Part shown: positions 1-64,000 of the stretch, piece after piece
How positions within the stretch are numbered: position 1 is the first letter of the stretch
How the letters are laid out: each line of letters begins with the position of its first letter
Assembly: GCA_043819555.1 (NCBI GenBank)
Contig: JBDREQ010000003.1
Coordinates: forward strand, 1 to 64,000
Direction: 5' to 3'
Source: Candidatus Zixiibacteriota bacterium
GTDB lineage: Bacteria; Zixibacteria; MSB-5A5; GN15; JAAZOE01
Length of the DNA: 64,000 bases
The notes under the pieces: model-generated
The model's input: only the letters and a program-made list of their open reading frames with translations
Told to the model about the DNA's origin: nothing
Database searches by the model: none
Made by a program: the position numbers and the translations under genes

Positions 1-1052
1 CGTATAGCCAGGAATTTCCCGGACATCACAAAGGATACGAATATTCACGGACCGATAATCCCACCCGGACTGCCTATCAGCGCGCCCTGGCAGGTATTGA
101 AGGGGCCAATTATGGACTGGCTTTTGCCTCAGGGATGGCGGCCGTCGATACCATTCTGAAAACCTTCCGCCCCGGCGATCATATAATTGCAGGAGATGAT
201 CTATACGGAGGAGTTTATCGCTTATTCTCGACCCTGTATGAGCCCCTTGGGATTGAGTTTGAGTACGTTGATATGTTCGGTGATTTCAATTTAGAACCGC
301 ATTTAAAAACAAACACCAAAATGGTTTGGATGGAAACCCCCTCGAACCCGCTCTTGAAAATCGCCGATATTGAGAAAATTTCAATAGTTACAAAAGCACG
401 CAAAGTACCATTGGTAATAGACAATACATTTATGTCACCGGTTATTCAGCAGCCATTACAGCTGGGCGCCGATGCTGTCGTACATTCAGCAACCAAGTAT
501 ATCGGAGGTCACTCCGATACGGTCGGAGGCGCTATTATTACCAATGATGAACAGTTGTATATCAAATACAAAACATTGCAAAACTCGGCCGGAGCGGTCC
601 CGGGTCCTTTTGATTGTTTTATCGCTCACCGGGGATTGAAAACTCTCGATTTGCGCATGAATAGGCATTGTCAAAGCGCCTTGAAAATCGCCAACTGGCT
701 GCAAAAGCGCAAAGATGTTAAAAAAGTTATATATCCTTTTCTTGAAAGCCATCCTCATTATGAGATTGCCCGACGCCAAATGTCAGGCGGGGGAGGCATG
801 ATCTCATTTGAAATTTCCGGCAATCGGGAAAAGGCGCTCGAAATCGTTTCCAGAACCGAATTATTCTTATTGGCCGAATCCCTTGGCGGGGTAGAATCAT
901 TGATTGAGCATCCCGCGGTCATGACGCATGCCTCCATACCCAGGGAGATAAGAGAAGCCAAGGGATTAAATGATCGCCTGATTCGGTTGTCGGTCGGGAT
1001 CGAAGATGCCGATGATTTAATAGAGGATTTGGATAAGGCTCTCGGAAAATGA
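1..1052 (+). CDS. Cystathionine gamma-lyase/gamma-synthase family PLP enzyme (5' end outside window)
   Basis: Frame is open from position 3 (YEYSRTDNPTR...AFASGMAA); motifs ETPSNP, DNTF, HSATKYIGGHSD (PLP Lys), AESLGGVESL. Confidence 0.93.
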   Translation, partial: YSQEFPGHHKGYEYSRTDNPTRTAYQRALAGIEGANYGLAFASGMAAVDTILKTFRPGDHIIAGDDLYGGVYRLFSTLYEPLGIEFEYVDMFGDFNLEPHLKTNTKMVWMETPSNPLLKIADIEKISIVTKARKVPLVIDNTFMSPVIQQPLQLGADAVVHSATKYIGGHSDTVGGAIITNDEQLYIKYKTLQNSAGAVPGPFDCFIAHRGLKTLDLRMNRHCQSALKIANWLQKRKDVKKVIYPFLESHPHYEIARRQMSGGGGMISFEISGNREKALEIVSRTELFLLAESLGGVESLIEHPAVMTHASIPREIREAKGLNDRLIRLSVGIEDADDLIEDLDKALGK

Positions 1053-3508
1053 ATGATGATTCGAAACAAATTGATATCGATATTGACGAGGATAGTTCAT
1101 TTGTTCATGCCGATAAATTGCACCTTCACATCGCAAATCTATCCGGCATCGAAAATGTGCGTGTTGATACCGAAAAAAGGAAAATCACATTTCTAACCCG
1201 GGCTGGTGAAAAATATAACGATAATATCAATCGTGTTCTTGATGAAATCAATCGCCTGGGGCTGAAAACAAAGATGGCCCATGAATCGTTTGAAATATTT
1301 GACATGCATTGCGCCGGATGCGCCGCGACCATCGAAAACGGCCTTAAGAAAATCTCCGGAATTATCGATGCCCGTATTAATTTCGCGACCCAGACCGGGG
1401 AGGTCGATTTTCTCGAAAGCTCGTATTCGGGCAAGCGCCTAATCGAAGATATAAAAAAAATTGGTTATGATGCCGCATACCTTGACAGCAAGAAAGATAA
1501 TTCACTTCAGGTTCAAAAATCTCGACGTGAATTAATCATCGCGATTGTTTGCTCGTCTTTGATTTTCGCCCTGCATTTTGGCCAGCACGCACTGGACTTA
1601 TTCAGTCTTCCTTTTGCGGCGGCCGTTATAATTCAATTGGTTTTGGTTCTACCGGTCGTGTTTTCGGGGCGAGTTTTTTTCATTGATGCCTATAATCAAT
1701 TCCTTCATAAACGGGCCAACATGAACAGCCTTATTGCTCTTGGCTCTGGCAGTGCTCTTATATATTCTCTTCTGGTGAGTTTGCGCTACTTTCTTATCAG
1801 TGATGTGGGACCGTCGCCTGTTTATTTTGAGACTGCCGCGATGATTATAACCTTTGTTATGATTGGCCGGTATCTTGAGGCGAAAGCGACCCACGAAGCC
1901 CGCGACGCCGCTTTGGGAATGGCTACTCTGCTCCCGCGCCAGGTAATCCGTATAAATGAATCTGGTGAGGAGATAATAATACCGCTTGATGAACTCAAAA
2001 TCGGTGATACTGTTCTTATCCGGGCCGGTCAATCCATCCCAGCTGACGGCGTTATAATCACAGGAGAGGCATCAATTGACGAATCTCTTCTAACCGGTGA
2101 ATCCCTTCCGCTCGACAAAAAGGCCGCGGATAAAGTAATCGGCGGCACGGTGAATACCACCGGCGGTTTCAAAATGATGGTAACTAAAGCCGGCAGCGGA
2201 ACCGTACTTGAGAGAATGATTCGAATGGTCAGGGAGGCTCAGGGAAAGAAGGCTCCGATACAGAAAATGGCTGATAAAGTCGCCGGAATTTTTGTACCCA
2301 TTATAATCATAATATCGTTATTAACGATGACGCTCTGGCTTCTCTTAATGCCCGGTTCCTCAATGGCGCTGACCGCCCCGGTAGCGGTTTTATTGGTAGC
2401 TTGTCCCTGCGCTCTGGGTTTGGCGACACCAACCGCTATTCTGGTAGCGACCGGGCGAGCGGCTCGACTTGGTGTGCTATTTAGGGACGGAAATATTCTT
2501 GAGAGATTTTCGAAAGCTAATTGCTTTGTCTTTGATAAAACAGGAACGATAACCCTGGGTCATCCAATCGTCGAAAAAGTAATTGTCGCCGAAACAGTCG
2601 GTGAGAGAAGTCTTTCGGAGCAGGAATTGATCCAATGGGCAGCCTCGGCCGAGCGATTTTCCGAACATCCGCTGGCTCAGGCCATCCGAGAACGGGCGCG
2701 TAAAGATGGCAGTAAACTGTTTGACATTGAAGATCATACTTATGTTCCCGGCCAGGGTGTTTCATCACAGATTAAAGGCAGGAAAGTCGTAGTCGGAAGG
2801 ATGGAATATTTAATTGAACAGGGTATGCCGGAAGGATTCGCGGATCAATTTAATAAAACCGATGATAATCAGGCATCAGCTATAATTCACATCACGGTGG
2901 ATAATGAATATAAAGGCTCCATTATTCTCTCGGATGCTGTGAAAAAAGACGCGCCCGAAGTCATCGGCTATCTTAAGGATTTGCAAAACGAACTGATTTT
3001 ATTGACCGGAGATAATTACAAATCGGCCAGGGCGGCCGCCGCCAAGGTTGGCATTAGCCATGTTGAAGCGGATGCCAAACCGAAAAAAAAACTGGCTACG
3101 ATAGAAACTTTGAAACGCACCGGGTACATTACGGCCATGGTCGGCGATGGAGTTAATGATGCGGCCGCCCTGGCGGCGGCCGATATTGGAATATCATTGG
3201 GAACAGGGATGGATATAGCCGTTAAATCTTCGGATATTACTATTACCGGTCAATCTCTTAAAGCAATCCTGACCGCCTATGAAATATCAAAATCAACCCT
3301 GAGGATCATAAAACAAAACCTATTCTGGGCTTTTTTCTACAATATAATTATGATTCCCGTTGCGGCAGGGATACTATATCCGGTCGGAATCAGTATGTCG
3401 CCCATCTTTGCGGCCGCGGCAATGGCGCTATCATCTATTTTTGTGGTGACAAATTCCTTGAGGCTAAAGAAATTCAAACCGGTATCGCCTCGTTCCACTT
3501 CCGCATAA
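1049..3508 (+). CDS. copA: Cu(I)-translocating P1B-type ATPase
   Basis: HMA motif MHCAGC, TGES, CPC, DKTGT, SEHPLA, GDGVND, YN and MALSS (P1B-1 signature). Confidence 0.92.
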   Translation: MNDDSKQIDIDIDEDSSFVHADKLHLHIANLSGIENVRVDTEKRKITFLTRAGEKYNDNINRVLDEINRLGLKTKMAHESFEIFDMHCAGCAATIENGLKKISGIIDARINFATQTGEVDFLESSYSGKRLIEDIKKIGYDAAYLDSKKDNSLQVQKSRRELIIAIVCSSLIFALHFGQHALDLFSLPFAAAVIIQLVLVLPVVFSGRVFFIDAYNQFLHKRANMNSLIALGSGSALIYSLLVSLRYFLISDVGPSPVYFETAAMIITFVMIGRYLEAKATHEARDAALGMATLLPRQVIRINESGEEIIIPLDELKIGDTVLIRAGQSIPADGVIITGEASIDESLLTGESLPLDKKAADKVIGGTVNTTGGFKMMVTKAGSGTVLERMIRMVREAQGKKAPIQKMADKVAGIFVPIIIIISLLTMTLWLLLMPGSSMALTAPVAVLLVACPCALGLATPTAILVATGRAARLGVLFRDGNILERFSKANCFVFDKTGTITLGHPIVEKVIVAETVGERSLSEQELIQWAASAERFSEHPLAQAIRERARKDGSKLFDIEDHTYVPGQGVSSQIKGRKVVVGRMEYLIEQGMPEGFADQFNKTDDNQASAIIHITVDNEYKGSIILSDAVKKDAPEVIGYLKDLQNELILLTGDNYKSARAAAAKVGISHVEADAKPKKKLATIETLKRTGYITAMVGDGVNDAAALAAADIGISLGTGMDIAVKSSDITITGQSLKAILTAYEISKSTLRIIKQNLFWAFFYNIIMIPVAAGILYPVGISMSPIFAAAAMALSSIFVVTNSLRLKKFKPVSPRSTSA

Positions 3509-3511
3509 CAC

Positions 3512-6079
3512 CTATTTCATAATGACGAGTTTCCCGATCTGGTCGCCCATGTCGGAGCGGACATGCCAGATATACATACCCGTCGTAATTGCCTGCGTAT
3601 TGCGGCTGATAACATTCCACGTTTCCTCCTGTGATCCGGGACCGCCATCGGGATAAAAATGTTTTAATTCTCTGACCAAATCGCCGTCAACCGTATAAAT
3701 TCTAATGGTGCATATCGGCGGTAAATTGGCGAAATGAATCGCCCGAGAACGTTCGGCCGATTTCGCGCGATTACGATTTTCATATCCCGCCCGGGCATAA
3801 CCGCCGTCGATCCGATACGGATTGGGAAACACCATCACATTCAAGCCTTCCCGCTGTACTGTTTCGGACGACGGCAGGGGATAGTCGCGCACTGCGTTAG
3901 ACAATGGTGATGATTCCATAACGCCTATTTTGGGATCAAATGATCCCCGATTGAAAGCCGTAACGGAAAAATAGTAAGGTTTTGATGGTTGCAGGTTTTC
4001 AATTGTATATTCGTATTCGTAAAATTTCAGATAACCCTCCAGGGTAGTATCACCTGGGTTATTGCGTGATGCGTATGGATAAACCTTATGAATGCGGCGA
4101 GGATTAGATAGATCGGCATTATTCCAGTTTTGGGCGACGAAATAATAATAAATGTTAGTTTCATTGATATATAGAGCGTGCGCTTCATCATAATATAATT
4201 CAGGGTCGAATTCGGAACCGTAGAGAATTTCGAGGCTGTCGCGGGTCGTTCCCAGGCTGATGCCTTTCCAGATTTTTTCCTTGGGAAAGAATTGAAAAAC
4301 CTTAAAATCATCCCTGTCGTAAGTTTCGACCATAACAAAATCTTGTTCACGATTATTCTCCGCGAAATATACACGGTAACCCTCAAAACCTTTTTCCTGA
4401 GTAAAGAAATCAATATACTCTTCCGAATCCTGTCCATTCCATCGAACCGTCATTTTATCATATTCTGAAATGGTCCTCACAAACGGAGGAGGGGGAGGAG
4501 AGGCGGTTTGAAAATCGGGAATCCCGTCGCCGGTAAAATAACGCTTAAAACAGCAATCCTGGGTTGTATCGGGAGGATGTTCGCCCTCCTGATAACAGGA
4601 ATCCAATTCCTCGCACTTGCATTTCCAGATATATCGTCCCAGATTGCCATCGCCGTCTGTATCCACCCCCGGATTATCAAACGTGAATTTTGCGTTTTTG
4701 GCGTTTTCAAAAAGAGTATTGAAATTCAATCTATTGTAATAGTCTTGCGGTTCGGTAGGATCGAAGTATCTGAAAAAACTCCACGGTACCTTATGCAAAT
4801 TATCGCCGATTAAAAATACAACTGTTATAAAGGTTGAATCACCGGGGTCGATATCGACTGGTCCCGCAGAATATAGCGCCGTCACCTGATGGCCGTTAGC
4901 CAGATCCCGGGCAAAATTCAAAGATGGCGGCGGCATGAAACCATCGCCCTGATGATCAAGCATTGTCAACATCTGATCGTAATCAACTTCCCGATGAGAC
5001 AGCATATAGTATTTGTTTTTATCGCCCGTGGGAGTTCCTATCCCGTTATGAAATTCTCGAAAACCTTCCCAGAGACGCGGCCCAAAATCCGTACTCCAGT
5101 TATAACCGCCGTAATACCAGTTAAAATTAATGCTGTTTGCCTCTTCCGGGAGACGTAAAAACTGAAGGCCGACTGCGGCCGGGGCAGAATTATGATTGTA
5201 CCTCACGTAATTTTCAGGATCGCCGTCATTGTCGGCAAACCACATCATATTAATCGTATCAACGGGAAAACAAGGTTCAGATGAAATCTCCGATGTCTCT
5301 ATGAAGCCAACGACCTCATCATTAGCGCTGATTCCGCGCAAGACATTTCCTCGGAAACCAACCAGGGGAGAAACCTCCAACCCCAAATAAAAAGCCTCAA
5401 TAGTCTGCTCCCCGACGTTTTTTACAGACAAATCAAATATGATGAAATTTCGAGTGAAATCATTGGTCCAGGTATAGCTCTTTTGAGTGACGGAAATATT
5501 GAGCGGTTTATGATAACGATCATCATGGCTATCAACCGGTATTGTGGAAAATGACCATGAATCCGGCATGGTATCGGTGAAAGTACATATTAAATCCAGA
5601 TCCGAAACAGCATCTTCGGCATAATACAAATTTCTCTTAATCGCGGATTTTTTTATCAATTCTCCGCGCCCATCCCAATCGGGAAAAAGCTCAGTCCGTA
5701 TCGTCGTAGACCATTTATTGGAATAAGTTCCGGTAGAAACGAGAGTGTCACCATCAACCACTCCTCCGAACCATAAGTTAATACTGCTTAAATACTCAAT
5801 ATGAGAATTAACCGGGTATTCACAGCTCTTATGCCGAATGATATCGCTGCCGGCGCCCCAAACTCCAAAATTAGTAATGGAGAGATTGATATTATTCATG
5901 TCATTCATGAAATAGTCATAACTGGGGAAAAAAATGTCAGAATTGCTAATTTGAGATGATGCGTTATCACACCTAATTTGATAACAGCAAAAACATGTAA
6001 GAAAAAACACAATTATTAAAGATTTTATATATAGCCGACCCCCCGTAGCGAACCGTTGCTTCATATTGACTATTTCCAT
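3512..6079 (-). CDS. Large secreted protein with Fn3-like region and C-terminal FlgD/T9SS-like sorting domain
   Basis: 855-aa ORF; hydrophobic N-terminus; EGYRVY...YYFSVTAF Fn3-like segment; VFPNPY...IRIYTVDGDLVR...GKLVIMK tail. Confidence 0.75.
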   Translation of the reverse strand: MEIVNMKQRFATGGRLYIKSLIIVFFLTCFCCYQIRCDNASSQISNSDIFFPSYDYFMNDMNNINLSITNFGVWGAGSDIIRHKSCEYPVNSHIEYLSSINLWFGGVVDGDTLVSTGTYSNKWSTTIRTELFPDWDGRGELIKKSAIKRNLYYAEDAVSDLDLICTFTDTMPDSWSFSTIPVDSHDDRYHKPLNISVTQKSYTWTNDFTRNFIIFDLSVKNVGEQTIEAFYLGLEVSPLVGFRGNVLRGISANDEVVGFIETSEISSEPCFPVDTINMMWFADNDGDPENYVRYNHNSAPAAVGLQFLRLPEEANSINFNWYYGGYNWSTDFGPRLWEGFREFHNGIGTPTGDKNKYYMLSHREVDYDQMLTMLDHQGDGFMPPPSLNFARDLANGHQVTALYSAGPVDIDPGDSTFITVVFLIGDNLHKVPWSFFRYFDPTEPQDYYNRLNFNTLFENAKNAKFTFDNPGVDTDGDGNLGRYIWKCKCEELDSCYQEGEHPPDTTQDCCFKRYFTGDGIPDFQTASPPPPPFVRTISEYDKMTVRWNGQDSEEYIDFFTQEKGFEGYRVYFAENNREQDFVMVETYDRDDFKVFQFFPKEKIWKGISLGTTRDSLEILYGSEFDPELYYDEAHALYINETNIYYYFVAQNWNNADLSNPRRIHKVYPYASRNNPGDTTLEGYLKFYEYEYTIENLQPSKPYYFSVTAFNRGSFDPKIGVMESSPLSNAVRDYPLPSSETVQREGLNVMVFPNPYRIDGGYARAGYENRNRAKSAERSRAIHFANLPPICTIRIYTVDGDLVRELKHFYPDGGPGSQEETWNVISRNTQAITTGMYIWHVRSDMGDQIGKLVIMK

Positions 6080-6216
6080 ATTTCAAGTGCCGCCACATAA
6101 ATCATACTAATATGTCGGGCAAATATAGGCAGGGTTCGCGATTTTGGCAATAGCTTTTGAGTCTTTTTACCATAAAGAGATATTTAATTTTTAAATCAAT
6201 AATGAAGTGCAAAAAT

Positions 6217-6244
6217 AAAAAAGCCCCCGATTGGCATCGGGGGC
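6217..6244 (-). terminator. Intrinsic terminator of the PDZ gene
   Basis: GCCCCCGAT-tggc-ATCGGGGGC stem with an A-run on + (U-run on -). Confidence 0.7.
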
Positions 6245-6310
6245 CCAGGGTACAATTACAAAAGGATGGAGTTATCGTGATGCTCCTTCTTTACCTATCC
6301 ATAAAGATTT

Positions 6311-7264
6311 TTATTCGAGTTTTTCTTTTATCTTTTTGATCTCTTTCTCGAGTTTCTTAATCTCCTCCCGGAGTTCGTTGATCTCCGAACTCTGATTATC
6401 GAAATGAACATCAAAGTCATCGTCGCCGAACCACCGCAGACCATAATTCTTTGAACCCGGTGCGGGAATACTGATTTGGGGCGGTGAAAATGAATATACT
6501 TCAGGTTCATACTCCGCTATTTCAACCGTCACCGCATATTCCTTTTTATCTCGTAAATAACTTATCTTGGCCTCGTCGCCTTCTTCCTTGGTTCCGATAA
6601 TTTCACGCAATTCTCCAGTCGAATTGACATCTTCACCGTCAATCCCGATAATTACATCCCCGGCTTTAATTCCCGCGTTTTCCGCTGGAGATCCCTCTTT
6701 AACTTCTGCCACGAGAACTCCATTGCCGTCCTCAACTCCAAAATATTCCCCTAATTGGTCATTGATATCCAAAATTCCAACGCCGATATATCCTGACGGC
6801 TCAGAAATAAGTGAATAACCGTAATTGCGAGGACCCTTATATCCCATAATAGATTCATCAAAAGTCGATGATTTGGGTCGATTTCCAATTTTAACGATGC
6901 CTGTTTTTTCATCACCATCTCTCACAAAAACAATGTCAACTTCATCTCCCGCTTCCGTATCCAATACATAATCCCTAAGAGGAGTTGACCCGTCAATATT
7001 CTTACCATTAAATTTAACGATTATATCCTTTTTGCGCAGTCCCGCCTCTTCGGCGGGCGAACCGTCCAGGACATCGATGATAACGATTCCCTCGCTGCGA
7101 GAAAGGTTAAATGCTTCCTCGATATCGTCATCTATTGACTGGGCGTAAACGCCTATCCAGGGGTTCAAACTCCCATCATCCTTGCCGAAAGAAATATTGA
7201 CCGAAAATAATGCTACTGAGAAGAAAGACAGAAGTAAGAGAGTTTCAATTGACTTCCGCTTCAT
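6311..7264 (-). CDS. Periplasmic tandem-PDZ protein without protease domain
   Basis: Signal peptide; two PDZ domains (WIGV...GSPAEEAGL; YIGV...GSPAENAGIKAGDVI); C-terminal coiled coil; AGGAGG SD before ATG 7264. Confidence 0.85.
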   Translation of the reverse strand: MKRKSIETLLLLSFFSVALFSVNISFGKDDGSLNPWIGVYAQSIDDDIEEAFNLSRSEGIVIIDVLDGSPAEEAGLRKKDIIVKFNGKNIDGSTPLRDYVLDTEAGDEVDIVFVRDGDEKTGIVKIGNRPKSSTFDESIMGYKGPRNYGYSLISEPSGYIGVGILDINDQLGEYFGVEDGNGVLVAEVKEGSPAENAGIKAGDVIIGIDGEDVNSTGELREIIGTKEEGDEAKISYLRDKKEYAVTVEIAEYEPEVYSFSPPQISIPAPGSKNYGLRWFGDDDFDVHFDNQSSEINELREEIKKLEKEIKKIKEKLE

Positions 7265-7321
7265 AGTTTTCCTCCTGATGTTATTCAAATTCCGGGACCC
7301 GATGTCCCCATCCAATTGATT

Positions 7322-7347
7322 TTACCATTCTCTACAAAAGCGGTTCC
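7322..7347 (-). promoter_or_regulatory. Possible ECF-sigma promoter of the PDZ gene
   Basis: GGAAC-N17-GTAA on the minus strand about 60 nt upstream of the start. Confidence 0.35.
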
Positions 7348-7735
7348 ATATTTCGAGCTTATTATTTTTGTGAAAATCAGATTGTGATATTTCTTCCAAT
7401 TATTTCCCAGGCCAATAAGGGCTTGTTGATAAACCCAAACATAGTGTTGCGGAAGGTCTTGATTTTGTGACAACAAAATTGTGACCTGATATGTATCAAG
7501 AGCTTACAATTCAAACTACTTTTCAATTCTTTGGGCTATCATCACGACGACACCCTTATCAACACGCCCATTAAAATGGGGCTTCGGCCTTCCCAATAGG
7601 TAATGGGAAATCGCCCATATAATTATTTGTATCGAAGCTTCAAATTTTCGCCCAATTAATAAATGCAGGATAATCATCCGCCCTAATCCATAGATAGATA
7701 AATACTTATGACAATTTTTAGTTTAGCGGCAAGGC

Positions 7736-7752
7736 TTGGCATCGGCCTTGCA
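7736..7752 (+). promoter_or_regulatory. Sigma54 (-24/-12) promoter
   Basis: TTGGCATCGGCCTTGCA, exact GG-N10-GC spacing, 50 nt upstream of ATG 7802. Confidence 0.7.
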
Positions 7753-7801
7753 AAAGGAATCTCGAAATGGTGAATCAATTGAGAGAAAAGCGGGTGTTTG
7801 C

Positions 7802-8014
7802 ATGAAGGTCAAATTTACTCTTACAATGGATGATGTCATTGTTGAAAACCAGCATCTTGATAATATTATCCTTGACTGGGAAGAAGAGTTAAATCAGGAG
7901 GAAATCCTGGAATTATCCCAAAAATGGATAACATCCAAGAATTTTTTGACCAGCCGAATGATCGGCTTGACCCAGGTAGGGGAATCGAGTTTAACAATTG
8001 AGCCGGTGGATTAA
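7802..8014 (+). CDS. Small acidic hypothetical protein (70 aa)
   Basis: ATG 7802 downstream of the sigma54 promoter; protein-like composition (MKVKFTLTMDDV...). Confidence 0.7.
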   Translation: MKVKFTLTMDDVIVENQHLDNIILDWEEELNQEEILELSQKWITSKNFLTSRMIGLTQVGESSLTIEPVD

Positions 8015-8059
8015 GTATTTTTCAAAGTTGGCCGATTATATTTATAGGACAGGAGATTA

Positions 8060-8398
8060 ATGAGTCTGCTATCGAATATAAATAACGATATCATTGCCTC
8101 TCAGGTTTCTCAGCATCAGGAGATGCTCGATCCCATCCGGCAATTTATCGTTGACCAGTTCGGGCAGAACGGACTTTACGCGGCCTATTTTTTGGTGGCC
8201 GCATTAGTTGCGCTCGTAATATATAAATTGGTAAAACTGTCGTTTGATTTGATATTTTTTGTGGTCTTACCGGCAGCGGCAGCGGCATTTATTTTGGGGT
8301 TATTTTTGCCGTACAGCTTTTTCTATCTACTGCCGGTGACCGCCGCAGTGTTTACCCTGGGGCTGATATTGAAAAACGTAGGCCTTTCCAAAGGCTAA
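8060..8398 (+). CDS. Small membrane protein
   Basis: AGGAG SD; about three hydrophobic helices. Confidence 0.75.
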   Translation: MSLLSNINNDIIASQVSQHQEMLDPIRQFIVDQFGQNGLYAAYFLVAALVALVIYKLVKLSFDLIFFVVLPAAAAAFILGLFLPYSFFYLLPVTAAVFTLGLILKNVGLSKG

Positions 8399-8430
8399 CA
8401 AAGCCCCCTTCCCAACCCCCTGTGCGATAG

Positions 8431-8460
8431 AGGCCGGGATGCAATATTCCGGCCTTTTTT
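8431..8460 (+). terminator. Intrinsic terminator
   Basis: AGGCCGG...CCGGCCT followed by a T-run, between convergent genes. Confidence 0.7.
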
Positions 8461-9457
8461 ATTCCTTAATTACCGTGACTTCTCCGGCGTTGAAGGCTTT
8501 TCTATGCCCGCCCGGCAATTCCAATATCAAGCGTCCCTCAATATCAATATCCCGGGCAACTCCCGAAATTACTTCGTCTTTCTGCCCCAGACTGATATAA
8601 CTGCCGATTAAATTAGAATATTTAACAATCCGCTTCCGCAGATTTTTTAGTCCCGACTTTTGATAAATTTGATAATCCTTTTCAAATTGGTATAAAAATT
8701 TCTGCAGCAATTCCACCCGGTGCAAATTTTGTCTTAACTCCGCCCCGACTGAAGTCCCTGTTTTTCGGATATCCTCCGGGAAATCTCCGCGTCGATGGTT
8801 AACGTTAATCCCCACTCCGACAATTACATAATGCACTTTTCCAATCTCAGCCGCCAATTCAGTCAATATTCCCGCTGTTTTGCGGCCATTTATCAGGCAA
8901 TCATTGGGCCACTTGATATTCACCGCAGGCGCGTTGTAATCAGATAATATATCAGCAAGTGCCAAAGCGGTCATAATTGAAAGCCCCGGGGCCATCGTCG
9001 GCTTGATATTGGGATAGATTATAATCGAGAGATAGATGCCCTTCCCGCCGGATGAAAACCATTTTCGCCCCAACCGTCCCCGTCCGCGAGTTTGCTCTTC
9101 GGCGACGACAATAGTCCCTTCAGCCGCCCCTGCCTCGGCCATTTGACGGGCAATCATATTGGTGGATTGGACAGATTGAAAAGCGTGAATGATACGGCCT
9201 ATCTTTTTTGTTCTTAGCCCGCAAAGAATCTCCGCCCGAAGCAGTAAATCCGGCGCCGATTTAAACGCGCAGTGACTATCCTTGCGAGTTTCTATCCGGT
9301 ACCCCGTTTGCCGCAAAAGCTCAATTGCCTCAAGCAGCAAATCTCCATCAATTTCAAGCCTTTTTCTAAGATAGGTGAAGGAATAAAAATAACCCGGTCG
9401 GCGTCGGATGATCGCGATCAGATTATCCGACAGATCATTTAGATTTTGTTTATTCAT
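8459..9457 (-). CDS. birA: Biotin--[acetyl-CoA carboxylase] ligase with N-terminal HTH-like region
   Basis: STN, QTRGRGRLGRKW, KWPND, KTAGILTE, GVGINV motifs. Confidence 0.95.
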   Translation of the reverse strand: MNKQNLNDLSDNLIAIIRRRPGYFYSFTYLRKRLEIDGDLLLEAIELLRQTGYRIETRKDSHCAFKSAPDLLLRAEILCGLRTKKIGRIIHAFQSVQSTNMIARQMAEAGAAEGTIVVAEEQTRGRGRLGRKWFSSGGKGIYLSIIIYPNIKPTMAPGLSIMTALALADILSDYNAPAVNIKWPNDCLINGRKTAGILTELAAEIGKVHYVIVGVGINVNHRRGDFPEDIRKTGTSVGAELRQNLHRVELLQKFLYQFEKDYQIYQKSGLKNLRKRIVKYSNLIGSYISLGQKDEVISGVARDIDIEGRLILELPGGHRKAFNAGEVTVIKE

Positions 9458-10346
9458 CAGTGATAATTTTTAACGAAAAATCGGATGCCGGAGCCGAATG
9501 AGTCAAAGCTCCAACCGAAATATAATCAACTCCTGTGGTCGCTACTTCCGCCACATTGTCCAGCGTGACATTACCGGATGCCTCCAGCAAAACTCCCGTA
9601 CCGTTTTCATGCTCGCGGGCGAAAACAACCATCTCCTTCAAATGCTCCGGCGATTTATTGTCCAATAGAATCCGTTCGATTTTGGCGTCGAGAGCTTCCT
9701 TTAGCTGTTCGAGACTTTCTATCTCAACCTCAATTTCAATAGCAGACGCCTCGGTATGAAAAATCTTCATAAATTTATCCGAAGCCATAAATTCACGGAT
9801 TTCCGACACCGCCTCCGTCACCGAACCGGCCGCCGCGATATGATTATCCTTTATCAATACCATATCATACAGGCCAAAACGGTGATTTTCGCCTCCGCCG
9901 GTCGCGACCGCGTATTTTTCAACGTATCGCAAACCGGGAGTGGTCTTGCGGGTATCCAATATCCGAACCTTGTCCGGCCCCGCCGCTTCAACCATCTTGC
10001 CCGTCAGCGTCGCGATTCCCGACATATGCATCAGAAAATTTAAAGCCGTCCGTTCGCCGGTCAAAATCGAACGCAATCGACCCGAAAGATGCGCCACCCG
10101 GTCGCCTTTTTCGAATTTTTGACCATCTTCAATCAACATTGTGAAATTTATCTGGGGATCGACCTTGAGAAAAGTCAGCTCACACAACGGCAAACCCGCT
10201 ATAATCCCGTCGGATTTGGCGACAATTTCGGCTTCGCCGGTAACCGAATCAGGCACCGTTGCCAAACTGGTAATATCGCCGGCGCCGACGTCCTCCTGCA
10301 AAGCGTTCATCACCTGTTGCAAAAGAATTTTCTCTCTGCTCGGCAT
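9450..10346 (-). CDS. nadC: Nicotinate-nucleotide pyrophosphorylase (quinolinate phosphoribosyltransferase)
   Basis: ALQED...GDITS, ERTALN, DTRKTTPG, HRFGL, IKDNH, EASGNV, SVGALTHS; start codon uncertain. Confidence 0.96.
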   Translation of the reverse strand: MPSREKILLQQVMNALQEDVGAGDITSLATVPDSVTGEAEIVAKSDGIIAGLPLCELTFLKVDPQINFTMLIEDGQKFEKGDRVAHLSGRLRSILTGERTALNFLMHMSGIATLTGKMVEAAGPDKVRILDTRKTTPGLRYVEKYAVATGGGENHRFGLYDMVLIKDNHIAAAGSVTEAVSEIREFMASDKFMKIFHTEASAIEIEVEIESLEQLKEALDAKIERILLDNKSPEHLKEMVVFAREHENGTGVLLEASGNVTLDNVAEVATTGVDYISVGALTHSAPASDFSLKIITDE

Positions 10347-10504
10347 AAATTCTTGATACGGTTTATTGGCCGGTTTGTCAATTATAATCAAATTTGAAAA
10401 AATCGGTTTGGGCCCGGCAATTTACTGACTATATTCCATTCACGAAAGAGGTTTGATGAAGATATCCTGGATGTGTCTTTGCAAAGAAAACAGTAGAAAG
10501 CAAC

Positions 10505-10640
10505 TGTCGGGAAGGAGCCTGAAGGGCTCCTGCCGTCTGGCTTGATTTGTCATTGCGAGGAGTTCCGCGTTAGCGGAACGACGCGGCAATCTAAACTGTT
10601 CGGTCAGGTATTGGTCGCGCAGGCGAGTGTGACCTGACGG
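10505..10640. repeat. Cluster of three short palindromic extragenic elements
   Basis: GGAGCC-tgaag-GGCTCC (10514-10530; reverse copy at 55725-55741); TGTCATTGCGAG...GCAATCT with inner hairpin (10548-10592); GTCAGGT...ACCTGAC (10601-10640; related to 12553-12595). Confidence 0.7.
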
Positions 10641-10690
10641 AAAAACCCTCTATTTAGATATTTCCATCATACCCGAATGAGGTGCGAATA

Positions 10691-11617
10691 ATGAGAAAAA
10701 ATCAAAACATAACCGTATTGGGATATGGCTCACAGGGCCGCGCGATTGCGCTCAACCTTAACGATTCAGGATTCAAAGTAACCGTCGGACTGCGGCCGCG
10801 TTCAAAATCCCGAACCAGGATCAAAAAGGATAAACTGCGCGCAATGTCCATCTTATCTGCCTCAATTGATGCCGACTGTATCATTGTCGCCCTGCCCGAT
10901 CATGTTCACAAAGATATTCTGACCTATGGATTTTTCAACTTCCTCCGAAAAAAACCGGCGCTGGTATTTCTTCACGGATCCTCGATTCATTTCAAGCAGA
11001 TTGTACCGCCCAAAAATTATCCTATTTATCTGCTTGCGCCTCACGCCCCAGGCTTGGCCGTTCGTGATAATTATCTGAATAAGATTCCATATTCTGCTTT
11101 TATTGCAGTACATCAGGGTGGCAAACAAAAAGGATTTGAAAATCTGACCCGACTGGCAAAAGCCATTGGCATTCCCAAAACTCATCTTGTCAAAACAACT
11201 TTTGCCGTCGAAGCCGTTGGCGATCTGTTTGGAGAGCAGGCGGTCCTTTGCGGAGGATTGGCCCGGCTTTTGAAGTTGGGATTCGAGACTCTTGTCGAAA
11301 ACGGCATTCCGGCGCAGAACGCCTACCTCGAAGTTGCCTACCAGATTGACCTATTGGTTGAGCTTACAAAAAAATATGGCCTTGAGGGAATGCTCAACCG
11401 CATCTCGCCGATAGCCCGCTTTGGTTCGATCACAAACGGCCCCAAAGTCATTGACAAAAGCGTCAAGAAGCAGATGAAAAAACTGTTTGCCGAAATTAAA
11501 TCAGGCGAATTTCTTAAAACCGCTGGCCGGAAGAGACTGAGTTATACCAAAAAACAACTATCCGAAGTGACCAACAAACAATTTGACCAACAAGCGAAAA
11601 AAATCAGCAAATTTTAA
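10691..11617 (+). CDS. ilvC: Ketol-acid reductoisomerase-like protein (divergent, class I length)
   Basis: GYGSQG Rossmann motif, GLR, DLFGEQAVLCGG, AYLE. Confidence 0.8.
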   Translation: MRKNQNITVLGYGSQGRAIALNLNDSGFKVTVGLRPRSKSRTRIKKDKLRAMSILSASIDADCIIVALPDHVHKDILTYGFFNFLRKKPALVFLHGSSIHFKQIVPPKNYPIYLLAPHAPGLAVRDNYLNKIPYSAFIAVHQGGKQKGFENLTRLAKAIGIPKTHLVKTTFAVEAVGDLFGEQAVLCGGLARLLKLGFETLVENGIPAQNAYLEVAYQIDLLVELTKKYGLEGMLNRISPIARFGSITNGPKVIDKSVKKQMKKLFAEIKSGEFLKTAGRKRLSYTKKQLSEVTNKQFDQQAKKISKF

Positions 11618-11623
11618 TTCATT

Positions 11624-12262
11624 ATGATTAAGGATACCAAACGTCGAGCCAAAAAAATCATTGAGCTTCTAAAAGCCGAGTACCCTGATTCGGGATGTTC
11701 GCTCAAATTCAAAACCGCCCATCAGCTTCTTGTTTCAACAATCCTCTCAGCCCAGACGACCGACGAGCAGGTCAACAAAATCACGCCCGGACTTTTCAAA
11801 AAATACAAATCGATACACGATTTTGCCGCGGCCGATATGACCCAACTCGAAAACAATATCAAATCAATCGGGTTGTATCGCAACAAAGCCAAATCAATCA
11901 AAAATTCCGCCGTTGCCATCCTTCATGATTTTGGCGGCAAAGTTCCCGATAAGCTGGGTGATATTATCAAACTCCCCGGCGTCGGGCGCAAAACCGGGTC
12001 GGTCATTCTCGGAACGTGGTATAAAAAGATCGAAGGGATCGTCGTCGATACTCACGTCAAACGAATCGCCAATTTGCTTGGCCTAACTGACAATAAAGAC
12101 CCATACAAAATCGAACTCGACTTGATGCGATTGATTGCCAAAAAAGATTGGATTATCCTGACGCATTTACTTATAGATCACGGCCGCGCCGTTTGCATCG
12201 CCCGCCGCCCCCGCTGCGACACCTGCATACTAAATCCCCAATGCCCCTCCGCCAGGTTATAG
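11624..12262 (+). CDS. nth: Endonuclease III
   Basis: LSAQTTD, HhH LPGVGRKT, VDTHV, C-x6-C-x2-C-x5-C Fe-S motif. Confidence 0.96.
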   Translation: MIKDTKRRAKKIIELLKAEYPDSGCSLKFKTAHQLLVSTILSAQTTDEQVNKITPGLFKKYKSIHDFAAADMTQLENNIKSIGLYRNKAKSIKNSAVAILHDFGGKVPDKLGDIIKLPGVGRKTGSVILGTWYKKIEGIVVDTHVKRIANLLGLTDNKDPYKIELDLMRLIAKKDWIILTHLLIDHGRAVCIARRPRCDTCILNPQCPSARL

Positions 12263-12272
12263 GTATACCTGT

Positions 12273-12312
12273 GTAGCGACAATCCTCGGGTTGTCGCATT
12301 GTCGAAACCGCA
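12273..12312 (+). repeat. GTAG-REP followed by a truncated inverted partner
   Basis: GTAG-CGACAATCC-tc-GGGTTGTCG-catt-GTCGAAACCGCA; partial copy of 13016-13071. Confidence 0.8.
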
Positions 12313-12419
12313 TTAATTTTGACCTGCAGAGCTGCTAACATTTTCCCCACCAATCCACTACTAAGCCCTAATCCATCCCATTTAGTATGATGCAGTATTT
12401 TTTATATCGACCATCACCC

Positions 12420-12443
12420 GTAGGGGCTCGTCGCGACGAGCCC
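12420..12443 (+). repeat. GTAG-REP of a different family
   Basis: GTAG then a perfect GGGCTCGTC-gc-GACGAGCCC hairpin. Confidence 0.7.
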
Positions 12444-12552
12444 GCCATAATCACCACCGATTTGATATGACCAAAAACGTTATTCTGACAAAACAAACCC
12501 ATTTTGCGTGCTGTCGCTTCCTTAGCTAAGCGGTGAACCGACGGAAATAAAA

Positions 12553-12595
12553 CTGACAGGTCACAATTTCGCTTCGCGAAATCAGGACCTGTCAG
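12553..12595. repeat. Palindromic element with nested hairpin
   Basis: CTGACAGGTC...GACCTGTCAG arms enclosing ATTTCGC-ttc-GCGAAAT. Confidence 0.65.
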
Positions 12596-12671
12596 AACAA
12601 GAAAGATTTGCAAGATGAAAAGCATAATTCTTTACCGGTCGTAATCACCATCATGTTAGTAGCGGATAACT

Positions 12672-12758
12672 AAAAATGACAGAACAAAGCCATTCTGCCG
12701 TATCCGATAGAGGCGTATAATTCTATAAGGAATTTTTGAAAATAAAATGTGGATAACT
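12672..12758 (+). repeat. 87-bp non-coding element ending in a DnaA box (copy 1)
   Basis: Aligns with the reverse complement of 55385-55471 in two terminal blocks; contains TGTGGATAA at 12748-12756. Confidence 0.6.
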
Positions 12759-12881
12759 CTTGATAAAATAATCAAAATAAACGGCATGTTTGTATGCTGG
12801 TGTTCCGAGTGAATATTATGAGCGAGAAATCCGACAAATCGACTTGAATGTGATGTCCCGCACTGGCGGGTTTATTCTATA

Positions 12882-12997
12882 TGTCATGCCAGCGAAAGCC
12901 AAGCGGAGTTAAAAGAAAATGGAAAATCTGGGATATAGCCAAAGTCTCCATGGATTCCAGCTTGCGTTTCGCTATCGCGAAACTTGCTGGAATGACA
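12882..12997. repeat. MITE-like element with TGTCAT...ATGACA termini
   Basis: Terminal inverted repeats TGTCATGCCAGC / GCTGGAATGACA; the right arm holds a nested GTTTCGC-tatc-GCGAAAC hairpin. Confidence 0.6.
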
Positions 12998-13015
12998 CCG
13001 AATTATATTTCCCGC

Positions 13016-13071
13016 GTAGCGACAACCCTCGGGTTGTCGAATTGTCGAAACCGCAGGGGTTTCGACCTACA
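13016..13071. repeat. REPIN-like doublet of two different REPs
   Basis: GTAG-CGACAACCC-tc-GGGTTGTCG-aatt-GTCGAAACC-gcagg-GGTTTCGAC-CTAC; the right half matches the REPs flanking the RAYT at 62 kb. Confidence 0.85.
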
Positions 13072-13095
13072 ATTCTGAAAACACGCCTTTGCCTG

Positions 13096-13479
13096 CTACT
13101 TCGACGGTTTCAATTGCATATAGGCGATAACGAACAATATGCCAAAAATCAGATCGCAGATGGCGAACGGTTTCCAAATCCACGGCAGGCCGGTAATAAT
13201 CCAATGACTGAATACCGTCCCGCAGTAGGCGACTTTAAGAAGGATGCCATAGATAATAAAATGACGCCACGCAACCGTGTTGCGAGCAATGGCTATAAAC
13301 ATCAGGCCGAAGATAATTAAAAGCGCCGCCGGAAATTGAATGTAACCGATGTGATTGGGCGGAGTGATATTGTACATCTCGAAGATGGACATCCCGAACA
13401 GCAAAAATAAAAGTCCCAGGACTAAGTCATATATCCCGCCGATCCAGAATAAAATTGAAATCCATTTGTGTGATTTCAT
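13096..13479 (-). CDS. Small four-helix membrane protein
   Basis: GGGAG SD; hydrophobic helices; YD...PPNH motif; last gene of the radical SAM trio. Confidence 0.8.
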   Translation of the reverse strand: MKSHKWISILFWIGGIYDLVLGLLFLLFGMSIFEMYNITPPNHIGYIQFPAALLIIFGLMFIAIARNTVAWRHFIIYGILLKVAYCGTVFSHWIITGLPWIWKPFAICDLIFGILFVIAYMQLKPSK

Positions 13480-13516
13480 AATTGACTCCCTTGCGATAAA
13501 CGCTCCTTGCACAGAG

Positions 13517-14845
13517 CTATTTATGCTTTTTTATATATTTGCGCAACTGGCCTTTAAACTTCTCGCGGCGCTTTTGAGTTACATCATCGCTGTAGATTTT
13601 TTTAGCCAGTGAATGAAATCCGTCGCGAAGCTCGGCCGGGCTCATGTTCTTCGGGATAAAATTAACGTCAAACAGGCTCAGTTTGTGCCAGGCGTTTTCT
13701 TCAATGATTCTATTTTCTGATTGGAGTCTCTTGTACAAAGGCGTCCCGGGAAATGCGGTTTGAATTGTAATTTGAACCTCGGCCAAATCGCTGTCCTCGA
13801 CAAAATTAAAAACAGTATCGAAAATATCCGCCGTTTGGCCGTCAAGCCCCAGAACAAAACAACCGTTGACGCTGATGGCATGCGATTGAATCGTCTGAAT
13901 GGCGTCTTTGTATTTGGCCCATTGCTTCAATTTCCAGTTGCTTCTGATTTCCAAACCATTCAGTGGCGATTCAAGCGGACTTTCAAGTCCGATAAGCACC
14001 TGGGCGCACCCGCTTTCGCGCATCAGTTTCAGCAAATCGGGATGTTTGGCGATTGATATATCCGTTTCTGTAAACCAGCGGATATTGCGCTTTTTTATCT
14101 CCGGCAATAGTTCTTTCCAGTAGGAAATATTAATAAACGTGTTGTCGTCGGCGAATTCAATAAACGGTTTGGGCCAGATATCGAGAATTGCGTCTATTTC
14201 GGCCAGGACTTTTTCAGCCGGTTTTTGCTTGTACTTGCTCGTAAGCAATGTTGAACTGGCGCAGAATTCACATTGATGCGGACAGCCGCGGCTGGTCTGG
14301 ACCGTCAGGCGATTATATTTGTTAATATCCAAGAGATTGAAAGCGGGCAGAGGCGCATTGTTTAAATCATATTCGTCATCAATCGAGCCATAAAATGGTT
14401 TGAGTGATTTATTCTCGGCGTCCTTAAGGACATCAAGCCAGCTCGGTTCGCCTTCACCAATGACAACGGCGTCGCAATGAACTTTGGCTTCTTCGGGAAC
14501 GAAACTGACGTGCAGGCCGCCCATAACAACTGGAATATTATTCTCGCGATAGATGTCGCCTAATAAATAGGCTTCGTTTATCTGGGCGCCGTAGCTGGAA
14601 ATAGCCACGAGATCATAGTTCTGCGGAACGGAATTGCCTTTGATGCTGTCCTGTATGTCGGCAATTTCGTAATAGTCGACTTGATGAGATTTGGGAGTCA
14701 TGCCGGCCAGGGTCAAAAGGCCGAGGCTGGGAAGCGATGCGATTATTTTACTTCTTTCGACGAATCCGGGTAATGTCAGGCCCATCTCGAGAAGTTCGGT
14801 ATCGGCGACCCGGATACCGCTCATGGCAATAAGTGCGATTTTCAT
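13517..14845 (-). CDS. B12-binding-domain radical SAM protein
   Basis: PSLGLLTLA and MGGLH (cobalamin-binding domain); SRGCPHQCEFC (CxxxCxxC); FADDN; PGTPL. Confidence 0.93.
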   Translation of the reverse strand: MKIALIAMSGIRVADTELLEMGLTLPGFVERSKIIASLPSLGLLTLAGMTPKSHQVDYYEIADIQDSIKGNSVPQNYDLVAISSYGAQINEAYLLGDIYRENNIPVVMGGLHVSFVPEEAKVHCDAVVIGEGEPSWLDVLKDAENKSLKPFYGSIDDEYDLNNAPLPAFNLLDINKYNRLTVQTSRGCPHQCEFCASSTLLTSKYKQKPAEKVLAEIDAILDIWPKPFIEFADDNTFINISYWKELLPEIKKRNIRWFTETDISIAKHPDLLKLMRESGCAQVLIGLESPLESPLNGLEIRSNWKLKQWAKYKDAIQTIQSHAISVNGCFVLGLDGQTADIFDTVFNFVEDSDLAEVQITIQTAFPGTPLYKRLQSENRIIEENAWHKLSLFDVNFIPKNMSPAELRDGFHSLAKKIYSDDVTQKRREKFKGQLRKYIKKHK

Positions 14846-15219
14846 TCGAATAATACTCCATATAAGAATATTCCGACACCAAGAATCAGACTGACAACGG
14901 GAATAAAAAACAGGTGCCGGAAAATCATTTTGTACGCCGATAGATAACAGACGACAGGCATGGACACAGCGCCAACAATGAGCATGATTGATGTAATAGG
15001 ATAACCCGGCAGGTTGAGCGCATTAAGGGTTAATCCGTAAACCAGATTGATAAATCCGATTCCGAAAAACGCAATATGTCCAAGGCGAATCATTCGGCGG
15101 GGCCATGAGGAGTAACCCCCGAGCCAGTCTTCTTTGTAAAAAAACATTCCCGTCACGGCTCCGGCAACAAATCCCAGTAAGATTCCAATCCACCCGGCAT
15201 ACAGATTGATATTTTCCAT
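14842..15219 (-). CDS. Small membrane protein coupled to the radical SAM gene
   Basis: ATGA overlap with the radical SAM gene; about four helices; WLGGY...RRMIRLGH. Confidence 0.8.
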   Translation of the reverse strand: MENINLYAGWIGILLGFVAGAVTGMFFYKEDWLGGYSSWPRRMIRLGHIAFFGIGFINLVYGLTLNALNLPGYPITSIMLIVGAVSMPVVCYLSAYKMIFRHLFFIPVVSLILGVGIFLYGVLFE

Positions 15220-15363
15220 GGCCAGTCCTTTGTACGAATAATGTACGAAAATACCTACGAAGGCATGCTTGAAACTATGATTTTTTATGCAGGAATGCAA
15301 ACCGCTAAATGATATTTTTTATACCAGGCCCCAATTTGGCTGATTTGGTCTATTAAACTTTAC

Positions 15364-15392
15364 TTGACTTTGAATCTGAGCGTGGGTATTAT
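15364..15392 (+). promoter_or_regulatory. Sigma70-type promoter of the manC operon
   Basis: TTGACT-N17-TATTAT. Confidence 0.65.
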
Positions 15393-15439
15393 CTTATGCT
15401 GGAGTAAGTTGGACGATTTATTTTGGGGAGATATGCCGA

Positions 15440-16519
15440 TTGATTTATAGTATCATAATGGCTGGGGGAAAAGGCGAGAGGTTTTGGCCTCTGTCGAGCG
15501 AGTCCCGGCCCAAACAGTTACTGTCGATTACCGATGACAAATGCATGCTTGAAGTTACAATAGAGAGGATTGATGATTTTATCCCAATAGATCAGACAAT
15601 TGTTGTCGCCGGTGAGAACATTAAAGACGCGATTCTGGTTAAATGTCCACTAATAAAAGATGAGAACATGCTATGCGAGCCGCATGGTCGCAATACCTGT
15701 CTGGCGATAGGTCTGGCAGCCATTCATTTGCAGCAGCGTGATCCTGAAGGCATTATGGTTGTTCTGTCGGCCGACCATTTAATTGAGCCGGCCGAGAAGT
15801 TGGTGGAAACTATAAAGGCCGGAACGAAGATTGCCGCCAAACAGGATAATTTGATTACGATTGGCATAGTTCCCTCGCGCGCTGAAACCGGATATGGTTA
15901 CATCGAACTGAGTGATGAAAAATATGAGGTCGACGGAATCTCGGTTTGCAAAGTATCGGCATTCAAGGAAAAGCCACGACCAACCGTAGCTCAACAATAT
16001 TATTATGGACGCAAACATCTGTGGAACTCGGGGATGTTCATCTGGTCGGTGGGATCGATATTAAAAGCTTTTGAAAAGCATATGCCGGAGATGTACCAGC
16101 AACTATTAGAGTACTCTGAGCATATCGGGAAGAGTAGCGAAAAAAAGGCTCGAATAAAATTGTACATCGAGGCCGAATCGGTATCGATTGATGTTGCCAT
16201 TCTGGAGCAAGCTGATAATGTTCTGACCCTGCAGGGCAAATTCACGTGGGATGATATCGGCAGCTGGTTGGCATTGCAACGATTCAAGCATACCGATAAG
16301 GAAAATAATGTCGTCATCGGCCAGGCGATTTTGTCGGATACTTTTGAATCCACGATTGTAAATGATACCGGAGGTCTGGTGGCTGCACTGGGAGTTTCAG
16401 ATTTAGTGATTGTCCGAACCGGCGATGTCTTGTTTGTGGCTCACAAAACGCATCTTGATAAAATAAAAGGATTACTGAACATAATCGAGTCCGATGAAGA
16501 TTTGAGGAAGTTTCTCTAA
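15440..16519 (+). CDS. manC: Mannose-1-phosphate guanylyltransferase
   Basis: MAGGKGERFWPLS..PKQ, EPHGRNT, ETGYGYI, FKEKP, WNSGMF, WDDIGSW. Confidence 0.95.
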   Translation: MIYSIIMAGGKGERFWPLSSESRPKQLLSITDDKCMLEVTIERIDDFIPIDQTIVVAGENIKDAILVKCPLIKDENMLCEPHGRNTCLAIGLAAIHLQQRDPEGIMVVLSADHLIEPAEKLVETIKAGTKIAAKQDNLITIGIVPSRAETGYGYIELSDEKYEVDGISVCKVSAFKEKPRPTVAQQYYYGRKHLWNSGMFIWSVGSILKAFEKHMPEMYQQLLEYSEHIGKSSEKKARIKLYIEAESVSIDVAILEQADNVLTLQGKFTWDDIGSWLALQRFKHTDKENNVVIGQAILSDTFESTIVNDTGGLVAALGVSDLVIVRTGDVLFVAHKTHLDKIKGLLNIIESDEDLRKFL

Positions 16520-17143
16520 ATGCTGGTCAGAAATGCATTAACGATTATCCTGGCATTCGGCTTTCTCGCATTCAGTTTATCATGCACCAAGCGCGCATCC
16601 ACATTGTCAGAGCCAGCCGAGCCATCGGCTGGCGCTCTGCCTCTTGATCCTTTGGCAACTTCGATAGATCGTGAAGTGGTTCCTGAAATTCATCCCATTA
16701 ATGTGATGGCGTTTCCGGATGCTGGCGATTCTCTGGTATCGCCGCTATCCCATTCTTTCAGTGCTCTTGATTCGTTAGAATCCGGAACCTCTCCGACCGA
16801 CGTTTATCGTGTTCAAATATTTACTTCGCGTTTATATAATGAAGCCCGGAAAGAAAAGGCAATTGCCGATGAAGTATTCAATCTCCCCGTTTATCTTGAT
16901 TACGAAGTGCCATATTATAAGCTCCGTATCGGGGATTTCGCCAAACGGGAAGAAGCCGAAAACATGATATCCGAGATTCGCTCGATTGGGTATCGGGGAG
17001 CCTGGGTGGCAAGAGTTAATTTGCGAGTTCGTCCGGAACCGAAGATTTTAATTGATGAAGAACCGATTCTACCCAGCCCGGAAACCGATTCAGCCAGAAC
17101 CATTAATGAAGGTGTGAATGAAAACCCGGAGTATGAAAGGTGA
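16520..17143 (+). CDS. SPOR-domain lipoprotein
   Basis: Lipobox FSLSC; YRVQI...PYYKLRIGDF..REEA SPOR pattern. Confidence 0.85.
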   Translation: MLVRNALTIILAFGFLAFSLSCTKRASTLSEPAEPSAGALPLDPLATSIDREVVPEIHPINVMAFPDAGDSLVSPLSHSFSALDSLESGTSPTDVYRVQIFTSRLYNEARKEKAIADEVFNLPVYLDYEVPYYKLRIGDFAKREEAENMISEIRSIGYRGAWVARVNLRVRPEPKILIDEEPILPSPETDSARTINEGVNENPEYER

Positions 17144-17778
17144 GTCGGGAAATAAAGTGTGATCCGAACCGCCCTGAAGGTAAAACAATTGATACGATCA
17201 TAATTGCGTTAAACGGGAAGAAGATTATCGTTTTGCCGACCGAAACTCAATATGCTTTATCAATTCGAGCGGACGAATCGGCTCTGAAAAAAATAGAACA
17301 GATTAAAAAAAGAAATATGGATTCGAAACCAGCTTTATTTGTAAAAGATTTGGATATGGCTGAGAAATTCTGCATAATAAATAAAACCGCTCGGCATCTG
17401 GCGGATAAGTTCTTACCCGGACCGCTGACTCTTATTGTTCCGGAAAGAATCGGACAGGATTTTATCTCTTCCGAGTACAAATCCGAGTTCGGTTTCGGTT
17501 TGCGCCTTTCATCGTCGCGGGTGATTGAGGCCGTAATGGCAGGCATGGATCGCCCCGTGACGGCAACATCGGCCAATATCAGCGGTCAAGACAGTTCTTC
17601 GGATATCAATGAAATCAGGCGAGATTTAAGTGATAATGTTGATTTATATGTTGATGCCGGACAATGTCGGGGAATTATGCCTTCGACAGTAGTATGGGTC
17701 GGGGACGGGACGAAAGTTTTGAGACCGGGAATTATACCAGTAAGTGCTATTGAAAAAGCCTTGGCGGAAATAAATTAA
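17140..17778 (+). CDS. tsaC: L-threonylcarbamoyladenylate synthase (Sua5/YrdC short form)
   Basis: PTETQYAL, IKKR, PGPLT, TSANISG, PSTVV. Confidence 0.9.
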   Translation: MSREIKCDPNRPEGKTIDTIIIALNGKKIIVLPTETQYALSIRADESALKKIEQIKKRNMDSKPALFVKDLDMAEKFCIINKTARHLADKFLPGPLTLIVPERIGQDFISSEYKSEFGFGLRLSSSRVIEAVMAGMDRPVTATSANISGQDSSSDINEIRRDLSDNVDLYVDAGQCRGIMPSTVVWVGDGTKVLRPGIIPVSAIEKALAEIN

Positions 17779-18282
17779 ATGAGCCGATTCAAAGTATTAT
17801 TTGTATGTACCGGCAACACCTGTCGCTCGGCAATGGCCGAAGGCGCTTTGCGAGTACTGCTCGAGGGTCGCGGGATAGATTATATTGATGTTTTATCGGC
17901 CGGAACCGGAGCGATTCCGGCTTGTCCGGCAACATTGTATGCAATTGAGGCCGCCAAGACGTGGCATGCCGATATTTCCAGGCATCATTCTCGACCATTA
18001 TCGCCTGAACTGCTGGAGGAATCTGATTTGATTTTTGCCATGACTTCAGGTCATTACCGAACGATAATTTCGATGAGTCCTGAGGCGGTTGACAGGACAT
18101 ATCTACTCAAGAAATTTCCAGAGACCGGTGACGAAGGTGACGGCGTCGCCGATCCAATTGGGGCTTCCCTGGATATGTATAATCATACTTTTCTGGAAAT
18201 TGGCGAGGAATTGGGACGGATATTTTTGGATATTATTGAATTAGCCAAAAAGAAAAAGGGGTCGGCCGGGGCAAATGATTAG
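17779..18282 (+). CDS. Low molecular weight protein Tyr/Arg phosphatase
   Basis: VCTGNTCRS P-loop; SAGT; DPIG. Confidence 0.92.
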   Translation: MSRFKVLFVCTGNTCRSAMAEGALRVLLEGRGIDYIDVLSAGTGAIPACPATLYAIEAAKTWHADISRHHSRPLSPELLEESDLIFAMTSGHYRTIISMSPEAVDRTYLLKKFPETGDEGDGVADPIGASLDMYNHTFLEIGEELGRIFLDIIELAKKKKGSAGAND

Positions 18283-19117
18283 GACATTAATAAAAAATGC
18301 AACAGTTTTTTTAATTGTTGTCGGCGGTTTGGCGCCCCTTGGTTATTTTGCCCGGGTACAATATGGTGCGGCGCAAGATAATGTTCCCAATGAAAACACA
18401 TCAGCATTTGATGCCCCCGAAGAAATCAGCCGTTATATTGAAAATAATGCCTTTGGGGTAGGTGAGAAGCTTAATTTTGATATTGGATATGGTTTTATAA
18501 ATGCCGGTACGGCGACAATGGAAGTCGAGCAATTAATTGAATATAACGGGCGTCCGGCATATCAGATTATAACGACCGCCAATTCAAATAAATTCTTTTC
18601 GTCTTTTTATCCGGTCAAAGACCGAGTTGAATCAATCATGGATGCCATCGGGCTTTTTTCCTGGAAATTTGATAAAAACCTGCGGGAAGGAAAATATCGA
18701 GCGCACCGGAAATATGAATTTGATCAGATTAATCATTCGGTGATTTATAAAAATGACACTATTGAAATAGCTCCTTATGTTCAGGATGCCTTATCAATTT
18801 TGTACTTTATTCGTACTCAGAAACTCGAAGTAGGCAAATCCATAATCGTGGAAAACTTCACGGATGGAAGGAAATATCCTCTGGAAGTTAAAATCCAAAA
18901 ACGCGAGACAATTAAAACCAAGGCTGGAAAGTTCGATTGCCTGGTAGTTGAGCCGATTCTTCAATCGGCTGGAGTTTTTAGGCACGAAGGCAAACTTACC
19001 GTTTGGATGACTGATGATCGTTTGCGCCTTCCGGTTTTAATGAAATCGAAAGTTGTCGTGGGATCAATTTCGGCCGAATTGACCGATTATACATTGGGGC
19101 AATTGGAGGAGTTTTGA
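18275..19117 (+). CDS. DUF3108-like exported protein
   Basis: Signal/TM segment; AFGVGEKL, QDALS, KAGKFDC, VWMTDD..RLPV pattern. Confidence 0.75.
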   Translation: MIRTLIKNATVFLIVVGGLAPLGYFARVQYGAAQDNVPNENTSAFDAPEEISRYIENNAFGVGEKLNFDIGYGFINAGTATMEVEQLIEYNGRPAYQIITTANSNKFFSSFYPVKDRVESIMDAIGLFSWKFDKNLREGKYRAHRKYEFDQINHSVIYKNDTIEIAPYVQDALSILYFIRTQKLEVGKSIIVENFTDGRKYPLEVKIQKRETIKTKAGKFDCLVVEPILQSAGVFRHEGKLTVWMTDDRLRLPVLMKSKVVVGSISAELTDYTLGQLEEF

Positions 19118-20085
19118 ATAAGAAATTTGATTCGGTCGATTTGGGACGGATAAGAACAATATCGTTAAAATCGCGCCCATCATTGGCAACGATAAAATCT
19201 TTAGCCGGGATTCCATCGACTGCGGGGGCAGATAGATTTTTTGATAATCTTCCCAGATACTTAAAAGCTAATGATCTAAAGGATTTAATTACCGGTATTA
19301 TCAAGGCTCGCAAGAAAAATAAACCGGTTATTATCATGGCCGGGGGCCATTTGATTAAACTCGGATTATCACCGGTCATTATAGATTTAATGAAAGCAGA
19401 TTTGATCACCGGAATTTGCCTAAATGGATCCGGCGTTATTCACGATTGTGAAATAGCAATCGCAGGAAAAACATCAGAAGATGTGGCGGCCGGTATCGGT
19501 GATGGAAGTTTTGGGATGTCGCGCGAAACATCTTGTATATTTTCGGAAATTGTCAAGATGGCTGAAGATGGCAAAATTGGTTTGGGACAAGCATCGGGAG
19601 AAATACTGGTCTCAAAAAAAACGCGTTTTGAGAAATATTCTCTTTTGGCGACCTGTACAAAGTTGAAAATACCGGCCATGGTGCATATCGCCGTTGATAC
19701 CGATATTGTTTGCCAGCATCCCGAGTATGATGCCGGAGCCGCGGCTCAAGCCAGTCATCGGGATTTTAAGATACTGGCGCATCAAATATCCACTGGAGAA
19801 AACGGCGGAGTGTTTATTAACATCGGTTCAGCCGTTATTTTACCAGAAGTATTTTTGAAGGCGCTTACTGTGGCGCGCAATGTTTACGGACGACCGAAAA
19901 AAATAATCACGGCCAATTTTGATATGATTATGCATTATCGCCCTTCGGTCAATGTTGTTAAGAGGCCGACTATGCATGGAGGAACCGGATATAATTTTGT
20001 CGGCCATCATGAGATTATGATCCCTTTGTTGGCCTGGGGGCTTAAATCTAAACTATATAAATCGCTTAGGCGAAAAAACGTCTGA
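19114..20085 (+). CDS. Deoxyhypusine-synthase-like conserved protein
   Basis: GGHLIK.G, NGSGVIHD.E, TSEDV, GSFGM, IGSAVILPEVFLKA, GHHEIMIP. Confidence 0.7.
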   Translation: MNKKFDSVDLGRIRTISLKSRPSLATIKSLAGIPSTAGADRFFDNLPRYLKANDLKDLITGIIKARKKNKPVIIMAGGHLIKLGLSPVIIDLMKADLITGICLNGSGVIHDCEIAIAGKTSEDVAAGIGDGSFGMSRETSCIFSEIVKMAEDGKIGLGQASGEILVSKKTRFEKYSLLATCTKLKIPAMVHIAVDTDIVCQHPEYDAGAAAQASHRDFKILAHQISTGENGGVFINIGSAVILPEVFLKALTVARNVYGRPKKIITANFDMIMHYRPSVNVVKRPTMHGGTGYNFVGHHEIMIPLLAWGLKSKLYKSLRRKNV

Positions 20086-20110
20086 AATAAAATTAACGGA
20101 GTCAAATGTT

Positions 20111-21646
20111 ATGGCACAACTGGTTGAATGTGTTCCCAATTTTTCGGAGGGGCGCCGCCCTGAAGTAATCGATGAAATTATCCGGGAAATTACGTCGGTT
20201 GAAAATATCATTCTTTTAGATAAAGAAATGGATCCCAGTCATAATCGGGCGGTGGTTACATTCGTGGGTCCCCCGATGGAAGCGAAAGAAGCCGCATTTC
20301 GGGCTTATAAAAAAGCCGCCGAATTGATTGACATGCGCGAGCATTCCGGCGAGCATCCTCGTATGGGGGCTACTGATGTTTGCCCGTTTATCCCTATCTC
20401 AGAAATTACCGTAAAAGAATGTGTTCAGCTGGCCAAAGAACTGGCTCAGGACGTTGGTGAAAAGCTTCAGATACCGGTTTTCTTATACGAGGATGCGGCG
20501 GCTACGCCAGGTAGAAAAGATTTGGCAAAAGTTCGCCAGGGGGAATATGAAGGATTGAGCAGAGCAATCGGCAGTAATCCAGGGAATAAGCCTGATTATG
20601 GGCCGGAGAAAATAAATCTCAAGGCGGGCGCGACGGCAATAGGTGTCCGGATGTTTCTGGTTGCGTTTAATGTCTATCTTGACACCAATAATATTAAAGT
20701 CGCAAAAAATATTGCCAAGGCGATTCGTTCCCGTTCAGGCGGATTTATGTATTGCAAGGCGCTTGGATTTGAAATCAAAGAGCACAATTGCGTTCAGGTT
20801 TCAATGAACCTGGTCAATTACAAAAAGACCCCGATTCACAGGGTTTTTGAAACGATAAAACTTGAGGCCGCCCGATATGGCGTAAATGTCACCTCTTCGG
20901 AAATTGTCGGATTAGTTCCCAATGATGCTTTGATAAAGGCGGTCGATTATTATTTGCGATTTGAGAATTTTTCCAAAGATCAGATATTTGAGGAAAAACT
21001 CAAGAAATCAGCCGAGATGCAAAAAAGTTCGGTTGATGAATTTTTCAATGATGTTGCGGCGGCCACGCCCGCCCCCGGCGGCGGATCGGTGGCATCGGCG
21101 GCCGGGGCTCTCGGAGCCGCTCTGGCATCAATGGTCAGTCGTTTAACAGTGACTAAGAAAAAATATAAAGCGGTTCATGATGAACTTTCTGCCATTCTAA
21201 CACGCAGCGAAGTTTTACGAGCCGAACTGGCGGATTTGATTATCAAAGATAAAGAAGCGTTTGAAAAAGTAATGGCCGCATTTAAACTGCCTAAAGACAC
21301 TGAAGGAGAAGTCAAACATCGGGCAAATGTGATAGAAGATGCCAACAAGGGAGCGTCGTTGGTACCATTGAAAGTCGCCGAGAAATCGCTTGATGTATTA
21401 TCCCTTCTGAAAGTCATTGCTGAAAAGGGGAATGAGAATTCCATAACAGATTCCGGTGTCGGCGCTCTCATGGCCAAAGCCGCTATGGATGGAGCCATTT
21501 TGAATGTTCGTATTAACCTTTCCGGCCTTTCGGATAAAGATTTTGTCAAGAAACTCTCGGGTGAAATTGAGAGTTATAAAGCTCGGGGAGAAGCGCTGGC
21601 TGATGATGTTGCGCGTATTGTAGAGCAGAAACTAATTAATGCCTGA
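20111..21646 (+). CDS. ftcD: Glutamate formimidoyltransferase-cyclodeaminase (fused)
   Basis: ECVPNFSEGR, HNRAV, HPRMGATDVCPF; cyclodeaminase PAPGGGS and NVRINL. Confidence 0.95.
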   Translation: MAQLVECVPNFSEGRRPEVIDEIIREITSVENIILLDKEMDPSHNRAVVTFVGPPMEAKEAAFRAYKKAAELIDMREHSGEHPRMGATDVCPFIPISEITVKECVQLAKELAQDVGEKLQIPVFLYEDAAATPGRKDLAKVRQGEYEGLSRAIGSNPGNKPDYGPEKINLKAGATAIGVRMFLVAFNVYLDTNNIKVAKNIAKAIRSRSGGFMYCKALGFEIKEHNCVQVSMNLVNYKKTPIHRVFETIKLEAARYGVNVTSSEIVGLVPNDALIKAVDYYLRFENFSKDQIFEEKLKKSAEMQKSSVDEFFNDVAAATPAPGGGSVASAAGALGAALASMVSRLTVTKKKYKAVHDELSAILTRSEVLRAELADLIIKDKEAFEKVMAAFKLPKDTEGEVKHRANVIEDANKGASLVPLKVAEKSLDVLSLLKVIAEKGNENSITDSGVGALMAKAAMDGAILNVRINLSGLSDKDFVKKLSGEIESYKARGEALADDVARIVEQKLINA

Positions 21647-22469
21647 CCTGATTGATTTGCATATACATACCGACCATTCTGACGGTCGGCAATCTTCGGT
21701 TGAAGCCGTAAAATCCGGATTATCATTGGGATTGAAAGCTATTGCCATAACCGATCATGATGCCGTTTCGGGAGTTGTCGAGGCGATTGATTATGCCGCC
21801 GGCAAAGAAATTGAAGTTATTTCGGGAATCGAATTATCGGCTTCCAAGACAGACGATGATATTCATATTCTCGGTTATCTTTTCCGAACCGATGACGAGG
21901 GATTGTTGGAAGCGATTGATAGATTCCGAAAGATTCGCTTCGACCGGGGCAAAAAGATGGTTGAGCGTCTGGGTAATCTTGGTATAAAGGTAGATTACGA
22001 TGAAGTAGTGGAATTGGCCGGCAAAGCGCCCATAGGGCGGCCGCATGTGGCTGAGGTAATGGCACAACGGGGAGTTGTTTCGAGTTACGATGAAGCGTTT
22101 CGAGATTATCTGACTCTAAACGGACCCGTTTACGTTCCCAAAGCCAAACTGACTCCGCGTGAAGCGATTGAGCTTATCCATAATGCCGGAGGAGTGGCGG
22201 TCATGGCCCATCCCGGACTGACTAATGAGGATGATTTGATTGAGGAAATGGTATCTTGGGGATTGGATGGCATTGAAATTTATCATCCGACTCATAGACC
22301 GGCGAAACGCAAGAAGTATCGGAAACTGGCCGAGAGATTGGGCTTGTTTTGTACCGGAGGCTCCGATTCGCACAACCGGACCGGGCGATATGGAAATATC
22401 GGCCATGAAAAGGTACCGTATGAATATTTAACCGTGATGAAATCCGTCTGGGAAAAACTGCGGAATTGA
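21639..22469 (+). CDS. PHP-domain phosphoesterase (TrpH/YciV-like)
   Basis: DLHIHT..SDG, TDHD, GIELS, HILG, RPH, AHP, GGSDSH. Confidence 0.9.
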   Translation: MPDLIDLHIHTDHSDGRQSSVEAVKSGLSLGLKAIAITDHDAVSGVVEAIDYAAGKEIEVISGIELSASKTDDDIHILGYLFRTDDEGLLEAIDRFRKIRFDRGKKMVERLGNLGIKVDYDEVVELAGKAPIGRPHVAEVMAQRGVVSSYDEAFRDYLTLNGPVYVPKAKLTPREAIELIHNAGGVAVMAHPGLTNEDDLIEEMVSWGLDGIEIYHPTHRPAKRKKYRKLAERLGLFCTGGSDSHNRTGRYGNIGHEKVPYEYLTVMKSVWEKLRN

Positions 22470-22489
22470 TTTGGAACAGGAGATTTCTT

Positions 22490-24556
22490 TTGAAAAAAAT
22501 ACTGTTTTTGATGATTATTATTCTATGTGTCCAGAATATCTATGCTGGCAAGATGTCGGATGAGGAATGGCTTCAGTACGCCTCTGATGTAAAAACATAT
22601 CTGGAAGAATATAAAAATAGAATGGCTACCGGCGAAGAACAGCCGATTAAGTGCGGAACGCCTATCTTTCTTGATTTGAATAACAAGCGGCCGGATAATC
22701 TGGCCGCCGGGGTCCTTGATTTTGGCGATAGGCTGGATTCTATGTCGTTTACATATGGTACCGCGCATTTCTTATTTCACTATACCGACACTGGCCCCGA
22801 TTCAATTTATCAATTTAACAAACAGGATAGCCTGCCGGGAACGCCAAATTATATTTTTATGGCAAGCAAATTTTCCGAGCAGGTATATGCCCATTTAATC
22901 AATGATCTGGGATATGACGTGCCTTTATCAGATGGATATTACAATGGCGGCGGCGATGGAAGAATCGATGTTTATTTTTCCGATGTTCCGTTTTATGGGG
23001 CGACATTCGCTGATTCTATGGTTACGCCGGTTACATATACTTCATATCTATATATGGAAAATGATTACTTTGGTTTTCCCAGTTATCAAAATGATCGTTT
23101 GGCGGCGTTGTCGGTAACTCTGGCCCATGAACTTTTTCATGTTATCCAATTTAGTTATGATATTGGGGAAATCGAAACAACGCCGTTCCCCGGTGATTTA
23201 AATGCTTCATGGATTGAAATGTCGGCGACTTTTATGGAAGAAGAACATTTTGATAATGTCAATGATTACGAGAAGTTTTACCTAATCTTCTTCTATAATT
23301 TCCCGCATTATTCTTTGCGCTTCGGAACCTATCGCGCGGGCGCTCAGGAAAACAGGAATTTCCATATGTATGGTTCAGTCGTATGGCCGTTGTTTCTTGC
23401 CCAAAAGTACGATTCTGAAATTATAACTCAGATTTGGGATAGTTGCCGTGCGATTCCGGGGCCAAATTGGGTATCCGCTACCAATGATGTCATTAATACC
23501 CGATCGGGAGGATCGGAGACGTTATCGAGCTTATTTCGGGAATTTACTTTATGGAATCTATTTACCGGACTGAGAGCGAGACCGGGCGAGTACTTTGAGG
23601 AGGCGAATCTTTATAATATGGTTCTCCTGGCCGATGAAGTTAATTCTTATCCGGCGGTTATTCAGGTCGCTGATTCACTTTTGCCGGATTGCTGGGCCGC
23701 GAATTATATCATGCTGAATAATCTGACGGCAATGACACAAGGCATTAGAATTATTTTTAATCCTGCCCCGGGATACCCTTGGAATTTGAGGGTGGTTGGT
23801 CTGCCATCGAATGTATCTACCGGTCAGATATATATTGATCCCGAAATTTATGATGAAAATACGACCCATATATCAATTCCAAACGCTTCCAGTTTTAACC
23901 AGATAGTTTTGATTCCTTCGATATTGGGGACCCTTGATTCGACCGTGGATTATTCGATGGTTGTATCGGCATTGGGTGAGGGAGTCATACGACCCAATGG
24001 CGGAGAAGTCCTTTATGCCGGTATGCAATATGATATATCGTGGTTTTTTGGCGATTCTGTCACAACGGTCGATATTGATTTATCAACCGACAATGGTGTA
24101 AGTTGGAGCGATATTGCCGAAGTTAACAATCAGAACGCTACCTACTCATGGACTATTCCCGAGTTCACATCCGCAGAGTGTTTAATTCGAATAGCCGATG
24201 TCGATAACCTGTCCAATTTTGATATATCCGATGCCATTTTTACGATTGATGTTGCCGGCGGGAACCGGATATTTGATCCTTATCCCAATCCCGGCTGGAT
24301 TCAGTCGCATGATTCGGTGACATTCAAAGCGGTTATCGCGCCGGGTAATTCCAACCAGGCGATGAAAGTTACCATCCTGAATATGGCCGGAGAAAAGATC
24401 AGAGATATAGATATGAGTTTATCCGGGACCGGCAGTCTTACCATCGGATGGAATTTCAAAAACAACGATGGAGAAGTAGTGGCGGCCGGGCCATATATGG
24501 CTGTGATTGAACTCGGCGGTGAAACACATTTGAAAAAAATTATGGTTTTGCGATGA
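22490..24556 (+). CDS. Secreted zinc metallopeptidase-like protein with FlgD-like tail
   Basis: AGGAG SD before TTG; signal peptide; KCGTP; HELFH...WIE; PNGGE Ig-like module; PYPNP...G.Y C-terminal domain. Confidence 0.75.
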   Translation: MKKILFLMIIILCVQNIYAGKMSDEEWLQYASDVKTYLEEYKNRMATGEEQPIKCGTPIFLDLNNKRPDNLAAGVLDFGDRLDSMSFTYGTAHFLFHYTDTGPDSIYQFNKQDSLPGTPNYIFMASKFSEQVYAHLINDLGYDVPLSDGYYNGGGDGRIDVYFSDVPFYGATFADSMVTPVTYTSYLYMENDYFGFPSYQNDRLAALSVTLAHELFHVIQFSYDIGEIETTPFPGDLNASWIEMSATFMEEEHFDNVNDYEKFYLIFFYNFPHYSLRFGTYRAGAQENRNFHMYGSVVWPLFLAQKYDSEIITQIWDSCRAIPGPNWVSATNDVINTRSGGSETLSSLFREFTLWNLFTGLRARPGEYFEEANLYNMVLLADEVNSYPAVIQVADSLLPDCWAANYIMLNNLTAMTQGIRIIFNPAPGYPWNLRVVGLPSNVSTGQIYIDPEIYDENTTHISIPNASSFNQIVLIPSILGTLDSTVDYSMVVSALGEGVIRPNGGEVLYAGMQYDISWFFGDSVTTVDIDLSTDNGVSWSDIAEVNNQNATYSWTIPEFTSAECLIRIADVDNLSNFDISDAIFTIDVAGGNRIFDPYPNPGWIQSHDSVTFKAVIAPGNSNQAMKVTILNMAGEKIRDIDMSLSGTGSLTIGWNFKNNDGEVVAAGPYMAVIELGGETHLKKIMVLR

Positions 24557-25083
24557 TGAAACGCAGTCGGCTTATAGCCAGAGTGGCGATTTTTTCCGCT
24601 CTGGCTTATGTCTTCGCGTACGCCAGTTTTTATATTCCCAATGTCAGTTTGATTTTTATTGTGATATTTACCGCTGGGGCTATTTATGGTATTCGGGTGG
24701 GGATACTTGTGGGAGGCATTGGTGAATTTTTATGGACTGTATTTAATCCGTTTGGCATGACTACAATCCCAACGATGGTTTCGCAAATTGTCGGAATGAT
24801 ACTGGTAGGCATACTGGGCGGATTTTTGTACGGTTTTCCTTTTCTCAAAAAAGTGTCACTAACCGGATTTATCATCTTCGCTATTTATGGTCTGCTGTCG
24901 GGACTTGTTTTTCAGATTTTGTTAAACGGTGTCGAAGCCTGGCTGTACGGCCCTTTTTGGGAATACCTGCTGGCTGGAATGTCATTTGCGTTGTTTACAA
25001 TTTTCTCAAATATGGTGATATTCCCGGTCTGTTATCCGGCGATTGTCAGGCTGTACAATACGGAGAATAAAATTGAAGTTTAG
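24553..25083 (+). CDS. ECF transporter S component
   Basis: About 176 aa, six helices, N-terminal AxxxAL motif, IPNV, FNPFG. Confidence 0.75.
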   Translation: MMKRSRLIARVAIFSALAYVFAYASFYIPNVSLIFIVIFTAGAIYGIRVGILVGGIGEFLWTVFNPFGMTTIPTMVSQIVGMILVGILGGFLYGFPFLKKVSLTGFIIFAIYGLLSGLVFQILLNGVEAWLYGPFWEYLLAGMSFALFTIFSNMVIFPVCYPAIVRLYNTENKIEV

Positions 25084-27082
25084 GCCTTTTTTGCTATTAA
25101 TTTATATTCTGATGATCATGAATGTCGTTCCGGTTTATGCGGGGACGATGCCCTCGGATTCCGCATTCAATCCAATTGATAGCCTATTCACAATTAACAG
25201 TATTTCAAATAATCTCAGGGACAGCCTTTTTAATGCCGAAAGCCTGGCGATTGATTCTCTTGGATTTGAATCGACTGCTGAGAAATATATCCCGGCCGTG
25301 AAAATCATTGATAGTCTGAATTTTTATTTTGTCCGTCAATGGCATGATTTTGATGTTCTTAAATTTGATCTTTATCCACGGGATGCGGCTGGATTCTTGA
25401 TGGGTGAAGCATCTTATTATCGATTGTCATATCATGAAACCCCGTTGCGAACAACGGTTGCTCCTTTTGGTTTGCCCGGTCGGCAATTGTATGTCACCGA
25501 TGGCAGTGTACCATTTATGCCTTACGATAGAACGATTCCGCCTGATGGAATGCCTGATTTTTCCGATTTTTCTACGGGCGATATTAATCGGGCTGGGATT
25601 ATCGAAGGCCCGCTGGCGGCGTTGAATTCGTTTGACGGTGAAATATCAGCATTGTATATGGAACCATTTGCGATCCCCGAAGGCGAAGCTGAATCTCAAT
25701 TCATTGTTGAGAGGGGCGCATACGGATATGCTTATACCCGGGGACGATTGGCGCGGATGTTTGGAAATCGGTTCGGCGTCGCCTTTTCGACCGACTATCG
25801 CAACGGCGACGGATATAATCCGAACGCCAATGATAACAGTTATTATGTCAAAACGCGGATGGTCGCGCATCTGATGAAAAATACCGATATCGAGTCGAGT
25901 ATCCACGTCTATCGCCGCAAAGGGAATTTTCCGGTTATGCCGGATTCGGGCGGAAATACTTTCAATCGTTTTCGACGAGACAATAAAATCAGTGTGAGTA
26001 TTACGCGGCATGATTTTCTAGGCGGGCAAGTGACCGGCAATCTCTACTATCAATCATCCCGATCAGGATATTTTTCTTTTTCATCGACAGTGTTTCGGAC
26101 TGTTAAGCCGCTATACTATTCATCACAAATTGCCTACACTAAGTCTCATAACGCCGGAGTGTTTTATTTTTCGATTCAAGGCGGGGAAAATAAGTTCGAT
26201 ATAAATCATCAATATTTATCGCAAAATTATGGTATGCTTACAATCGCCGATTTTCGCTCATTTTTGGGCGGGCAACAGTTTATCTTCGCGCGGTTGAAGA
26301 ATGCTGAAACAGACCATCCAGCGATAGAGGGTGCCATCGGATGGTCGCATGAATTGAGCCAGAGTTTAAAATCGAAGATTTCGTTGGGATATTTGACGAG
26401 ATTTCCGACTTTGGATGAGCGTTACACCGATTTCCGTTCGGGTTCAATTGGCAGTCAGGGTATTCTCGCCGGTCAGTATTCCGAAGGCGGCAATCCCGGA
26501 TTACAGCCGGAAAAGAAATTAATAGGCAACGTCGGCTTGCAATTTAAAAAAGAGAATTATGATATATCGGTATCGGCCAACGCCGGTACGCTGAATCGGG
26601 CCATATATTATGACCGTCGTTTTACTCAGGTTTATACTGCAGGTGAAGTTATACCTCAGAACGATTCCATACATTTTGTTGATTTAAATCTATCCGGATC
26701 ATTTTCGAATTTTGGGCCGTTCTATGGTTCGGTTTCGGCGACAATGCGTAAGGTTGAATCGGAAAGGTATGGAAATCGGCCGCCATATTCTCCACGGTGG
26801 CAAATATACGGACGGCTTGGAATAAAATATCATATAACAAGATATGATATTTATTTGCGATTTTTCGGGGAAATGAGCCATGCCGAACAGCCCCTTTCAT
26901 ATAATATAGAGCAGCTCGAAACCGTACCTCTTATTTCATGGGGCGTCAACGCATCGATGCAGACATTTACGTTTTATTACCTGATGCACAACGCGACGGG
27001 TCAAGTTTATCCGGCGCCGGAAGGGTACGGATATTTGGGATGGTTCTATAGCTGGGGGATAAACTGGAAATTTTTCGATTGA
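25073..27082 (+). CDS. TonB-dependent-receptor-like outer membrane beta-barrel
   Basis: Signal peptide; RFPTLDERY and GNPGLQPE motifs; amphipathic strands; C-terminal WGINWKFFD. Confidence 0.7.
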   Translation: MKFRPFLLLIYILMIMNVVPVYAGTMPSDSAFNPIDSLFTINSISNNLRDSLFNAESLAIDSLGFESTAEKYIPAVKIIDSLNFYFVRQWHDFDVLKFDLYPRDAAGFLMGEASYYRLSYHETPLRTTVAPFGLPGRQLYVTDGSVPFMPYDRTIPPDGMPDFSDFSTGDINRAGIIEGPLAALNSFDGEISALYMEPFAIPEGEAESQFIVERGAYGYAYTRGRLARMFGNRFGVAFSTDYRNGDGYNPNANDNSYYVKTRMVAHLMKNTDIESSIHVYRRKGNFPVMPDSGGNTFNRFRRDNKISVSITRHDFLGGQVTGNLYYQSSRSGYFSFSSTVFRTVKPLYYSSQIAYTKSHNAGVFYFSIQGGENKFDINHQYLSQNYGMLTIADFRSFLGGQQFIFARLKNAETDHPAIEGAIGWSHELSQSLKSKISLGYLTRFPTLDERYTDFRSGSIGSQGILAGQYSEGGNPGLQPEKKLIGNVGLQFKKENYDISVSANAGTLNRAIYYDRRFTQVYTAGEVIPQNDSIHFVDLNLSGSFSNFGPFYGSVSATMRKVESERYGNRPPYSPRWQIYGRLGIKYHITRYDIYLRFFGEMSHAEQPLSYNIEQLETVPLISWGVNASMQTFTFYYLMHNATGQVYPAPEGYGYLGWFYSWGINWKFFD

Positions 27083-27089
27083 GGTTATC

Positions 27090-27638
27090 ATGATTACTCG
27101 GGACGAAGCCGCCGTTTTGGTGGAACAAAAAGTTAAAAATACAAATTTGCGAAAGCATATTTATGCCGTTGAGTCGGGCATGATTCGGCTGGCTGAGCAT
27201 TTTGATGAAGATACCAGAATCTGGGGTTTGACCGGACTTCTGCATGATCTCGATTATGACAAAACGGTTAAAAGTCCAAACAAGCATACTTTTATCACGG
27301 AAGAATGGCTCCAGCCATACGATTTGCCCGATGAAATGATGCGGGCGATCCGGTGTCACCCGGGGCATGAACCATGTATTTCCCGACTGGACTGGGCCTT
27401 GTACGCGACCGACCCAACCACCGGATTTCTGGTTGCCTGTGCCTTGATGCACCCCGACAAAAGGCTTGAGGGAGTCGATACAGAGTTTATGCTGAGGCGA
27501 TTTAAGGAAAAACGGTTTGCCGCCGGAGCCGAGCGGGAAAATATCTCCGCCTGCTCAAACCTTGGATTGGAACTGCCCGATTTTCTGATTTTGATAAAAG
27601 AGGGTATGCTTAAGATTGGTGATGTGCTGGGGTTGTGA
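27090..27638 (+). CDS. HD/HDIG-domain hydrolase
   Basis: LRKH, GLLHDLD, H..., KRFAAG. Confidence 0.85.
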   Translation: MITRDEAAVLVEQKVKNTNLRKHIYAVESGMIRLAEHFDEDTRIWGLTGLLHDLDYDKTVKSPNKHTFITEEWLQPYDLPDEMMRAIRCHPGHEPCISRLDWALYATDPTTGFLVACALMHPDKRLEGVDTEFMLRRFKEKRFAAGAERENISACSNLGLELPDFLILIKEGMLKIGDVLGL

Positions 27639-27657
27639 AATAGAGATTTCGCTTTAT

Positions 27658-27695
27658 AAAAAAAATCGGGAGTCAAGGGGAGCTCCCGATTTTTT
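27658..27695. terminator. Bidirectional intrinsic terminator
   Basis: AAAAAATCGGGAG...CTCCCGATTTTTT between convergent genes. Confidence 0.75.
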
Positions 27696-27739
27696 ATTGC
27701 GTGTCGAAAGGTACAAAAAAGTGTGATTTTACAAATCTA

Positions 27740-28522
27740 TTACCAATCCAATTCATCTAATTCAGGGATAAGCTCGCATAGCTCATCAAAAGTATCTTCC
27801 ATATCTTCAACTTTTTCTTCGAGTTTATCGCCAACTTCTTCAAGCTCGTCGCCGTATTTTTCCAGTTTATCGCTCATCTTTTCCATTTCATCTTCATACT
27901 CTTCGAGTTCATCTTCCATCTCTTCCAGCTCATCCTCATAATCTTCCAGAGCATCTTCATAGTCGTCCCAGTCGTCATAGTCCCAGTAAATGCCGTTTAG
28001 GCTGCTACTCAAACTCAACATGGCTTGCCTGCTGGCTCGCCGGCCGATGATGGCGCCGATTTTGCCCATTTTACCGCCATAACTGCCCATGACTCCGCCG
28101 ATTTTTCCCATTTTCCTGCTGATCTCGGATACATCCTTAGCTTGATTATAATACTCTTCCAATAGTTTTTGCGCCTTGGCATCGGTTTTTATTCTTTCGC
28201 CGTTTATAAACAGCTCAAATTCCTCAGTAATTTCTATTTCGTCATCCATCTCGTCATTATAGAGAATTAAAGTACCGTCATCGAAATCAATACTGAGACC
28301 GTCGCTGTGATAAAAGCCATGATTATAGTCATGGTCATGGTTGAAATCAAAATCAAAGTCAAAATTTAAGTCGAAATCGTGATCATTATGGCTTCTTAGT
28401 TCGCGTACCACTTTTGAAGTGCGCTTCTTATTGTATTTTTTATATTTTTTCTTGTAATTTGAATCGGCGAGTATTGGAACCGCCAGAAGACATGCCAAAA
28501 TAAATATCAAAAACTTTTTCAT
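27740..28522 (-). CDS. Exported acidic coiled-coil protein (YggN/DUF2884-like), paralog 1
   Basis: Signal peptide; DEIEITE..ELFING..I....Q.LL.EY core; heptad-repeat tail ending IPELDELDW. Confidence 0.7.
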   Translation of the reverse strand: MKKFLIFILACLLAVPILADSNYKKKYKKYNKKRTSKVVRELRSHNDHDFDLNFDFDFDFNHDHDYNHGFYHSDGLSIDFDDGTLILYNDEMDDEIEITEEFELFINGERIKTDAKAQKLLEEYYNQAKDVSEISRKMGKIGGVMGSYGGKMGKIGAIIGRRASRQAMLSLSSSLNGIYWDYDDWDDYEDALEDYEDELEEMEDELEEYEDEMEKMSDKLEKYGDELEEVGDKLEEKVEDMEDTFDELCELIPELDELDW

Positions 28523-28568
28523 TGTAAAACTCCTCATCTACTGTACATTGCCAGTTACCTATTATAAA

Positions 28569-28594
28569 GACGATTTTTTAACAGGTAAGGTTGC
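28569..28594 (-). promoter_or_regulatory. ECF-sigma promoter
   Basis: GCAAC-N17-CGTC on the minus strand; same motif upstream of the paralog. Confidence 0.6.
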
Positions 28595-28618
28595 CTCAAA
28601 ATTCCGAAAAATATACAC

Positions 28619-28647
28619 AAAAAAACCGGCCGCTAAGGGCCGGTTTT
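28619..28647 (-). terminator. Intrinsic terminator between the paralogs
   Basis: AAAACCGGCC-gctaag-GGCCGGTTTT. Confidence 0.7.
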
Positions 28648-28668
28648 CTAAAATTGATTGTAAATTGA

Positions 28669-29241
28669 CTAATGCCAATCCAATTCGCGAAGTTCGGGGA
28701 TAGTCTCAAACATTTCATCAAAGGCGTCTTCCATATCTTCTATTTTTTCTTCGAGCTCGTCGGCACGGTTTTCAAGTTCTTCCGCCCGCCGTTCGATTTT
28801 TGCTTCTTCCCTCTCCATTTCATTTTCCAGATCCTGTTCATCATAACTGGTCAGTAAAAGCTTGAATACTCCGCCAATAGCCTTCAAGCCTATTCCGGCT
28901 CCGGCCAGGCCAATTTTGCCGCCTTCAATCCCGATTTGAACAGCTTCATCGACAATACCATAAACTAAAGTATGATATTCTCTTACGAGTTCTTGCTGTT
29001 CGGCATTTAATTCAATTTCTTCATCATTAACGAAAAGTCGGTAGTTTTCCGTTATCTCGACCTCATCATCTGTAAATTCATAATATAAGATGATTCCATC
29101 ATCATTGAGGTCGACTTCAATATCATCCATCGCAAAGGCGTGGCCGTCAAATATTGAATAATTATAGTTTTTGTGGCCTGCCAGAGTTGGAATTGTCAGA
29201 ATAATCAGGAAGGAAAAAAGATAAATAATTGATTTTTTCAT
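28669..29241 (-). CDS. Exported acidic coiled-coil protein (YggN/DUF2884-like), paralog 2
   Basis: Signal peptide; DEVEITE..RLFVN..I.LNAEQQELVREY; ends IPELRELDWH. Confidence 0.75.
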   Translation of the reverse strand: MKKSIIYLFSFLIILTIPTLAGHKNYNYSIFDGHAFAMDDIEVDLNDDGIILYYEFTDDEVEITENYRLFVNDEEIELNAEQQELVREYHTLVYGIVDEAVQIGIEGGKIGLAGAGIGLKAIGGVFKLLLTSYDEQDLENEMEREEAKIERRAEELENRADELEEKIEDMEDAFDEMFETIPELRELDWH

Positions 29242-29285
29242 CGTTAGCTCCCATCAGATATTAAACAATTGCACCTGTATTATTT

Positions 29286-29310
29286 GACGGATTCGGGCCA
29301 AAAAAGTTGC
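29286..29310 (-). promoter_or_regulatory. ECF-sigma promoter
   Basis: GCAAC-N16-CGTC on the minus strand. Confidence 0.6.
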
Positions 29311-29361
29311 ATCGGTGCAGCCGGTTATGAATAAGCCGGGCTTCAATTTAAAAATCCTCCT

Positions 29362-29390
29362 TTGACCTTTTGACCGTTAAATGCTATACT
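29362..29390 (+). promoter_or_regulatory. Sigma70-type promoter, nearly leaderless, for the MFS gene
   Basis: TTGACC-N17-TATACT with extended TG; ATG at 29400. Confidence 0.65.
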
Positions 29391-29399
29391 TATAAGCAT

Positions 29400-30807
29400 A
29401 TGTCAGGCTTTCGCGATATTATCAAAAAGGATGTAATTTCCTGGGCATTGTACGATTTCGCCAATACCATATATTCCATGAATATCCTGTCTCTCTATTT
29501 CGCCGGCTGGCTGGTCGTTGACATGGGATATAAAGATATTTACTACTCAATGGCATATTCAATTTCAATGTTTGCTTCGGCCATACTTATGCCGGCATTT
29601 GGCTATTTTTCCGATAAACCTTCCAGGTCCTCAGATAAATCATCCCAGAAAAAACTGGTAATGCTTGCAATTTTCACGTTCGGGGCGGTAATCTCTGTAT
29701 TCGCATTTTCTCTGGCTCCGGCATCGGGCATATTTTTAATTTTATTCTTTTTCATGCTATCCAATTTCTTCTTTGAAGGGGGGCATAGTTTTTTATAACG
29801 CTCTTTTGGATTCAGTCTCCAATAGCGGAAATGTGGGAAAGATATCGGGTTTTGGAGTTGCCCTTGGTTATCTTGGGTCAATCGTCGGCATGATACTGGT
29901 TTTGCCATTTGTCACCGGCTCTTTATTTGGTCTTGAAATTCCTTTTATATCGGCTGGAGGTAAATCGGCGGCATTTTTGCCAACAGCCATCTATTTCGCA
30001 ATTTTCGCCATACCGATTTTTCTGTTTGTTCGGGAAAAAACAATAACGCGTTCTGTTCATATCAATAATACTACGGATAGCCATAGTCTGTTGACCGCAT
30101 ATAAAAATGTCTGGAAATCACTGACATCGACAAAAAAGTACCCCGGATTACTGCGATTTCTGATTTCCGATTATTTTTTTGAAGACGCGATTGCCACGGT
30201 AATTATTTTCATGGCCGTATTCATTGAACGAGTGCTGGGAATGGGAGACAGCGAGAAAACTTTATTTATGATGATCTCAACGGTATTCGCGATGATTGGG
30301 GCTTATATTTTCGGAGTTTTGGCGGATAGATATCATCCCCGGAAAGTGTTATCGTTTATTGTCGGCGGGTGGGTCATAACGCTTGTTGTTTTTTCAGTAA
30401 ACAACGTTCCCACAATTTTCTGGATATCCGGGCCGATTATCGGGATGTTGTTGGGCGGAGTTTGGGCCGTGTCGCGGCCGCTTTTGATTCTCCTAACGCC
30501 TCGGGAAAAACTTGGTGAATTTTTTGGCCTGTTTTCGATTTCCGGTCGAGCCGCGGCAATTTGCGGACCGATGGTCTGGGGTGCGGTCGTTTATTTGTTC
30601 TCTCAGGATTTTTTTATAGGGCAGGTTATTGGCAGGTTATTTGATTTATCGGATGTTGCCGCAACGAAGCTGCCATATCGTCTGGGTGTATTGGCATTGG
30701 CGATAATGATGGCATTTGGATTGTACATTTTTAGAAAGGTTCCTTTAGTTGAAAGAGAAATCGATGCGTGCTCAAACAATAGAATATTATCAGAAACGGG
30801 CGGCTGA
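29400..30807 (+). pseudogene. UMF1/Atg22-like MFS transporter split by a +1 frameshift (or sequencing error)
   Basis: SWALYDFAN start; deleting one G from G6 at 29778-29783 joins FFEG to GIVFYNALL...GKISGFG.ALGYLG. Confidence 0.8.
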
Positions 30808-31414
30808 ATACGATAAGATTTACTACCGCGATAATCCGGAGCGCCAGGCGGAATTAAAAGACCTGTACCTTTTATCCCAAAATGCTCTGGCGGGGCGGTC
30901 GGTACTCGATGTAGCCTGCGGGACCGGTTTTTGGACGCGGATAATTTCAGAACAGGCGCGCAAGATAACGGGAATTGATATCAATCAAACGACTCTTGAT
31001 AAAGCCGGTACAAAGGAATTCGGATGCCCGGTTGAATTTATTACCGGTGACTGGCGGAAAATGCCGGAAACAAATAAACAATTCGACGGACTTTTGATGA
31101 CTTATGTTTTATCCCATGTTAAAAGGCAGGATAACGATGCTCTGCGGGAAGCGATAAAGAGCATTATTCCCCCTGGCTCACCGGCGTTTTTATGCGATAA
31201 TAATTTATTATGTGAGATGGAGAGAGAATTAATCTGGGATGAGGATGGGATAAACTCCTATAAATTGAGAAAACTCGAAAACGGGGAGGAGTTTACGATT
31301 CTCAAGAATTATTTTGATAAAGAGGAATTGCTTCTGGTTTTTGAGAGGTGGGGGAAAGTGAACAAGTTTATTTTTAAGGATTATTATTGGGCGGCCGTAT
31401 TGAATCTGGAGTAA
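30764..31414 (+). CDS. Class I SAM-dependent methyltransferase
   Basis: YY..RAAEYD; VLDVACGTG; GIDI. Confidence 0.9.
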   Translation: MRAQTIEYYQKRAAEYDKIYYRDNPERQAELKDLYLLSQNALAGRSVLDVACGTGFWTRIISEQARKITGIDINQTTLDKAGTKEFGCPVEFITGDWRKMPETNKQFDGLLMTYVLSHVKRQDNDALREAIKSIIPPGSPAFLCDNNLLCEMERELIWDEDGINSYKLRKLENGEEFTILKNYFDKEELLLVFERWGKVNKFIFKDYYWAAVLNLE

Positions 31415-31421
31415 ATATGTT

Positions 31422-32456
31422 ATGGAACAAAATGTTATAACAGGCGTCATTCATGTGCATACAACTGACTCGGACGGGACGAAAAGCCATGAAGCTATTA
31501 CCCGGATAGCAGGGGAGGTTGGCCTTGATTTTATAATTTTTGCCGATCATATGACTCTTCAATCGTTGCACGACGGCCGCGAAGGATTCTACGATAATGT
31601 TCTGGCTCTTATTGGGTACGAGCATAACGATACCGACGACTGTAACCATTTTTTAATATTTGATAATAACGAAGTATTTTCCGCAAGTTGGGAGGCGGCT
31701 GAGTATGTAACCGCCGCGGCTGACAAGGGAGCTATCGGAATTATAGCCCATCCTGATGAAATCCGGGGTCGCGACGCCAGGTTTCGTTCCTATCCCTGGA
31801 CGGACTGGTCAGTTACCCGGTTTGACGGCATCGAAATCTGGAATCAGATGTCTGAATGGATGGAAAATTTGAAATTCTATAATCAGCTCCGAATGGTTTT
31901 CTCTCCTCGTAAATTTTTGCGCTCTCCTACCGATAGAATTCTACGAAAATGGGATGAACTCAGTTCTAAACGCAAAGTTGTCGGGATCGCCTCGGTCGAT
32001 GCCCATGGATTTTTGTATCGTGCCGGACCTTTGAAATTGACCATTTTCCCATATAAAGTCCAATTTAAAACTCTGCGTTCTCATTTGATATTGCCGGAAC
32101 CGCTCTCACGAGATTTTATGACAGCGAAAAGACAAGTTTACGGAGCTATTCGAGACGCACGCGTATTTATGTCAAATTATCGGTGGGGCGACGCCAGCAA
32201 TTTTAGATTTGATATTTCAAATGGCACAGAATTGGTGACGATAGGAGGCACAATTCATATCGACGATAATACTAAGGTAAAGATATCGGTCCCTACTAAA
32301 AACAAGATAAGGATTATTCATGACGGCAATTGTATATTTGAATCTCAATCGCGAGAAATAGAATTAAATATAAGCGAAGCTGGCACGTATCGGGTGGAAG
32401 TTTATCGCAGCCGCAAAGGCTGGATATTTACCAATCACATCAGGGTAATTTCTTAG
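31422..32456 (+). CDS. PHP-fold (CehA/McbA-like) metallohydrolase
   Basis: HVHT..SDG, DH, GYE, AHP, GIEIWN, DAH. Confidence 0.85.
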   Translation: MEQNVITGVIHVHTTDSDGTKSHEAITRIAGEVGLDFIIFADHMTLQSLHDGREGFYDNVLALIGYEHNDTDDCNHFLIFDNNEVFSASWEAAEYVTAAADKGAIGIIAHPDEIRGRDARFRSYPWTDWSVTRFDGIEIWNQMSEWMENLKFYNQLRMVFSPRKFLRSPTDRILRKWDELSSKRKVVGIASVDAHGFLYRAGPLKLTIFPYKVQFKTLRSHLILPEPLSRDFMTAKRQVYGAIRDARVFMSNYRWGDASNFRFDISNGTELVTIGGTIHIDDNTKVKISVPTKNKIRIIHDGNCIFESQSREIELNISEAGTYRVEVYRSRKGWIFTNHIRVIS

Positions 32457-32594
32457 CCTCTGGCATCTTATTTTATAACCCAGGATCATTGTTTGGTTGT
32501 CCTAACGTATTGCAAATGATATGATTATAATAAGGGCCAATCGACCTGCGAAAATTGCGCCTGAGTTGCCATACTCAATAAATCTAAATATTTA

Positions 32595-32623
32595 TTGACA
32601 CAATTGGGTATTGTTATTACTAT
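32595..32623 (+). promoter_or_regulatory. Sigma70 promoter of the nuo operon
   Basis: TTGACA-N17-TACTAT. Confidence 0.75.
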
Positions 32624-32651
32624 GGCGGTCAACTATTTGGGACGGATGCAA

Positions 32652-33008
32652 ATGTTTGAAATATTCTACCCGATACTGGTTTTAGTTCTTCTGGCAAGCG
32701 GTGCGGCAGCGGCCATGTTTGTTTTGTCGATTATTGTCGGCAAAAGAACCAAAGGTGAAACCAAGTCTGAGCCGTATGAAAGTGGAATTGCACCGACCGG
32801 CGATACCAAAGAGAGATTTTCCATAAAATTCTATATGATTGCCATTCTCTTCATCGTTTTTGATCTGGAAGTGGTATTTTTATATCCCTGGGCAGTAATC
32901 TACAATGAATTAGCATTGTTTGGGCTAATAGAAATGGCAGTTTTTATCGCGATTCTGCTGGTTGGCTATATTTATGTTTTAAGAGCGGGAGCTTTGAAGT
33001 GGGATTAG
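32652..33008 (+). CDS. nuoA: NADH-quinone oxidoreductase subunit A
   Basis: [33 protein letters not shown]. Confidence 0.96.
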
Positions 33009-33487
33009 AAGAAAAAATCCCGGATGGGGTCATTCTATCCACCGTTGATTTCTTTGTCAACTGGTCGCGCAAATCGTCGATGTGGCCCTTTGGTTTCGGA
33101 CTGGCCTGTTGCGCGATAGAAATGATTTCGACCTTCGCTTCTCATTATGATCTCTCTCGTTTCGGAATGGAAGTAATGCGGCCATCGCCGCGTCAAGCCG
33201 ATTTGATGATTGTCGCGGGACGGGTTTCCAATAAAATGGCTCCGGTTATTAAACGGCTTTACGAACAGATGCCTAATCCCAAATGGGTCATTTCTATGGG
33301 AGCCTGCGCTTCGTGCGGCGGAGTTTTTAATAATTATGCGATATTGCAGGGTGTTGATCGGATAATTCCGGTTGATATTTACATCCCCGGATGTCCGCCG
33401 CGACCCGAACAACTGATTGACGGTATTATGAAGCTGCATCAGAAGGTAATGAAAGAGTCGCTGAAAGATAAAAAAGGAGCGGCCTGA
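32999..33487 (+). CDS. nuoB: NADH-quinone oxidoreductase subunit B
   Basis: [28 protein letters not shown]. Confidence 0.97.
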
Positions 33488-33524
33488 AATTAAAAAGGCC
33501 ACTTTATTTCTTGAATAGATTAGA

Positions 33525-34058
33525 ATGAATCAGGAAAAGCTGACAATTAAAGAACAGGAAGTGCTGAACGCGCTCAAAGATCAGTTCGGTGATGTCGTAT
33601 CCGGGCATGATAAGATTCGCGATCAACTATCGATATTTGTTGACAGCAGCCTGATATTCAATATCGCCCAGTTTCTAAAAGATAATGAAAAATGCGGATT
33701 TGAGATCATTTCCGATATTTGCGGGGTTGACTGGATCGACTGCCCGGAAATGCGATTCGAAATCGTTTATGTCTTTTACTCTGTTCGAAACAGTACGCGG
33801 ATATTAATTCGTACGACAATACCGGATGAGGAAGAACCAAAGATTCTATCGATACAGCCGGTTTATCCCGGTGCGGATTGGCTGGAGCGGGAAGTTTATG
33901 ATATGCTGGGTATCGTCTTTGAAGGACACCCCGATCTCAGGCGGATTATAACGCCTGAAGGATTGGAAGGCTGGCCGCATCGCAAAGATTTTCCATTGAC
34001 TTATGAAATGCCTCAATTCAGTCATAATAAAAATAAACCGCCGGAGATTATTAAATGA
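33525..34058 (+). CDS. nuoC: NADH-quinone oxidoreductase subunit C
   Basis: WLEREVYDMLGI.FEGHPDLRRI, HRKDFPL. Confidence 0.96.
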   Translation: MNQEKLTIKEQEVLNALKDQFGDVVSGHDKIRDQLSIFVDSSLIFNIAQFLKDNEKCGFEIISDICGVDWIDCPEMRFEIVYVFYSVRNSTRILIRTTIPDEEEPKILSIQPVYPGADWLEREVYDMLGIVFEGHPDLRRIITPEGLEGWPHRKDFPLTYEMPQFSHNKNKPPEIIK

Positions 34059-35236
34059 GCGCCGTCGCTTCTGAAAAAACGATGACGATTAATCTCGGGC
34101 CGCAACACCCCGCGACTCATGGCGTTCTGCGCGTTGTCCTTGAAATCGACGGTGAAACAATCATTAAGGCGACGCCTCATCTTGGATATCTGCATACCGG
34201 AATTGAGAAAACGGCTGAAAGCAAGCTTTATTATAAAGTAATCCCGATGACCGACCGCATGGATTATCTGTCACCAATGTCAAATAATCTTGGCTATGTT
34301 CTGGCGATCGAAAAGCTTTTGGGTATTGAAGTTCCGGAAAAAGTTAAATTTGCCCGAGTTCTCCTTTCGGAAATAACCCGGCTCAATAGCCATATTGTAT
34401 GGCTCGGCACACATGCTCTTGATGTCGGAGCCATGTCGATGCTGCTTTATACTTTTCGTGAACGCGAACTTATTATGGATGTATATGAAGCGGTATCCGG
34501 ACAGCGCATGATGTCGACGTATTTCCGTGTTGGAGGTCTGGCGCACGATTTACCTCTTGATTTTGACGAAAAGATCAAGAAAATCCTGAAAGTATTCCCG
34601 GAAAAACTTAAAGATTATGAGAGGCTTCTTTCGAACAACCGAATTTGGATTAAAAGATTAAGCGGAATTGGTACTCTAACGGCAGAAGAAGCTCTTGATT
34701 TATCCCTGACAGGACCGCTTTTGCGTTCGACCGGGGTTAATTATGATATCCGTAAGGCTCAGCCGTATTCAGGTTATGAAAAATTTGATTTTGATGTTCC
34801 CTTGGGCAAAACCGGTGATTGTTATGACCGTTATTTAATCCGGATGGAGGAAATGCGGCAATCGTTGAAGATTATCAAGCAGGCTCTGGATGGTATGCCT
34901 GAGGGGTCCTACCAGGCTGATGTTCCGGGTGTAGTATTGCCTCCCAAGCCAAAAGTTCTGACGGAAATGGAAGCCCTGATTTATCATTTCAAAATAATCA
35001 CAGAGGGCTTTAAGGTTCCGGCCGGTTCTTATTATCAGGCGATTGAGGCGCCCAAGGGTGAATTAGGCTATTATATGGTCTCTGACGGTTCGGCCAAACC
35101 GTATCGGATGCGAGTGCGTCCGCCATCGTTTATTAATTTGCAGGCTTTGGAACCGATGGTCCGAGGGGCTCTAATCGCTGACGTCATAACCTGTATTGGT
35201 TCGATAGATATTGTTCTGGGTGAGGTTGATCGATGA
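34055..35236 (+). CDS. nuoD: NADH-quinone oxidoreductase subunit D
   Basis: GPQHPATHGVLR, DRMDY, EAPKGE, DIVLGEVDR. Confidence 0.97.
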   Translation: MSAVASEKTMTINLGPQHPATHGVLRVVLEIDGETIIKATPHLGYLHTGIEKTAESKLYYKVIPMTDRMDYLSPMSNNLGYVLAIEKLLGIEVPEKVKFARVLLSEITRLNSHIVWLGTHALDVGAMSMLLYTFRERELIMDVYEAVSGQRMMSTYFRVGGLAHDLPLDFDEKIKKILKVFPEKLKDYERLLSNNRIWIKRLSGIGTLTAEEALDLSLTGPLLRSTGVNYDIRKAQPYSGYEKFDFDVPLGKTGDCYDRYLIRMEEMRQSLKIIKQALDGMPEGSYQADVPGVVLPPKPKVLTEMEALIYHFKIITEGFKVPAGSYYQAIEAPKGELGYYMVSDGSAKPYRMRVRPPSFINLQALEPMVRGALIADVITCIGSIDIVLGEVDR

Positions 35237-35724
35237 TATTGAAAGATACCACCATTCAGGAAATGAAGAAGCGCATGGAGCGTTACCCATCGCGCCGTTC
35301 AGCTATTTTGCCGGCCCTGACGGCGGCCTATAAGCAAACCGGGCATCTCAACGAAGAAATATATCGAGAGATTTCAAGGGCGATACAGGTTCCTTATGTT
35401 GAAATCGCTGAAGCGGCGACGTTTTATACCATGTTTCCCAAGAAGGAAGTTGGCCGGTATTTAATACATGTATGTCATAATATCTCCTGCTCACTGCGGG
35501 GAGCCGATAATATGCTTGAATATCTGCAGGAAAAGCTTGGAATTGGCATGGGCGATACCACCCCGGATAAAATGTTCACTCTGATTTCGGTTGAATGTCT
35601 GGGAGGATGTTCGGCGGCTCCAATGATGCAGATATGGGATACTTATTATGAAAATTTGACGCGCGATAAGATTGATAAGATTTTAACCGATTTGCGGGCT
35701 CATGCGGAAAAGGACAGTGTTTGA
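35233..35724 (+). CDS. nuoE: NADH-quinone oxidoreductase subunit E
   Basis: ATFY, CHNISC...ECLGGC 2Fe-2S motif. Confidence 0.96.
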   Translation: MILKDTTIQEMKKRMERYPSRRSAILPALTAAYKQTGHLNEEIYREISRAIQVPYVEIAEAATFYTMFPKKEVGRYLIHVCHNISCSLRGADNMLEYLQEKLGIGMGDTTPDKMFTLISVECLGGCSAAPMMQIWDTYYENLTRDKIDKILTDLRAHAEKDSV

Positions 35725-35725
35725 T

Positions 35726-37006
35726 ATGGAAAAAGTCCTTTTCAAATATATCGATGAACCGGAACAGTGCTGTATTGACAATTACATCAAGAATGGCGGT
35801 TATCGGGCAATTCAGAAGGTGTTCAAAGAGTTTACTCGTGAGAAAGTCATCGAAACGACCAAGCAATCGGGAGTACGGGGAAGAGGCGGGGCCGGATTTC
35901 CGGCCGGTCTTAAATGGGGTTTTGTACCTCAAAATACCGGAAAGCCGATTTATCTGTGCTGCAATGCCGATGAGTCGGAACCGGGAACCTGCAAAGACCG
36001 GGTGTTGATGGAACGAGATCCGCATATGATTATCGAAGGAATTATGATCGCATCGTTTGCCATCAATTGCCATCAGGCCTTTATTTATATCCGGGGCGAA
36101 TTTGTCTATCCTGCCCAGCGTGTTGAACAGGCAGTTGATGAAGCGTACAAGAAGGGATATCTCGGCAGGAATATTTTTGGTTCCGGTTATAATTTGGATA
36201 TTGTCGTACATACCGGAGGCGGGGCATATATTTGCGGTGAAGAAACTTCTTTATTGTCCTCGCTCGAAGGCAGGCGCGGCAATTCGCGTATCCGTCCCCC
36301 ATTTCCGGCCGTCAAAGGACTATATGGCTGTCCGACGGTTGTTAATAACGTCGAAACGCTGGCCAGTTTACCAAGCATTTTTAACAACGGCGTGGAATGG
36401 TATCGTTCGCATGGGACGGAAAAATCTCCGGGGACCAAAATATTTTCATTATCGGGAAACGTTAATCGACCGGGCAACTATGAAGTCGATCTGGGAACGC
36501 CTTTGTCTTATGTCATAAACGATCTGGGCGGCGGTATTCAGGATGGTCACAAGCTCAAAGCAATTATACCGGGCGGATCATCGACGCCTCTTTTGATGCC
36601 AGATCAGATAGATACGCCTCTTGATTATGAATCGATGGCCGAGGCCGGCTCGATGCTTGGCTCCGGTGCCATAATTGTCATCGACGAGCGAGCATGCATG
36701 GTTTGGGTAGCGATGAAGTTGATTAATTTCTATGCCCATGAATCATGTGGCCGGTGCACGCCTTGCCGAGAGGGTACGGCGTGGTTAAAACAAATTATTA
36801 ATCGCATCGAAAACGGCGATGGCCGTACCGGCGATATTGAACTGATCCTGGATATTTGCGACAATATTATTGGCCGGACGATTTGTCCTCTGGGGGATGC
36901 GGCGGTGATGCCAACCAGATCTATAATCGAGCATTTTCGGTATGAGTTTGAATATCACATAGAGCACAAAAACTGTAAAGTGAAAACGGATTATCCGTTT
37001 GTGTAA
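35726..37006 (+). CDS. nuoF: NADH-quinone oxidoreductase subunit F
   Basis: GRGGAGF, NADESEPG, YICGEET, ESCGRCTPCREG, CPLGD. Confidence 0.97.
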   Translation: MEKVLFKYIDEPEQCCIDNYIKNGGYRAIQKVFKEFTREKVIETTKQSGVRGRGGAGFPAGLKWGFVPQNTGKPIYLCCNADESEPGTCKDRVLMERDPHMIIEGIMIASFAINCHQAFIYIRGEFVYPAQRVEQAVDEAYKKGYLGRNIFGSGYNLDIVVHTGGGAYICGEETSLLSSLEGRRGNSRIRPPFPAVKGLYGCPTVVNNVETLASLPSIFNNGVEWYRSHGTEKSPGTKIFSLSGNVNRPGNYEVDLGTPLSYVINDLGGGIQDGHKLKAIIPGGSSTPLLMPDQIDTPLDYESMAEAGSMLGSGAIIVIDERACMVWVAMKLINFYAHESCGRCTPCREGTAWLKQIINRIENGDGRTGDIELILDICDNIIGRTICPLGDAAVMPTRSIIEHFRYEFEYHIEHKNCKVKTDYPFV

Positions 37007-37011
37007 ATAAA

Positions 37012-39567
37012 ATGGCTGGAAACGGAAACAACAACCAGATAACTTTTATCCTTGATGGCCGGCAGGTGACGGTCGCCAAGGGTACGACGATTCTTGAGGC
37101 GGCCCGGCAGGTTGGAGTCGATATTCCCTACTTTTGCTGGCATCCCAAGCTTGATTCAATCGGCGCTTGCCGGATGTGTTTGGTTTCCGTGGAAAAATCC
37201 CCCAAACCGGCAGTGGCCTGCGCGACCGAGGTAATGCCGGATATGATTGTCCGCACCGATACCGAAGAAATTATTAAGGCTCGCCGCGGCGTTTTGGAAT
37301 TTTTGCTTCTTAATCATCCTCTTGATTGTCCCACCTGCGATAAAGGCGGCGAGTGCGATCTTCAGGATAATGTTTTTCGATATGGCGCCGATAAATCACG
37401 CCAGACATTTACTCGTCTTCGCGTTCGTGATGACAGGACGATGCCGACTTTTGATGATAAGCGGATCGGTCCGGAAATCATCCGCAATATGGATCGCTGC
37501 GTTACTTGTTATAAATGCGTTCGTTTTAATAAGGAAATCGCCGGTGAATACGATCTCGGTTCTTATGAACGAGGCCATCATACGGTTATCGATACACCGC
37601 CGGGTGAGCAGATAGATAATTTTTATTCGGGGAATGTGGTTGAGATCTGTCCGGTGGGAGCTTTGACCAATACCGATTGGCGATATAAAGTCAGGGTATG
37701 GAAGACCGAACAGGCTGATTCAATTTGCAGTCACGACGCGGATGGTCAGAATATCAAACTATGGTATGATCATCGTCAGCTTTTCCGGGCTACATCAAGG
37801 CGCAATGATGACGTCGATGAAGGCTGGATTTGCAATGTGGCTCGGTACGGCTATCAATATATCAATAGCCCCGATCGCTTGAAAAAACCGATGATAAAAA
37901 AAGAGGGCAAGCAGGTTGAGGCATCGTGGGATGAGGCGATCGGTCTTATTGCGCGGCGGTTTAAGGAGATTAAAGAATCTAAAGGCAGCGTTTGCATTGC
38001 CGGATTAATAGGCGGAAACCAATCAAATGAAACCTGTTATCTCTTCAATAAATTTTTACGCGGAAAATTGCATTCCAACTCTATCGATTACCGGCTCGAA
38101 TATGCGGAATTGAAACATGACGATGAAAATGAAGCCTATGATAGTTTATTTTGCGCTCCTTGCAAGATAGCTGATTTGGAATCAGCCGATACGGTATTTG
38201 TTTTCGCAAGTAATTTTATTAAAGAGCATCCGGCTGTCAATCTGCGATTACGCAAGGCATATCGAACTGGAGGCGCAAAAGTATATACCGCTAACCCCTA
38301 TGAGACAAAATCGGCCGATATCTCCATTGATGAGTTGATCTATAATCCGGATATGGAAACGGTTTTTCTGGTGGCTGTAATCCACGCCTTAATAGACAAT
38401 AAGCTATGCAAAGGCATCGGCAATGAAAAAGCCGCGGAAATTAAAAATATGCTTGCCCCTGCAACATTGGGCGAAGCGGCAAATTTATGCGGAATCGAAG
38501 AAGTCAGAATTGTGAATCTGGCGCGGGCGCTTTCTGAAGCTGAAAATCTGTTTATTTTGGGTGGAGATTTTATTGCTCGATCTCCCAAACGGCATCGTAT
38601 TGCCAACGCCTTGAATAATCTGGCCAACTTATTGGGCGTTAGCGATCAAAAGGCGGCGATATTGGCATCAAATGCAAATTCAATGGGAGCCGCACGTTTG
38701 GGATTGCGTCCCAATATCCCCAAATCACTGGCAAATCTACTGGCCCAAAAATGGGGTCAAAAAATACCTGATTCTGATGGAGCCAACACATCTCAAATAT
38801 TCAAACGAGCCTTAGATGAGGAAATTGACGCGATATTTATAATGGGCGCCAATCCGGCAATGCGATATCCCGACGGTAATTTCGTCAACGCGGCTTTGGA
38901 TAAGCTTGATTTTCTGGTTGTCGCCGATTTGTTCGAGACAGCGACAAGCGCCAAAGCAGACGTGGTTTTACCATTGGCGGGCTGGTCGGAACAGGACGGA
39001 TCATATCTAAATCTCGAAGGCAGATATCAAAAGTTCTGTCAGGCTTTGGAGCCCGGGCATGGAATCAAAACCGGAGTTGAGATAATCAGGCTGATTGCCC
39101 GCGCCATGGATATGGAACTTGGTCTGGATAATGATGATGAATTGCAATCTGAAGCTCTTGAAATTATCAATGGTTATCAGCGCACGTCTCGAGATATAAA
39201 TGAATTTTACGCGGTTGAACAGCATCAAATACAGGAGCATGGGAAATATCCTTATCGGTTATATGTCGGCAATGATTTGCATCATTTTGGACATTATACT
39301 GAGCATTGCCCTTCGCTGATGCGATTTACATCCGAGCCTTATTTGGAAATATCTCCCAACCTGGCTGAGAGGTTGGGCATTGAAGAAGGCTCACTGGTTA
39401 GAGTTGAATCATCATCCGGGAAATTGGTATTGAAAGCGCATTTATCCGAGCATTTTGAAGGCGAAGTGTTGTTTATCCCGAATAATTTTGCCGCAACCGA
39501 AGTTAATATGTTGATGTCCAAAGAAAACGGCGGTTGGGCAAAAATAGAAAAACTGGACGATAAGTAA
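37012..39567 (+). CDS. nuoG: NADH-quinone oxidoreductase subunit G
   Basis: CWHP...GACRMC, HPLDCPTCDKGGECDLQ, CVTCYKC, CPVGAL; molybdopterin-oxidoreductase-like C-terminus. Confidence 0.95.
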   Translation: MAGNGNNNQITFILDGRQVTVAKGTTILEAARQVGVDIPYFCWHPKLDSIGACRMCLVSVEKSPKPAVACATEVMPDMIVRTDTEEIIKARRGVLEFLLLNHPLDCPTCDKGGECDLQDNVFRYGADKSRQTFTRLRVRDDRTMPTFDDKRIGPEIIRNMDRCVTCYKCVRFNKEIAGEYDLGSYERGHHTVIDTPPGEQIDNFYSGNVVEICPVGALTNTDWRYKVRVWKTEQADSICSHDADGQNIKLWYDHRQLFRATSRRNDDVDEGWICNVARYGYQYINSPDRLKKPMIKKEGKQVEASWDEAIGLIARRFKEIKESKGSVCIAGLIGGNQSNETCYLFNKFLRGKLHSNSIDYRLEYAELKHDDENEAYDSLFCAPCKIADLESADTVFVFASNFIKEHPAVNLRLRKAYRTGGAKVYTANPYETKSADISIDELIYNPDMETVFLVAVIHALIDNKLCKGIGNEKAAEIKNMLAPATLGEAANLCGIEEVRIVNLARALSEAENLFILGGDFIARSPKRHRIANALNNLANLLGVSDQKAAILASNANSMGAARLGLRPNIPKSLANLLAQKWGQKIPDSDGANTSQIFKRALDEEIDAIFIMGANPAMRYPDGNFVNAALDKLDFLVVADLFETATSAKADVVLPLAGWSEQDGSYLNLEGRYQKFCQALEPGHGIKTGVEIIRLIARAMDMELGLDNDDELQSEALEIINGYQRTSRDINEFYAVEQHQIQEHGKYPYRLYVGNDLHHFGHYTEHCPSLMRFTSEPYLEISPNLAERLGIEEGSLVRVESSSGKLVLKAHLSEHFEGEVLFIPNNFAATEVNMLMSKENGGWAKIEKLDDK

Positions 39568-40559
39568 TGGCTGATTTAACGTTTGCAGCTATAATAACCG
39601 CCAAAGTGATTGTGATATTCTTAGCTGTTTTGACAGGTGTCGCTTACTCCACCTGGCTGGAACGCAAACTGCTTGGCCATATTCAGCATCGTATGGGTCC
39701 GACTTATGTAGGGCCGTTCGGTCTTTTGCAGCCGCTGGCAGACGGATTAAAACTCCTATTTAAAGAAGATTTGGTGCTAAGCCGGGCGGAACGGATGATA
39801 CATGCCATCGCGCCTCTTATCGCATTTGTCCCGGGATTCCTGGCTTTTGCCGTGGTTCCAATCGGGGAACCAATCGAACTGTTTGGATATACTATTCCGC
39901 TTACAATTTCGGATTTAAATATTGGCATTCTATTTATTTTAGCGACGACGTCTCTTGGAGTTTATGGAATCGCCCTTGGGGGCTGGGCATCCGGCTCGAA
40001 ATACTCGCTTTTGGGAGGAATTCGTTCCTCGGCCCAGATGATTTCTTATGAAGTTTCATATGGACTGGCATTAGTTCCAATATTAATGATGGCCGGGACT
40101 TTTTCTTTAAAAGAAATTGTTGCCCAACAGGCATCGGTCTGGGATTGGTATGTATTTAAAAATCCGGTGGCCTTTTTGATTTTCTGGATTTGCGCCATCG
40201 CGGAAACAAATCGAGCGCCATTTGATATGGCCGAAGCGGAATCGGAGTTGGTCGGCGGGTATCATACCGAATATTCATCGATGCGTTTTTCGATGTTCTT
40301 TATTGGTGAATATGCCAATATGTTGACAGCCTCGGCGGTAGTGGTTACTCTATTCTTTGGCGGATGGAATGGACCGTTTTGGCCGGGTCCGTGGTGGCTG
40401 GCAGCCAAGATAGTTTTCTTCATGGCGATGTATATCTGGATTCGCGCAACATTCCCGCGCGTTCGTTATGATCAACTGATGAAAATGGGCTGGAAAGTGT
40501 TTTTCCCCATTGCCCTTTTAAACGTCCTGGTAACGGGAATAGTAATGTATTTGTGGTAA
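39567..40559 (+). CDS. nuoH: NADH-quinone oxidoreductase subunit H
   Basis: ERK, GLLQPLADGLKL, ETNRAPFD..EAESEL, RYDQLM. Confidence 0.97.
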   Translation: MADLTFAAIITAKVIVIFLAVLTGVAYSTWLERKLLGHIQHRMGPTYVGPFGLLQPLADGLKLLFKEDLVLSRAERMIHAIAPLIAFVPGFLAFAVVPIGEPIELFGYTIPLTISDLNIGILFILATTSLGVYGIALGGWASGSKYSLLGGIRSSAQMISYEVSYGLALVPILMMAGTFSLKEIVAQQASVWDWYVFKNPVAFLIFWICAIAETNRAPFDMAEAESELVGGYHTEYSSMRFSMFFIGEYANMLTASAVVVTLFFGGWNGPFWPGPWWLAAKIVFFMAMYIWIRATFPRVRYDQLMKMGWKVFFPIALLNVLVTGIVMYLW

Positions 40560-40560
40560 T

Positions 40561-41049
40561 ATGTGGCGATTATTTATTGACATAATCAAAACAACGGTCT
40601 TTGCTTTGCCGGTGGGGATGTATACATCCATTAAACACTTGTTTAAAAAACCGGTTACCAGGAAATATCCCCGTGAGAAAATGGAGATGGCTCCGCGCTA
40701 CCGGGGATTACATTATTTGGAAAGATATGATGATGGCACCGAACGCTGTGTTTGTTGCGGTCTATGTGCTGCGGCCTGCCCGGCCGACGCGATTTATATG
40801 GAACCGGACGAAAACGAAAAGGGCGAGCGGCTTGCCAAAGTCTATGAGATAAATATCATCCGGTGTATTTTTTGCGGATTTTGCGAAGAGGCTTGCCCCG
40901 AGGAAGCGATTTTCCTCGGACATGAATATGAGCTTGCGGATGACCAGCGCGATAAGTTTATTAGGAGCAAGGATGATATGCTGGTCGAGTATCCTCGCAA
41001 AGATCGGCCGTATAAAACGATTCATCGGCGGGTCCGGAAGCATTATTAA
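40561..41049 (+). CDS. nuoI: NADH-quinone oxidoreductase subunit I
   Basis: Two CxxCxxCxxxCP motifs. Confidence 0.96.
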   Translation: MWRLFIDIIKTTVFALPVGMYTSIKHLFKKPVTRKYPREKMEMAPRYRGLHYLERYDDGTERCVCCGLCAAACPADAIYMEPDENEKGERLAKVYEINIIRCIFCGFCEEACPEEAIFLGHEYELADDQRDKFIRSKDDMLVEYPRKDRPYKTIHRRVRKHY

Positions 41050-41070
41050 ATTGGATTTGGAGGTTAGTCT

Positions 41071-41574
41071 GTGACAGTAGAAATGATTGTATTCGCGGCC
41101 GCGGCGATTGTTGCCCTGGCTTCGGCAGTCATGGTCATTACGGTACGGAATCCGGTCGGTTCGGTATTGTATTTGATACTGTCGCTTTTGGCTCAGTCGG
41201 TTTTATATGTTCAATTGTCGGGCCTGTTCATCGCAGCATTTCTGGTGCTCGTTTATGGCGGAGCTATTCTGGTTTTATTCCTTTTTGTTATCATGCTTCT
41301 CAATATCAAATATGCTGATCTGGGACCGGATAGTTATCCGGGAATTAAACCGATGGCCTGGGTATTCGGGGCGGTTTTGCTGGCAGAGATGGTCTGGGTG
41401 TCGATGGGTGTTTCGACTGGCATACCGGCTACCAATGGAGATTTTGGATCGGTTCCGGAAGTAGCTCGGCTTCTCTATGGTAAGTTTGTTTTTCCTTTTG
41501 AATTGACATCAGTATTGTTATTGGCGGCGATTGTCGGCGCGGTTATTATGGCCAAAAAGGAGCTTTCGCGATGA
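41071..41574 (+). CDS. nuoJ: NADH-quinone oxidoreductase subunit J
   Basis: VYGGAILVLFLFVIMLL, PFELTSVLLLAAIVGA. Confidence 0.95.
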   Translation: MTVEMIVFAAAAIVALASAVMVITVRNPVGSVLYLILSLLAQSVLYVQLSGLFIAAFLVLVYGGAILVLFLFVIMLLNIKYADLGPDSYPGIKPMAWVFGAVLLAEMVWVSMGVSTGIPATNGDFGSVPEVARLLYGKFVFPFELTSVLLLAAIVGAVIMAKKELSR

Positions 41575-41873
41575 TACCGCTTGATTATTATATAATACTT
41601 TCCGCCTTTCTGTTTGCGACAGGTGTGATTGGCGTGGTTATTTCTCGAAATATGATTGTCATGTTCATGTCGATTGAGATTATGCTTAACGCCGGTAATC
41701 TGGCAATGATGGCTTTCTCAAGATATCTGCAAAATATGGACGGCCATGTATTTGTTTTTTTGGTGATGGCGGTTGCGGCGGCTGAAGCCGCTGTCGGGCT
41801 GGCGATTATTATTGCCGTGTTCCGAAATCGTGAATCGGTGAATTCCGATTCGCTTAATTTAATGAAATGGTAA
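41571..41873 (+). CDS. nuoK: NADH-quinone oxidoreductase subunit K
   Basis: SIEIMLN, VAAAEAAVGLA. Confidence 0.96.
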   Translation: MIPLDYYIILSAFLFATGVIGVVISRNMIVMFMSIEIMLNAGNLAMMAFSRYLQNMDGHVFVFLVMAVAAAEAAVGLAIIIAVFRNRESVNSDSLNLMKW

Positions 41874-43807
41874 ATATGTTTGATTATTTATACATAGTTC
41901 CCCTCCTGCCGCTTTTGGCTGTGCTTATAAATGGACTGCTGTTTAGCAAAATGTCTAAAACCGCTGTTCAAAGCCTTGCTGTTGGTTCGGTAGGATTATC
42001 ATTTGTCGCATCGGTTATATTGTTTTTTAATCTCTTGGGTTTTGATCCCGCGCATCGCACGATTGAGCAGGTATTATTTTCCTGGATTCCAGTCGGCTCG
42101 TTACAACTTAATATCGCTTTTTTATTAGATCCTCTTTCGGCCGTGATGATTCTGGTAGTATCCGGCGTCGGATTTTTGATTCATGTTTATTCAATTGGAT
42201 ATATGGCCCATGACCCGGGTGTAAAAAGATATTTTATTTATCTTAATCTATTCATGTTTTCAATGCTGACGCTAGTATTGGCAAATAACTTGATTCTGCT
42301 ATTCGTCGGTTGGGAAGGTGTCGGGCTCTGCAGTTATTTGTTAATTGGTTTCTGGTTCCACAAGAAATCTGCTTCAGATGCGGGCAAAAAAGCTTTTATA
42401 GTCAATCGCGTCGGTGATTTTGGTTTTATATTGGGCAGTTTTATTATTTTCTGGATGGCCGGAACGCTTGATTTTGTCGCGATGCGAAATGTTTCAACCG
42501 AAGTATTCACTATCGGCGGAACGACAATGGTTACAGCGGCTACGCTGCTTTTGTTCTTCGGCGCGACCGGAAAATCGGCCCAGATTCCTTTATATATCTG
42601 GCTTCCAGACGCGATGGAAGGCCCCACTCCGGTATCAGCATTGATTCATGCCGCGACAATGGTGACTGCCGGAGTTTATCTGCTGGTGCGTTTGAATTTC
42701 CTGTTCGTGATGGCTCCGACAACAATGCTGGTTGTCGCTATTGTCGGATGCCTGACCGCGTTTGTGGCGGCTACAATTGGGCTTGCCCAAAATGACATCA
42801 AAAGAGTATTGGCTTATTCGACTGTCAGCCAGCTGGGGTATATGATGATGGCCTGCGGAGTCGCGGCCTTCACCGCCGGCATTTTTCATCTCATGACCCA
42901 CGCATTTTTCAAAGCCCTATTATTTCTTGGTTCCGGTTCGGTTATTCATGCTATGTCGAATGAACAGGATATGCGTAAGATGGGCGGACTAAGGAAGCAG
43001 CTTCCAATTACATATTTGACTTTTTTAATGGGCACTCTGGCAATTGCGGGTATTCCCGGTTTTTCTGGATTCTTTTCCAAAGATGAAATTTTGTGGAAAT
43101 CATTTTCGTCAGGAAATGGCCATTGGATTTTCTGGGCGGCAGGCGTTGTTACCGCGGTATTAACCGCCTTCTATATGTTCCGATTATTGTATTTGACGTT
43201 TTATGGCGAGGGCCGTTATGACCAGCATACCGCCGATCATTTGCATGAATCACCAAAGGTTATGACAATGCCGCTGGTGATTCTGGCGATCCTGGCGGTA
43301 ATCGGCGGCTGGGTTGGGATTCCTCATGCTCTAAAGGGCGGCGCGCATTTTGAAAAATTTCTTGAACCGGTTATTCGCAATTACAGTTCACACACTCTTG
43401 GCGCCGATGCGCATCATGCTGCCTCTTTAGAATATGGCTTGATGGCTTTGACTGTAGGCTTGATCTTAATTTCAATATATCTGGCATGGTATTTTTATCG
43501 GAAAAATATCGCCAAAGCCGGCTCGTTGCGAGAAACATTCTCAGGGATCCACAAAACCTTGCTGAATAAATACTGGGTCGATGAATTTTACGGCTGGTCG
43601 ATTATTCGGCCGGTTGTCAATGGTTCTGTCTTCTTATGGAAAGTATTTGATGTTCTGATTATCGATGGTATTGCCAATGGGTTGGCCCAAATTACTCGCG
43701 ACGTGTCCGATAATTTTCGTAAAATGCAGACGGGTAATTTGCGGGGCTACATGGCGGTGTTTTTAATTGGAGCCGTTTTATTAATTGGTTTTTTGGTGGT
43801 GAGGTAG
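41867..43807 (+). CDS. nuoL: NADH-quinone oxidoreductase subunit L
   Basis: WEGVG, NRVGD, KSAQ.PL..WLPDAMEGPTPVSALIHAATMV, THAFFKA. Confidence 0.97.
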   Translation: MVNMFDYLYIVPLLPLLAVLINGLLFSKMSKTAVQSLAVGSVGLSFVASVILFFNLLGFDPAHRTIEQVLFSWIPVGSLQLNIAFLLDPLSAVMILVVSGVGFLIHVYSIGYMAHDPGVKRYFIYLNLFMFSMLTLVLANNLILLFVGWEGVGLCSYLLIGFWFHKKSASDAGKKAFIVNRVGDFGFILGSFIIFWMAGTLDFVAMRNVSTEVFTIGGTTMVTAATLLLFFGATGKSAQIPLYIWLPDAMEGPTPVSALIHAATMVTAGVYLLVRLNFLFVMAPTTMLVVAIVGCLTAFVAATIGLAQNDIKRVLAYSTVSQLGYMMMACGVAAFTAGIFHLMTHAFFKALLFLGSGSVIHAMSNEQDMRKMGGLRKQLPITYLTFLMGTLAIAGIPGFSGFFSKDEILWKSFSSGNGHWIFWAAGVVTAVLTAFYMFRLLYLTFYGEGRYDQHTADHLHESPKVMTMPLVILAILAVIGGWVGIPHALKGGAHFEKFLEPVIRNYSSHTLGADAHHAASLEYGLMALTVGLILISIYLAWYFYRKNIAKAGSLRETFSGIHKTLLNKYWVDEFYGWSIIRPVVNGSVFLWKVFDVLIIDGIANGLAQITRDVSDNFRKMQTGNLRGYMAVFLIGAVLLIGFLVVR

Positions 43808-43810
43808 GGA

Positions 43811-45382
43811 ATGGATAGCTGGATACTGACAATTGTTACTTTCCTGCCGATGGTCGGAGTTTTGGCGCTTCTCCTGATTCCCAAATCTCACCATATATCG
43901 TTGCGCCATACGACGCTGTTTTTTACCATTCTGACATTTGCCGCGTCTTTATGCCTGCTCTTTCGTTTCGACATTGCCGCCAGCGGGATGCAATTCGATG
44001 TCAATCTGCCATGGGTTGAACATTTTGGAATCGGTTATCATCTTGGCGTCGATGGCATCAGCCTGCTTTTGATTCTACTTACAACATTTTTGACGGCAAT
44101 TGCGGTTCTATCAACATTCAAGGCCGTCGAACATTCTCATCAGGGATTTTATATATCGATCCTGCTTTTGGAAACCGGTATGTTGGGCGTTTTTGCCGCT
44201 TTGGATCTGTTTTTGTTTTATGTTTTCTGGGAATTAATGCTGATTCCGATGTATTTCCTGATTGGTATCTGGGGCGGGAAACGACGCGTTTATGCCGCAA
44301 TCAAATTTGTTCTCTTTACGATGGTGGGTTCGCTTCTCATGCTGGTCGCGATTCTGGTTATCTATTTCCAATATCAAAGTATATTTGGTGAATATACCTG
44401 CGATCTTATTAAGATAACTTCCCTGCCTTTGGCGGCCAATTTACAGCTCTGGCTTTTTGCCGCATTTGGGCTGGCTTTTATAATAAAGGTTCCTATGTGG
44501 CCGTTCCATACCTGGCTTCCTGATGCTCACGTTGAAGCGCCTACCGCCGGTTCGGTAATTCTGGCCGGGGTTCTTTTGAAGATGGGGACTTACGGTTTCA
44601 TTCGTTTTTGTCTGCCGCTTTTCCCGATCGCGACTTTCGAATTTATGCCATTGATTTCTATTCTGGCGGTTATCGGAATTATTTATGGCGCGCTGGTTGC
44701 CATGGTTCAAAAAGATATCAAATCCCTGGTCGCGTATTCCTCAGTGTCGCATATGGGATTTATTATGCTCGGTATGATGGCAATGAATCTGCAGGGTATG
44801 CAGGGTTCCATCATTCAGATGATAAATCACGGCATATCAACCGGCGCTTTGTTTATTCTGGTTGGGATGATTTATGAACGCCGGCATACTCGCTTGATTT
44901 CAGAATATGGCGGTCTGGCGCATCGATTGCCTGTATTCTCGACACTCTTTATGATAGTCCTTCTCTCCTCAATCGGCGTACCCGGTACAAACGGATTCGT
45001 TGGCGAGTTTCTCATACTTCTGGGTACCTGGTCGTATAACAAAGTGTACGCGGTGCTGGCCGCTTCGGGAGTTATCTTTGCCGCATGTTATATGCTGTGG
45101 ATGTACCAGCGAGTATTCTTTGGCAAGTTGACCAACCCGGCCAATGAAAAGTTGCTGGATCTGGATTTGCGAGAGAAGATAGTTCTGATACCATTAGTCA
45201 TCATGATATTCTGGATTGGGATTTATCCTAAACCGTTTTTCACTCTCTTGGAACCCGCTGTTAAGGATGTGATTGCCCGGGTTGAGCAGGGCCGGGCTGA
45301 GTATGAAGCGTACAGTCAATTAACGGATGATGAAATTGCCGTCTCCAAGATGATTGTCGAAGCCACCAGGGAGAGCGAATAA
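43811..45382 (+). CDS. nuoM: NADH-quinone oxidoreductase subunit M
   Basis: DGISL, FWE.MLIP, KVPMWPFHTWLPDAHVEAP, AYSSVSHMG. Confidence 0.97.
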   Translation: MDSWILTIVTFLPMVGVLALLLIPKSHHISLRHTTLFFTILTFAASLCLLFRFDIAASGMQFDVNLPWVEHFGIGYHLGVDGISLLLILLTTFLTAIAVLSTFKAVEHSHQGFYISILLLETGMLGVFAALDLFLFYVFWELMLIPMYFLIGIWGGKRRVYAAIKFVLFTMVGSLLMLVAILVIYFQYQSIFGEYTCDLIKITSLPLAANLQLWLFAAFGLAFIIKVPMWPFHTWLPDAHVEAPTAGSVILAGVLLKMGTYGFIRFCLPLFPIATFEFMPLISILAVIGIIYGALVAMVQKDIKSLVAYSSVSHMGFIMLGMMAMNLQGMQGSIIQMINHGISTGALFILVGMIYERRHTRLISEYGGLAHRLPVFSTLFMIVLLSSIGVPGTNGFVGEFLILLGTWSYNKVYAVLAASGVIFAACYMLWMYQRVFFGKLTNPANEKLLDLDLREKIVLIPLVIMIFWIGIYPKPFFTLLEPAVKDVIARVEQGRAEYEAYSQLTDDEIAVSKMIVEATRESE

Positions 45383-45603
45383 TGCCAAACGTTAAAATGT
45401 TTACCAAGCCCGGTTGTCCTTATTGCGCAGCGGCGCGAGAGAATTACAACGACCGGGGCGTTGAGTTTGAGGATATCAACGTTATAGATAATCCTCGGGC
45501 ACAGGAAGAATTATTAAAGTTATCCAACGGTGAGAGGATTGTGCCTGTTATCGTAGATAGTGGTGAAGTAAAATTAGGCTGGGGCGGAAGCTGAGGGTTT
45601 TAA
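45382..45603 (+). CDS. Glutaredoxin-like probable selenoprotein (C-terminal GGS-U-G-F-stop, 'UXX-star' type)
   Basis: CPYC active site and cis-Pro VPV; TGA 45592-45594 followed by GGG TTT TAA; hairpin 45611-45625; TAATG coupling to nuoM. Confidence 0.8.
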
Positions 45604-45610
45604 CTCTTGA

Positions 45611-45625
45611 GCGGTCGTGAACCGC
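45611..45625 (+). promoter_or_regulatory. Putative bacterial SECIS hairpin
   Basis: GCGGT-cgtga-ACCGC; loop begins 21 nt after the TGA with G at its second position. Confidence 0.55.
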
Positions 45626-45649
45626 GCCTTTCGCTAACGGAGAAAAACT

Positions 45650-47104
45650 ATGTCGCAATTAAGTGCGGCCATCAATTTGAATATATTACTGCCGGAAATA
45701 ACTCTGCTTACGGCGGCTTTTATCCTATTGGTTTTTATTCCCCTGATGAAGCAAAAGATATTTTCAGTCGCATTGACAGTAATAGCCGCCCTGGCTTCCC
45801 TGATGTTCGTTGTCAAGTCATGGAATGATCCGCAGTCCGCTTATTTTGGCATGGTTGTCTGCGATAATTTCTCTCTGTTTTGCAAAGCTATTTTTCTATT
45901 CACCTGCGGTTCGGTCGCCATGCTATCGCGCGATTACCTGAAAAGCCGGGGATTGGATCGCCCCGAATATTATGCAATGCTATTGATATCTACGGCCGGT
46001 ATGATGTTCATGGTCTCATCTTCGGATTTGATGGTCATTTTTATCGGACTGGAAATCATGTCGCTCCCGCTTTATGTCCTGGCCGGCTACTTGCGAGATA
46101 ATCTGCGCTCAAACGAATCGGCCGCCAAGTATTTCTTTATGGGCGCCTTTGCTTCTGCCTTTCTTCTATATGGCATCGCGCTAGTATACGGCGGTACAGG
46201 GACAACCGATCTGGTCAAAATATATACTTCAACCGGTATTGCGATTCATCAGTTCCCAATGTATTTCCTGATTGGGGCGGCGCTGGTATTGATCGGTTTC
46301 GCCTTCAAAATCGCATCGTTCCCGTTCCATATGTGGGTGCCTGATGTATATCAGGGCGCCCCTACGCCGATTACTGCTTTTTTCTCAATTGGGCCAAAGG
46401 CGGCCGGAGTGGCAACTTTGTTGCGTATTTTTATGATTGGATTCTGGAGTGTATTTGATACCTACGGACCGCTCTTCTGGATGCTGGCCTTCCTGACCAT
46501 GACGGTTGGCAATATTCTGGCGTTGATGCAAATCGACGTCAAACGAATGCTGGCCTATAGTTCTATCGCCCATGCCGGATATCTATTGGTGGCGGTGACG
46601 GCTGGAAGCAATGACGCGGTTTCGGCGGCGCTGTTTTATCTGCTGGCATACAGCTTTTTCAATATGGGCGCCTTCGCGATTGTCACGCTAATAGAAAACA
46701 AAACCAAATCAAATGATATTCAATCGTTCCGGGGATTGAGCTCAAAACATCCCTGGTTGGCCGTGTTTTTAGCTTTATTCATGTTCTCGCTGGCGGGATT
46801 TCCACCGACGGCCGGATTTATGGCGAAATTTTATGTCTTCTCGGCGGCGGTGAAATCGGGTCTGGTCTGGCTGGTTGTCGCAGCTGTAATAAACAGTTTG
46901 ATATCCGTTTATTATTATTTTCGCCCCCTCAAGGTGGCTTTTTTTGATAAAGCAGAGGGCGATGATATTCCCGCCAAGGGTTTAACGCTTAGTCCGTTAT
47001 TTGTGATAGTCTTAATTTTGACCGGTTTGGGTTCAATTGGATTGGGGATATTTCCAGGTTATTTCATCGACCTCGCCGCGTCTTCTGGTCTGATAATTCT
47101 GTAA
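45650..47104 (+). CDS. nuoN: NADH-quinone oxidoreductase subunit N
   Basis: LE.MSL.LY, EAA-like SAAKYF, FK...FPFHMWVPDVYQGAP, KRMLAYSSIAHAGY. Confidence 0.96.
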   Translation: MSQLSAAINLNILLPEITLLTAAFILLVFIPLMKQKIFSVALTVIAALASLMFVVKSWNDPQSAYFGMVVCDNFSLFCKAIFLFTCGSVAMLSRDYLKSRGLDRPEYYAMLLISTAGMMFMVSSSDLMVIFIGLEIMSLPLYVLAGYLRDNLRSNESAAKYFFMGAFASAFLLYGIALVYGGTGTTDLVKIYTSTGIAIHQFPMYFLIGAALVLIGFAFKIASFPFHMWVPDVYQGAPTPITAFFSIGPKAAGVATLLRIFMIGFWSVFDTYGPLFWMLAFLTMTVGNILALMQIDVKRMLAYSSIAHAGYLLVAVTAGSNDAVSAALFYLLAYSFFNMGAFAIVTLIENKTKSNDIQSFRGLSSKHPWLAVFLALFMFSLAGFPPTAGFMAKFYVFSAAVKSGLVWLVVAAVINSLISVYYYFRPLKVAFFDKAEGDDIPAKGLTLSPLFVIVLILTGLGSIGLGIFPGYFIDLAASSGLIIL

Positions 47105-47140
47105 AAGAAATTCTGAATTCTGCATGGCTCTCAATTGATT

Positions 47141-49873
47141 CTATAACGCATACATACAGGGCAACGGGCCGCCTTTGAAGATATTATTAATCATATAAAC
47201 CGCATCGCCGACATTGCCCTGGCCATCACAGTTGGCGTCGGCTTCTTTGGGATGTACCGGGCCGGGACCGCCTTTGAATACCATGTTGATGATATAGACG
47301 GCATCGCCGACATTGAAATTGCCGTCGTTATTGGCGTCGCCTGACATTTCCCAGACCGTGTAAGTATAATCAAATAAGATTGCTGTTTCATCGCCGATGA
47401 TATTTTCCTCAGGTAATCCCCGAATGACATAAGGCGTAGTCGAGCAACCCTGGGCCGCGATGCCAATCGTCGCGGTTTGCTCCAGACCGGTAGTGCCGAC
47501 CGATTTATATTGGAATTTTATATTTCCATTTTTACTCAGAATAATCTGAAAGGTCGTCAAAGTATCATCGGATGAATTGAAATTGCCGACCTTATTGTAT
47601 TGAACGATAAATGTATCCCGTTCAGGCGAACGATAATAATATACTCGTCCATGTCCGCCAATTCCTGGATCCATATTAAGATCATTCCAGAAAGGCGAAA
47701 TTACCGTTTTAAAAGGCGCCCCGGGAATATCAAGATCATCGTAAAATCCTTCAAAATTGACATCGGCATCGGTAAAGGAAACGGCTCCGTTGGCACCCAA
47801 ATAAATTTCACTATAAGCGGTATCATAAAAGGGAAAATCAAATTCCAGGGCGATCGGCCCAAACGAACCATCATCAAGGATATCAACCGATGTATAATTA
47901 TTATACCACAGATGAGACGGAGCGATATAACCCATCGATTCGATATTGATCCAGTTGTATTCGGCATCGGCATGATCAGGATATATCGTCGGAAAATAAG
48001 TCGTATCTTCGCATAGGACTTCAAGAAAAATTGGTAATATAATTTCATCATCGAGTGCTTCCCCGGAAGTCCCGAATTGGACCAATACTTGACCTTTCAA
48101 TGTGCCCACATTTTGGTCACCGATTTCAGGTGAGAGGTCAAAATCGAACGGAACCGAACTCCCGGAAAAAATGACTCCGGATGGATTTTGGATATTTATC
48201 CATTCGGCGGTGTTGTCTTCGCCCATGGGTTGAGCCGAGGCGGTAAAATCATAATCCTGATCAATGGATATATTCTCCAGCAGGACCGACATATTAAGAA
48301 CCGATTGATTGACGGCGGCTGTATCGATAAAATATGGAGTGATTGTCAAATCATATGGAAGGGGCAAAATTGCGTCTGCGGCTTGAATATCAGGACGGGG
48401 TCCTATATGCCGGTTAGTGATTCCCTGTTGAGGTGATCCGGTTGAAACCAGGATGTCGCGCATCCTATCGGCGTCTAAATCAACTCCATTGAATCTGTTT
48501 TTATATATTCCCTGCAATGACGCGACGACTCCGGCGACTATTGCTGTTGCCGAAGATGTGCCGTTAAAATCTCCGGTATAATATTGGTGTTCATCGCCCC
48601 CACCATTGAATAAATCGCCATAACCGGCAGTGACAACTTCGCGGCCATGTCCCTGAACGTTGACCCTTTCGCCATAATTGGAAAAATCAAGCCAGGAACG
48701 ATCAGTGCCGAAATTCCCCGAAGGAGGGGCTCCCGCCCCAACCATAATAGCGTGAGAATTTCTCCATGTTGTATCGAACATGTTTTCATAAAGGGCATCA
48801 CCAAGATTTTCGGCGCCATTTCCCGCTGCTTCAACAACAATTATACCCTTAGCCCAGGCATATTGAAGGGCATCGTATATATCCTGCCAGTACTCTATGC
48901 AAATATAACCGCGCTGGTCGGTGCGAACCGCGAAATTATATCGAGGCCCCGGCGCATTAATCTCGATTAATATGATATCGCCGGCGTCCAATTGCTCAAC
49001 CGCGAGCAGTATCCCTTCGCTAATATTGTAAGTCAAATAAGAAGCCATGCCGACTTCGACTGACGATGATATTCCTGAAACTCCAAAGCCATCAACTCCT
49101 GCCTTAATAATACCCATTACCGCTGTTCCATGATTACGAGTAAGAAAATCTCCAGCGGGGTCACCGCCGAGTATAGCATCAGGGCTGAGGTCTAAATCTT
49201 CATGGTCTACAATCCAATCGCCTTCAATATCAAATAGTTTAACTGCGGCGCCATCGCCCCCCGATACCGTTTGCGCGTAATCGGCATCAACTCCGCCGGG
49301 AGCGGGCCTGAGAAAATCCTGATTGCCGGAGTAATTCGGAGTTGGAGGATCAATGTCTCCGGCCGGTTCAAAATGTGGCTGAGCATACGCAATCTCCACT
49401 TCGGGAAGCGCATTTAATTGGTTTATTATATTTTGGGCTTCGTTGGTGGAAGAAACAGTAATGGTGATATAATTGTTAAAGTCGGCTAATTCATGACCGC
49501 TTTTATTTTCAAGAATATTTTTTTTCCGTTCAAGAATGTCAGCCGGTTTGGAAACGAGCTTTTCAATTCCGGCATTTGATTTAGCTGAAAGGATTTTATT
49601 GATTCCGGCCAGATTTTTTCCAGATAGAGAAACTAATTTATTTCCGAACAATCTTAACTTAGTATCCTTGACCAGCTTGACGATAACACGATCAATATTG
49701 GCTGAAGGATCGATTGTAGTTTTACCCGGCTTTGAAACCGGTTGACGTAATCTCAGGATATATGAAGACCCAGTTGTTTTATCATTCTCAACTTGCCGAG
49801 GCATGCAAATTGATGACATGACAAACAGGCAAATGACTATTGTAAGCCGTCGTTTACCCAATAATCCAATCAT
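47141..49873 (-). CDS. S8 (subtilisin-like) serine peptidase with C-terminal dockerin-like domain
   Basis: Triad in FDIE, NHGTAV, NGTSSA; AAGNG; paired GDAN.DG..NVGDAVY.IN..FKGGP repeats. Confidence 0.9.
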   Translation of the reverse strand: MIGLLGKRRLTIVICLFVMSSICMPRQVENDKTTGSSYILRLRQPVSKPGKTTIDPSANIDRVIVKLVKDTKLRLFGNKLVSLSGKNLAGINKILSAKSNAGIEKLVSKPADILERKKNILENKSGHELADFNNYITITVSSTNEAQNIINQLNALPEVEIAYAQPHFEPAGDIDPPTPNYSGNQDFLRPAPGGVDADYAQTVSGGDGAAVKLFDIEGDWIVDHEDLDLSPDAILGGDPAGDFLTRNHGTAVMGIIKAGVDGFGVSGISSSVEVGMASYLTYNISEGILLAVEQLDAGDIILIEINAPGPRYNFAVRTDQRGYICIEYWQDIYDALQYAWAKGIIVVEAAGNGAENLGDALYENMFDTTWRNSHAIMVGAGAPPSGNFGTDRSWLDFSNYGERVNVQGHGREVVTAGYGDLFNGGGDEHQYYTGDFNGTSSATAIVAGVVASLQGIYKNRFNGVDLDADRMRDILVSTGSPQQGITNRHIGPRPDIQAADAILPLPYDLTITPYFIDTAAVNQSVLNMSVLLENISIDQDYDFTASAQPMGEDNTAEWINIQNPSGVIFSGSSVPFDFDLSPEIGDQNVGTLKGQVLVQFGTSGEALDDEIILPIFLEVLCEDTTYFPTIYPDHADAEYNWINIESMGYIAPSHLWYNNYTSVDILDDGSFGPIALEFDFPFYDTAYSEIYLGANGAVSFTDADVNFEGFYDDLDIPGAPFKTVISPFWNDLNMDPGIGGHGRVYYYRSPERDTFIVQYNKVGNFNSSDDTLTTFQIILSKNGNIKFQYKSVGTTGLEQTATIGIAAQGCSTTPYVIRGLPEENIIGDETAILFDYTYTVWEMSGDANNDGNFNVGDAVYIINMVFKGGPGPVHPKEADANCDGQGNVGDAVYMINNIFKGGPLPCMYAL

Positions 49874-50017
49874 TAAAACTCCAATATACCGGTTCGGCGG
49901 CAAGACAGGAAATAGAAGTAGTTACTAATACAATATACACTGATACCCTTTTTTGTCAAACATGTTTCCATGCAGTTTAATATATTATCGGTAAAAATCA
50001 GGAAATATTGGAGTATA

Positions 50018-51421
50018 TTAACCGAGACGTAATTTATTCTTTAACTTGTCGTTAGCTTCAATTTTTATCGGATATTTTCCGGTGAAACAACCTACACAAA
50101 AATCCTCATGAGGTAATGACGGCATAGCCAGCATCCCATCCACCGAAAGGTATCCGAGAGATTCAACTTTCAGAAATTGCCTAATTTCCTCGATTGTCTT
50201 ATGATTGGCAATAAATTCATTGCGTCTGGGCATATCAATCCCAAAGAAGCAGGGAGATATCACCGGCGGCGAGGAGACCCTAAAATGAACTTCTTTGGCT
50301 CCTGCCTGACGGACAAGTTGTACGAGCTTTTTGGAGGTCGTTCCGCGGACAATGGAATCGTCAACCAAAACAACCCTGCGGCCATCCAATACGCCTTTGA
50401 CTGGATTGAATTTTACTTTGACATCGAGGTCCCGTATTTTCTGATCAGGATCAATAAATGATCGGCCGACATAATGATTTCGAATTAAGCCGATTTCAAA
50501 TTTGATACCGGACTGTTCAGAATAACCCAGCGCGGCCGTGTTGGCCGAATCGGGTATTCCGATTACAATATCGGCATCGACGGGATGTTCTTTGGCCAGA
50601 AGGCGTCCCAGGCGGCGCCGAACTTTATCTACGTTTTCTCCAAATACCACCGAATCAGGCCGGGAGAAATAAATATATTCAAATATACAAAATGCCTTGC
50701 GGGATTTGCGGATGGGGAATTCAGATTTTAAACCTCCGTGCGATATTTCGAGAACCTCACCCGGTTCAATATCCCTGACGTATTTCGCTCCAATGATGTC
50801 AAAAGCGCATGTTTCTGATGCAACGACATGATGCCCATTGATTTTGCCCAGAGCCAGGGGACGAAAGCCCCACGGGTCACGGGCGGCGATTATTCTGTCT
50901 TCGGCGCAGAATAAATAGCAAAAGGCTCCCCGCAATGCCTTGACCGCCTCACATACCTGCCCAAAAGTATCGCTGGCCCGGGATTTGGCGACGAGGTGGA
51001 GAACAATTTCGGTATCGGATGTTGTCTGAAAAATCGAACCGCGATTCTCCAGCATTTCCTTTAATTGCATGGAATTGGTCAGATTCCCGTTATGAGCAAC
51101 GGCCAGCATGCGATCACGATTGGTAATTACAAATGGTTGAATATTCGTCAGGGAACTGGCTCCGGTAGTGGAATAGCGAGTATGGCCAACGGCGATTGAA
51201 CCCTTTAAATTATTAAAAATCGACTTATCCGAAAAAACATCAGAAACTTGTCCCATGCCTTTATAAAGATTTAGACGATTATTATATGAGGTGACTATTC
51301 CAGCAGATTCCTGTCCGCGATGTTGCAGAGAGTACAGGCCAAAATATGTCATTTCGGCTGCCCGACGGGAACCAAATATCCCGAATATCCCACATTTGTC
51401 GTGAAATAACTCTTCCGTCAT
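50018..51421 (-). CDS. purF: Amidophosphoribosyltransferase
   Basis: CGIFG after a propeptide, QHRGQESAG, HNGN, CIFEYIYFSRPDS, VDDSIVRGTT. Confidence 0.97.
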   Translation of the reverse strand: MTEELFHDKCGIFGIFGSRRAAEMTYFGLYSLQHRGQESAGIVTSYNNRLNLYKGMGQVSDVFSDKSIFNNLKGSIAVGHTRYSTTGASSLTNIQPFVITNRDRMLAVAHNGNLTNSMQLKEMLENRGSIFQTTSDTEIVLHLVAKSRASDTFGQVCEAVKALRGAFCYLFCAEDRIIAARDPWGFRPLALGKINGHHVVASETCAFDIIGAKYVRDIEPGEVLEISHGGLKSEFPIRKSRKAFCIFEYIYFSRPDSVVFGENVDKVRRRLGRLLAKEHPVDADIVIGIPDSANTAALGYSEQSGIKFEIGLIRNHYVGRSFIDPDQKIRDLDVKVKFNPVKGVLDGRRVVLVDDSIVRGTTSKKLVQLVRQAGAKEVHFRVSSPPVISPCFFGIDMPRRNEFIANHKTIEEIRQFLKVESLGYLSVDGMLAMPSLPHEDFCVGCFTGKYPIKIEANDKLKNKLRLG

Positions 51422-51449
51422 TCCAGCTATCCCTACCGAAAAAACATTA

Positions 51450-51478
51450 AGTTTATAAAGATTTTGAACGCCTGTCAA
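51450..51478 (-). promoter_or_regulatory. Sigma70 promoter of purF
   Basis: TTGACA-N17-TAAACT on the minus strand. Confidence 0.65.
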
Positions 51479-51684
51479 GCCTTCTTCGAAATATTCTTAT
51501 GCAATATATATGAAACCCTATTCACATTTGGTACAGTGTTGAAATGTGTTTGTTGAATGAATTATTTTTGGATTATTACTGAGCATCTCTCAAGTATAAA
51601 TATCAAAAGAAGTTACCTCCCCTATTTTTTGTAAAGTATGGACCAGTACCCATACTCATTATTGATATCTGTAATTCCTCAAAT

Positions 51685-51701
51685 AAGGCACAAGGTTTGC
51701 T
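51685..51701 (+). promoter_or_regulatory. Sigma54 (-24/-12) promoter
   Basis: AAGGCACAAGGTTTGCT with GG-N10-GC spacing just upstream of the CDS. Confidence 0.6.
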
Positions 51702-51716
51702 CAAACAGGATTTAGT

Positions 51717-52532
51717 ATGGATAATTCTATGTCCAGAGAAGAGTTGAAATACCAGGCATTGGCCAGTGTCGCCATTGCCGCCACCGAAGGAATGGCGGTT
51801 GATATGGCGGCCAGGCGAGGCCTTGCGGCGGCTATGAGATATATTGAGCTGAACGCAGGAGCTATGCTTCTCTGGGATGAAAATGGCGAGATTACTGTCA
51901 AAGCAGTTGAAGCAAATCTGATAGAAGATAAACAGACCTTGCTTGACGCAGAAGAGAATATTCTCAATACCCTCCGCAAAGACCACAAACTCGGACAGGC
52001 GTACATGGAATTCGGGGGAGAGGCGGAAAAATCTATATTTTCGGTCCCTCTCGAAATTGGAAATACTCAGTTTGGAGCTGTAATCGGAATCAAGTATGGC
52101 AAAGCGCATTTGCATGAGCACAATGACTTCCTAAAAAGCCTGGCGGCGGTGATGGCGCTTGCGGCCGGACCCAGAGGAATCGGAGAAGGCATGCCGATCG
52201 ATGAGGTCACCAAAAAAGTATCCTCAGAAAGAAACGCGGCCCGGGTTGAGCTGGCGGTTGCCGTCAATCATCATATCAACAATCCCCTGACGGCCCTGTT
52301 GGGTAATCTTCAACTTCTGAACCTCAAACATCATGATTTGCCCGAAGATGTGCAGAAAAGACTGGAAGTGATTGAAAGCTCCGCCCGGCAAATCAGCGAA
52401 GTAACCAAGCGGCTGATGTCGGCCAGCCAGGCTGAAACAATCGAATATATCAACGGCCTCAAAATGACGGATTTTTTTGGTGAAGGAAAGGAAAATAATA
52501 ATATCGCTGACGGGGATAATAAGGAAGAATAA
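51717..52532 (+). CDS. GAF-like + HisKA (DHp) protein lacking an HATPase domain
   Basis: H-box AVNHHINNPL..LLGNLQLL; protein ends soon after with no N/G1/F/G2 boxes. Confidence 0.8.
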   Translation: MDNSMSREELKYQALASVAIAATEGMAVDMAARRGLAAAMRYIELNAGAMLLWDENGEITVKAVEANLIEDKQTLLDAEENILNTLRKDHKLGQAYMEFGGEAEKSIFSVPLEIGNTQFGAVIGIKYGKAHLHEHNDFLKSLAAVMALAAGPRGIGEGMPIDEVTKKVSSERNAARVELAVAVNHHINNPLTALLGNLQLLNLKHHDLPEDVQKRLEVIESSARQISEVTKRLMSASQAETIEYINGLKMTDFFGEGKENNNIADGDNKEE

Positions 52533-52571
52533 AGCACTCATCATTCTACCCCTCCTCTCATCCATGTTTGG

Positions 52572-52598
52572 AAAAGCCGGTTCCCCACCGGCTTTTTT
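52572..52598. terminator. Intrinsic terminator
   Basis: AAAAGCCGGT-tcccc-ACCGGCTTTTTT. Confidence 0.75.
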
Positions 52599-52805
52599 AT
52601 AATCTTCCCCGCTGGCATTTAATCGGTATGGTCAATATACCAAAAATAATACTTTCCTGAGTCGGCTGAATTAGGAGGTTGTTGGCTTGAACAGAATATA
52701 ATCCGGTTGTTATCCCACGAGAGTGAAGTCCCGCCACCGTGTACATCGCCGGTATAAGCAATAATTTCCGGCTCGGATAATTCGTTGCCGTTTTTGAATT
52801 TCCAA

Positions 52806-53468
52806 TCATACTTTCCCAGCCATTAGGATTAATTTAAATTTTGACACTAAAGGTTTTCGCTCGGCAAATTCCAATTGTTCGCGCTTGGTCGGCTTCCTGG
52901 ATGATTTTATATAGCTTACTCCTATCGAATCAGGATTGGCTTCCTTAAGGGAGTCTTTGCGCTGCCTCTCGTAATATTCGCGCTCTAATCTTCGTTTGGT
53001 GCTATCTGCCAATCGATCAAATGCTCGTGCTGGAATTTGTTTTACCGGCTTGCCCAAATACATCTCCACCGTATCCCCGGTCGTGACAAACCATAAATCA
53101 GTGGCATTCCAATGGCCTTTAGTACCATCAATAGAAAGATCAATCGCCGACGTGTCATTAGGCGGCAGTGTGATATCGAGGATAAATTCGAGCTCTTCCT
53201 CAATTTTACATTCAAAAGTGAACGGATTTTCGCCATGATATTCCAGTCCATTTATGACATCCACCGTTATAGTCATTGTTTCGTTCATCCAAAAGTGTGT
53301 AAAAGTGAATTTCAGCTGGGCCGGACCAACCGTCAACGGTTTTGTAATCGGTTCCAACTTGAAATCAAGCGGGTAAACATGTTTTGAAGACTGAGAAAAA
53401 CATTGCCCGGCCATCACACCGTAAGCAATGATTGTCACTACTAAAATCTTAATCAATGAACTTCGCAT
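52806..53468 (-). CDS. Exported hypothetical protein, tandem paralog A (possibly truncated)
   Basis: AAGGAGG SD; signal peptide; collinear with 53542-54105. Confidence 0.7.
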   Translation of the reverse strand: MRSSLIKILVVTIIAYGVMAGQCFSQSSKHVYPLDFKLEPITKPLTVGPAQLKFTFTHFWMNETMTITVDVINGLEYHGENPFTFECKIEEELEFILDITLPPNDTSAIDLSIDGTKGHWNATDLWFVTTGDTVEMYLGKPVKQIPARAFDRLADSTKRRLEREYYERQRKDSLKEANPDSIGVSYIKSSRKPTKREQLEFAERKPLVSKFKLILMAGKV

Positions 53469-53541
53469 AACCCCTCCTTGTTTTAACTATAAATATTATA
53501 CAAAAATCTCATGTAATATTCCAAAAGAAAATCTGTTGTCA

Positions 53542-54105
53542 TCATTGTACTCCTATCGAATCAGGATTGGCTTCCTTAAGGTAGTCTTTGCGCTGCCTCT
53601 CGTAATATTCGCGCTCTAATCTTCGTTTGGTACTATCTGGCATACGGTCTCGAAGTGGGATTGTTAATCTTGATGGAGCCACCGGCTTGCCCAGATACAT
53701 CTCCACCGTATCGCCGGTCGTGACAAACCACAAATCAGTTCCATACCATAAAATCCTTTCACCATGAATATTGAGATGAATTGAAGATGTGTCGTTGGGC
53801 GGTAATGTAATATCAAGAATAAATTCGCGCTCTTCCTCTATTTTGCCCTCAAAACTAAACGGATTCTCGCCGTGATATACAAGCCCATTGATAACATCAA
53901 CCATTATTGTCATTGTCTCATTCTCCCAAAAGGGAGTGATTGTGAACTTTAGCTGAGCCGGACCGACCGTTAATGGTTTTGTGATCGGTTCAAGCTTGAA
54001 ATCATGAGAGTAAACGTATTTTGAAGACTGAGAAAAACATTGCCCGGCCAAAGCGCCGCACATGACAACCGCCCATATCAAAATCTTAATGTTTGAGATT
54101 TTCAT
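53542..54105 (-). CDS. Exported hypothetical protein, tandem paralog B (possibly truncated)
   Basis: AAGGAGG SD; signal peptide; shares LEPITKPLTVGPAQLKFT, LPPNDTS and WFVTTGDTVEMYLGKP with A. Confidence 0.7.
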   Translation of the reverse strand: MKISNIKILIWAVVMCGALAGQCFSQSSKYVYSHDFKLEPITKPLTVGPAQLKFTITPFWENETMTIMVDVINGLVYHGENPFSFEGKIEEEREFILDITLPPNDTSSIHLNIHGERILWYGTDLWFVTTGDTVEMYLGKPVAPSRLTIPLRDRMPDSTKRRLEREYYERQRKDYLKEANPDSIGVQ

Positions 54106-54221
54106 CTCCCCTCCTTAGTGATATTCTTTAAGTAGCTAATATAATAACGAATATTGATACTATTCAGTCAAATCGAATTTGAAAATTTCTCAAATTTCCA
54201 ACATTAATGCACGAAAATCGG

Positions 54222-54250
54222 TGGACAAGGATTTTGGTATCGTATAGATT
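54222..54250 (+). promoter_or_regulatory. Sigma70-type promoter, leaderless geometry
   Basis: TGGACA-N17-TAGATT ending 6 nt before ATG 54257. Confidence 0.5.
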
Positions 54251-54256
54251 GTAATC

Positions 54257-54799
54257 ATGGCAACCTTAGATTATAATCAAATGGTTCGGGCGATGACGTC
54301 CTGCGACGCAACTCAGGATGGAAAATTCTATGTCGGCGTGATATCGACCGGGATCTATTGCCTGCCGTCATGTCCGGCGCGGATTCCGCTTCTGAAAAAC
54401 GTTGTTTTCTTTGATAGCCGGGAAGAAGCAATCGCAGCTGGCTTTCGAGGATGCAAACGGTGCAAATCGGAAAGCTATCCAGATGTCCTGCCGGGATGGC
54501 TGCATGCCTTGATTGAATATATGACAGAGCAGAAAAAAGAACGCCTGACTGAACAGACACTTATGAAAATTACCGGTGTCGATATTTCGACCATCAGGCG
54601 GCATTTCAACAATCATCTCAGCATAACACCGTTGGCGTTTCATCGAAAACTCAGGCTCAATCATGCCCGGCACCTGATTGAACACGGAAGCGATTATCTC
54701 TCGGCGGCCTATGAATGCGGATGGGAATCATCGAGTGCGTTTCGAGAGGCATTCGATAATCAGTTTGGATTTCCGCCGGGGAGGATTAATGCTCGCTAA
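54257..54799 (+). CDS. adaA: Ada-type methylphosphotriester methyltransferase / AraC regulator
   Basis: DGKFYVGV.STGIYCLPSC, GFRGCKRC Zn site, AraC-like HTH. Confidence 0.88.
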   Translation: MATLDYNQMVRAMTSCDATQDGKFYVGVISTGIYCLPSCPARIPLLKNVVFFDSREEAIAAGFRGCKRCKSESYPDVLPGWLHALIEYMTEQKKERLTEQTLMKITGVDISTIRRHFNNHLSITPLAFHRKLRLNHARHLIEHGSDYLSAAYECGWESSSAFREAFDNQFGFPPGRINAR

Positions 54800-55322
54800 T
54801 CAAATCGTATATACCGAGTTTCCCAGTCCGATGGGGGATATGATTGCCGGCGCGACGGACAATGGCGTCTGTTTTCTTGAATGGCAAGATCGCGGCGGAG
54901 TCGAACGGATATTCAAAAGAGTTACCAAGCGATACAAATCCGAACCAGTCGCTGATAAAAACAATAATCCGCATTTGGCCAAACTGCAATCAGAACTCGA
55001 ATCGTATTTTGATGGCACGTTAAGAAAATTCAAAGTCAAAATGGATGTGACCGGAACGCCATTTGAAAAATCTGTCTGGGAACAGCTTCTCAATATTCCA
55101 TACGGCCAGACCCGATCATACGCCCAGATTGCTCAAGCTATCGGGAAACCTCAGGCGGTGCGGGCGGTCGGACGCGCCAACGGAGCCAATTATCTGGCGA
55201 TTGTGATTCCGTGCCATCGGGTAATTACATCGGCCGGGACATTGGGAGGATACGGTGGAAAAATCTGGCGCAAAAAACGGTTGCTGAATCTCGAATCCGG
55301 CGCAGAAGATCTTTGGGAATAG
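54789..55322 (+). CDS. ogt: Methylated-DNA--protein-cysteine methyltransferase
   Basis: GTPF, IPYG, RAVG.AN, IPCHRV, GGYGG. Confidence 0.93.
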   Translation: MLANQIVYTEFPSPMGDMIAGATDNGVCFLEWQDRGGVERIFKRVTKRYKSEPVADKNNNPHLAKLQSELESYFDGTLRKFKVKMDVTGTPFEKSVWEQLLNIPYGQTRSYAQIAQAIGKPQAVRAVGRANGANYLAIVIPCHRVITSAGTLGGYGGKIWRKKRLLNLESGAEDLWE

Positions 55323-55384
55323 GTATCGATTCCGTCGGGTTACATTTTCGCAATGCGAATTCAGAACCTGACGCCACAGTAAGA

Positions 55385-55471
55385 AGTTATCCACATAATT
55401 TTTCATAAAATTCCGTGTAATGTTATGTCTACATTATGGTTAAAGCGAATTGGGTTCGTTTTGTCGTTTTT
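55385..55471 (-). repeat. 87-bp non-coding element ending in a DnaA box (copy 2)
   Basis: Minus strand reads AAAAACGACAAAACGAACCCAATTC-N32-GGAATTTTATGAAAAATTATGTGGATAACT; matches 12672-12758. Confidence 0.6.
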
Positions 55472-55776
55472 AAAGTTTCGTTGTTCCAATCTCCTCGATT
55501 TAAAGATTAACCATTGGCGTCTGTTAATTGGGAATAATTCTGAAATAACGATGGTTTTGATGATTAATTGCAAATGCTCCACGCGGGAACCCACCCGAAA
55601 AAATGCTACGCTTATTTTTCGGACGGGCCACCGGTTATAATTGCAATTAGAATTATTCGTGTGAGCATAAAACGAAACCTCCTAATGCCCCCATTAGGTT
55701 TATTCGCGAGTCACGCGCATGGCTGGAGCCCTTCAGGCTCCATCCTTATAAGGCTGTGGGCCACCCGACAGTTGTC

Positions 55777-56340
55777 TTACACAAGATTTTTGGCAAGCGA
55801 TTTAATATCATGGGATATCATAAAATCAGTCTCTGCTGATTGAGCAAACATTATATAAGCTATATCAAGTTCTTTACCATAAATGCTCGAGATATTTTTT
55901 CCAAATTCCCAAAATAAGGTGCCCTTTGGACTGTCATCATCTTTATTAATCAATTCCGCGTATCCAGAGTATTCAGCAACCGCATTATTATAATTTTCCA
56001 GGCATTCATCTACAATTTTAGATTTTGTTTGTTCAGGCCAATCTTTGCATATCGTATTTACGGTTAAAAGTATTGCTTTATAAATGATTCCATCCATGAT
56101 TTCAAACCTTTTAGAAGTATCCTTTATATATACCGATAAAAACCTGTCTAAAAGATGCACATTTATAAATATATATTCAAAAATAATGCGGAACCATATT
56201 TCATCTCCAATCCTTGGAGCATCATCTTTTGTTTTATTTTCGATTTGGAAAATGCTATTAGTAGTATTAACCGCAAATTCTACCAATTCAAAAATAAATT
56301 TTTTAATTAGCTTATCCTTCTTTATCCTAAATAAAACCAT
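55777..56340 (-). CDS. AT-rich hypothetical protein
   Basis: 187-aa ORF; no recognised motif; start uncertain. Confidence 0.55.
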   Translation of the reverse strand: MVLFRIKKDKLIKKFIFELVEFAVNTTNSIFQIENKTKDDAPRIGDEIWFRIIFEYIFINVHLLDRFLSVYIKDTSKRFEIMDGIIYKAILLTVNTICKDWPEQTKSKIVDECLENYNNAVAEYSGYAELINKDDDSPKGTLFWEFGKNISSIYGKELDIAYIMFAQSAETDFMISHDIKSLAKNLV

Positions 56341-56404
56341 TATACAGCCAAAATTCTCTAAAGTCTAGGAACGTACATCTCTTCATAAATATCGATTTCA
56401 GATC

Positions 56405-56641
56405 CTAATCTTTCATGTTTGGATTAAATCTTCCGTCGGTATCTATGAATTTATAAAAATAATCTTTTTCAGCTTTATTAGTTTTTTCCTTAATTCTATG
56501 GGCTTGATGCAGAGCCTCATAATCTTTAGGTTCAAGTAGCTCGCCTGGTTTCAAGGGCTCTTTTCGAATAAATTTCATATATTCTTGGGAAGCTCTTTCA
56601 GCTTCTGCAATAAGTATTAAATGGTGTTCATGATTATACAT
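56405..56641 (-). CDS. Small hypothetical protein
   Basis: 78-aa ORF with a GGGAGGG SD. Confidence 0.55.
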   Translation of the reverse strand: MYNHEHHLILIAEAERASQEYMKFIRKEPLKPGELLEPKDYEALHQAHRIKEKTNKAEKDYFYKFIDTDGRFNPNMKD

Positions 56642-56704
56642 TTTCCCTCCCTTATTTCAGTTCTCAATTGTGAAATCTAATAATATGTTTCATGTTTCCC
56701 CCCC

Positions 56705-58240
56705 TCACAACCACAAACTCCGATCTAACGAACGGTAGCCGATGGCTTCGGCGATGTGGGGTGTATCAATATTCTCGGTGTCTTCGAGATCGGCGATCGT
56801 GCGAGCAACTTTTAAGATGCGATCATAGGCGCGGGCGGAAAGGCCCTGTTTGGTGATGGCCAGATTGAGAAGCGATTTGCCTTTTTCATCAATTGTGCAA
56901 ATTTCGCGTATTTTCTGCGATTCAAGATGCGCGTTGCAATATACACCGTTCATGTCTTTATATCGTTCAAGCTGTTTCTGGCGGGCGTTGTTTACCCGTT
57001 TTCGGATTATTTTGGATTTTTCACCGCATGCATCGGATGACAAATCTTTGAAATTAACGGCCGGGATTTCGATATGAATATCAATACGATCCATCAACGG
57101 CCCGGAAAGCTTGGACATATACTTTTGAATTAACATCGGACTGCAGGTGCAATCGTGATTACTGTCGCCGTGGTATCCGCATGGACAGGGATTCATTGCC
57201 GCCGCCAGCATGAAATTGGCCGGATACGAAAGCGACATAGCCGCGCGCGCAATCGTCACACGGCCGTCTTCGAGAGGCTGGCGCATAACTTCAAGCACCT
57301 CCCGGCGAAACTCGGCGATTTCATCGAGGAATAAGACGCCGTGATGAGCCAGCGATACTTCGCCCGGCTTTGGGAAAGTTCCTCCGCCTATCAACCCGGC
57401 GTTTGAAATCGTGTGATGCGGATCGCGGAAGGGGCGAGTTGCCACGAGGGGAGTATCTTTGGGAAGTCTTCCGGCGACAGAATGAATCTTGGTCGTTTCC
57501 AGCGCTTCATCAAGAGTCATATTCGGGAGAATAGTCGGCATGCGGCGGGCCAGCATGGTTTTGCCGGAACCGGGGGGACCGACCATAATGATATTGTGCC
57601 CTCCGGCGGCGGCGACTTCGAGCGACCGCTTGGCGGTTTCCTGGCCGCGCACATCGGAGAAATCGACATCGTATACTCGGGAATCTTCAAAGACCGAATT
57701 GATATCAATCTCGTACGGCTTAATATCGAGAGAACCTTCGAGGAATCCGATAGTATCGGTCAGTGATTTGACCGGATAAATTTTGACCCCCTGAGCCATT
57801 GCCGCTTCTTTGGCGTTTTGGACGGGGACGATCATTTTGCCGCTTCCGTTTTTTGAGGCATGGATAGCCATCGGTAGCATACCATGCACTGGGCGGATTT
57901 GTCCGTCGAGAGCCAGTTCGCCGACAACAACAAAATCGTCATAGTTGTCGCGGAGGATTTGGCCGGTAGCTCCGAGGATGCCGACGGCGATGGGAAGGTC
58001 GAAGCCGGAACCTTCTTTTTTTATATCAGCCGGGGCGAGGTTGATCGTTATTTTTTTGGCCGGAAAGACAAAATCGGAATTTTTGATAGCCGATTGAACG
58101 CGCTCTTTTGATTCCTTGACGGCGGCATCGGGCAGCCCGACGGTCGCGAATGAGGGCAGCATTTGCTGGACATCGGCTTCAACTTCGACAGTATAGGCGT
58201 CGATTCCGGCGGTAGCCGCTGAAATTATTTTGGCAAGCAC
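56705..58240 (-). CDS. comM: YifB/ComM Mg-chelatase-like AAA+ ATPase
   Basis: VGLPD.AVKES, NLAPAD.KK.G..FDL, GPPGSGKT, PGEVSLAH.GVLFLDE, NPCPCG, SARAYDR. Confidence 0.93.
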   Translation of the reverse strand: MLAKIISAATAGIDAYTVEVEADVQQMLPSFATVGLPDAAVKESKERVQSAIKNSDFVFPAKKITINLAPADIKKEGSGFDLPIAVGILGATGQILRDNYDDFVVVGELALDGQIRPVHGMLPMAIHASKNGSGKMIVPVQNAKEAAMAQGVKIYPVKSLTDTIGFLEGSLDIKPYEIDINSVFEDSRVYDVDFSDVRGQETAKRSLEVAAAGGHNIIMVGPPGSGKTMLARRMPTILPNMTLDEALETTKIHSVAGRLPKDTPLVATRPFRDPHHTISNAGLIGGGTFPKPGEVSLAHHGVLFLDEIAEFRREVLEVMRQPLEDGRVTIARAAMSLSYPANFMLAAAMNPCPCGYHGDSNHDCTCSPMLIQKYMSKLSGPLMDRIDIHIEIPAVNFKDLSSDACGEKSKIIRKRVNNARQKQLERYKDMNGVYCNAHLESQKIREICTIDEKGKSLLNLAITKQGLSARAYDRILKVARTIADLEDTENIDTPHIAEAIGYRSLDRSLWL

Positions 58241-58387
58241 AAATAATCTTTTAGTTATAGGGTTTATCAATTATAATATGTCAATTACGGTTTGCCAATT
58301 AAATTTTAGTCTTCTTCTTTTAAATGTGATATCAGGAAATTGAAAGGTTTTTTAATTTTGGCTTGGAGAAATAACAGTAAATTAGAC

Positions 58388-58416
58388 TTGCCAATCGCTG
58401 CCTCGGGGGATATTAT
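58388..58416 (+). promoter_or_regulatory. Sigma70-type promoter
   Basis: TTGCCA-N17-TATTAT. Confidence 0.55.
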
Positions 58417-58465
58417 AATACTGAATTTGACGGCACTTTTTGGATAACCTTTTGTATAATAGGCT

Positions 58466-59716
58466 ATGATGAATAAAGATAACAGGCATATAGGGATAAC
58501 GGTTTCGTTTTTGGCGGCTCTCTCATTGACGATATTCGGCGCGGTCGGATGCGAGGATCCTGGTCCGGCCGGAACACGAATAATCTATGACAGAGTGGAA
58601 GTTCTCAGTTCCAATACCGCTCCGCCGATGAATGATCCCCAGAGTGATATCTGGGATGAAGCGGCGCGGTGTTTTATTAAATACGGTGAAGTCAACGCCG
58701 ATTATGTTTCTGAGCAAGCGTTAGATTGGGTAGAGATTCGAGCAATTAAGGCCGCCGGCCGGCTTTACCTGATGGCGGAATGGAGCGATGACAGTTACAG
58801 CGCTTATCCGGAGTTTATTGAGCATCATCGTGATAGTCTATATGTTCCTATCAGTGATACGTCGGTCGTTATTGTACTTGATACTTTTACGGTCACGGAT
58901 ACGATTGATGATGTTATAACAATTGATACCTTTTTGCTCACTTACCTTGATACTTCCTGGGTTCAACAGTCGAGATTTATTAGGCAATACACTGGTACTA
59001 ATCCCGATGACAGCGGCGTCTATCAGGATTCGATAATTTCCAATGCCGGGCGCGATCAGGATCGGATTGCCATTATATGGGATATGGGGAGTAACGGAAC
59101 CGAAAAGGCCGATTGCGCGATTATGTGTCATGATGCCGGTGATACATCCATTTTGGGTCACCGGATGTTTACTAATAACGCCGGGTTTGTCGATGTCTGG
59201 CATTGGCAGTCGGCCAAAACCGATCCGGCCTTTTTGGCCAGTGATGAATATTGGAGCGACCAAGGCCGTGTATCCGATGGAATTCTCAGTCCGATATTCG
59301 AATCCAATTTTGATACGATACTTGAACAGCCAATTTATATGCATCCCGATGATGCTACTCATCCGACAGAAACATTTGTTCATGACCGGTTTATTCATAA
59401 GGATGAAGCTGTGCCCTTCTTATCGGTGGCTGATGGCATACCGTGGCAGGATGGTTATAAGATCCCGGGATTTATTGTCGATGATAACGCTTCCGGTTCG
59501 GTGGCCGACGTTTCGAGTTTTTCACGGTTTACGATGACTTTAGGGACGGAGCACTGGACGGTGATAATGAGCCGGGAATTGACGACCGGTAATGATGATG
59601 ATATTGAATTTGGGGCGATTCAACCCGGTGATTCGGTTCAGGTGTCGATTGCCGTGATGGACAATGCCGACCGGTTGCATGCCGGTTCGAAACCATTTTA
59701 TATAGTTTTTCCGTAA
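58466..59716 (+). CDS. Lipoprotein, ethylbenzene-dehydrogenase-related (DOMON-like) putative heme protein
   Basis: Lipobox GAVGC; LY..AEWSD, QDR.AI.W, CAIMCH, VDVWHW, WTV.MSR.L.TG..DD. Confidence 0.75.
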   Translation: MMNKDNRHIGITVSFLAALSLTIFGAVGCEDPGPAGTRIIYDRVEVLSSNTAPPMNDPQSDIWDEAARCFIKYGEVNADYVSEQALDWVEIRAIKAAGRLYLMAEWSDDSYSAYPEFIEHHRDSLYVPISDTSVVIVLDTFTVTDTIDDVITIDTFLLTYLDTSWVQQSRFIRQYTGTNPDDSGVYQDSIISNAGRDQDRIAIIWDMGSNGTEKADCAIMCHDAGDTSILGHRMFTNNAGFVDVWHWQSAKTDPAFLASDEYWSDQGRVSDGILSPIFESNFDTILEQPIYMHPDDATHPTETFVHDRFIHKDEAVPFLSVADGIPWQDGYKIPGFIVDDNASGSVADVSSFSRFTMTLGTEHWTVIMSRELTTGNDDDIEFGAIQPGDSVQVSIAVMDNADRLHAGSKPFYIVFP

Positions 59717-59734
59717 ATAAAAATATTAGATATT

Positions 59735-59767
59735 AAAGGGCGCGCCAAAAAAACGCGCCTTTTTTTT
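59735..59767 (+). terminator. Intrinsic terminator
   Basis: GGCGCG...CGCGCC followed by a long T-run. Confidence 0.7.
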
Positions 59768-59789
59768 GGAAATTTATGGAGAATAATAA

Positions 59790-60242
59790 TTGAGTCGTGC
59801 TCCCTTTCAGGTTTTGGTATTTCCATATCGGTTATTGCCCAATGGTGAGATTTATTACGCTCTCTTCAGGCGAGAAGAATCGACGGGAGGTTACTGGCAG
59901 GGTATTGCCGGGGGTGGTGAAAGCGGCGAAAGTCACCTTCAGGCCGCAATGCGAGAAGCGAAAGAAGAGGCCGGGATTGATCCCGAGAATGAATTCGTGA
60001 AGCTCGAAAGCCGGGCAATGATCCCTGCCAAAGATATTTGCGGTTTAATCTGGGGGGATAATGTTACCGAAATTCCCGAATTCTGTTTTGGACTAGGGAT
60101 CGATAAAGAAAAGTTAGTTCTATCAGATGAGCATTCTGAATACTGCTGGGTTGATTATACTCAAGGCATGAGATTACTACATTGGGAAAGCAATAAGAAG
60201 GCGCTTGAAGAACTATACAATATACTTCGTACGACTCTTTGA
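59790..60242 (+). CDS. NUDIX hydrolase (NudB-like)
   Basis: WQGIAGGGESGE...AAMREAKEEAG Nudix box; LSDEHSEYCW. Confidence 0.9.
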   Translation: MSRAPFQVLVFPYRLLPNGEIYYALFRREESTGGYWQGIAGGGESGESHLQAAMREAKEEAGIDPENEFVKLESRAMIPAKDICGLIWGDNVTEIPEFCFGLGIDKEKLVLSDEHSEYCWVDYTQGMRLLHWESNKKALEELYNILRTTL

Positions 60243-60302
60243 TTTTCAGACCTATTTCAATATCCCTCAATATGGATGAAACGGTCGGATAAAAGCTGCC
60301 GC

Positions 60303-60331
60303 TTGCGCATAAGTTTTTCGGTGCGTATATT
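60303..60331 (+). promoter_or_regulatory. Sigma70-type promoter
   Basis: TTGCGC-N17-TATATT. Confidence 0.45.
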
Positions 60332-60369
60332 ATTAATGATTAAAATCGAATGACAAATTTGGAGGCAAA

Positions 60370-61836
60370 ATGGCGATTAAGACTTATGACCAATACAAAG
60401 AATCATTGCAAAAGATGCGGCCCAATATATATAAATTTGGCGAACTTATCGAAGATGTTACGACTCACTCGGCGACAAGAAGAACAATTGAGGGGCATGC
60501 CAATTTGTTCAAGAAATCGCACGAGGATAAATTTAAAGAACTATTGACGACGACCTCGCATCTGACCGGCGAACCGATCAGCAGATATCTGTCGATTATT
60601 CAATCGGTCGATGATATGATCGCAAACTGCAAGATGAAGCGATTCGGATTTCAATATACCGGCACCTGCACCGGCGGGCGATGCGTCGGGTGGACAGCTC
60701 TCAATTCGCTGTTTGTTACCACTTATGATATGGATCAGAAATTTGGAACTGATTACCACCAGAGATTATTGAACTGGCTTAAGGACGCTCAGGCGCGGGA
60801 CATCACTATTGCCGGGGCATTAACCGATCCCAAGGGGGATCGAACCAAAACGCCGTCGCAACAGGATGATCCCGATATGAGCCTGCATATCGTCGAAAAG
60901 CGCAATGATGGAATAGTTGTACGGGGCGCCAAAGTGATGATTTGCGGAGTGGCGGCATCGAATGAAATATTTGTTCTGCCGGGAAGCGCATATGGCGAGG
61001 CCGACAGCGATTATTCGGTGGCGTTTGTTATTCCGAGAGATGCTGAAAATCTCACAATAGTCGAGGCGCGGCATCCCTCGGACGACCGCGACGGAAAAAA
61101 GAGTCCCGATAGCCCCAATGAATTCGGCGGCATCACTCAGGCTTATTTATTCTTTGAAGATGTTTTCGTTCCCAACGAGCGGGTGTTCATGCGCGGGGAG
61201 TATCAATTTACCAAAGATGTTATTTTCAATTTTATCGCTCCTTATCGCGCGGCCATTGGCGGATGCGTGGCCGGACAGGGGGACGTTAAAATCGGCGCGG
61301 CGATTTTGACGGCCCGAGCCAACGGTTTATCGGCCAAAGTATTTCGCGACAAACTAACGCAAATGTATGTCAATAATGAAACGACTTATGGGATGGGGAT
61401 TGCCGCGTCAGCTCTGGGCAAAAAACATCCGTCGGGAGCGTGGCAACCTGATTTATATCTGGCCAATATCAATAAGGTGCATGTGGCGACATTGCCGTAT
61501 GATACCAATCGGCTGGCTCAGGATATTTCGGGGGGGATATCCGAGACGGGGTGCATGCCTTCGTATGAGGATTTCCAAAGCGAAAAATATGGACATCTGG
61601 TTAAAAAATATATGAAAGCGGTGGCGTCGGGCGAATCGCGGGCGCGAGCGGCGCGGCTGGTCGAATGGGCGACGATCGGCGCTGGCGTTCCGGGATGTAT
61701 GCACGGTGGAGGTTCACCTGATGGCGCTAAGCTGATCGTGAGTATGCTGGCCGGTTTGGAAGAGAAAGTCGAAAACGCCCGCCGTTTGGCCGGTATCACT
61801 GAAGAGATTCCGGAGCCGGGGAAGAAAAAGGTGTAG
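60370..61836 (+). CDS. 4-hydroxybutyryl-CoA dehydratase / HpaB-family flavoprotein (variant)
   Basis: Y.ESL, CTGGRCVG, ALTDPKGDR, GIVVRGAK, FEDVFVP.ERVF, MHGGGSP. Confidence 0.85.
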   Translation: MAIKTYDQYKESLQKMRPNIYKFGELIEDVTTHSATRRTIEGHANLFKKSHEDKFKELLTTTSHLTGEPISRYLSIIQSVDDMIANCKMKRFGFQYTGTCTGGRCVGWTALNSLFVTTYDMDQKFGTDYHQRLLNWLKDAQARDITIAGALTDPKGDRTKTPSQQDDPDMSLHIVEKRNDGIVVRGAKVMICGVAASNEIFVLPGSAYGEADSDYSVAFVIPRDAENLTIVEARHPSDDRDGKKSPDSPNEFGGITQAYLFFEDVFVPNERVFMRGEYQFTKDVIFNFIAPYRAAIGGCVAGQGDVKIGAAILTARANGLSAKVFRDKLTQMYVNNETTYGMGIAASALGKKHPSGAWQPDLYLANINKVHVATLPYDTNRLAQDISGGISETGCMPSYEDFQSEKYGHLVKKYMKAVASGESRARAARLVEWATIGAGVPGCMHGGGSPDGAKLIVSMLAGLEEKVENARRLAGITEEIPEPGKKKV

Positions 61837-61904
61837 GTATTTTATCGAAGTCGCAGGGATTTCGACGCAGTGAAAATTATCAAGCTGTCGCTACGAAAAA
61901 TAAC

Positions 61905-61941
61905 ACACCCCGCCCTTCGGGCACCCCTCTCAAGAGCGGAA
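61905..61941. repeat. Short extragenic palindromic element
   Basis: CACCCCGCCC-ttc-GGGCACCCCTCT-caa-GAGCGGAA, two small hairpins. Confidence 0.4.
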
Positions 61942-62011
61942 TAAAGAACCTGCTTTAATTCTGCATATATATTTTCATTAAAAATAAAGCATCTTTATTA
62001 AAAAGCAGTAA

Positions 62012-62042
62012 TGTAGGTCGAAACCCTTGCGGTTTCGACAAT
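62012..62042 (+). repeat. REP, left flank of RAYT
   Basis: tGTAG-GTCGAAACC-cttgc-GGTTTCGAC-aat. Confidence 0.9.
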
Positions 62043-62082
62043 AATTTATTGAACTATTATTCTTGGTGACTTATTATATATT

Positions 62083-62586
62083 ATGACGAAAATTCGGAGA
62101 TATTTTGAATCTAATCAATCAATCTTTTTGACGCATGTGACACATCAACGAAAACCTTTATTAATTGAAAACGTGAATTTATTACACTCGGCCATAAAAG
62201 AGGTTAATTTGGATTATCCGATTACAATAATCGCGTGGGTAATAATCCCGGACCATTTTCATATGATTATTGAGTCAAATTCTTCGAATGTGTCGGAATA
62301 TTTTAAAAGATTAAAATTGATATTTTCCGCCAAATACAGGATTAAGAATAAATTGAAAAGCGGTCGCATCTGGCAATATCGTTTTTGGGATCACATAATT
62401 CGAAATCAGGATGATTTGAATTCGCATATAGATTATATTCACTATAATCCGGTTAAGCATTGTTTGATAGATGACCCATTCCAATATAATCATTCGTCAT
62501 TAATGAGTTATTATAAAGAAGGCATATATGAGAGTGATTGGGGAGTCAATGAAGAGAAGTTATTCGATAGAGATTTTGGAGAATAA
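62083..62586 (+). mobile_element. REP-associated tyrosine transposase (RAYT / TnpA-REP)
   Basis: HUH motif PDHFH, WQ.RFWDH.IR, catalytic YIHYNPVKH; flanked by inverted GTAG-REPs. Confidence 0.93.
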
Positions 62587-62590
62587 ATTT

Positions 62591-62662
62591 ATTGTCGAAA
62601 CCTCCTCCGCTCAGTCCCGTCGGGACTTTGAGTCGGACCTACGGCAAGGGTTTCGACCTACA
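62591..62662 (-). repeat. REP, right flank of RAYT, with a 41-bp nested insertion
   Basis: Exact inverted copy of 62012-62042 once 62603-62643 is removed. Confidence 0.9.
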
Positions 62663-62791
62663 AAGAGATAACATAAGTTGCTCCAAGCTTGCAAACATCT
62701 ATCTACCAACACAATTACAATTATTTAGGATTTGCTGTATTTGGGTTGACTGGAGTCAATCTCAATTACTGCCGAAGAGTATAAAAAGGGC

Positions 62792-62820
62792 TTGACCGCG
62801 ACGGTTTGGATTCGTATAAT
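62792..62820 (+). promoter_or_regulatory. Sigma70 promoter of the tRNA operon
   Basis: TTGACC-N17-TATAAT. Confidence 0.8.
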
Positions 62821-62840
62821 GCTTGTCTAACATAAATTTG

Positions 62841-62914
62841 GGGCCCATAGCTCAGTCGGTTAGAGCAGCTGACTCATAATCAGCGGGTCCCAGGTTCGAG
62901 TCCTGGTGGGCCCA
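62841..62914 (+). tRNA. tRNA with CAT anticodon, most likely tRNA-Ile2
   Basis: GGGCCCA/TGGGCCC acceptor stem; CTGA-CT-CAT-AA-TCAG anticodon arm; GTTCGA T-loop; CCA not encoded. Confidence 0.9.
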
Positions 62915-62942
62915 TATTGTTCTTTGAATTGTGAATTTAACC

Positions 62943-63016
62943 GGGCAATTAGCTCAGTTGGTTAGAGCGTTCGGTTCACATCCGAGAGGCCACTGGTTCG
63001 AATCCAGTATTGCCCA
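62943..63016 (+). tRNA. tRNA-Val(CAC)
   Basis: GGGCAAT/ATTGCCC acceptor stem; TCGG-TT-CAC-AT-CCGA anticodon arm; GGTTCGAATCC; CCA not encoded. Confidence 0.93.
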
Positions 63017-63128
63017 GTATTTGAAGATATTATTTTGGTGAGAAGACGAATTAAACATAATATCCGGCGAACACAGCGTTTTGACAAACGCGGAAAAATG
63101 TGCGCCGGAATGCGACAGAAAAAAATAC

Positions 63129-63164
63129 AAAAGTGCCCCCCGGGACAAGGCGGGCACTTTTTTT
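63129..63164 (+). terminator. Intrinsic terminator of the tRNA operon
   Basis: AAAAGTGCCC...GGGCACTTTTTTT. Confidence 0.75.
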
Positions 63165-63197
63165 ATTCTCTATTTCAGTATGTAGAAGGAGCATGAA

Positions 63198-63914
63198 ATG
63201 AATGGTGATCTGGAATTACTGTTGAAATTACAGAATATTGATTATGACTTGGGGGAGCTGGAGCGATCCAAAGAGTATATTCCGGACATGATGGAAAATC
63301 TTAGGAAGGAAATAACCGACCTCCGCGAAAAAATGGCGGCTCTGAAGGGGGAGCTTGAGGCGGCGTGGCTGGAGCAGAAAGATATCGAGATAACTCTAGG
63401 GGGAAAACAGGAACGATTGAAAACACTCCAGGGGCAAATGATGTCGATTAAGACAAATAAGGAATATGATGCGCTGGTCACTGAAATCGACAGGATTAAA
63501 ACGGATGTTTATACAATGGAAAATCGGGGAATTGAACTTTTAGAAATAATTGAAAAAAACGAGAAAGAGCTAGTTGGACTTGATGAACAGTTGAAAAATG
63601 TTGAAACGACGAATAAAGCCCAGTTGGGAAGTTTGCAGCAGCAAATCGATTCGGTAGGCTCAAAAGTCGAAGGGCGAGATAAAGAACGGCGGGAACTGAT
63701 AAAGAGCATAAATAAGCGTGCCATGTCAACTTATGAACGAATTCGCAAGGGTAAGGGGGGGGCGGCCGTCGTGGCGGTTAAAAAGCGCGCTTGCGGAGCT
63801 TGTTATAAGGCTTTGCCGCCTCAGAAAATTCAGGAAATCCGCAAGGGTGAGCAATTAATTACTTGCGACAGTTGCGGGCGGATGTTGATATGGACAGAAG
63901 ATAGTAACGGCTGA
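63198..63914 (+). CDS. Coiled-coil protein with C4-type zinc ribbon (DUF164-like)
   Basis: LL.LQ.ID, KEY.AL..EI, long coiled coil, CGAC...CDSCGR. Confidence 0.9.
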   Translation: MNGDLELLLKLQNIDYDLGELERSKEYIPDMMENLRKEITDLREKMAALKGELEAAWLEQKDIEITLGGKQERLKTLQGQMMSIKTNKEYDALVTEIDRIKTDVYTMENRGIELLEIIEKNEKELVGLDEQLKNVETTNKAQLGSLQQQIDSVGSKVEGRDKERRELIKSINKRAMSTYERIRKGKGGAAVVAVKKRACGACYKALPPQKIQEIRKGEQLITCDSCGRMLIWTEDSNG

Positions 63915-63928
63915 TATGGAAATCAATT

Positions 63929-64000
63929 ATGGCAGAGATTAGAGAACAAGAAGGTTTAACCTTTGATGATGTCCTGTTGCTTCCGGGATACAGCGAAGTA
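63929..64000 (+). CDS. guaB: IMP dehydrogenase (5' start only)
   Basis: MAEIREQEGLTFDDVLLLPGYSEV matches the IMPDH N-terminal LTFDDVLL.P motif. Confidence 0.85.
   Translation, partial: MAEIREQEGLTFDDVLLLPGYSEV

Follow-up and report, generated by a model that had tools for sequence, protein, structure and literature searches.

The window analysed here, a 64,000-nt stretch of contig JBDREQ010000003.1 from a Candidatus Zixiibacteriota bacterium, carries a nuoA–N operon for complex I, and a small glutaredoxin-like gene (grx) lies between nuoM and nuoN (Table 1). The ATG of grx (45382–45384) overlaps the nuoM stop by 1 nt (TAATG). Under translation table 11, the open reading frame of grx covers 45382–45594 and encodes 70 aa; it ends at an in-frame TGA that is followed by GGG TTT TAA. 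A hairpin begins 16 nt after this TGA, has an outer G–C pair (45609/45627) across an A–G mismatch, and is not followed by a T run in the window sequence. The original prediction, made from the sequence alone, had described a CPYC-containing gene between nuoM and nuoN with TAATG coupling and the end GGC-GGA-AGC-TGA-GGG-TTT-TAA, and our coordinates agree with it, as they do for a hairpin loop beginning 21 nt after the last TGA base. It had also placed a SECIS element mostly beyond the true stop. The hairpin itself is supported by covariation (see below), but it lies wholly, not mostly, 3′ of the true grx stop, in the short spacer before nuoN.

Table 1 Features of the nuoM–grx–nuoN region in the window.
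Feature	Position	Strand	Evidence and remarks
nuoA–N (14-subunit complex I) operon	32595..47104	+	NCBIfam match for each subunit A–N; complete; hosts the selenoprotein gene
nuoM	43811..45382	+	TIGR01972, 632 bits; stop TAA 45380-45382
Uxx-star glutaredoxin-like selenoprotein gene (grx)	45382..45603	+	73 codons + TAA; CPYC residues 12-15; Sec residue 71
In-frame TGA of grx, read as selenocysteine	45592..45594	+	TGA in 102/102 nuo-context loci
True stop TAA of grx	45601..45603	+	Sequence; third codon after TGA is a stop in 102/102 loci
SECIS-like hairpin	45609..45627	+	Stem 45611-45615 (GCGGT) / 45621-45625 (ACCGC); loop CGUGA 45616-45620
nuoN ribosome-binding site GGAG	45639..45642	+	Read from sequence
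nuoN	45650..47104	+	TIGR01770, 454 bits; start 46 nt past the grx stop

Selenocysteine decoding of grx

The genome encodes the machinery for selenocysteine (Sec) insertion: selA (486 bits) adjoins selB (322 bits) on contig C33, selD (389 bits) is on contig C63, and tRNA-Sec is found at 38574–38668 of contig C25. selD has an in-frame TGA of its own, with a hairpin at similar spacing. TGA was present at the Sec codon of grx in every locus inspected (30 + 80 + 17). In all 102 loci with nuo context, the reading frame continued for exactly two sense codons past the TGA before reaching a stop. The first of these codons specified Gly in 98 of the 102 loci, using all four GGN codons, and the second encoded Phe, Ile, or Tyr. 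By this codon usage, the two codons after TGA are evidently under amino-acid selection.

When the hairpin was aligned among 30 loci (alignment A1), 91.1% of the cells were paired and 7/7 pairs had changes on both sides, with the G of the loop invariant. Slid positions used as controls paired at only 22–49%, and 0 of 500 shuffles reached the observed covariation score. A scan of 45450–45750 against Rfam with E values up to 10 returned no SECIS family and three chance-level matches only. The covariation strongly supports the view that the hairpin aids UGA recoding in grx and is a putative SECIS.

Cys takes the place of Sec in the distant relatives P0173, P0197, P0206, and P0264, which end in C-x-x-stop and carry the monothiol N-terminal motifs CPHS, CSYS, CGYT, and CDAS. 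A Cys form at this position was not seen in the genomes of the nuo clade. A short ENA contig protein, P0018, which ends in GGGSCF, is a putative exception.

Public gene calls end grx at the TGA, giving 70-aa products labelled glutaredoxin or hypothetical protein. These calls, together with the lack of an Rfam family for the hairpin, would fit a gene for an ordinary 70-aa glutaredoxin, with TGA as its real stop and the hairpin as a terminator or mRNA stabiliser. Such an explanation is barely credible: it is opposed by the two sense codons and stop after TGA in 102/102 loci, the Gly specified through four synonymous codons, the complete Sec machinery, the absence of a T run after the hairpin, the existence of Cys-x-x-stop homologues, and a curated protein model, NF041212, that includes the tail.

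Identity and fold of the encoded protein

The read-through product of grx matched NF041212, the model of the Uxx-star family, with 110 bits (cut-off 66) over profile positions 1–70 of 70; the score in the genome scan was 102.6 bits. It carries the U-x-x-stop tail that belongs to this model, with Sec third from the end (GGS-U-G-F), and it matched Pfam Glutaredoxin (PF00462) at 55 bits. The score for Uxx-star sub-family 1 was above its cut-off (81.9 vs 72), but the product has CPYC and a single Sec, and the accessible text of a review (PMC13188914) gives UxxT and two Sec for this sub-family. Scores were below the cut-offs of sub-family 2 (76.6 vs 100) and sub-family 3 (77.8 vs 97), and also below those of the glutathione-dependent glutaredoxin of the Grx3 type (TIGR02181; 46.9 vs 90 bits) and the NrdH redoxin (TIGR02194; 33.8 vs 85.75 bits).

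CPYC was invariant in 30/30 grx sequences, and the protein alignment had 14 invariant columns and a mean column identity of 70%. The fold of the product was predicted with a pLDDT of 97.4 as b-a-b-a-b-b, ending without a C-terminal helix after strand 4, and no signal peptide was found. The best PDB matches to this model were small glutaredoxins and NrdH, with TM scores of 0.78–0.81: E. coli Grx3 (3grx/1fov), cGrx1 (7c10), and NrdH (1h75/4fiw), which share CPYC, the V-P cis-Pro position, and the thioredoxin-type core. In contrast to these classical proteins, the grx product lacks the C-terminal helix and the GG-x-D-D region and has a Sec tail, in a genome where gshB was not found.

These results go well beyond chance and strongly support the conclusion that window positions 45382–45603 are a real selenoprotein gene, encoding a Uxx-star protein with a minimal glutaredoxin fold. 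The 73-aa product ending in GGSUGF, as originally proposed, is upheld by the NF041212 match through the tail and by the conserved TGA, two codons, and stop. selA, selB, selC, and selD, whose presence had been left to be confirmed, all occur in the genome, and the homologues inspected have TGA, not TAA or TAG, at the Sec codon, or Cys in distant relatives. The family itself is already known: it is curated in NCBIfam (NF041212; sub-families NF041114, NF041211, and NF047338; fusion NF045501) and covered by the accessible text of PMC13188914. One public homologue (P0019) already bears the name of the Uxx-star family. The Zixibacterial proteins have the fold, length, and U-x-x-stop tail common to the family and differ from the rest in forming a clade fixed within the complex I operon.

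Conservation and loss in complex I operons of Zixibacteria

grx scored above the cut-off in 39 of the 41 genomes of the order and 191 of the 285 genomes of the phylum Zixibacteria. nuoM was located upstream of grx in 30/30, 72/80, and 16/17 of the loci inspected, and nuoN downstream wherever the contig continues. The synteny noticed in the window is thus conserved across the phylum and not peculiar to one assembly. The eight loci without nuo flanks were labelled as other phyla (Chloroflexota, Dehalococcoidales, Anaerolineae, and Oligoflexia). Uxx-star family members from other phyla occur next to unrelated genes or as fusions to a C_GCAxxG_C_C domain.

At least 11 GTDB families share the same nuoM–grx–nuoN slot and coupling. 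In 59 of 61 related loci, the tblastn-aligned grx start lay −13 to +20 nt from the nuoM stop, and in 64 of 65 the spacer between the grx stop and nuoN measured 30–58 nt. There is essentially one grx copy per genome of the order, located in nuo in each locus inspected. The gene was missing from a second nuo cluster that has 11 subunits and lacks nuoEFG, and occurred only in the 14-subunit operon; many lineages have it within the nuo operon, as would be expected of a complex I subunit. grx has evidently been inherited vertically for a long time within the operon for the 14-subunit, NADH-oxidising complex I of Zixibacteria.

At least three losses of grx have nevertheless occurred in nuo operons that stayed intact, indicating that the gene is dispensable in some lineages. 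In one genome (G010) it is deleted, leaving a remnant of 8 codons and the hairpin. It is also missing from the ortholog-type operons of families f17 and f19, which nest within grx-bearing clades on the NuoM tree and retain selB. Operons without grx have nuoM and nuoN in direct overlap.

We also considered, and rejected, a simple link to oxygen stress. Heme-copper oxidase was found in 0/3, 0/4, and 2/9 members of the grx-bearing families f6, f15, and f13, respectively, and in 11/14, 5/10, and 2/3 members of the gene-less families f17, f16, and f19. Since heme-copper oxidase by family does not follow the presence of grx, such a link is unsupported.

The direct nuoM–nuoN overlap in gene-less operons and the position of the hairpin within the 30–58-nt spacer just 5′ of nuoN could be taken as signs of a regulatory device, in which selenium supply or SelB at the hairpin tunes nuoN translation and the peptide matters little. 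We regard this as very improbable, considering the strong purifying selection on the protein (14 invariant columns and 70% mean identity) and on the two post-Sec residues. Our data also lend little weight to the Se-dependent coupling of nuoN translation suggested in the original prediction: nuoN is served by a GGAG of its own, and with just 9 nt separating the UGA from the real stop, failed Sec insertion would barely shift ribosome release.

The dispensability of grx in several lineages is also what would be expected of a general cytoplasmic selenoprotein, handling metals, metalloids, or small molecules and riding in nuo for expression only. The accessible text of PMC13188914 points in the same direction, suggesting that the Sec of the UXX-star family may be a metal ligand or meet unknown substrates, as do the unrelated neighbours and the C_GCAxxG_C_C fusion of members in other phyla. 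A mere passenger seems unlikely all the same, for a constant slot and coupling over at least 11 GTDB families would be unexpected for it, as would a single copy per genome of the order that is in nuo at each inspected locus.

Possible role as a redox helper of complex I

The original prediction had suggested a redox, Fe-S, or assembly partner of complex I. Our preferred reading, held tentatively with a probability of about 0.45, is that the grx product is a cytoplasmic thiol/selenol oxidoreductase that is made together with complex I and acts on it; its chemistry, reductant, and target are inferred. Attack would come from the C-terminal selenolate and would give a selenenylsulfide between Sec and Cys12 of CPYC, a bond that Cys15 would then resolve. 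The monothiol motifs of the C-x-x-stop forms and the UxxT with two Sec given for family 1 in the accessible text of the review argue for such a pairing of the C-terminal chalcogen with the first active-site Cys. The resulting disulfide may be re-reduced by the thioredoxin reductase system, which is proposed as the reductant because no glutathione synthetase was found: gshB, the sole glutathione route examined, was not detected in the 97%-complete genome, and trxB is present. As an outcome, cysteines of complex I would be kept reduced or repaired.

NuoM has 14 similarly oriented helices according to the accessible text of PMC3046159, and from this arrangement and the charge pattern of NuoM its C-terminus would be expected to face the periplasm. 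Given this topology and the absence of a signal peptide from the grx product, the neighbouring positions of the genes do not mean that the protein is tethered. A complex prediction for the NuoM of the window and the 70-aa form of the grx product, which is without the UGF tail, gave no verdict (score 0.00; mark 0.32).

Two further candidates were discarded. Cys267 of NuoM, considered as a target cysteine, was invariant in 46/46 orthologs from gene-bearing operons, yet it is kept in 3/4 gene-less ones and is situated close to the periplasmic end of a helix, so that it is not informative. An apparent in-frame continuity of NuoM and Grx in genomes G234 (L144) and G077 (L145) was not accepted as a natural fusion. 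The sister genome G235 is unfused, nuoM is split over two frames in G077, and NuoM is expected to end on the periplasmic side.

The strict nuoM–nuoN slot, the start coupled to the nuoM stop, the restriction to the 14-subunit operon, and the long vertical inheritance are also consistent with an accessory structural subunit, a fifteenth one on the cytoplasmic face near NuoM/NuoN, or with an assembly factor, such as a chaperone for the membrane arm or for cofactor insertion, whose redox centre would serve assembly and not turnover. We consider a role of this kind improbable, in view of at least three losses with the operon intact and of the invariant CPYC, cis-Pro, and Sec, which point to catalysis over scaffolding. 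The glutaredoxins known to hold Fe-S clusters, moreover, are of a class other than the CPYC type. It is distinctly unlikely that the grx product is a stoichiometric extra subunit docked near NuoM/NuoN with its selenolate servicing the thiols of the enzyme; if this were true, respiratory complex I would have its first selenoprotein subunit.

The redox helper proposed here can be compared with several known systems. Mammalian thioredoxin reductase has a C-terminal Gly-Cys-Sec-Gly redox tail. The grx product resembles it in having a Gly-rich tail with Sec near the C-terminus that could pass electrons from an internal dithiol to a substrate; however, its fold and size are unrelated, and its tail lacks a neighbouring Cys, so that CPYC would be the partner. 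Mitochondrial glutaredoxin 2 acts on complex I thiols and is a general, glutathione-dependent enzyme without Sec, encoded away from the complex I genes. The likeness to grx consists of the glutaredoxin fold and the link to complex I, whereas grx is located inside the operon and its product contains Sec. The nuo/nqo clusters of Rhodobacter and Paracoccus contain extra unidentified reading frames, small non-canonical genes; these are not known to encode glutaredoxin-fold proteins or selenoproteins.

The original prediction regarded the arrangement as undescribed. Within the searchable literature, which did not include Haft & Tolstoy 2025, this holds for the nuo context of the Uxx-star family, of which no description was found; it does not hold for the family, which is curated. 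A selenoprotein encoded inside a complex I operon was likewise not found in the searchable literature.

Because public calls truncate grx at the TGA and label it as plain glutaredoxin, the annotation of Zixibacteria is incomplete for both the selenoproteome and the set of complex I genes. Complex I is among the best-studied respiratory enzymes, and its bacterial accessory proteins are poorly known. Through the conservation described here, a curated orphan selenoprotein family gains a constant genomic partner throughout a phylum, which makes it testable whether the protein binds, repairs, or regulates complex I, and which hints that this enzyme has a redox helper so far unrecognised.

A selenocysteine glutaredoxin gene between nuoM and nuoN

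The coordinates and sequence letters of the original prediction, a selenocysteine glutaredoxin encoded within the complex I operon, were confirmed by re-reading the window sequence. The prediction had placed the hairpin mostly past the true stop; it does lie beyond the stop, not mostly but as a whole, 3' of the real TAA.

Features of the nuo operon, the glutaredoxin-like gene and other loci described here
Feature	Position	Remarks
nuoA–N, 14 subunits	32595-47104	each named by NCBIfam
nuoM	43811-45382	stop TAA, its final A being the first base of the small ORF's ATG
NuoM Cys267 codon	44609-44611	
Small ORF by table 11	45382-45594	70 aa; CPYC = residues 12–15
In-frame TGA	45592-45594	followed by GGG TTT
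Real stop TAA	45601-45603	
Hairpin	45611-45615 / 45621-45625	5-bp stem; CGUGA loop; extra G-C pair possible at 45609/45627
GGAG	45639-45642	
nuoN start	45650	
Second nuo cluster	contig C68, about 2000-11900	same genome, outside the window; 11-subunit type (A–D, H–N) without nuoE/F/G
MFS transporter ORFs	29370-29798 and 29773-30807	overlapping; each matches MFS transporter models
Ada-type Zn-binding/HTH ORF	54257-54799	overlaps the next ORF by ~120 nt
O6-methylguanine methyltransferase DNA-binding domain ORF	54678-55322	
IS200-like (Y1 transposase) ORF	62083-62586	close to the window end

Elsewhere in the window, the two MFS ORFs may represent a single gene broken by a frameshift. The true start of the methyltransferase ORF is probably further downstream, and no in-frame stop was seen within its DNA-binding domain.

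The 73-aa product, with TGA read as Sec, scored 110 bits (cut-off 66) over all 70 positions of the profile NF041212 (Uxx-star family glutaredoxin-like (seleno)protein), and contained a glutaredoxin domain (Pfam). It did not pass the profiles of Grx3 (46.9 vs cut-off 90) and NrdH (33.8 vs cut-off 85.75), and fell under the cut-offs of Uxx-star sub-families 2 and 3. The cut-off of sub-family 1 was passed (81.9 vs 72); however, this sub-family is listed in the accessible part of a 2026 review (PMC13188914) as UxxT with two Sec, whereas the window protein has CPYC and one Sec. Therefore, we filed it under the umbrella Uxx-star family only. An AlphaFold model built from 30 homologues (pLDDT 97.4; every residue ≥ 90) showed a b-a-b-a-b-b fold without the usual last helix, and the closest PDB structures were small glutaredoxins and NrdH (TM 0.78–0.81). 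A genome scan found one Uxx-star copy in the window's genome. In two related genomes, weaker second Uxx-star-like matches of ~46 bits, under the cut-off and each with one in-frame TGA (G023:C450:2808-2996 and G033:C16:127100-127288), may represent another glutaredoxin-like selenoprotein of some Zixibacteria.

Decoding of the in-frame UGA

The window's genome (97% complete) carries adjacent selA and selB on contig C33, together with selD and tRNA-Sec. Its selD (G000:C63:76059-76982, minus strand) is itself a selenoprotein gene with one in-frame TGA, which lies in a GAGU motif; its hairpin begins about 16 nt after its own UGA, a spacing similar to that of the glutaredoxin hairpin.

Two overlapping samples together gave 102 nuo-context loci (77 distinct 21-mers around TGA). 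In all 102, precisely two sense codons stood between TGA and the next stop. The first codon encoded Gly in 98 loci, with all four GGN codons used, and the second encoded Phe (84), Ile (15), or Tyr (3). If TGA were the stop, these amino acids would never be made, and the constraint on both codons thus indicates selection on translated residues. An alignment of 30 loci placed the hairpin start ~16 nt past TGA. Pairing was kept in 91.1% of cells, with both-side changes at 7/7 pairs (44 cells); none of 500 shuffles reached the observed covariation score, and sliding the 3' partners by 1–3 columns gave pairing of 22–49%. Across these loci, the loop G was invariant and usually followed by U; in E. 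coli, an apical-loop G-U is the SelB contact. No Rfam family matched the hairpin.

The nuo clade yielded no Cys ortholog. In a library of 1.84 billion proteins, the distant relatives P0173, P0197, P0206, and P0264 end in C-x-x-stop, which gives the classic Cys/Sec pairing at the family level. Another homologue of 73 aa (P0018, from a 546-nt ENA contig) ends in GGGSCF with Cys one position past the expected Sec; this may reflect either a Cys form that occurs in nature or a sequencing artefact. These results indicate that the nuo-operon gene is a real selenoprotein gene.

Conservation and loss of the complex I location

The gene scored over the cut-off in 39 of the 41 genomes of the order, including the window's genome, with one TGA each. 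nuoM lay upstream in 30/30 loci of the order and nuoN downstream in 29/30, the exception being a contig end. A wider scan of 185,579 species representatives gave 267 relatives. Among the best 80 of these 267, which we inspected, TGA was present in 80/80 and nuoM lay upstream in 72/80; nuoN followed in 71 of these 72, the remaining locus being cut by a contig end. The eight loci without nuo flanks were labelled Chloroflexota, Dehalococcoidales, Anaerolineae, or Oligoflexia; of six examined, three were C_GCAxxG_C_C domain fusions and three lay amid unrelated genes. The relatives' records were mostly labelled Candidatus Zixiibacteriota, and four otherwise-labelled ones match the coordinates of genomes in the window's order. 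Phylum-wide, 191/285 genomes exceeded the cut-off, and 17 additional loci, picked mainly because no stop was seen inside the tabulated match, all had TGA and nuo flanks. The aligned glutaredoxin start lay −13 to +20 nt from the nuoM stop in 59/61 loci, and the spacer to nuoN was 30–58 nt in 64/65. In the second nuo cluster of the window's genome, nuoM and nuoN overlap directly and the selenoprotein gene is absent; its subunits are 40–49% identical to most window subunits, but C, I, and J only 28–35%. The complex I location is therefore conserved, old, and specific.

The two gene-less genomes of the order both keep selB. In one locus (L123, G010:C1:18528-22913), the first eight codons of the gene are fused straight to the hairpin between nuoM and nuoN in an otherwise intact orthologous operon, which looks like a clean internal deletion. 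Three families of the phylum lack the gene (f16, 0/10; f17, 0/14; f19, 0/3) and retain selB throughout (10/10, 14/14, and 3/3, respectively) as well as ortholog-type NuoM. nuoM abuts nuoN in the three f17/f19 loci spanning the junction, and two f16 loci end before it. A NuoM tree of 54 rows (HSPs under 380 aa dropped; paralog as outgroup) placed the gene-less rows in three separate places within gene-bearing clades. The simplest reading is a single ancient gain with three or more losses.

In two loci, L144 (G234:C198) and L145 (G077:C4), no stop separates nuoM from the glutaredoxin-like gene, and the two share one reading frame. A natural NuoM-Grx fusion was rejected: the continuity of L144 is missing in sister genome G235, and nuoM of L145 is split over two frames. 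Moreover, PMC3046159 describes L, M, and N as each built of fourteen helices in a similar orientation and places the lateral helix of L on the cytoplasmic side; from this orientation and the charge pattern, a periplasmic C-terminus is expected for NuoM, which also argues against natural fusions. Recent mutation or misassembly probably explains both continuities.

NuoM Cys267 was invariant in 46/46 gene-bearing orthologs and kept in 3/4 gene-less ones; this position is Ser in 4/4 paralogs of the 11-subunit cluster.

The Uxx-star family itself has been described and curated before. In public annotations of the nuo clade, most gene calls end at TGA and are named glutaredoxin or hypothetical protein; one carries the Uxx-star name. 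A full-text literature search found no paper in which the Uxx-star family, or a glutaredoxin-like selenoprotein of any kind, was connected with nuo or complex I; a 2025 work by Haft and Tolstoy reportedly treats selenoprotein neighbourhoods and may already describe this context. The link was also absent from the accessible parts of the review PMC13188914 and the 2008 GOS paper PMC2398784. The nuo-located gene is a new, phylum-wide genomic variant of the known family.

Possible role at complex I

No start codon lies upstream in the frame of the small gene, leaving no room for a signal peptide, and hence the protein is of cytoplasmic type. CPYC, V-P at the cis-Pro position, and Sec are invariant. 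The gene shares one mRNA with those for the membrane arm of the NADH-oxidising complex I. The working pair would consist of the selenolate at the C-terminus and Cys12, the first Cys of CPYC. Indirect support comes from the distant Cys forms, whose N-terminal motif retains its first Cys alone, together with the C-terminal Cys, and from sub-family 1, which is listed in the review with Sec at both sites. Cys15 would then resolve the selenenylsulfide. Thioredoxin reductase is encoded in the window's genome and, as no gshB was found in this 97% complete genome, would probably supply the electrons. Mammalian thioredoxin reductase has a Gly-Cys-Sec-Gly arm, which the Sec tail of the window protein recalls. 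The proposed pairing with complex I recalls mitochondrial Grx2.

Against a dedicated role at complex I stand the repeated gene loss that left the operon intact, a heme-copper oxidase distribution that does not match that of the gene, and the periplasmic side expected for the NuoM C-terminus.
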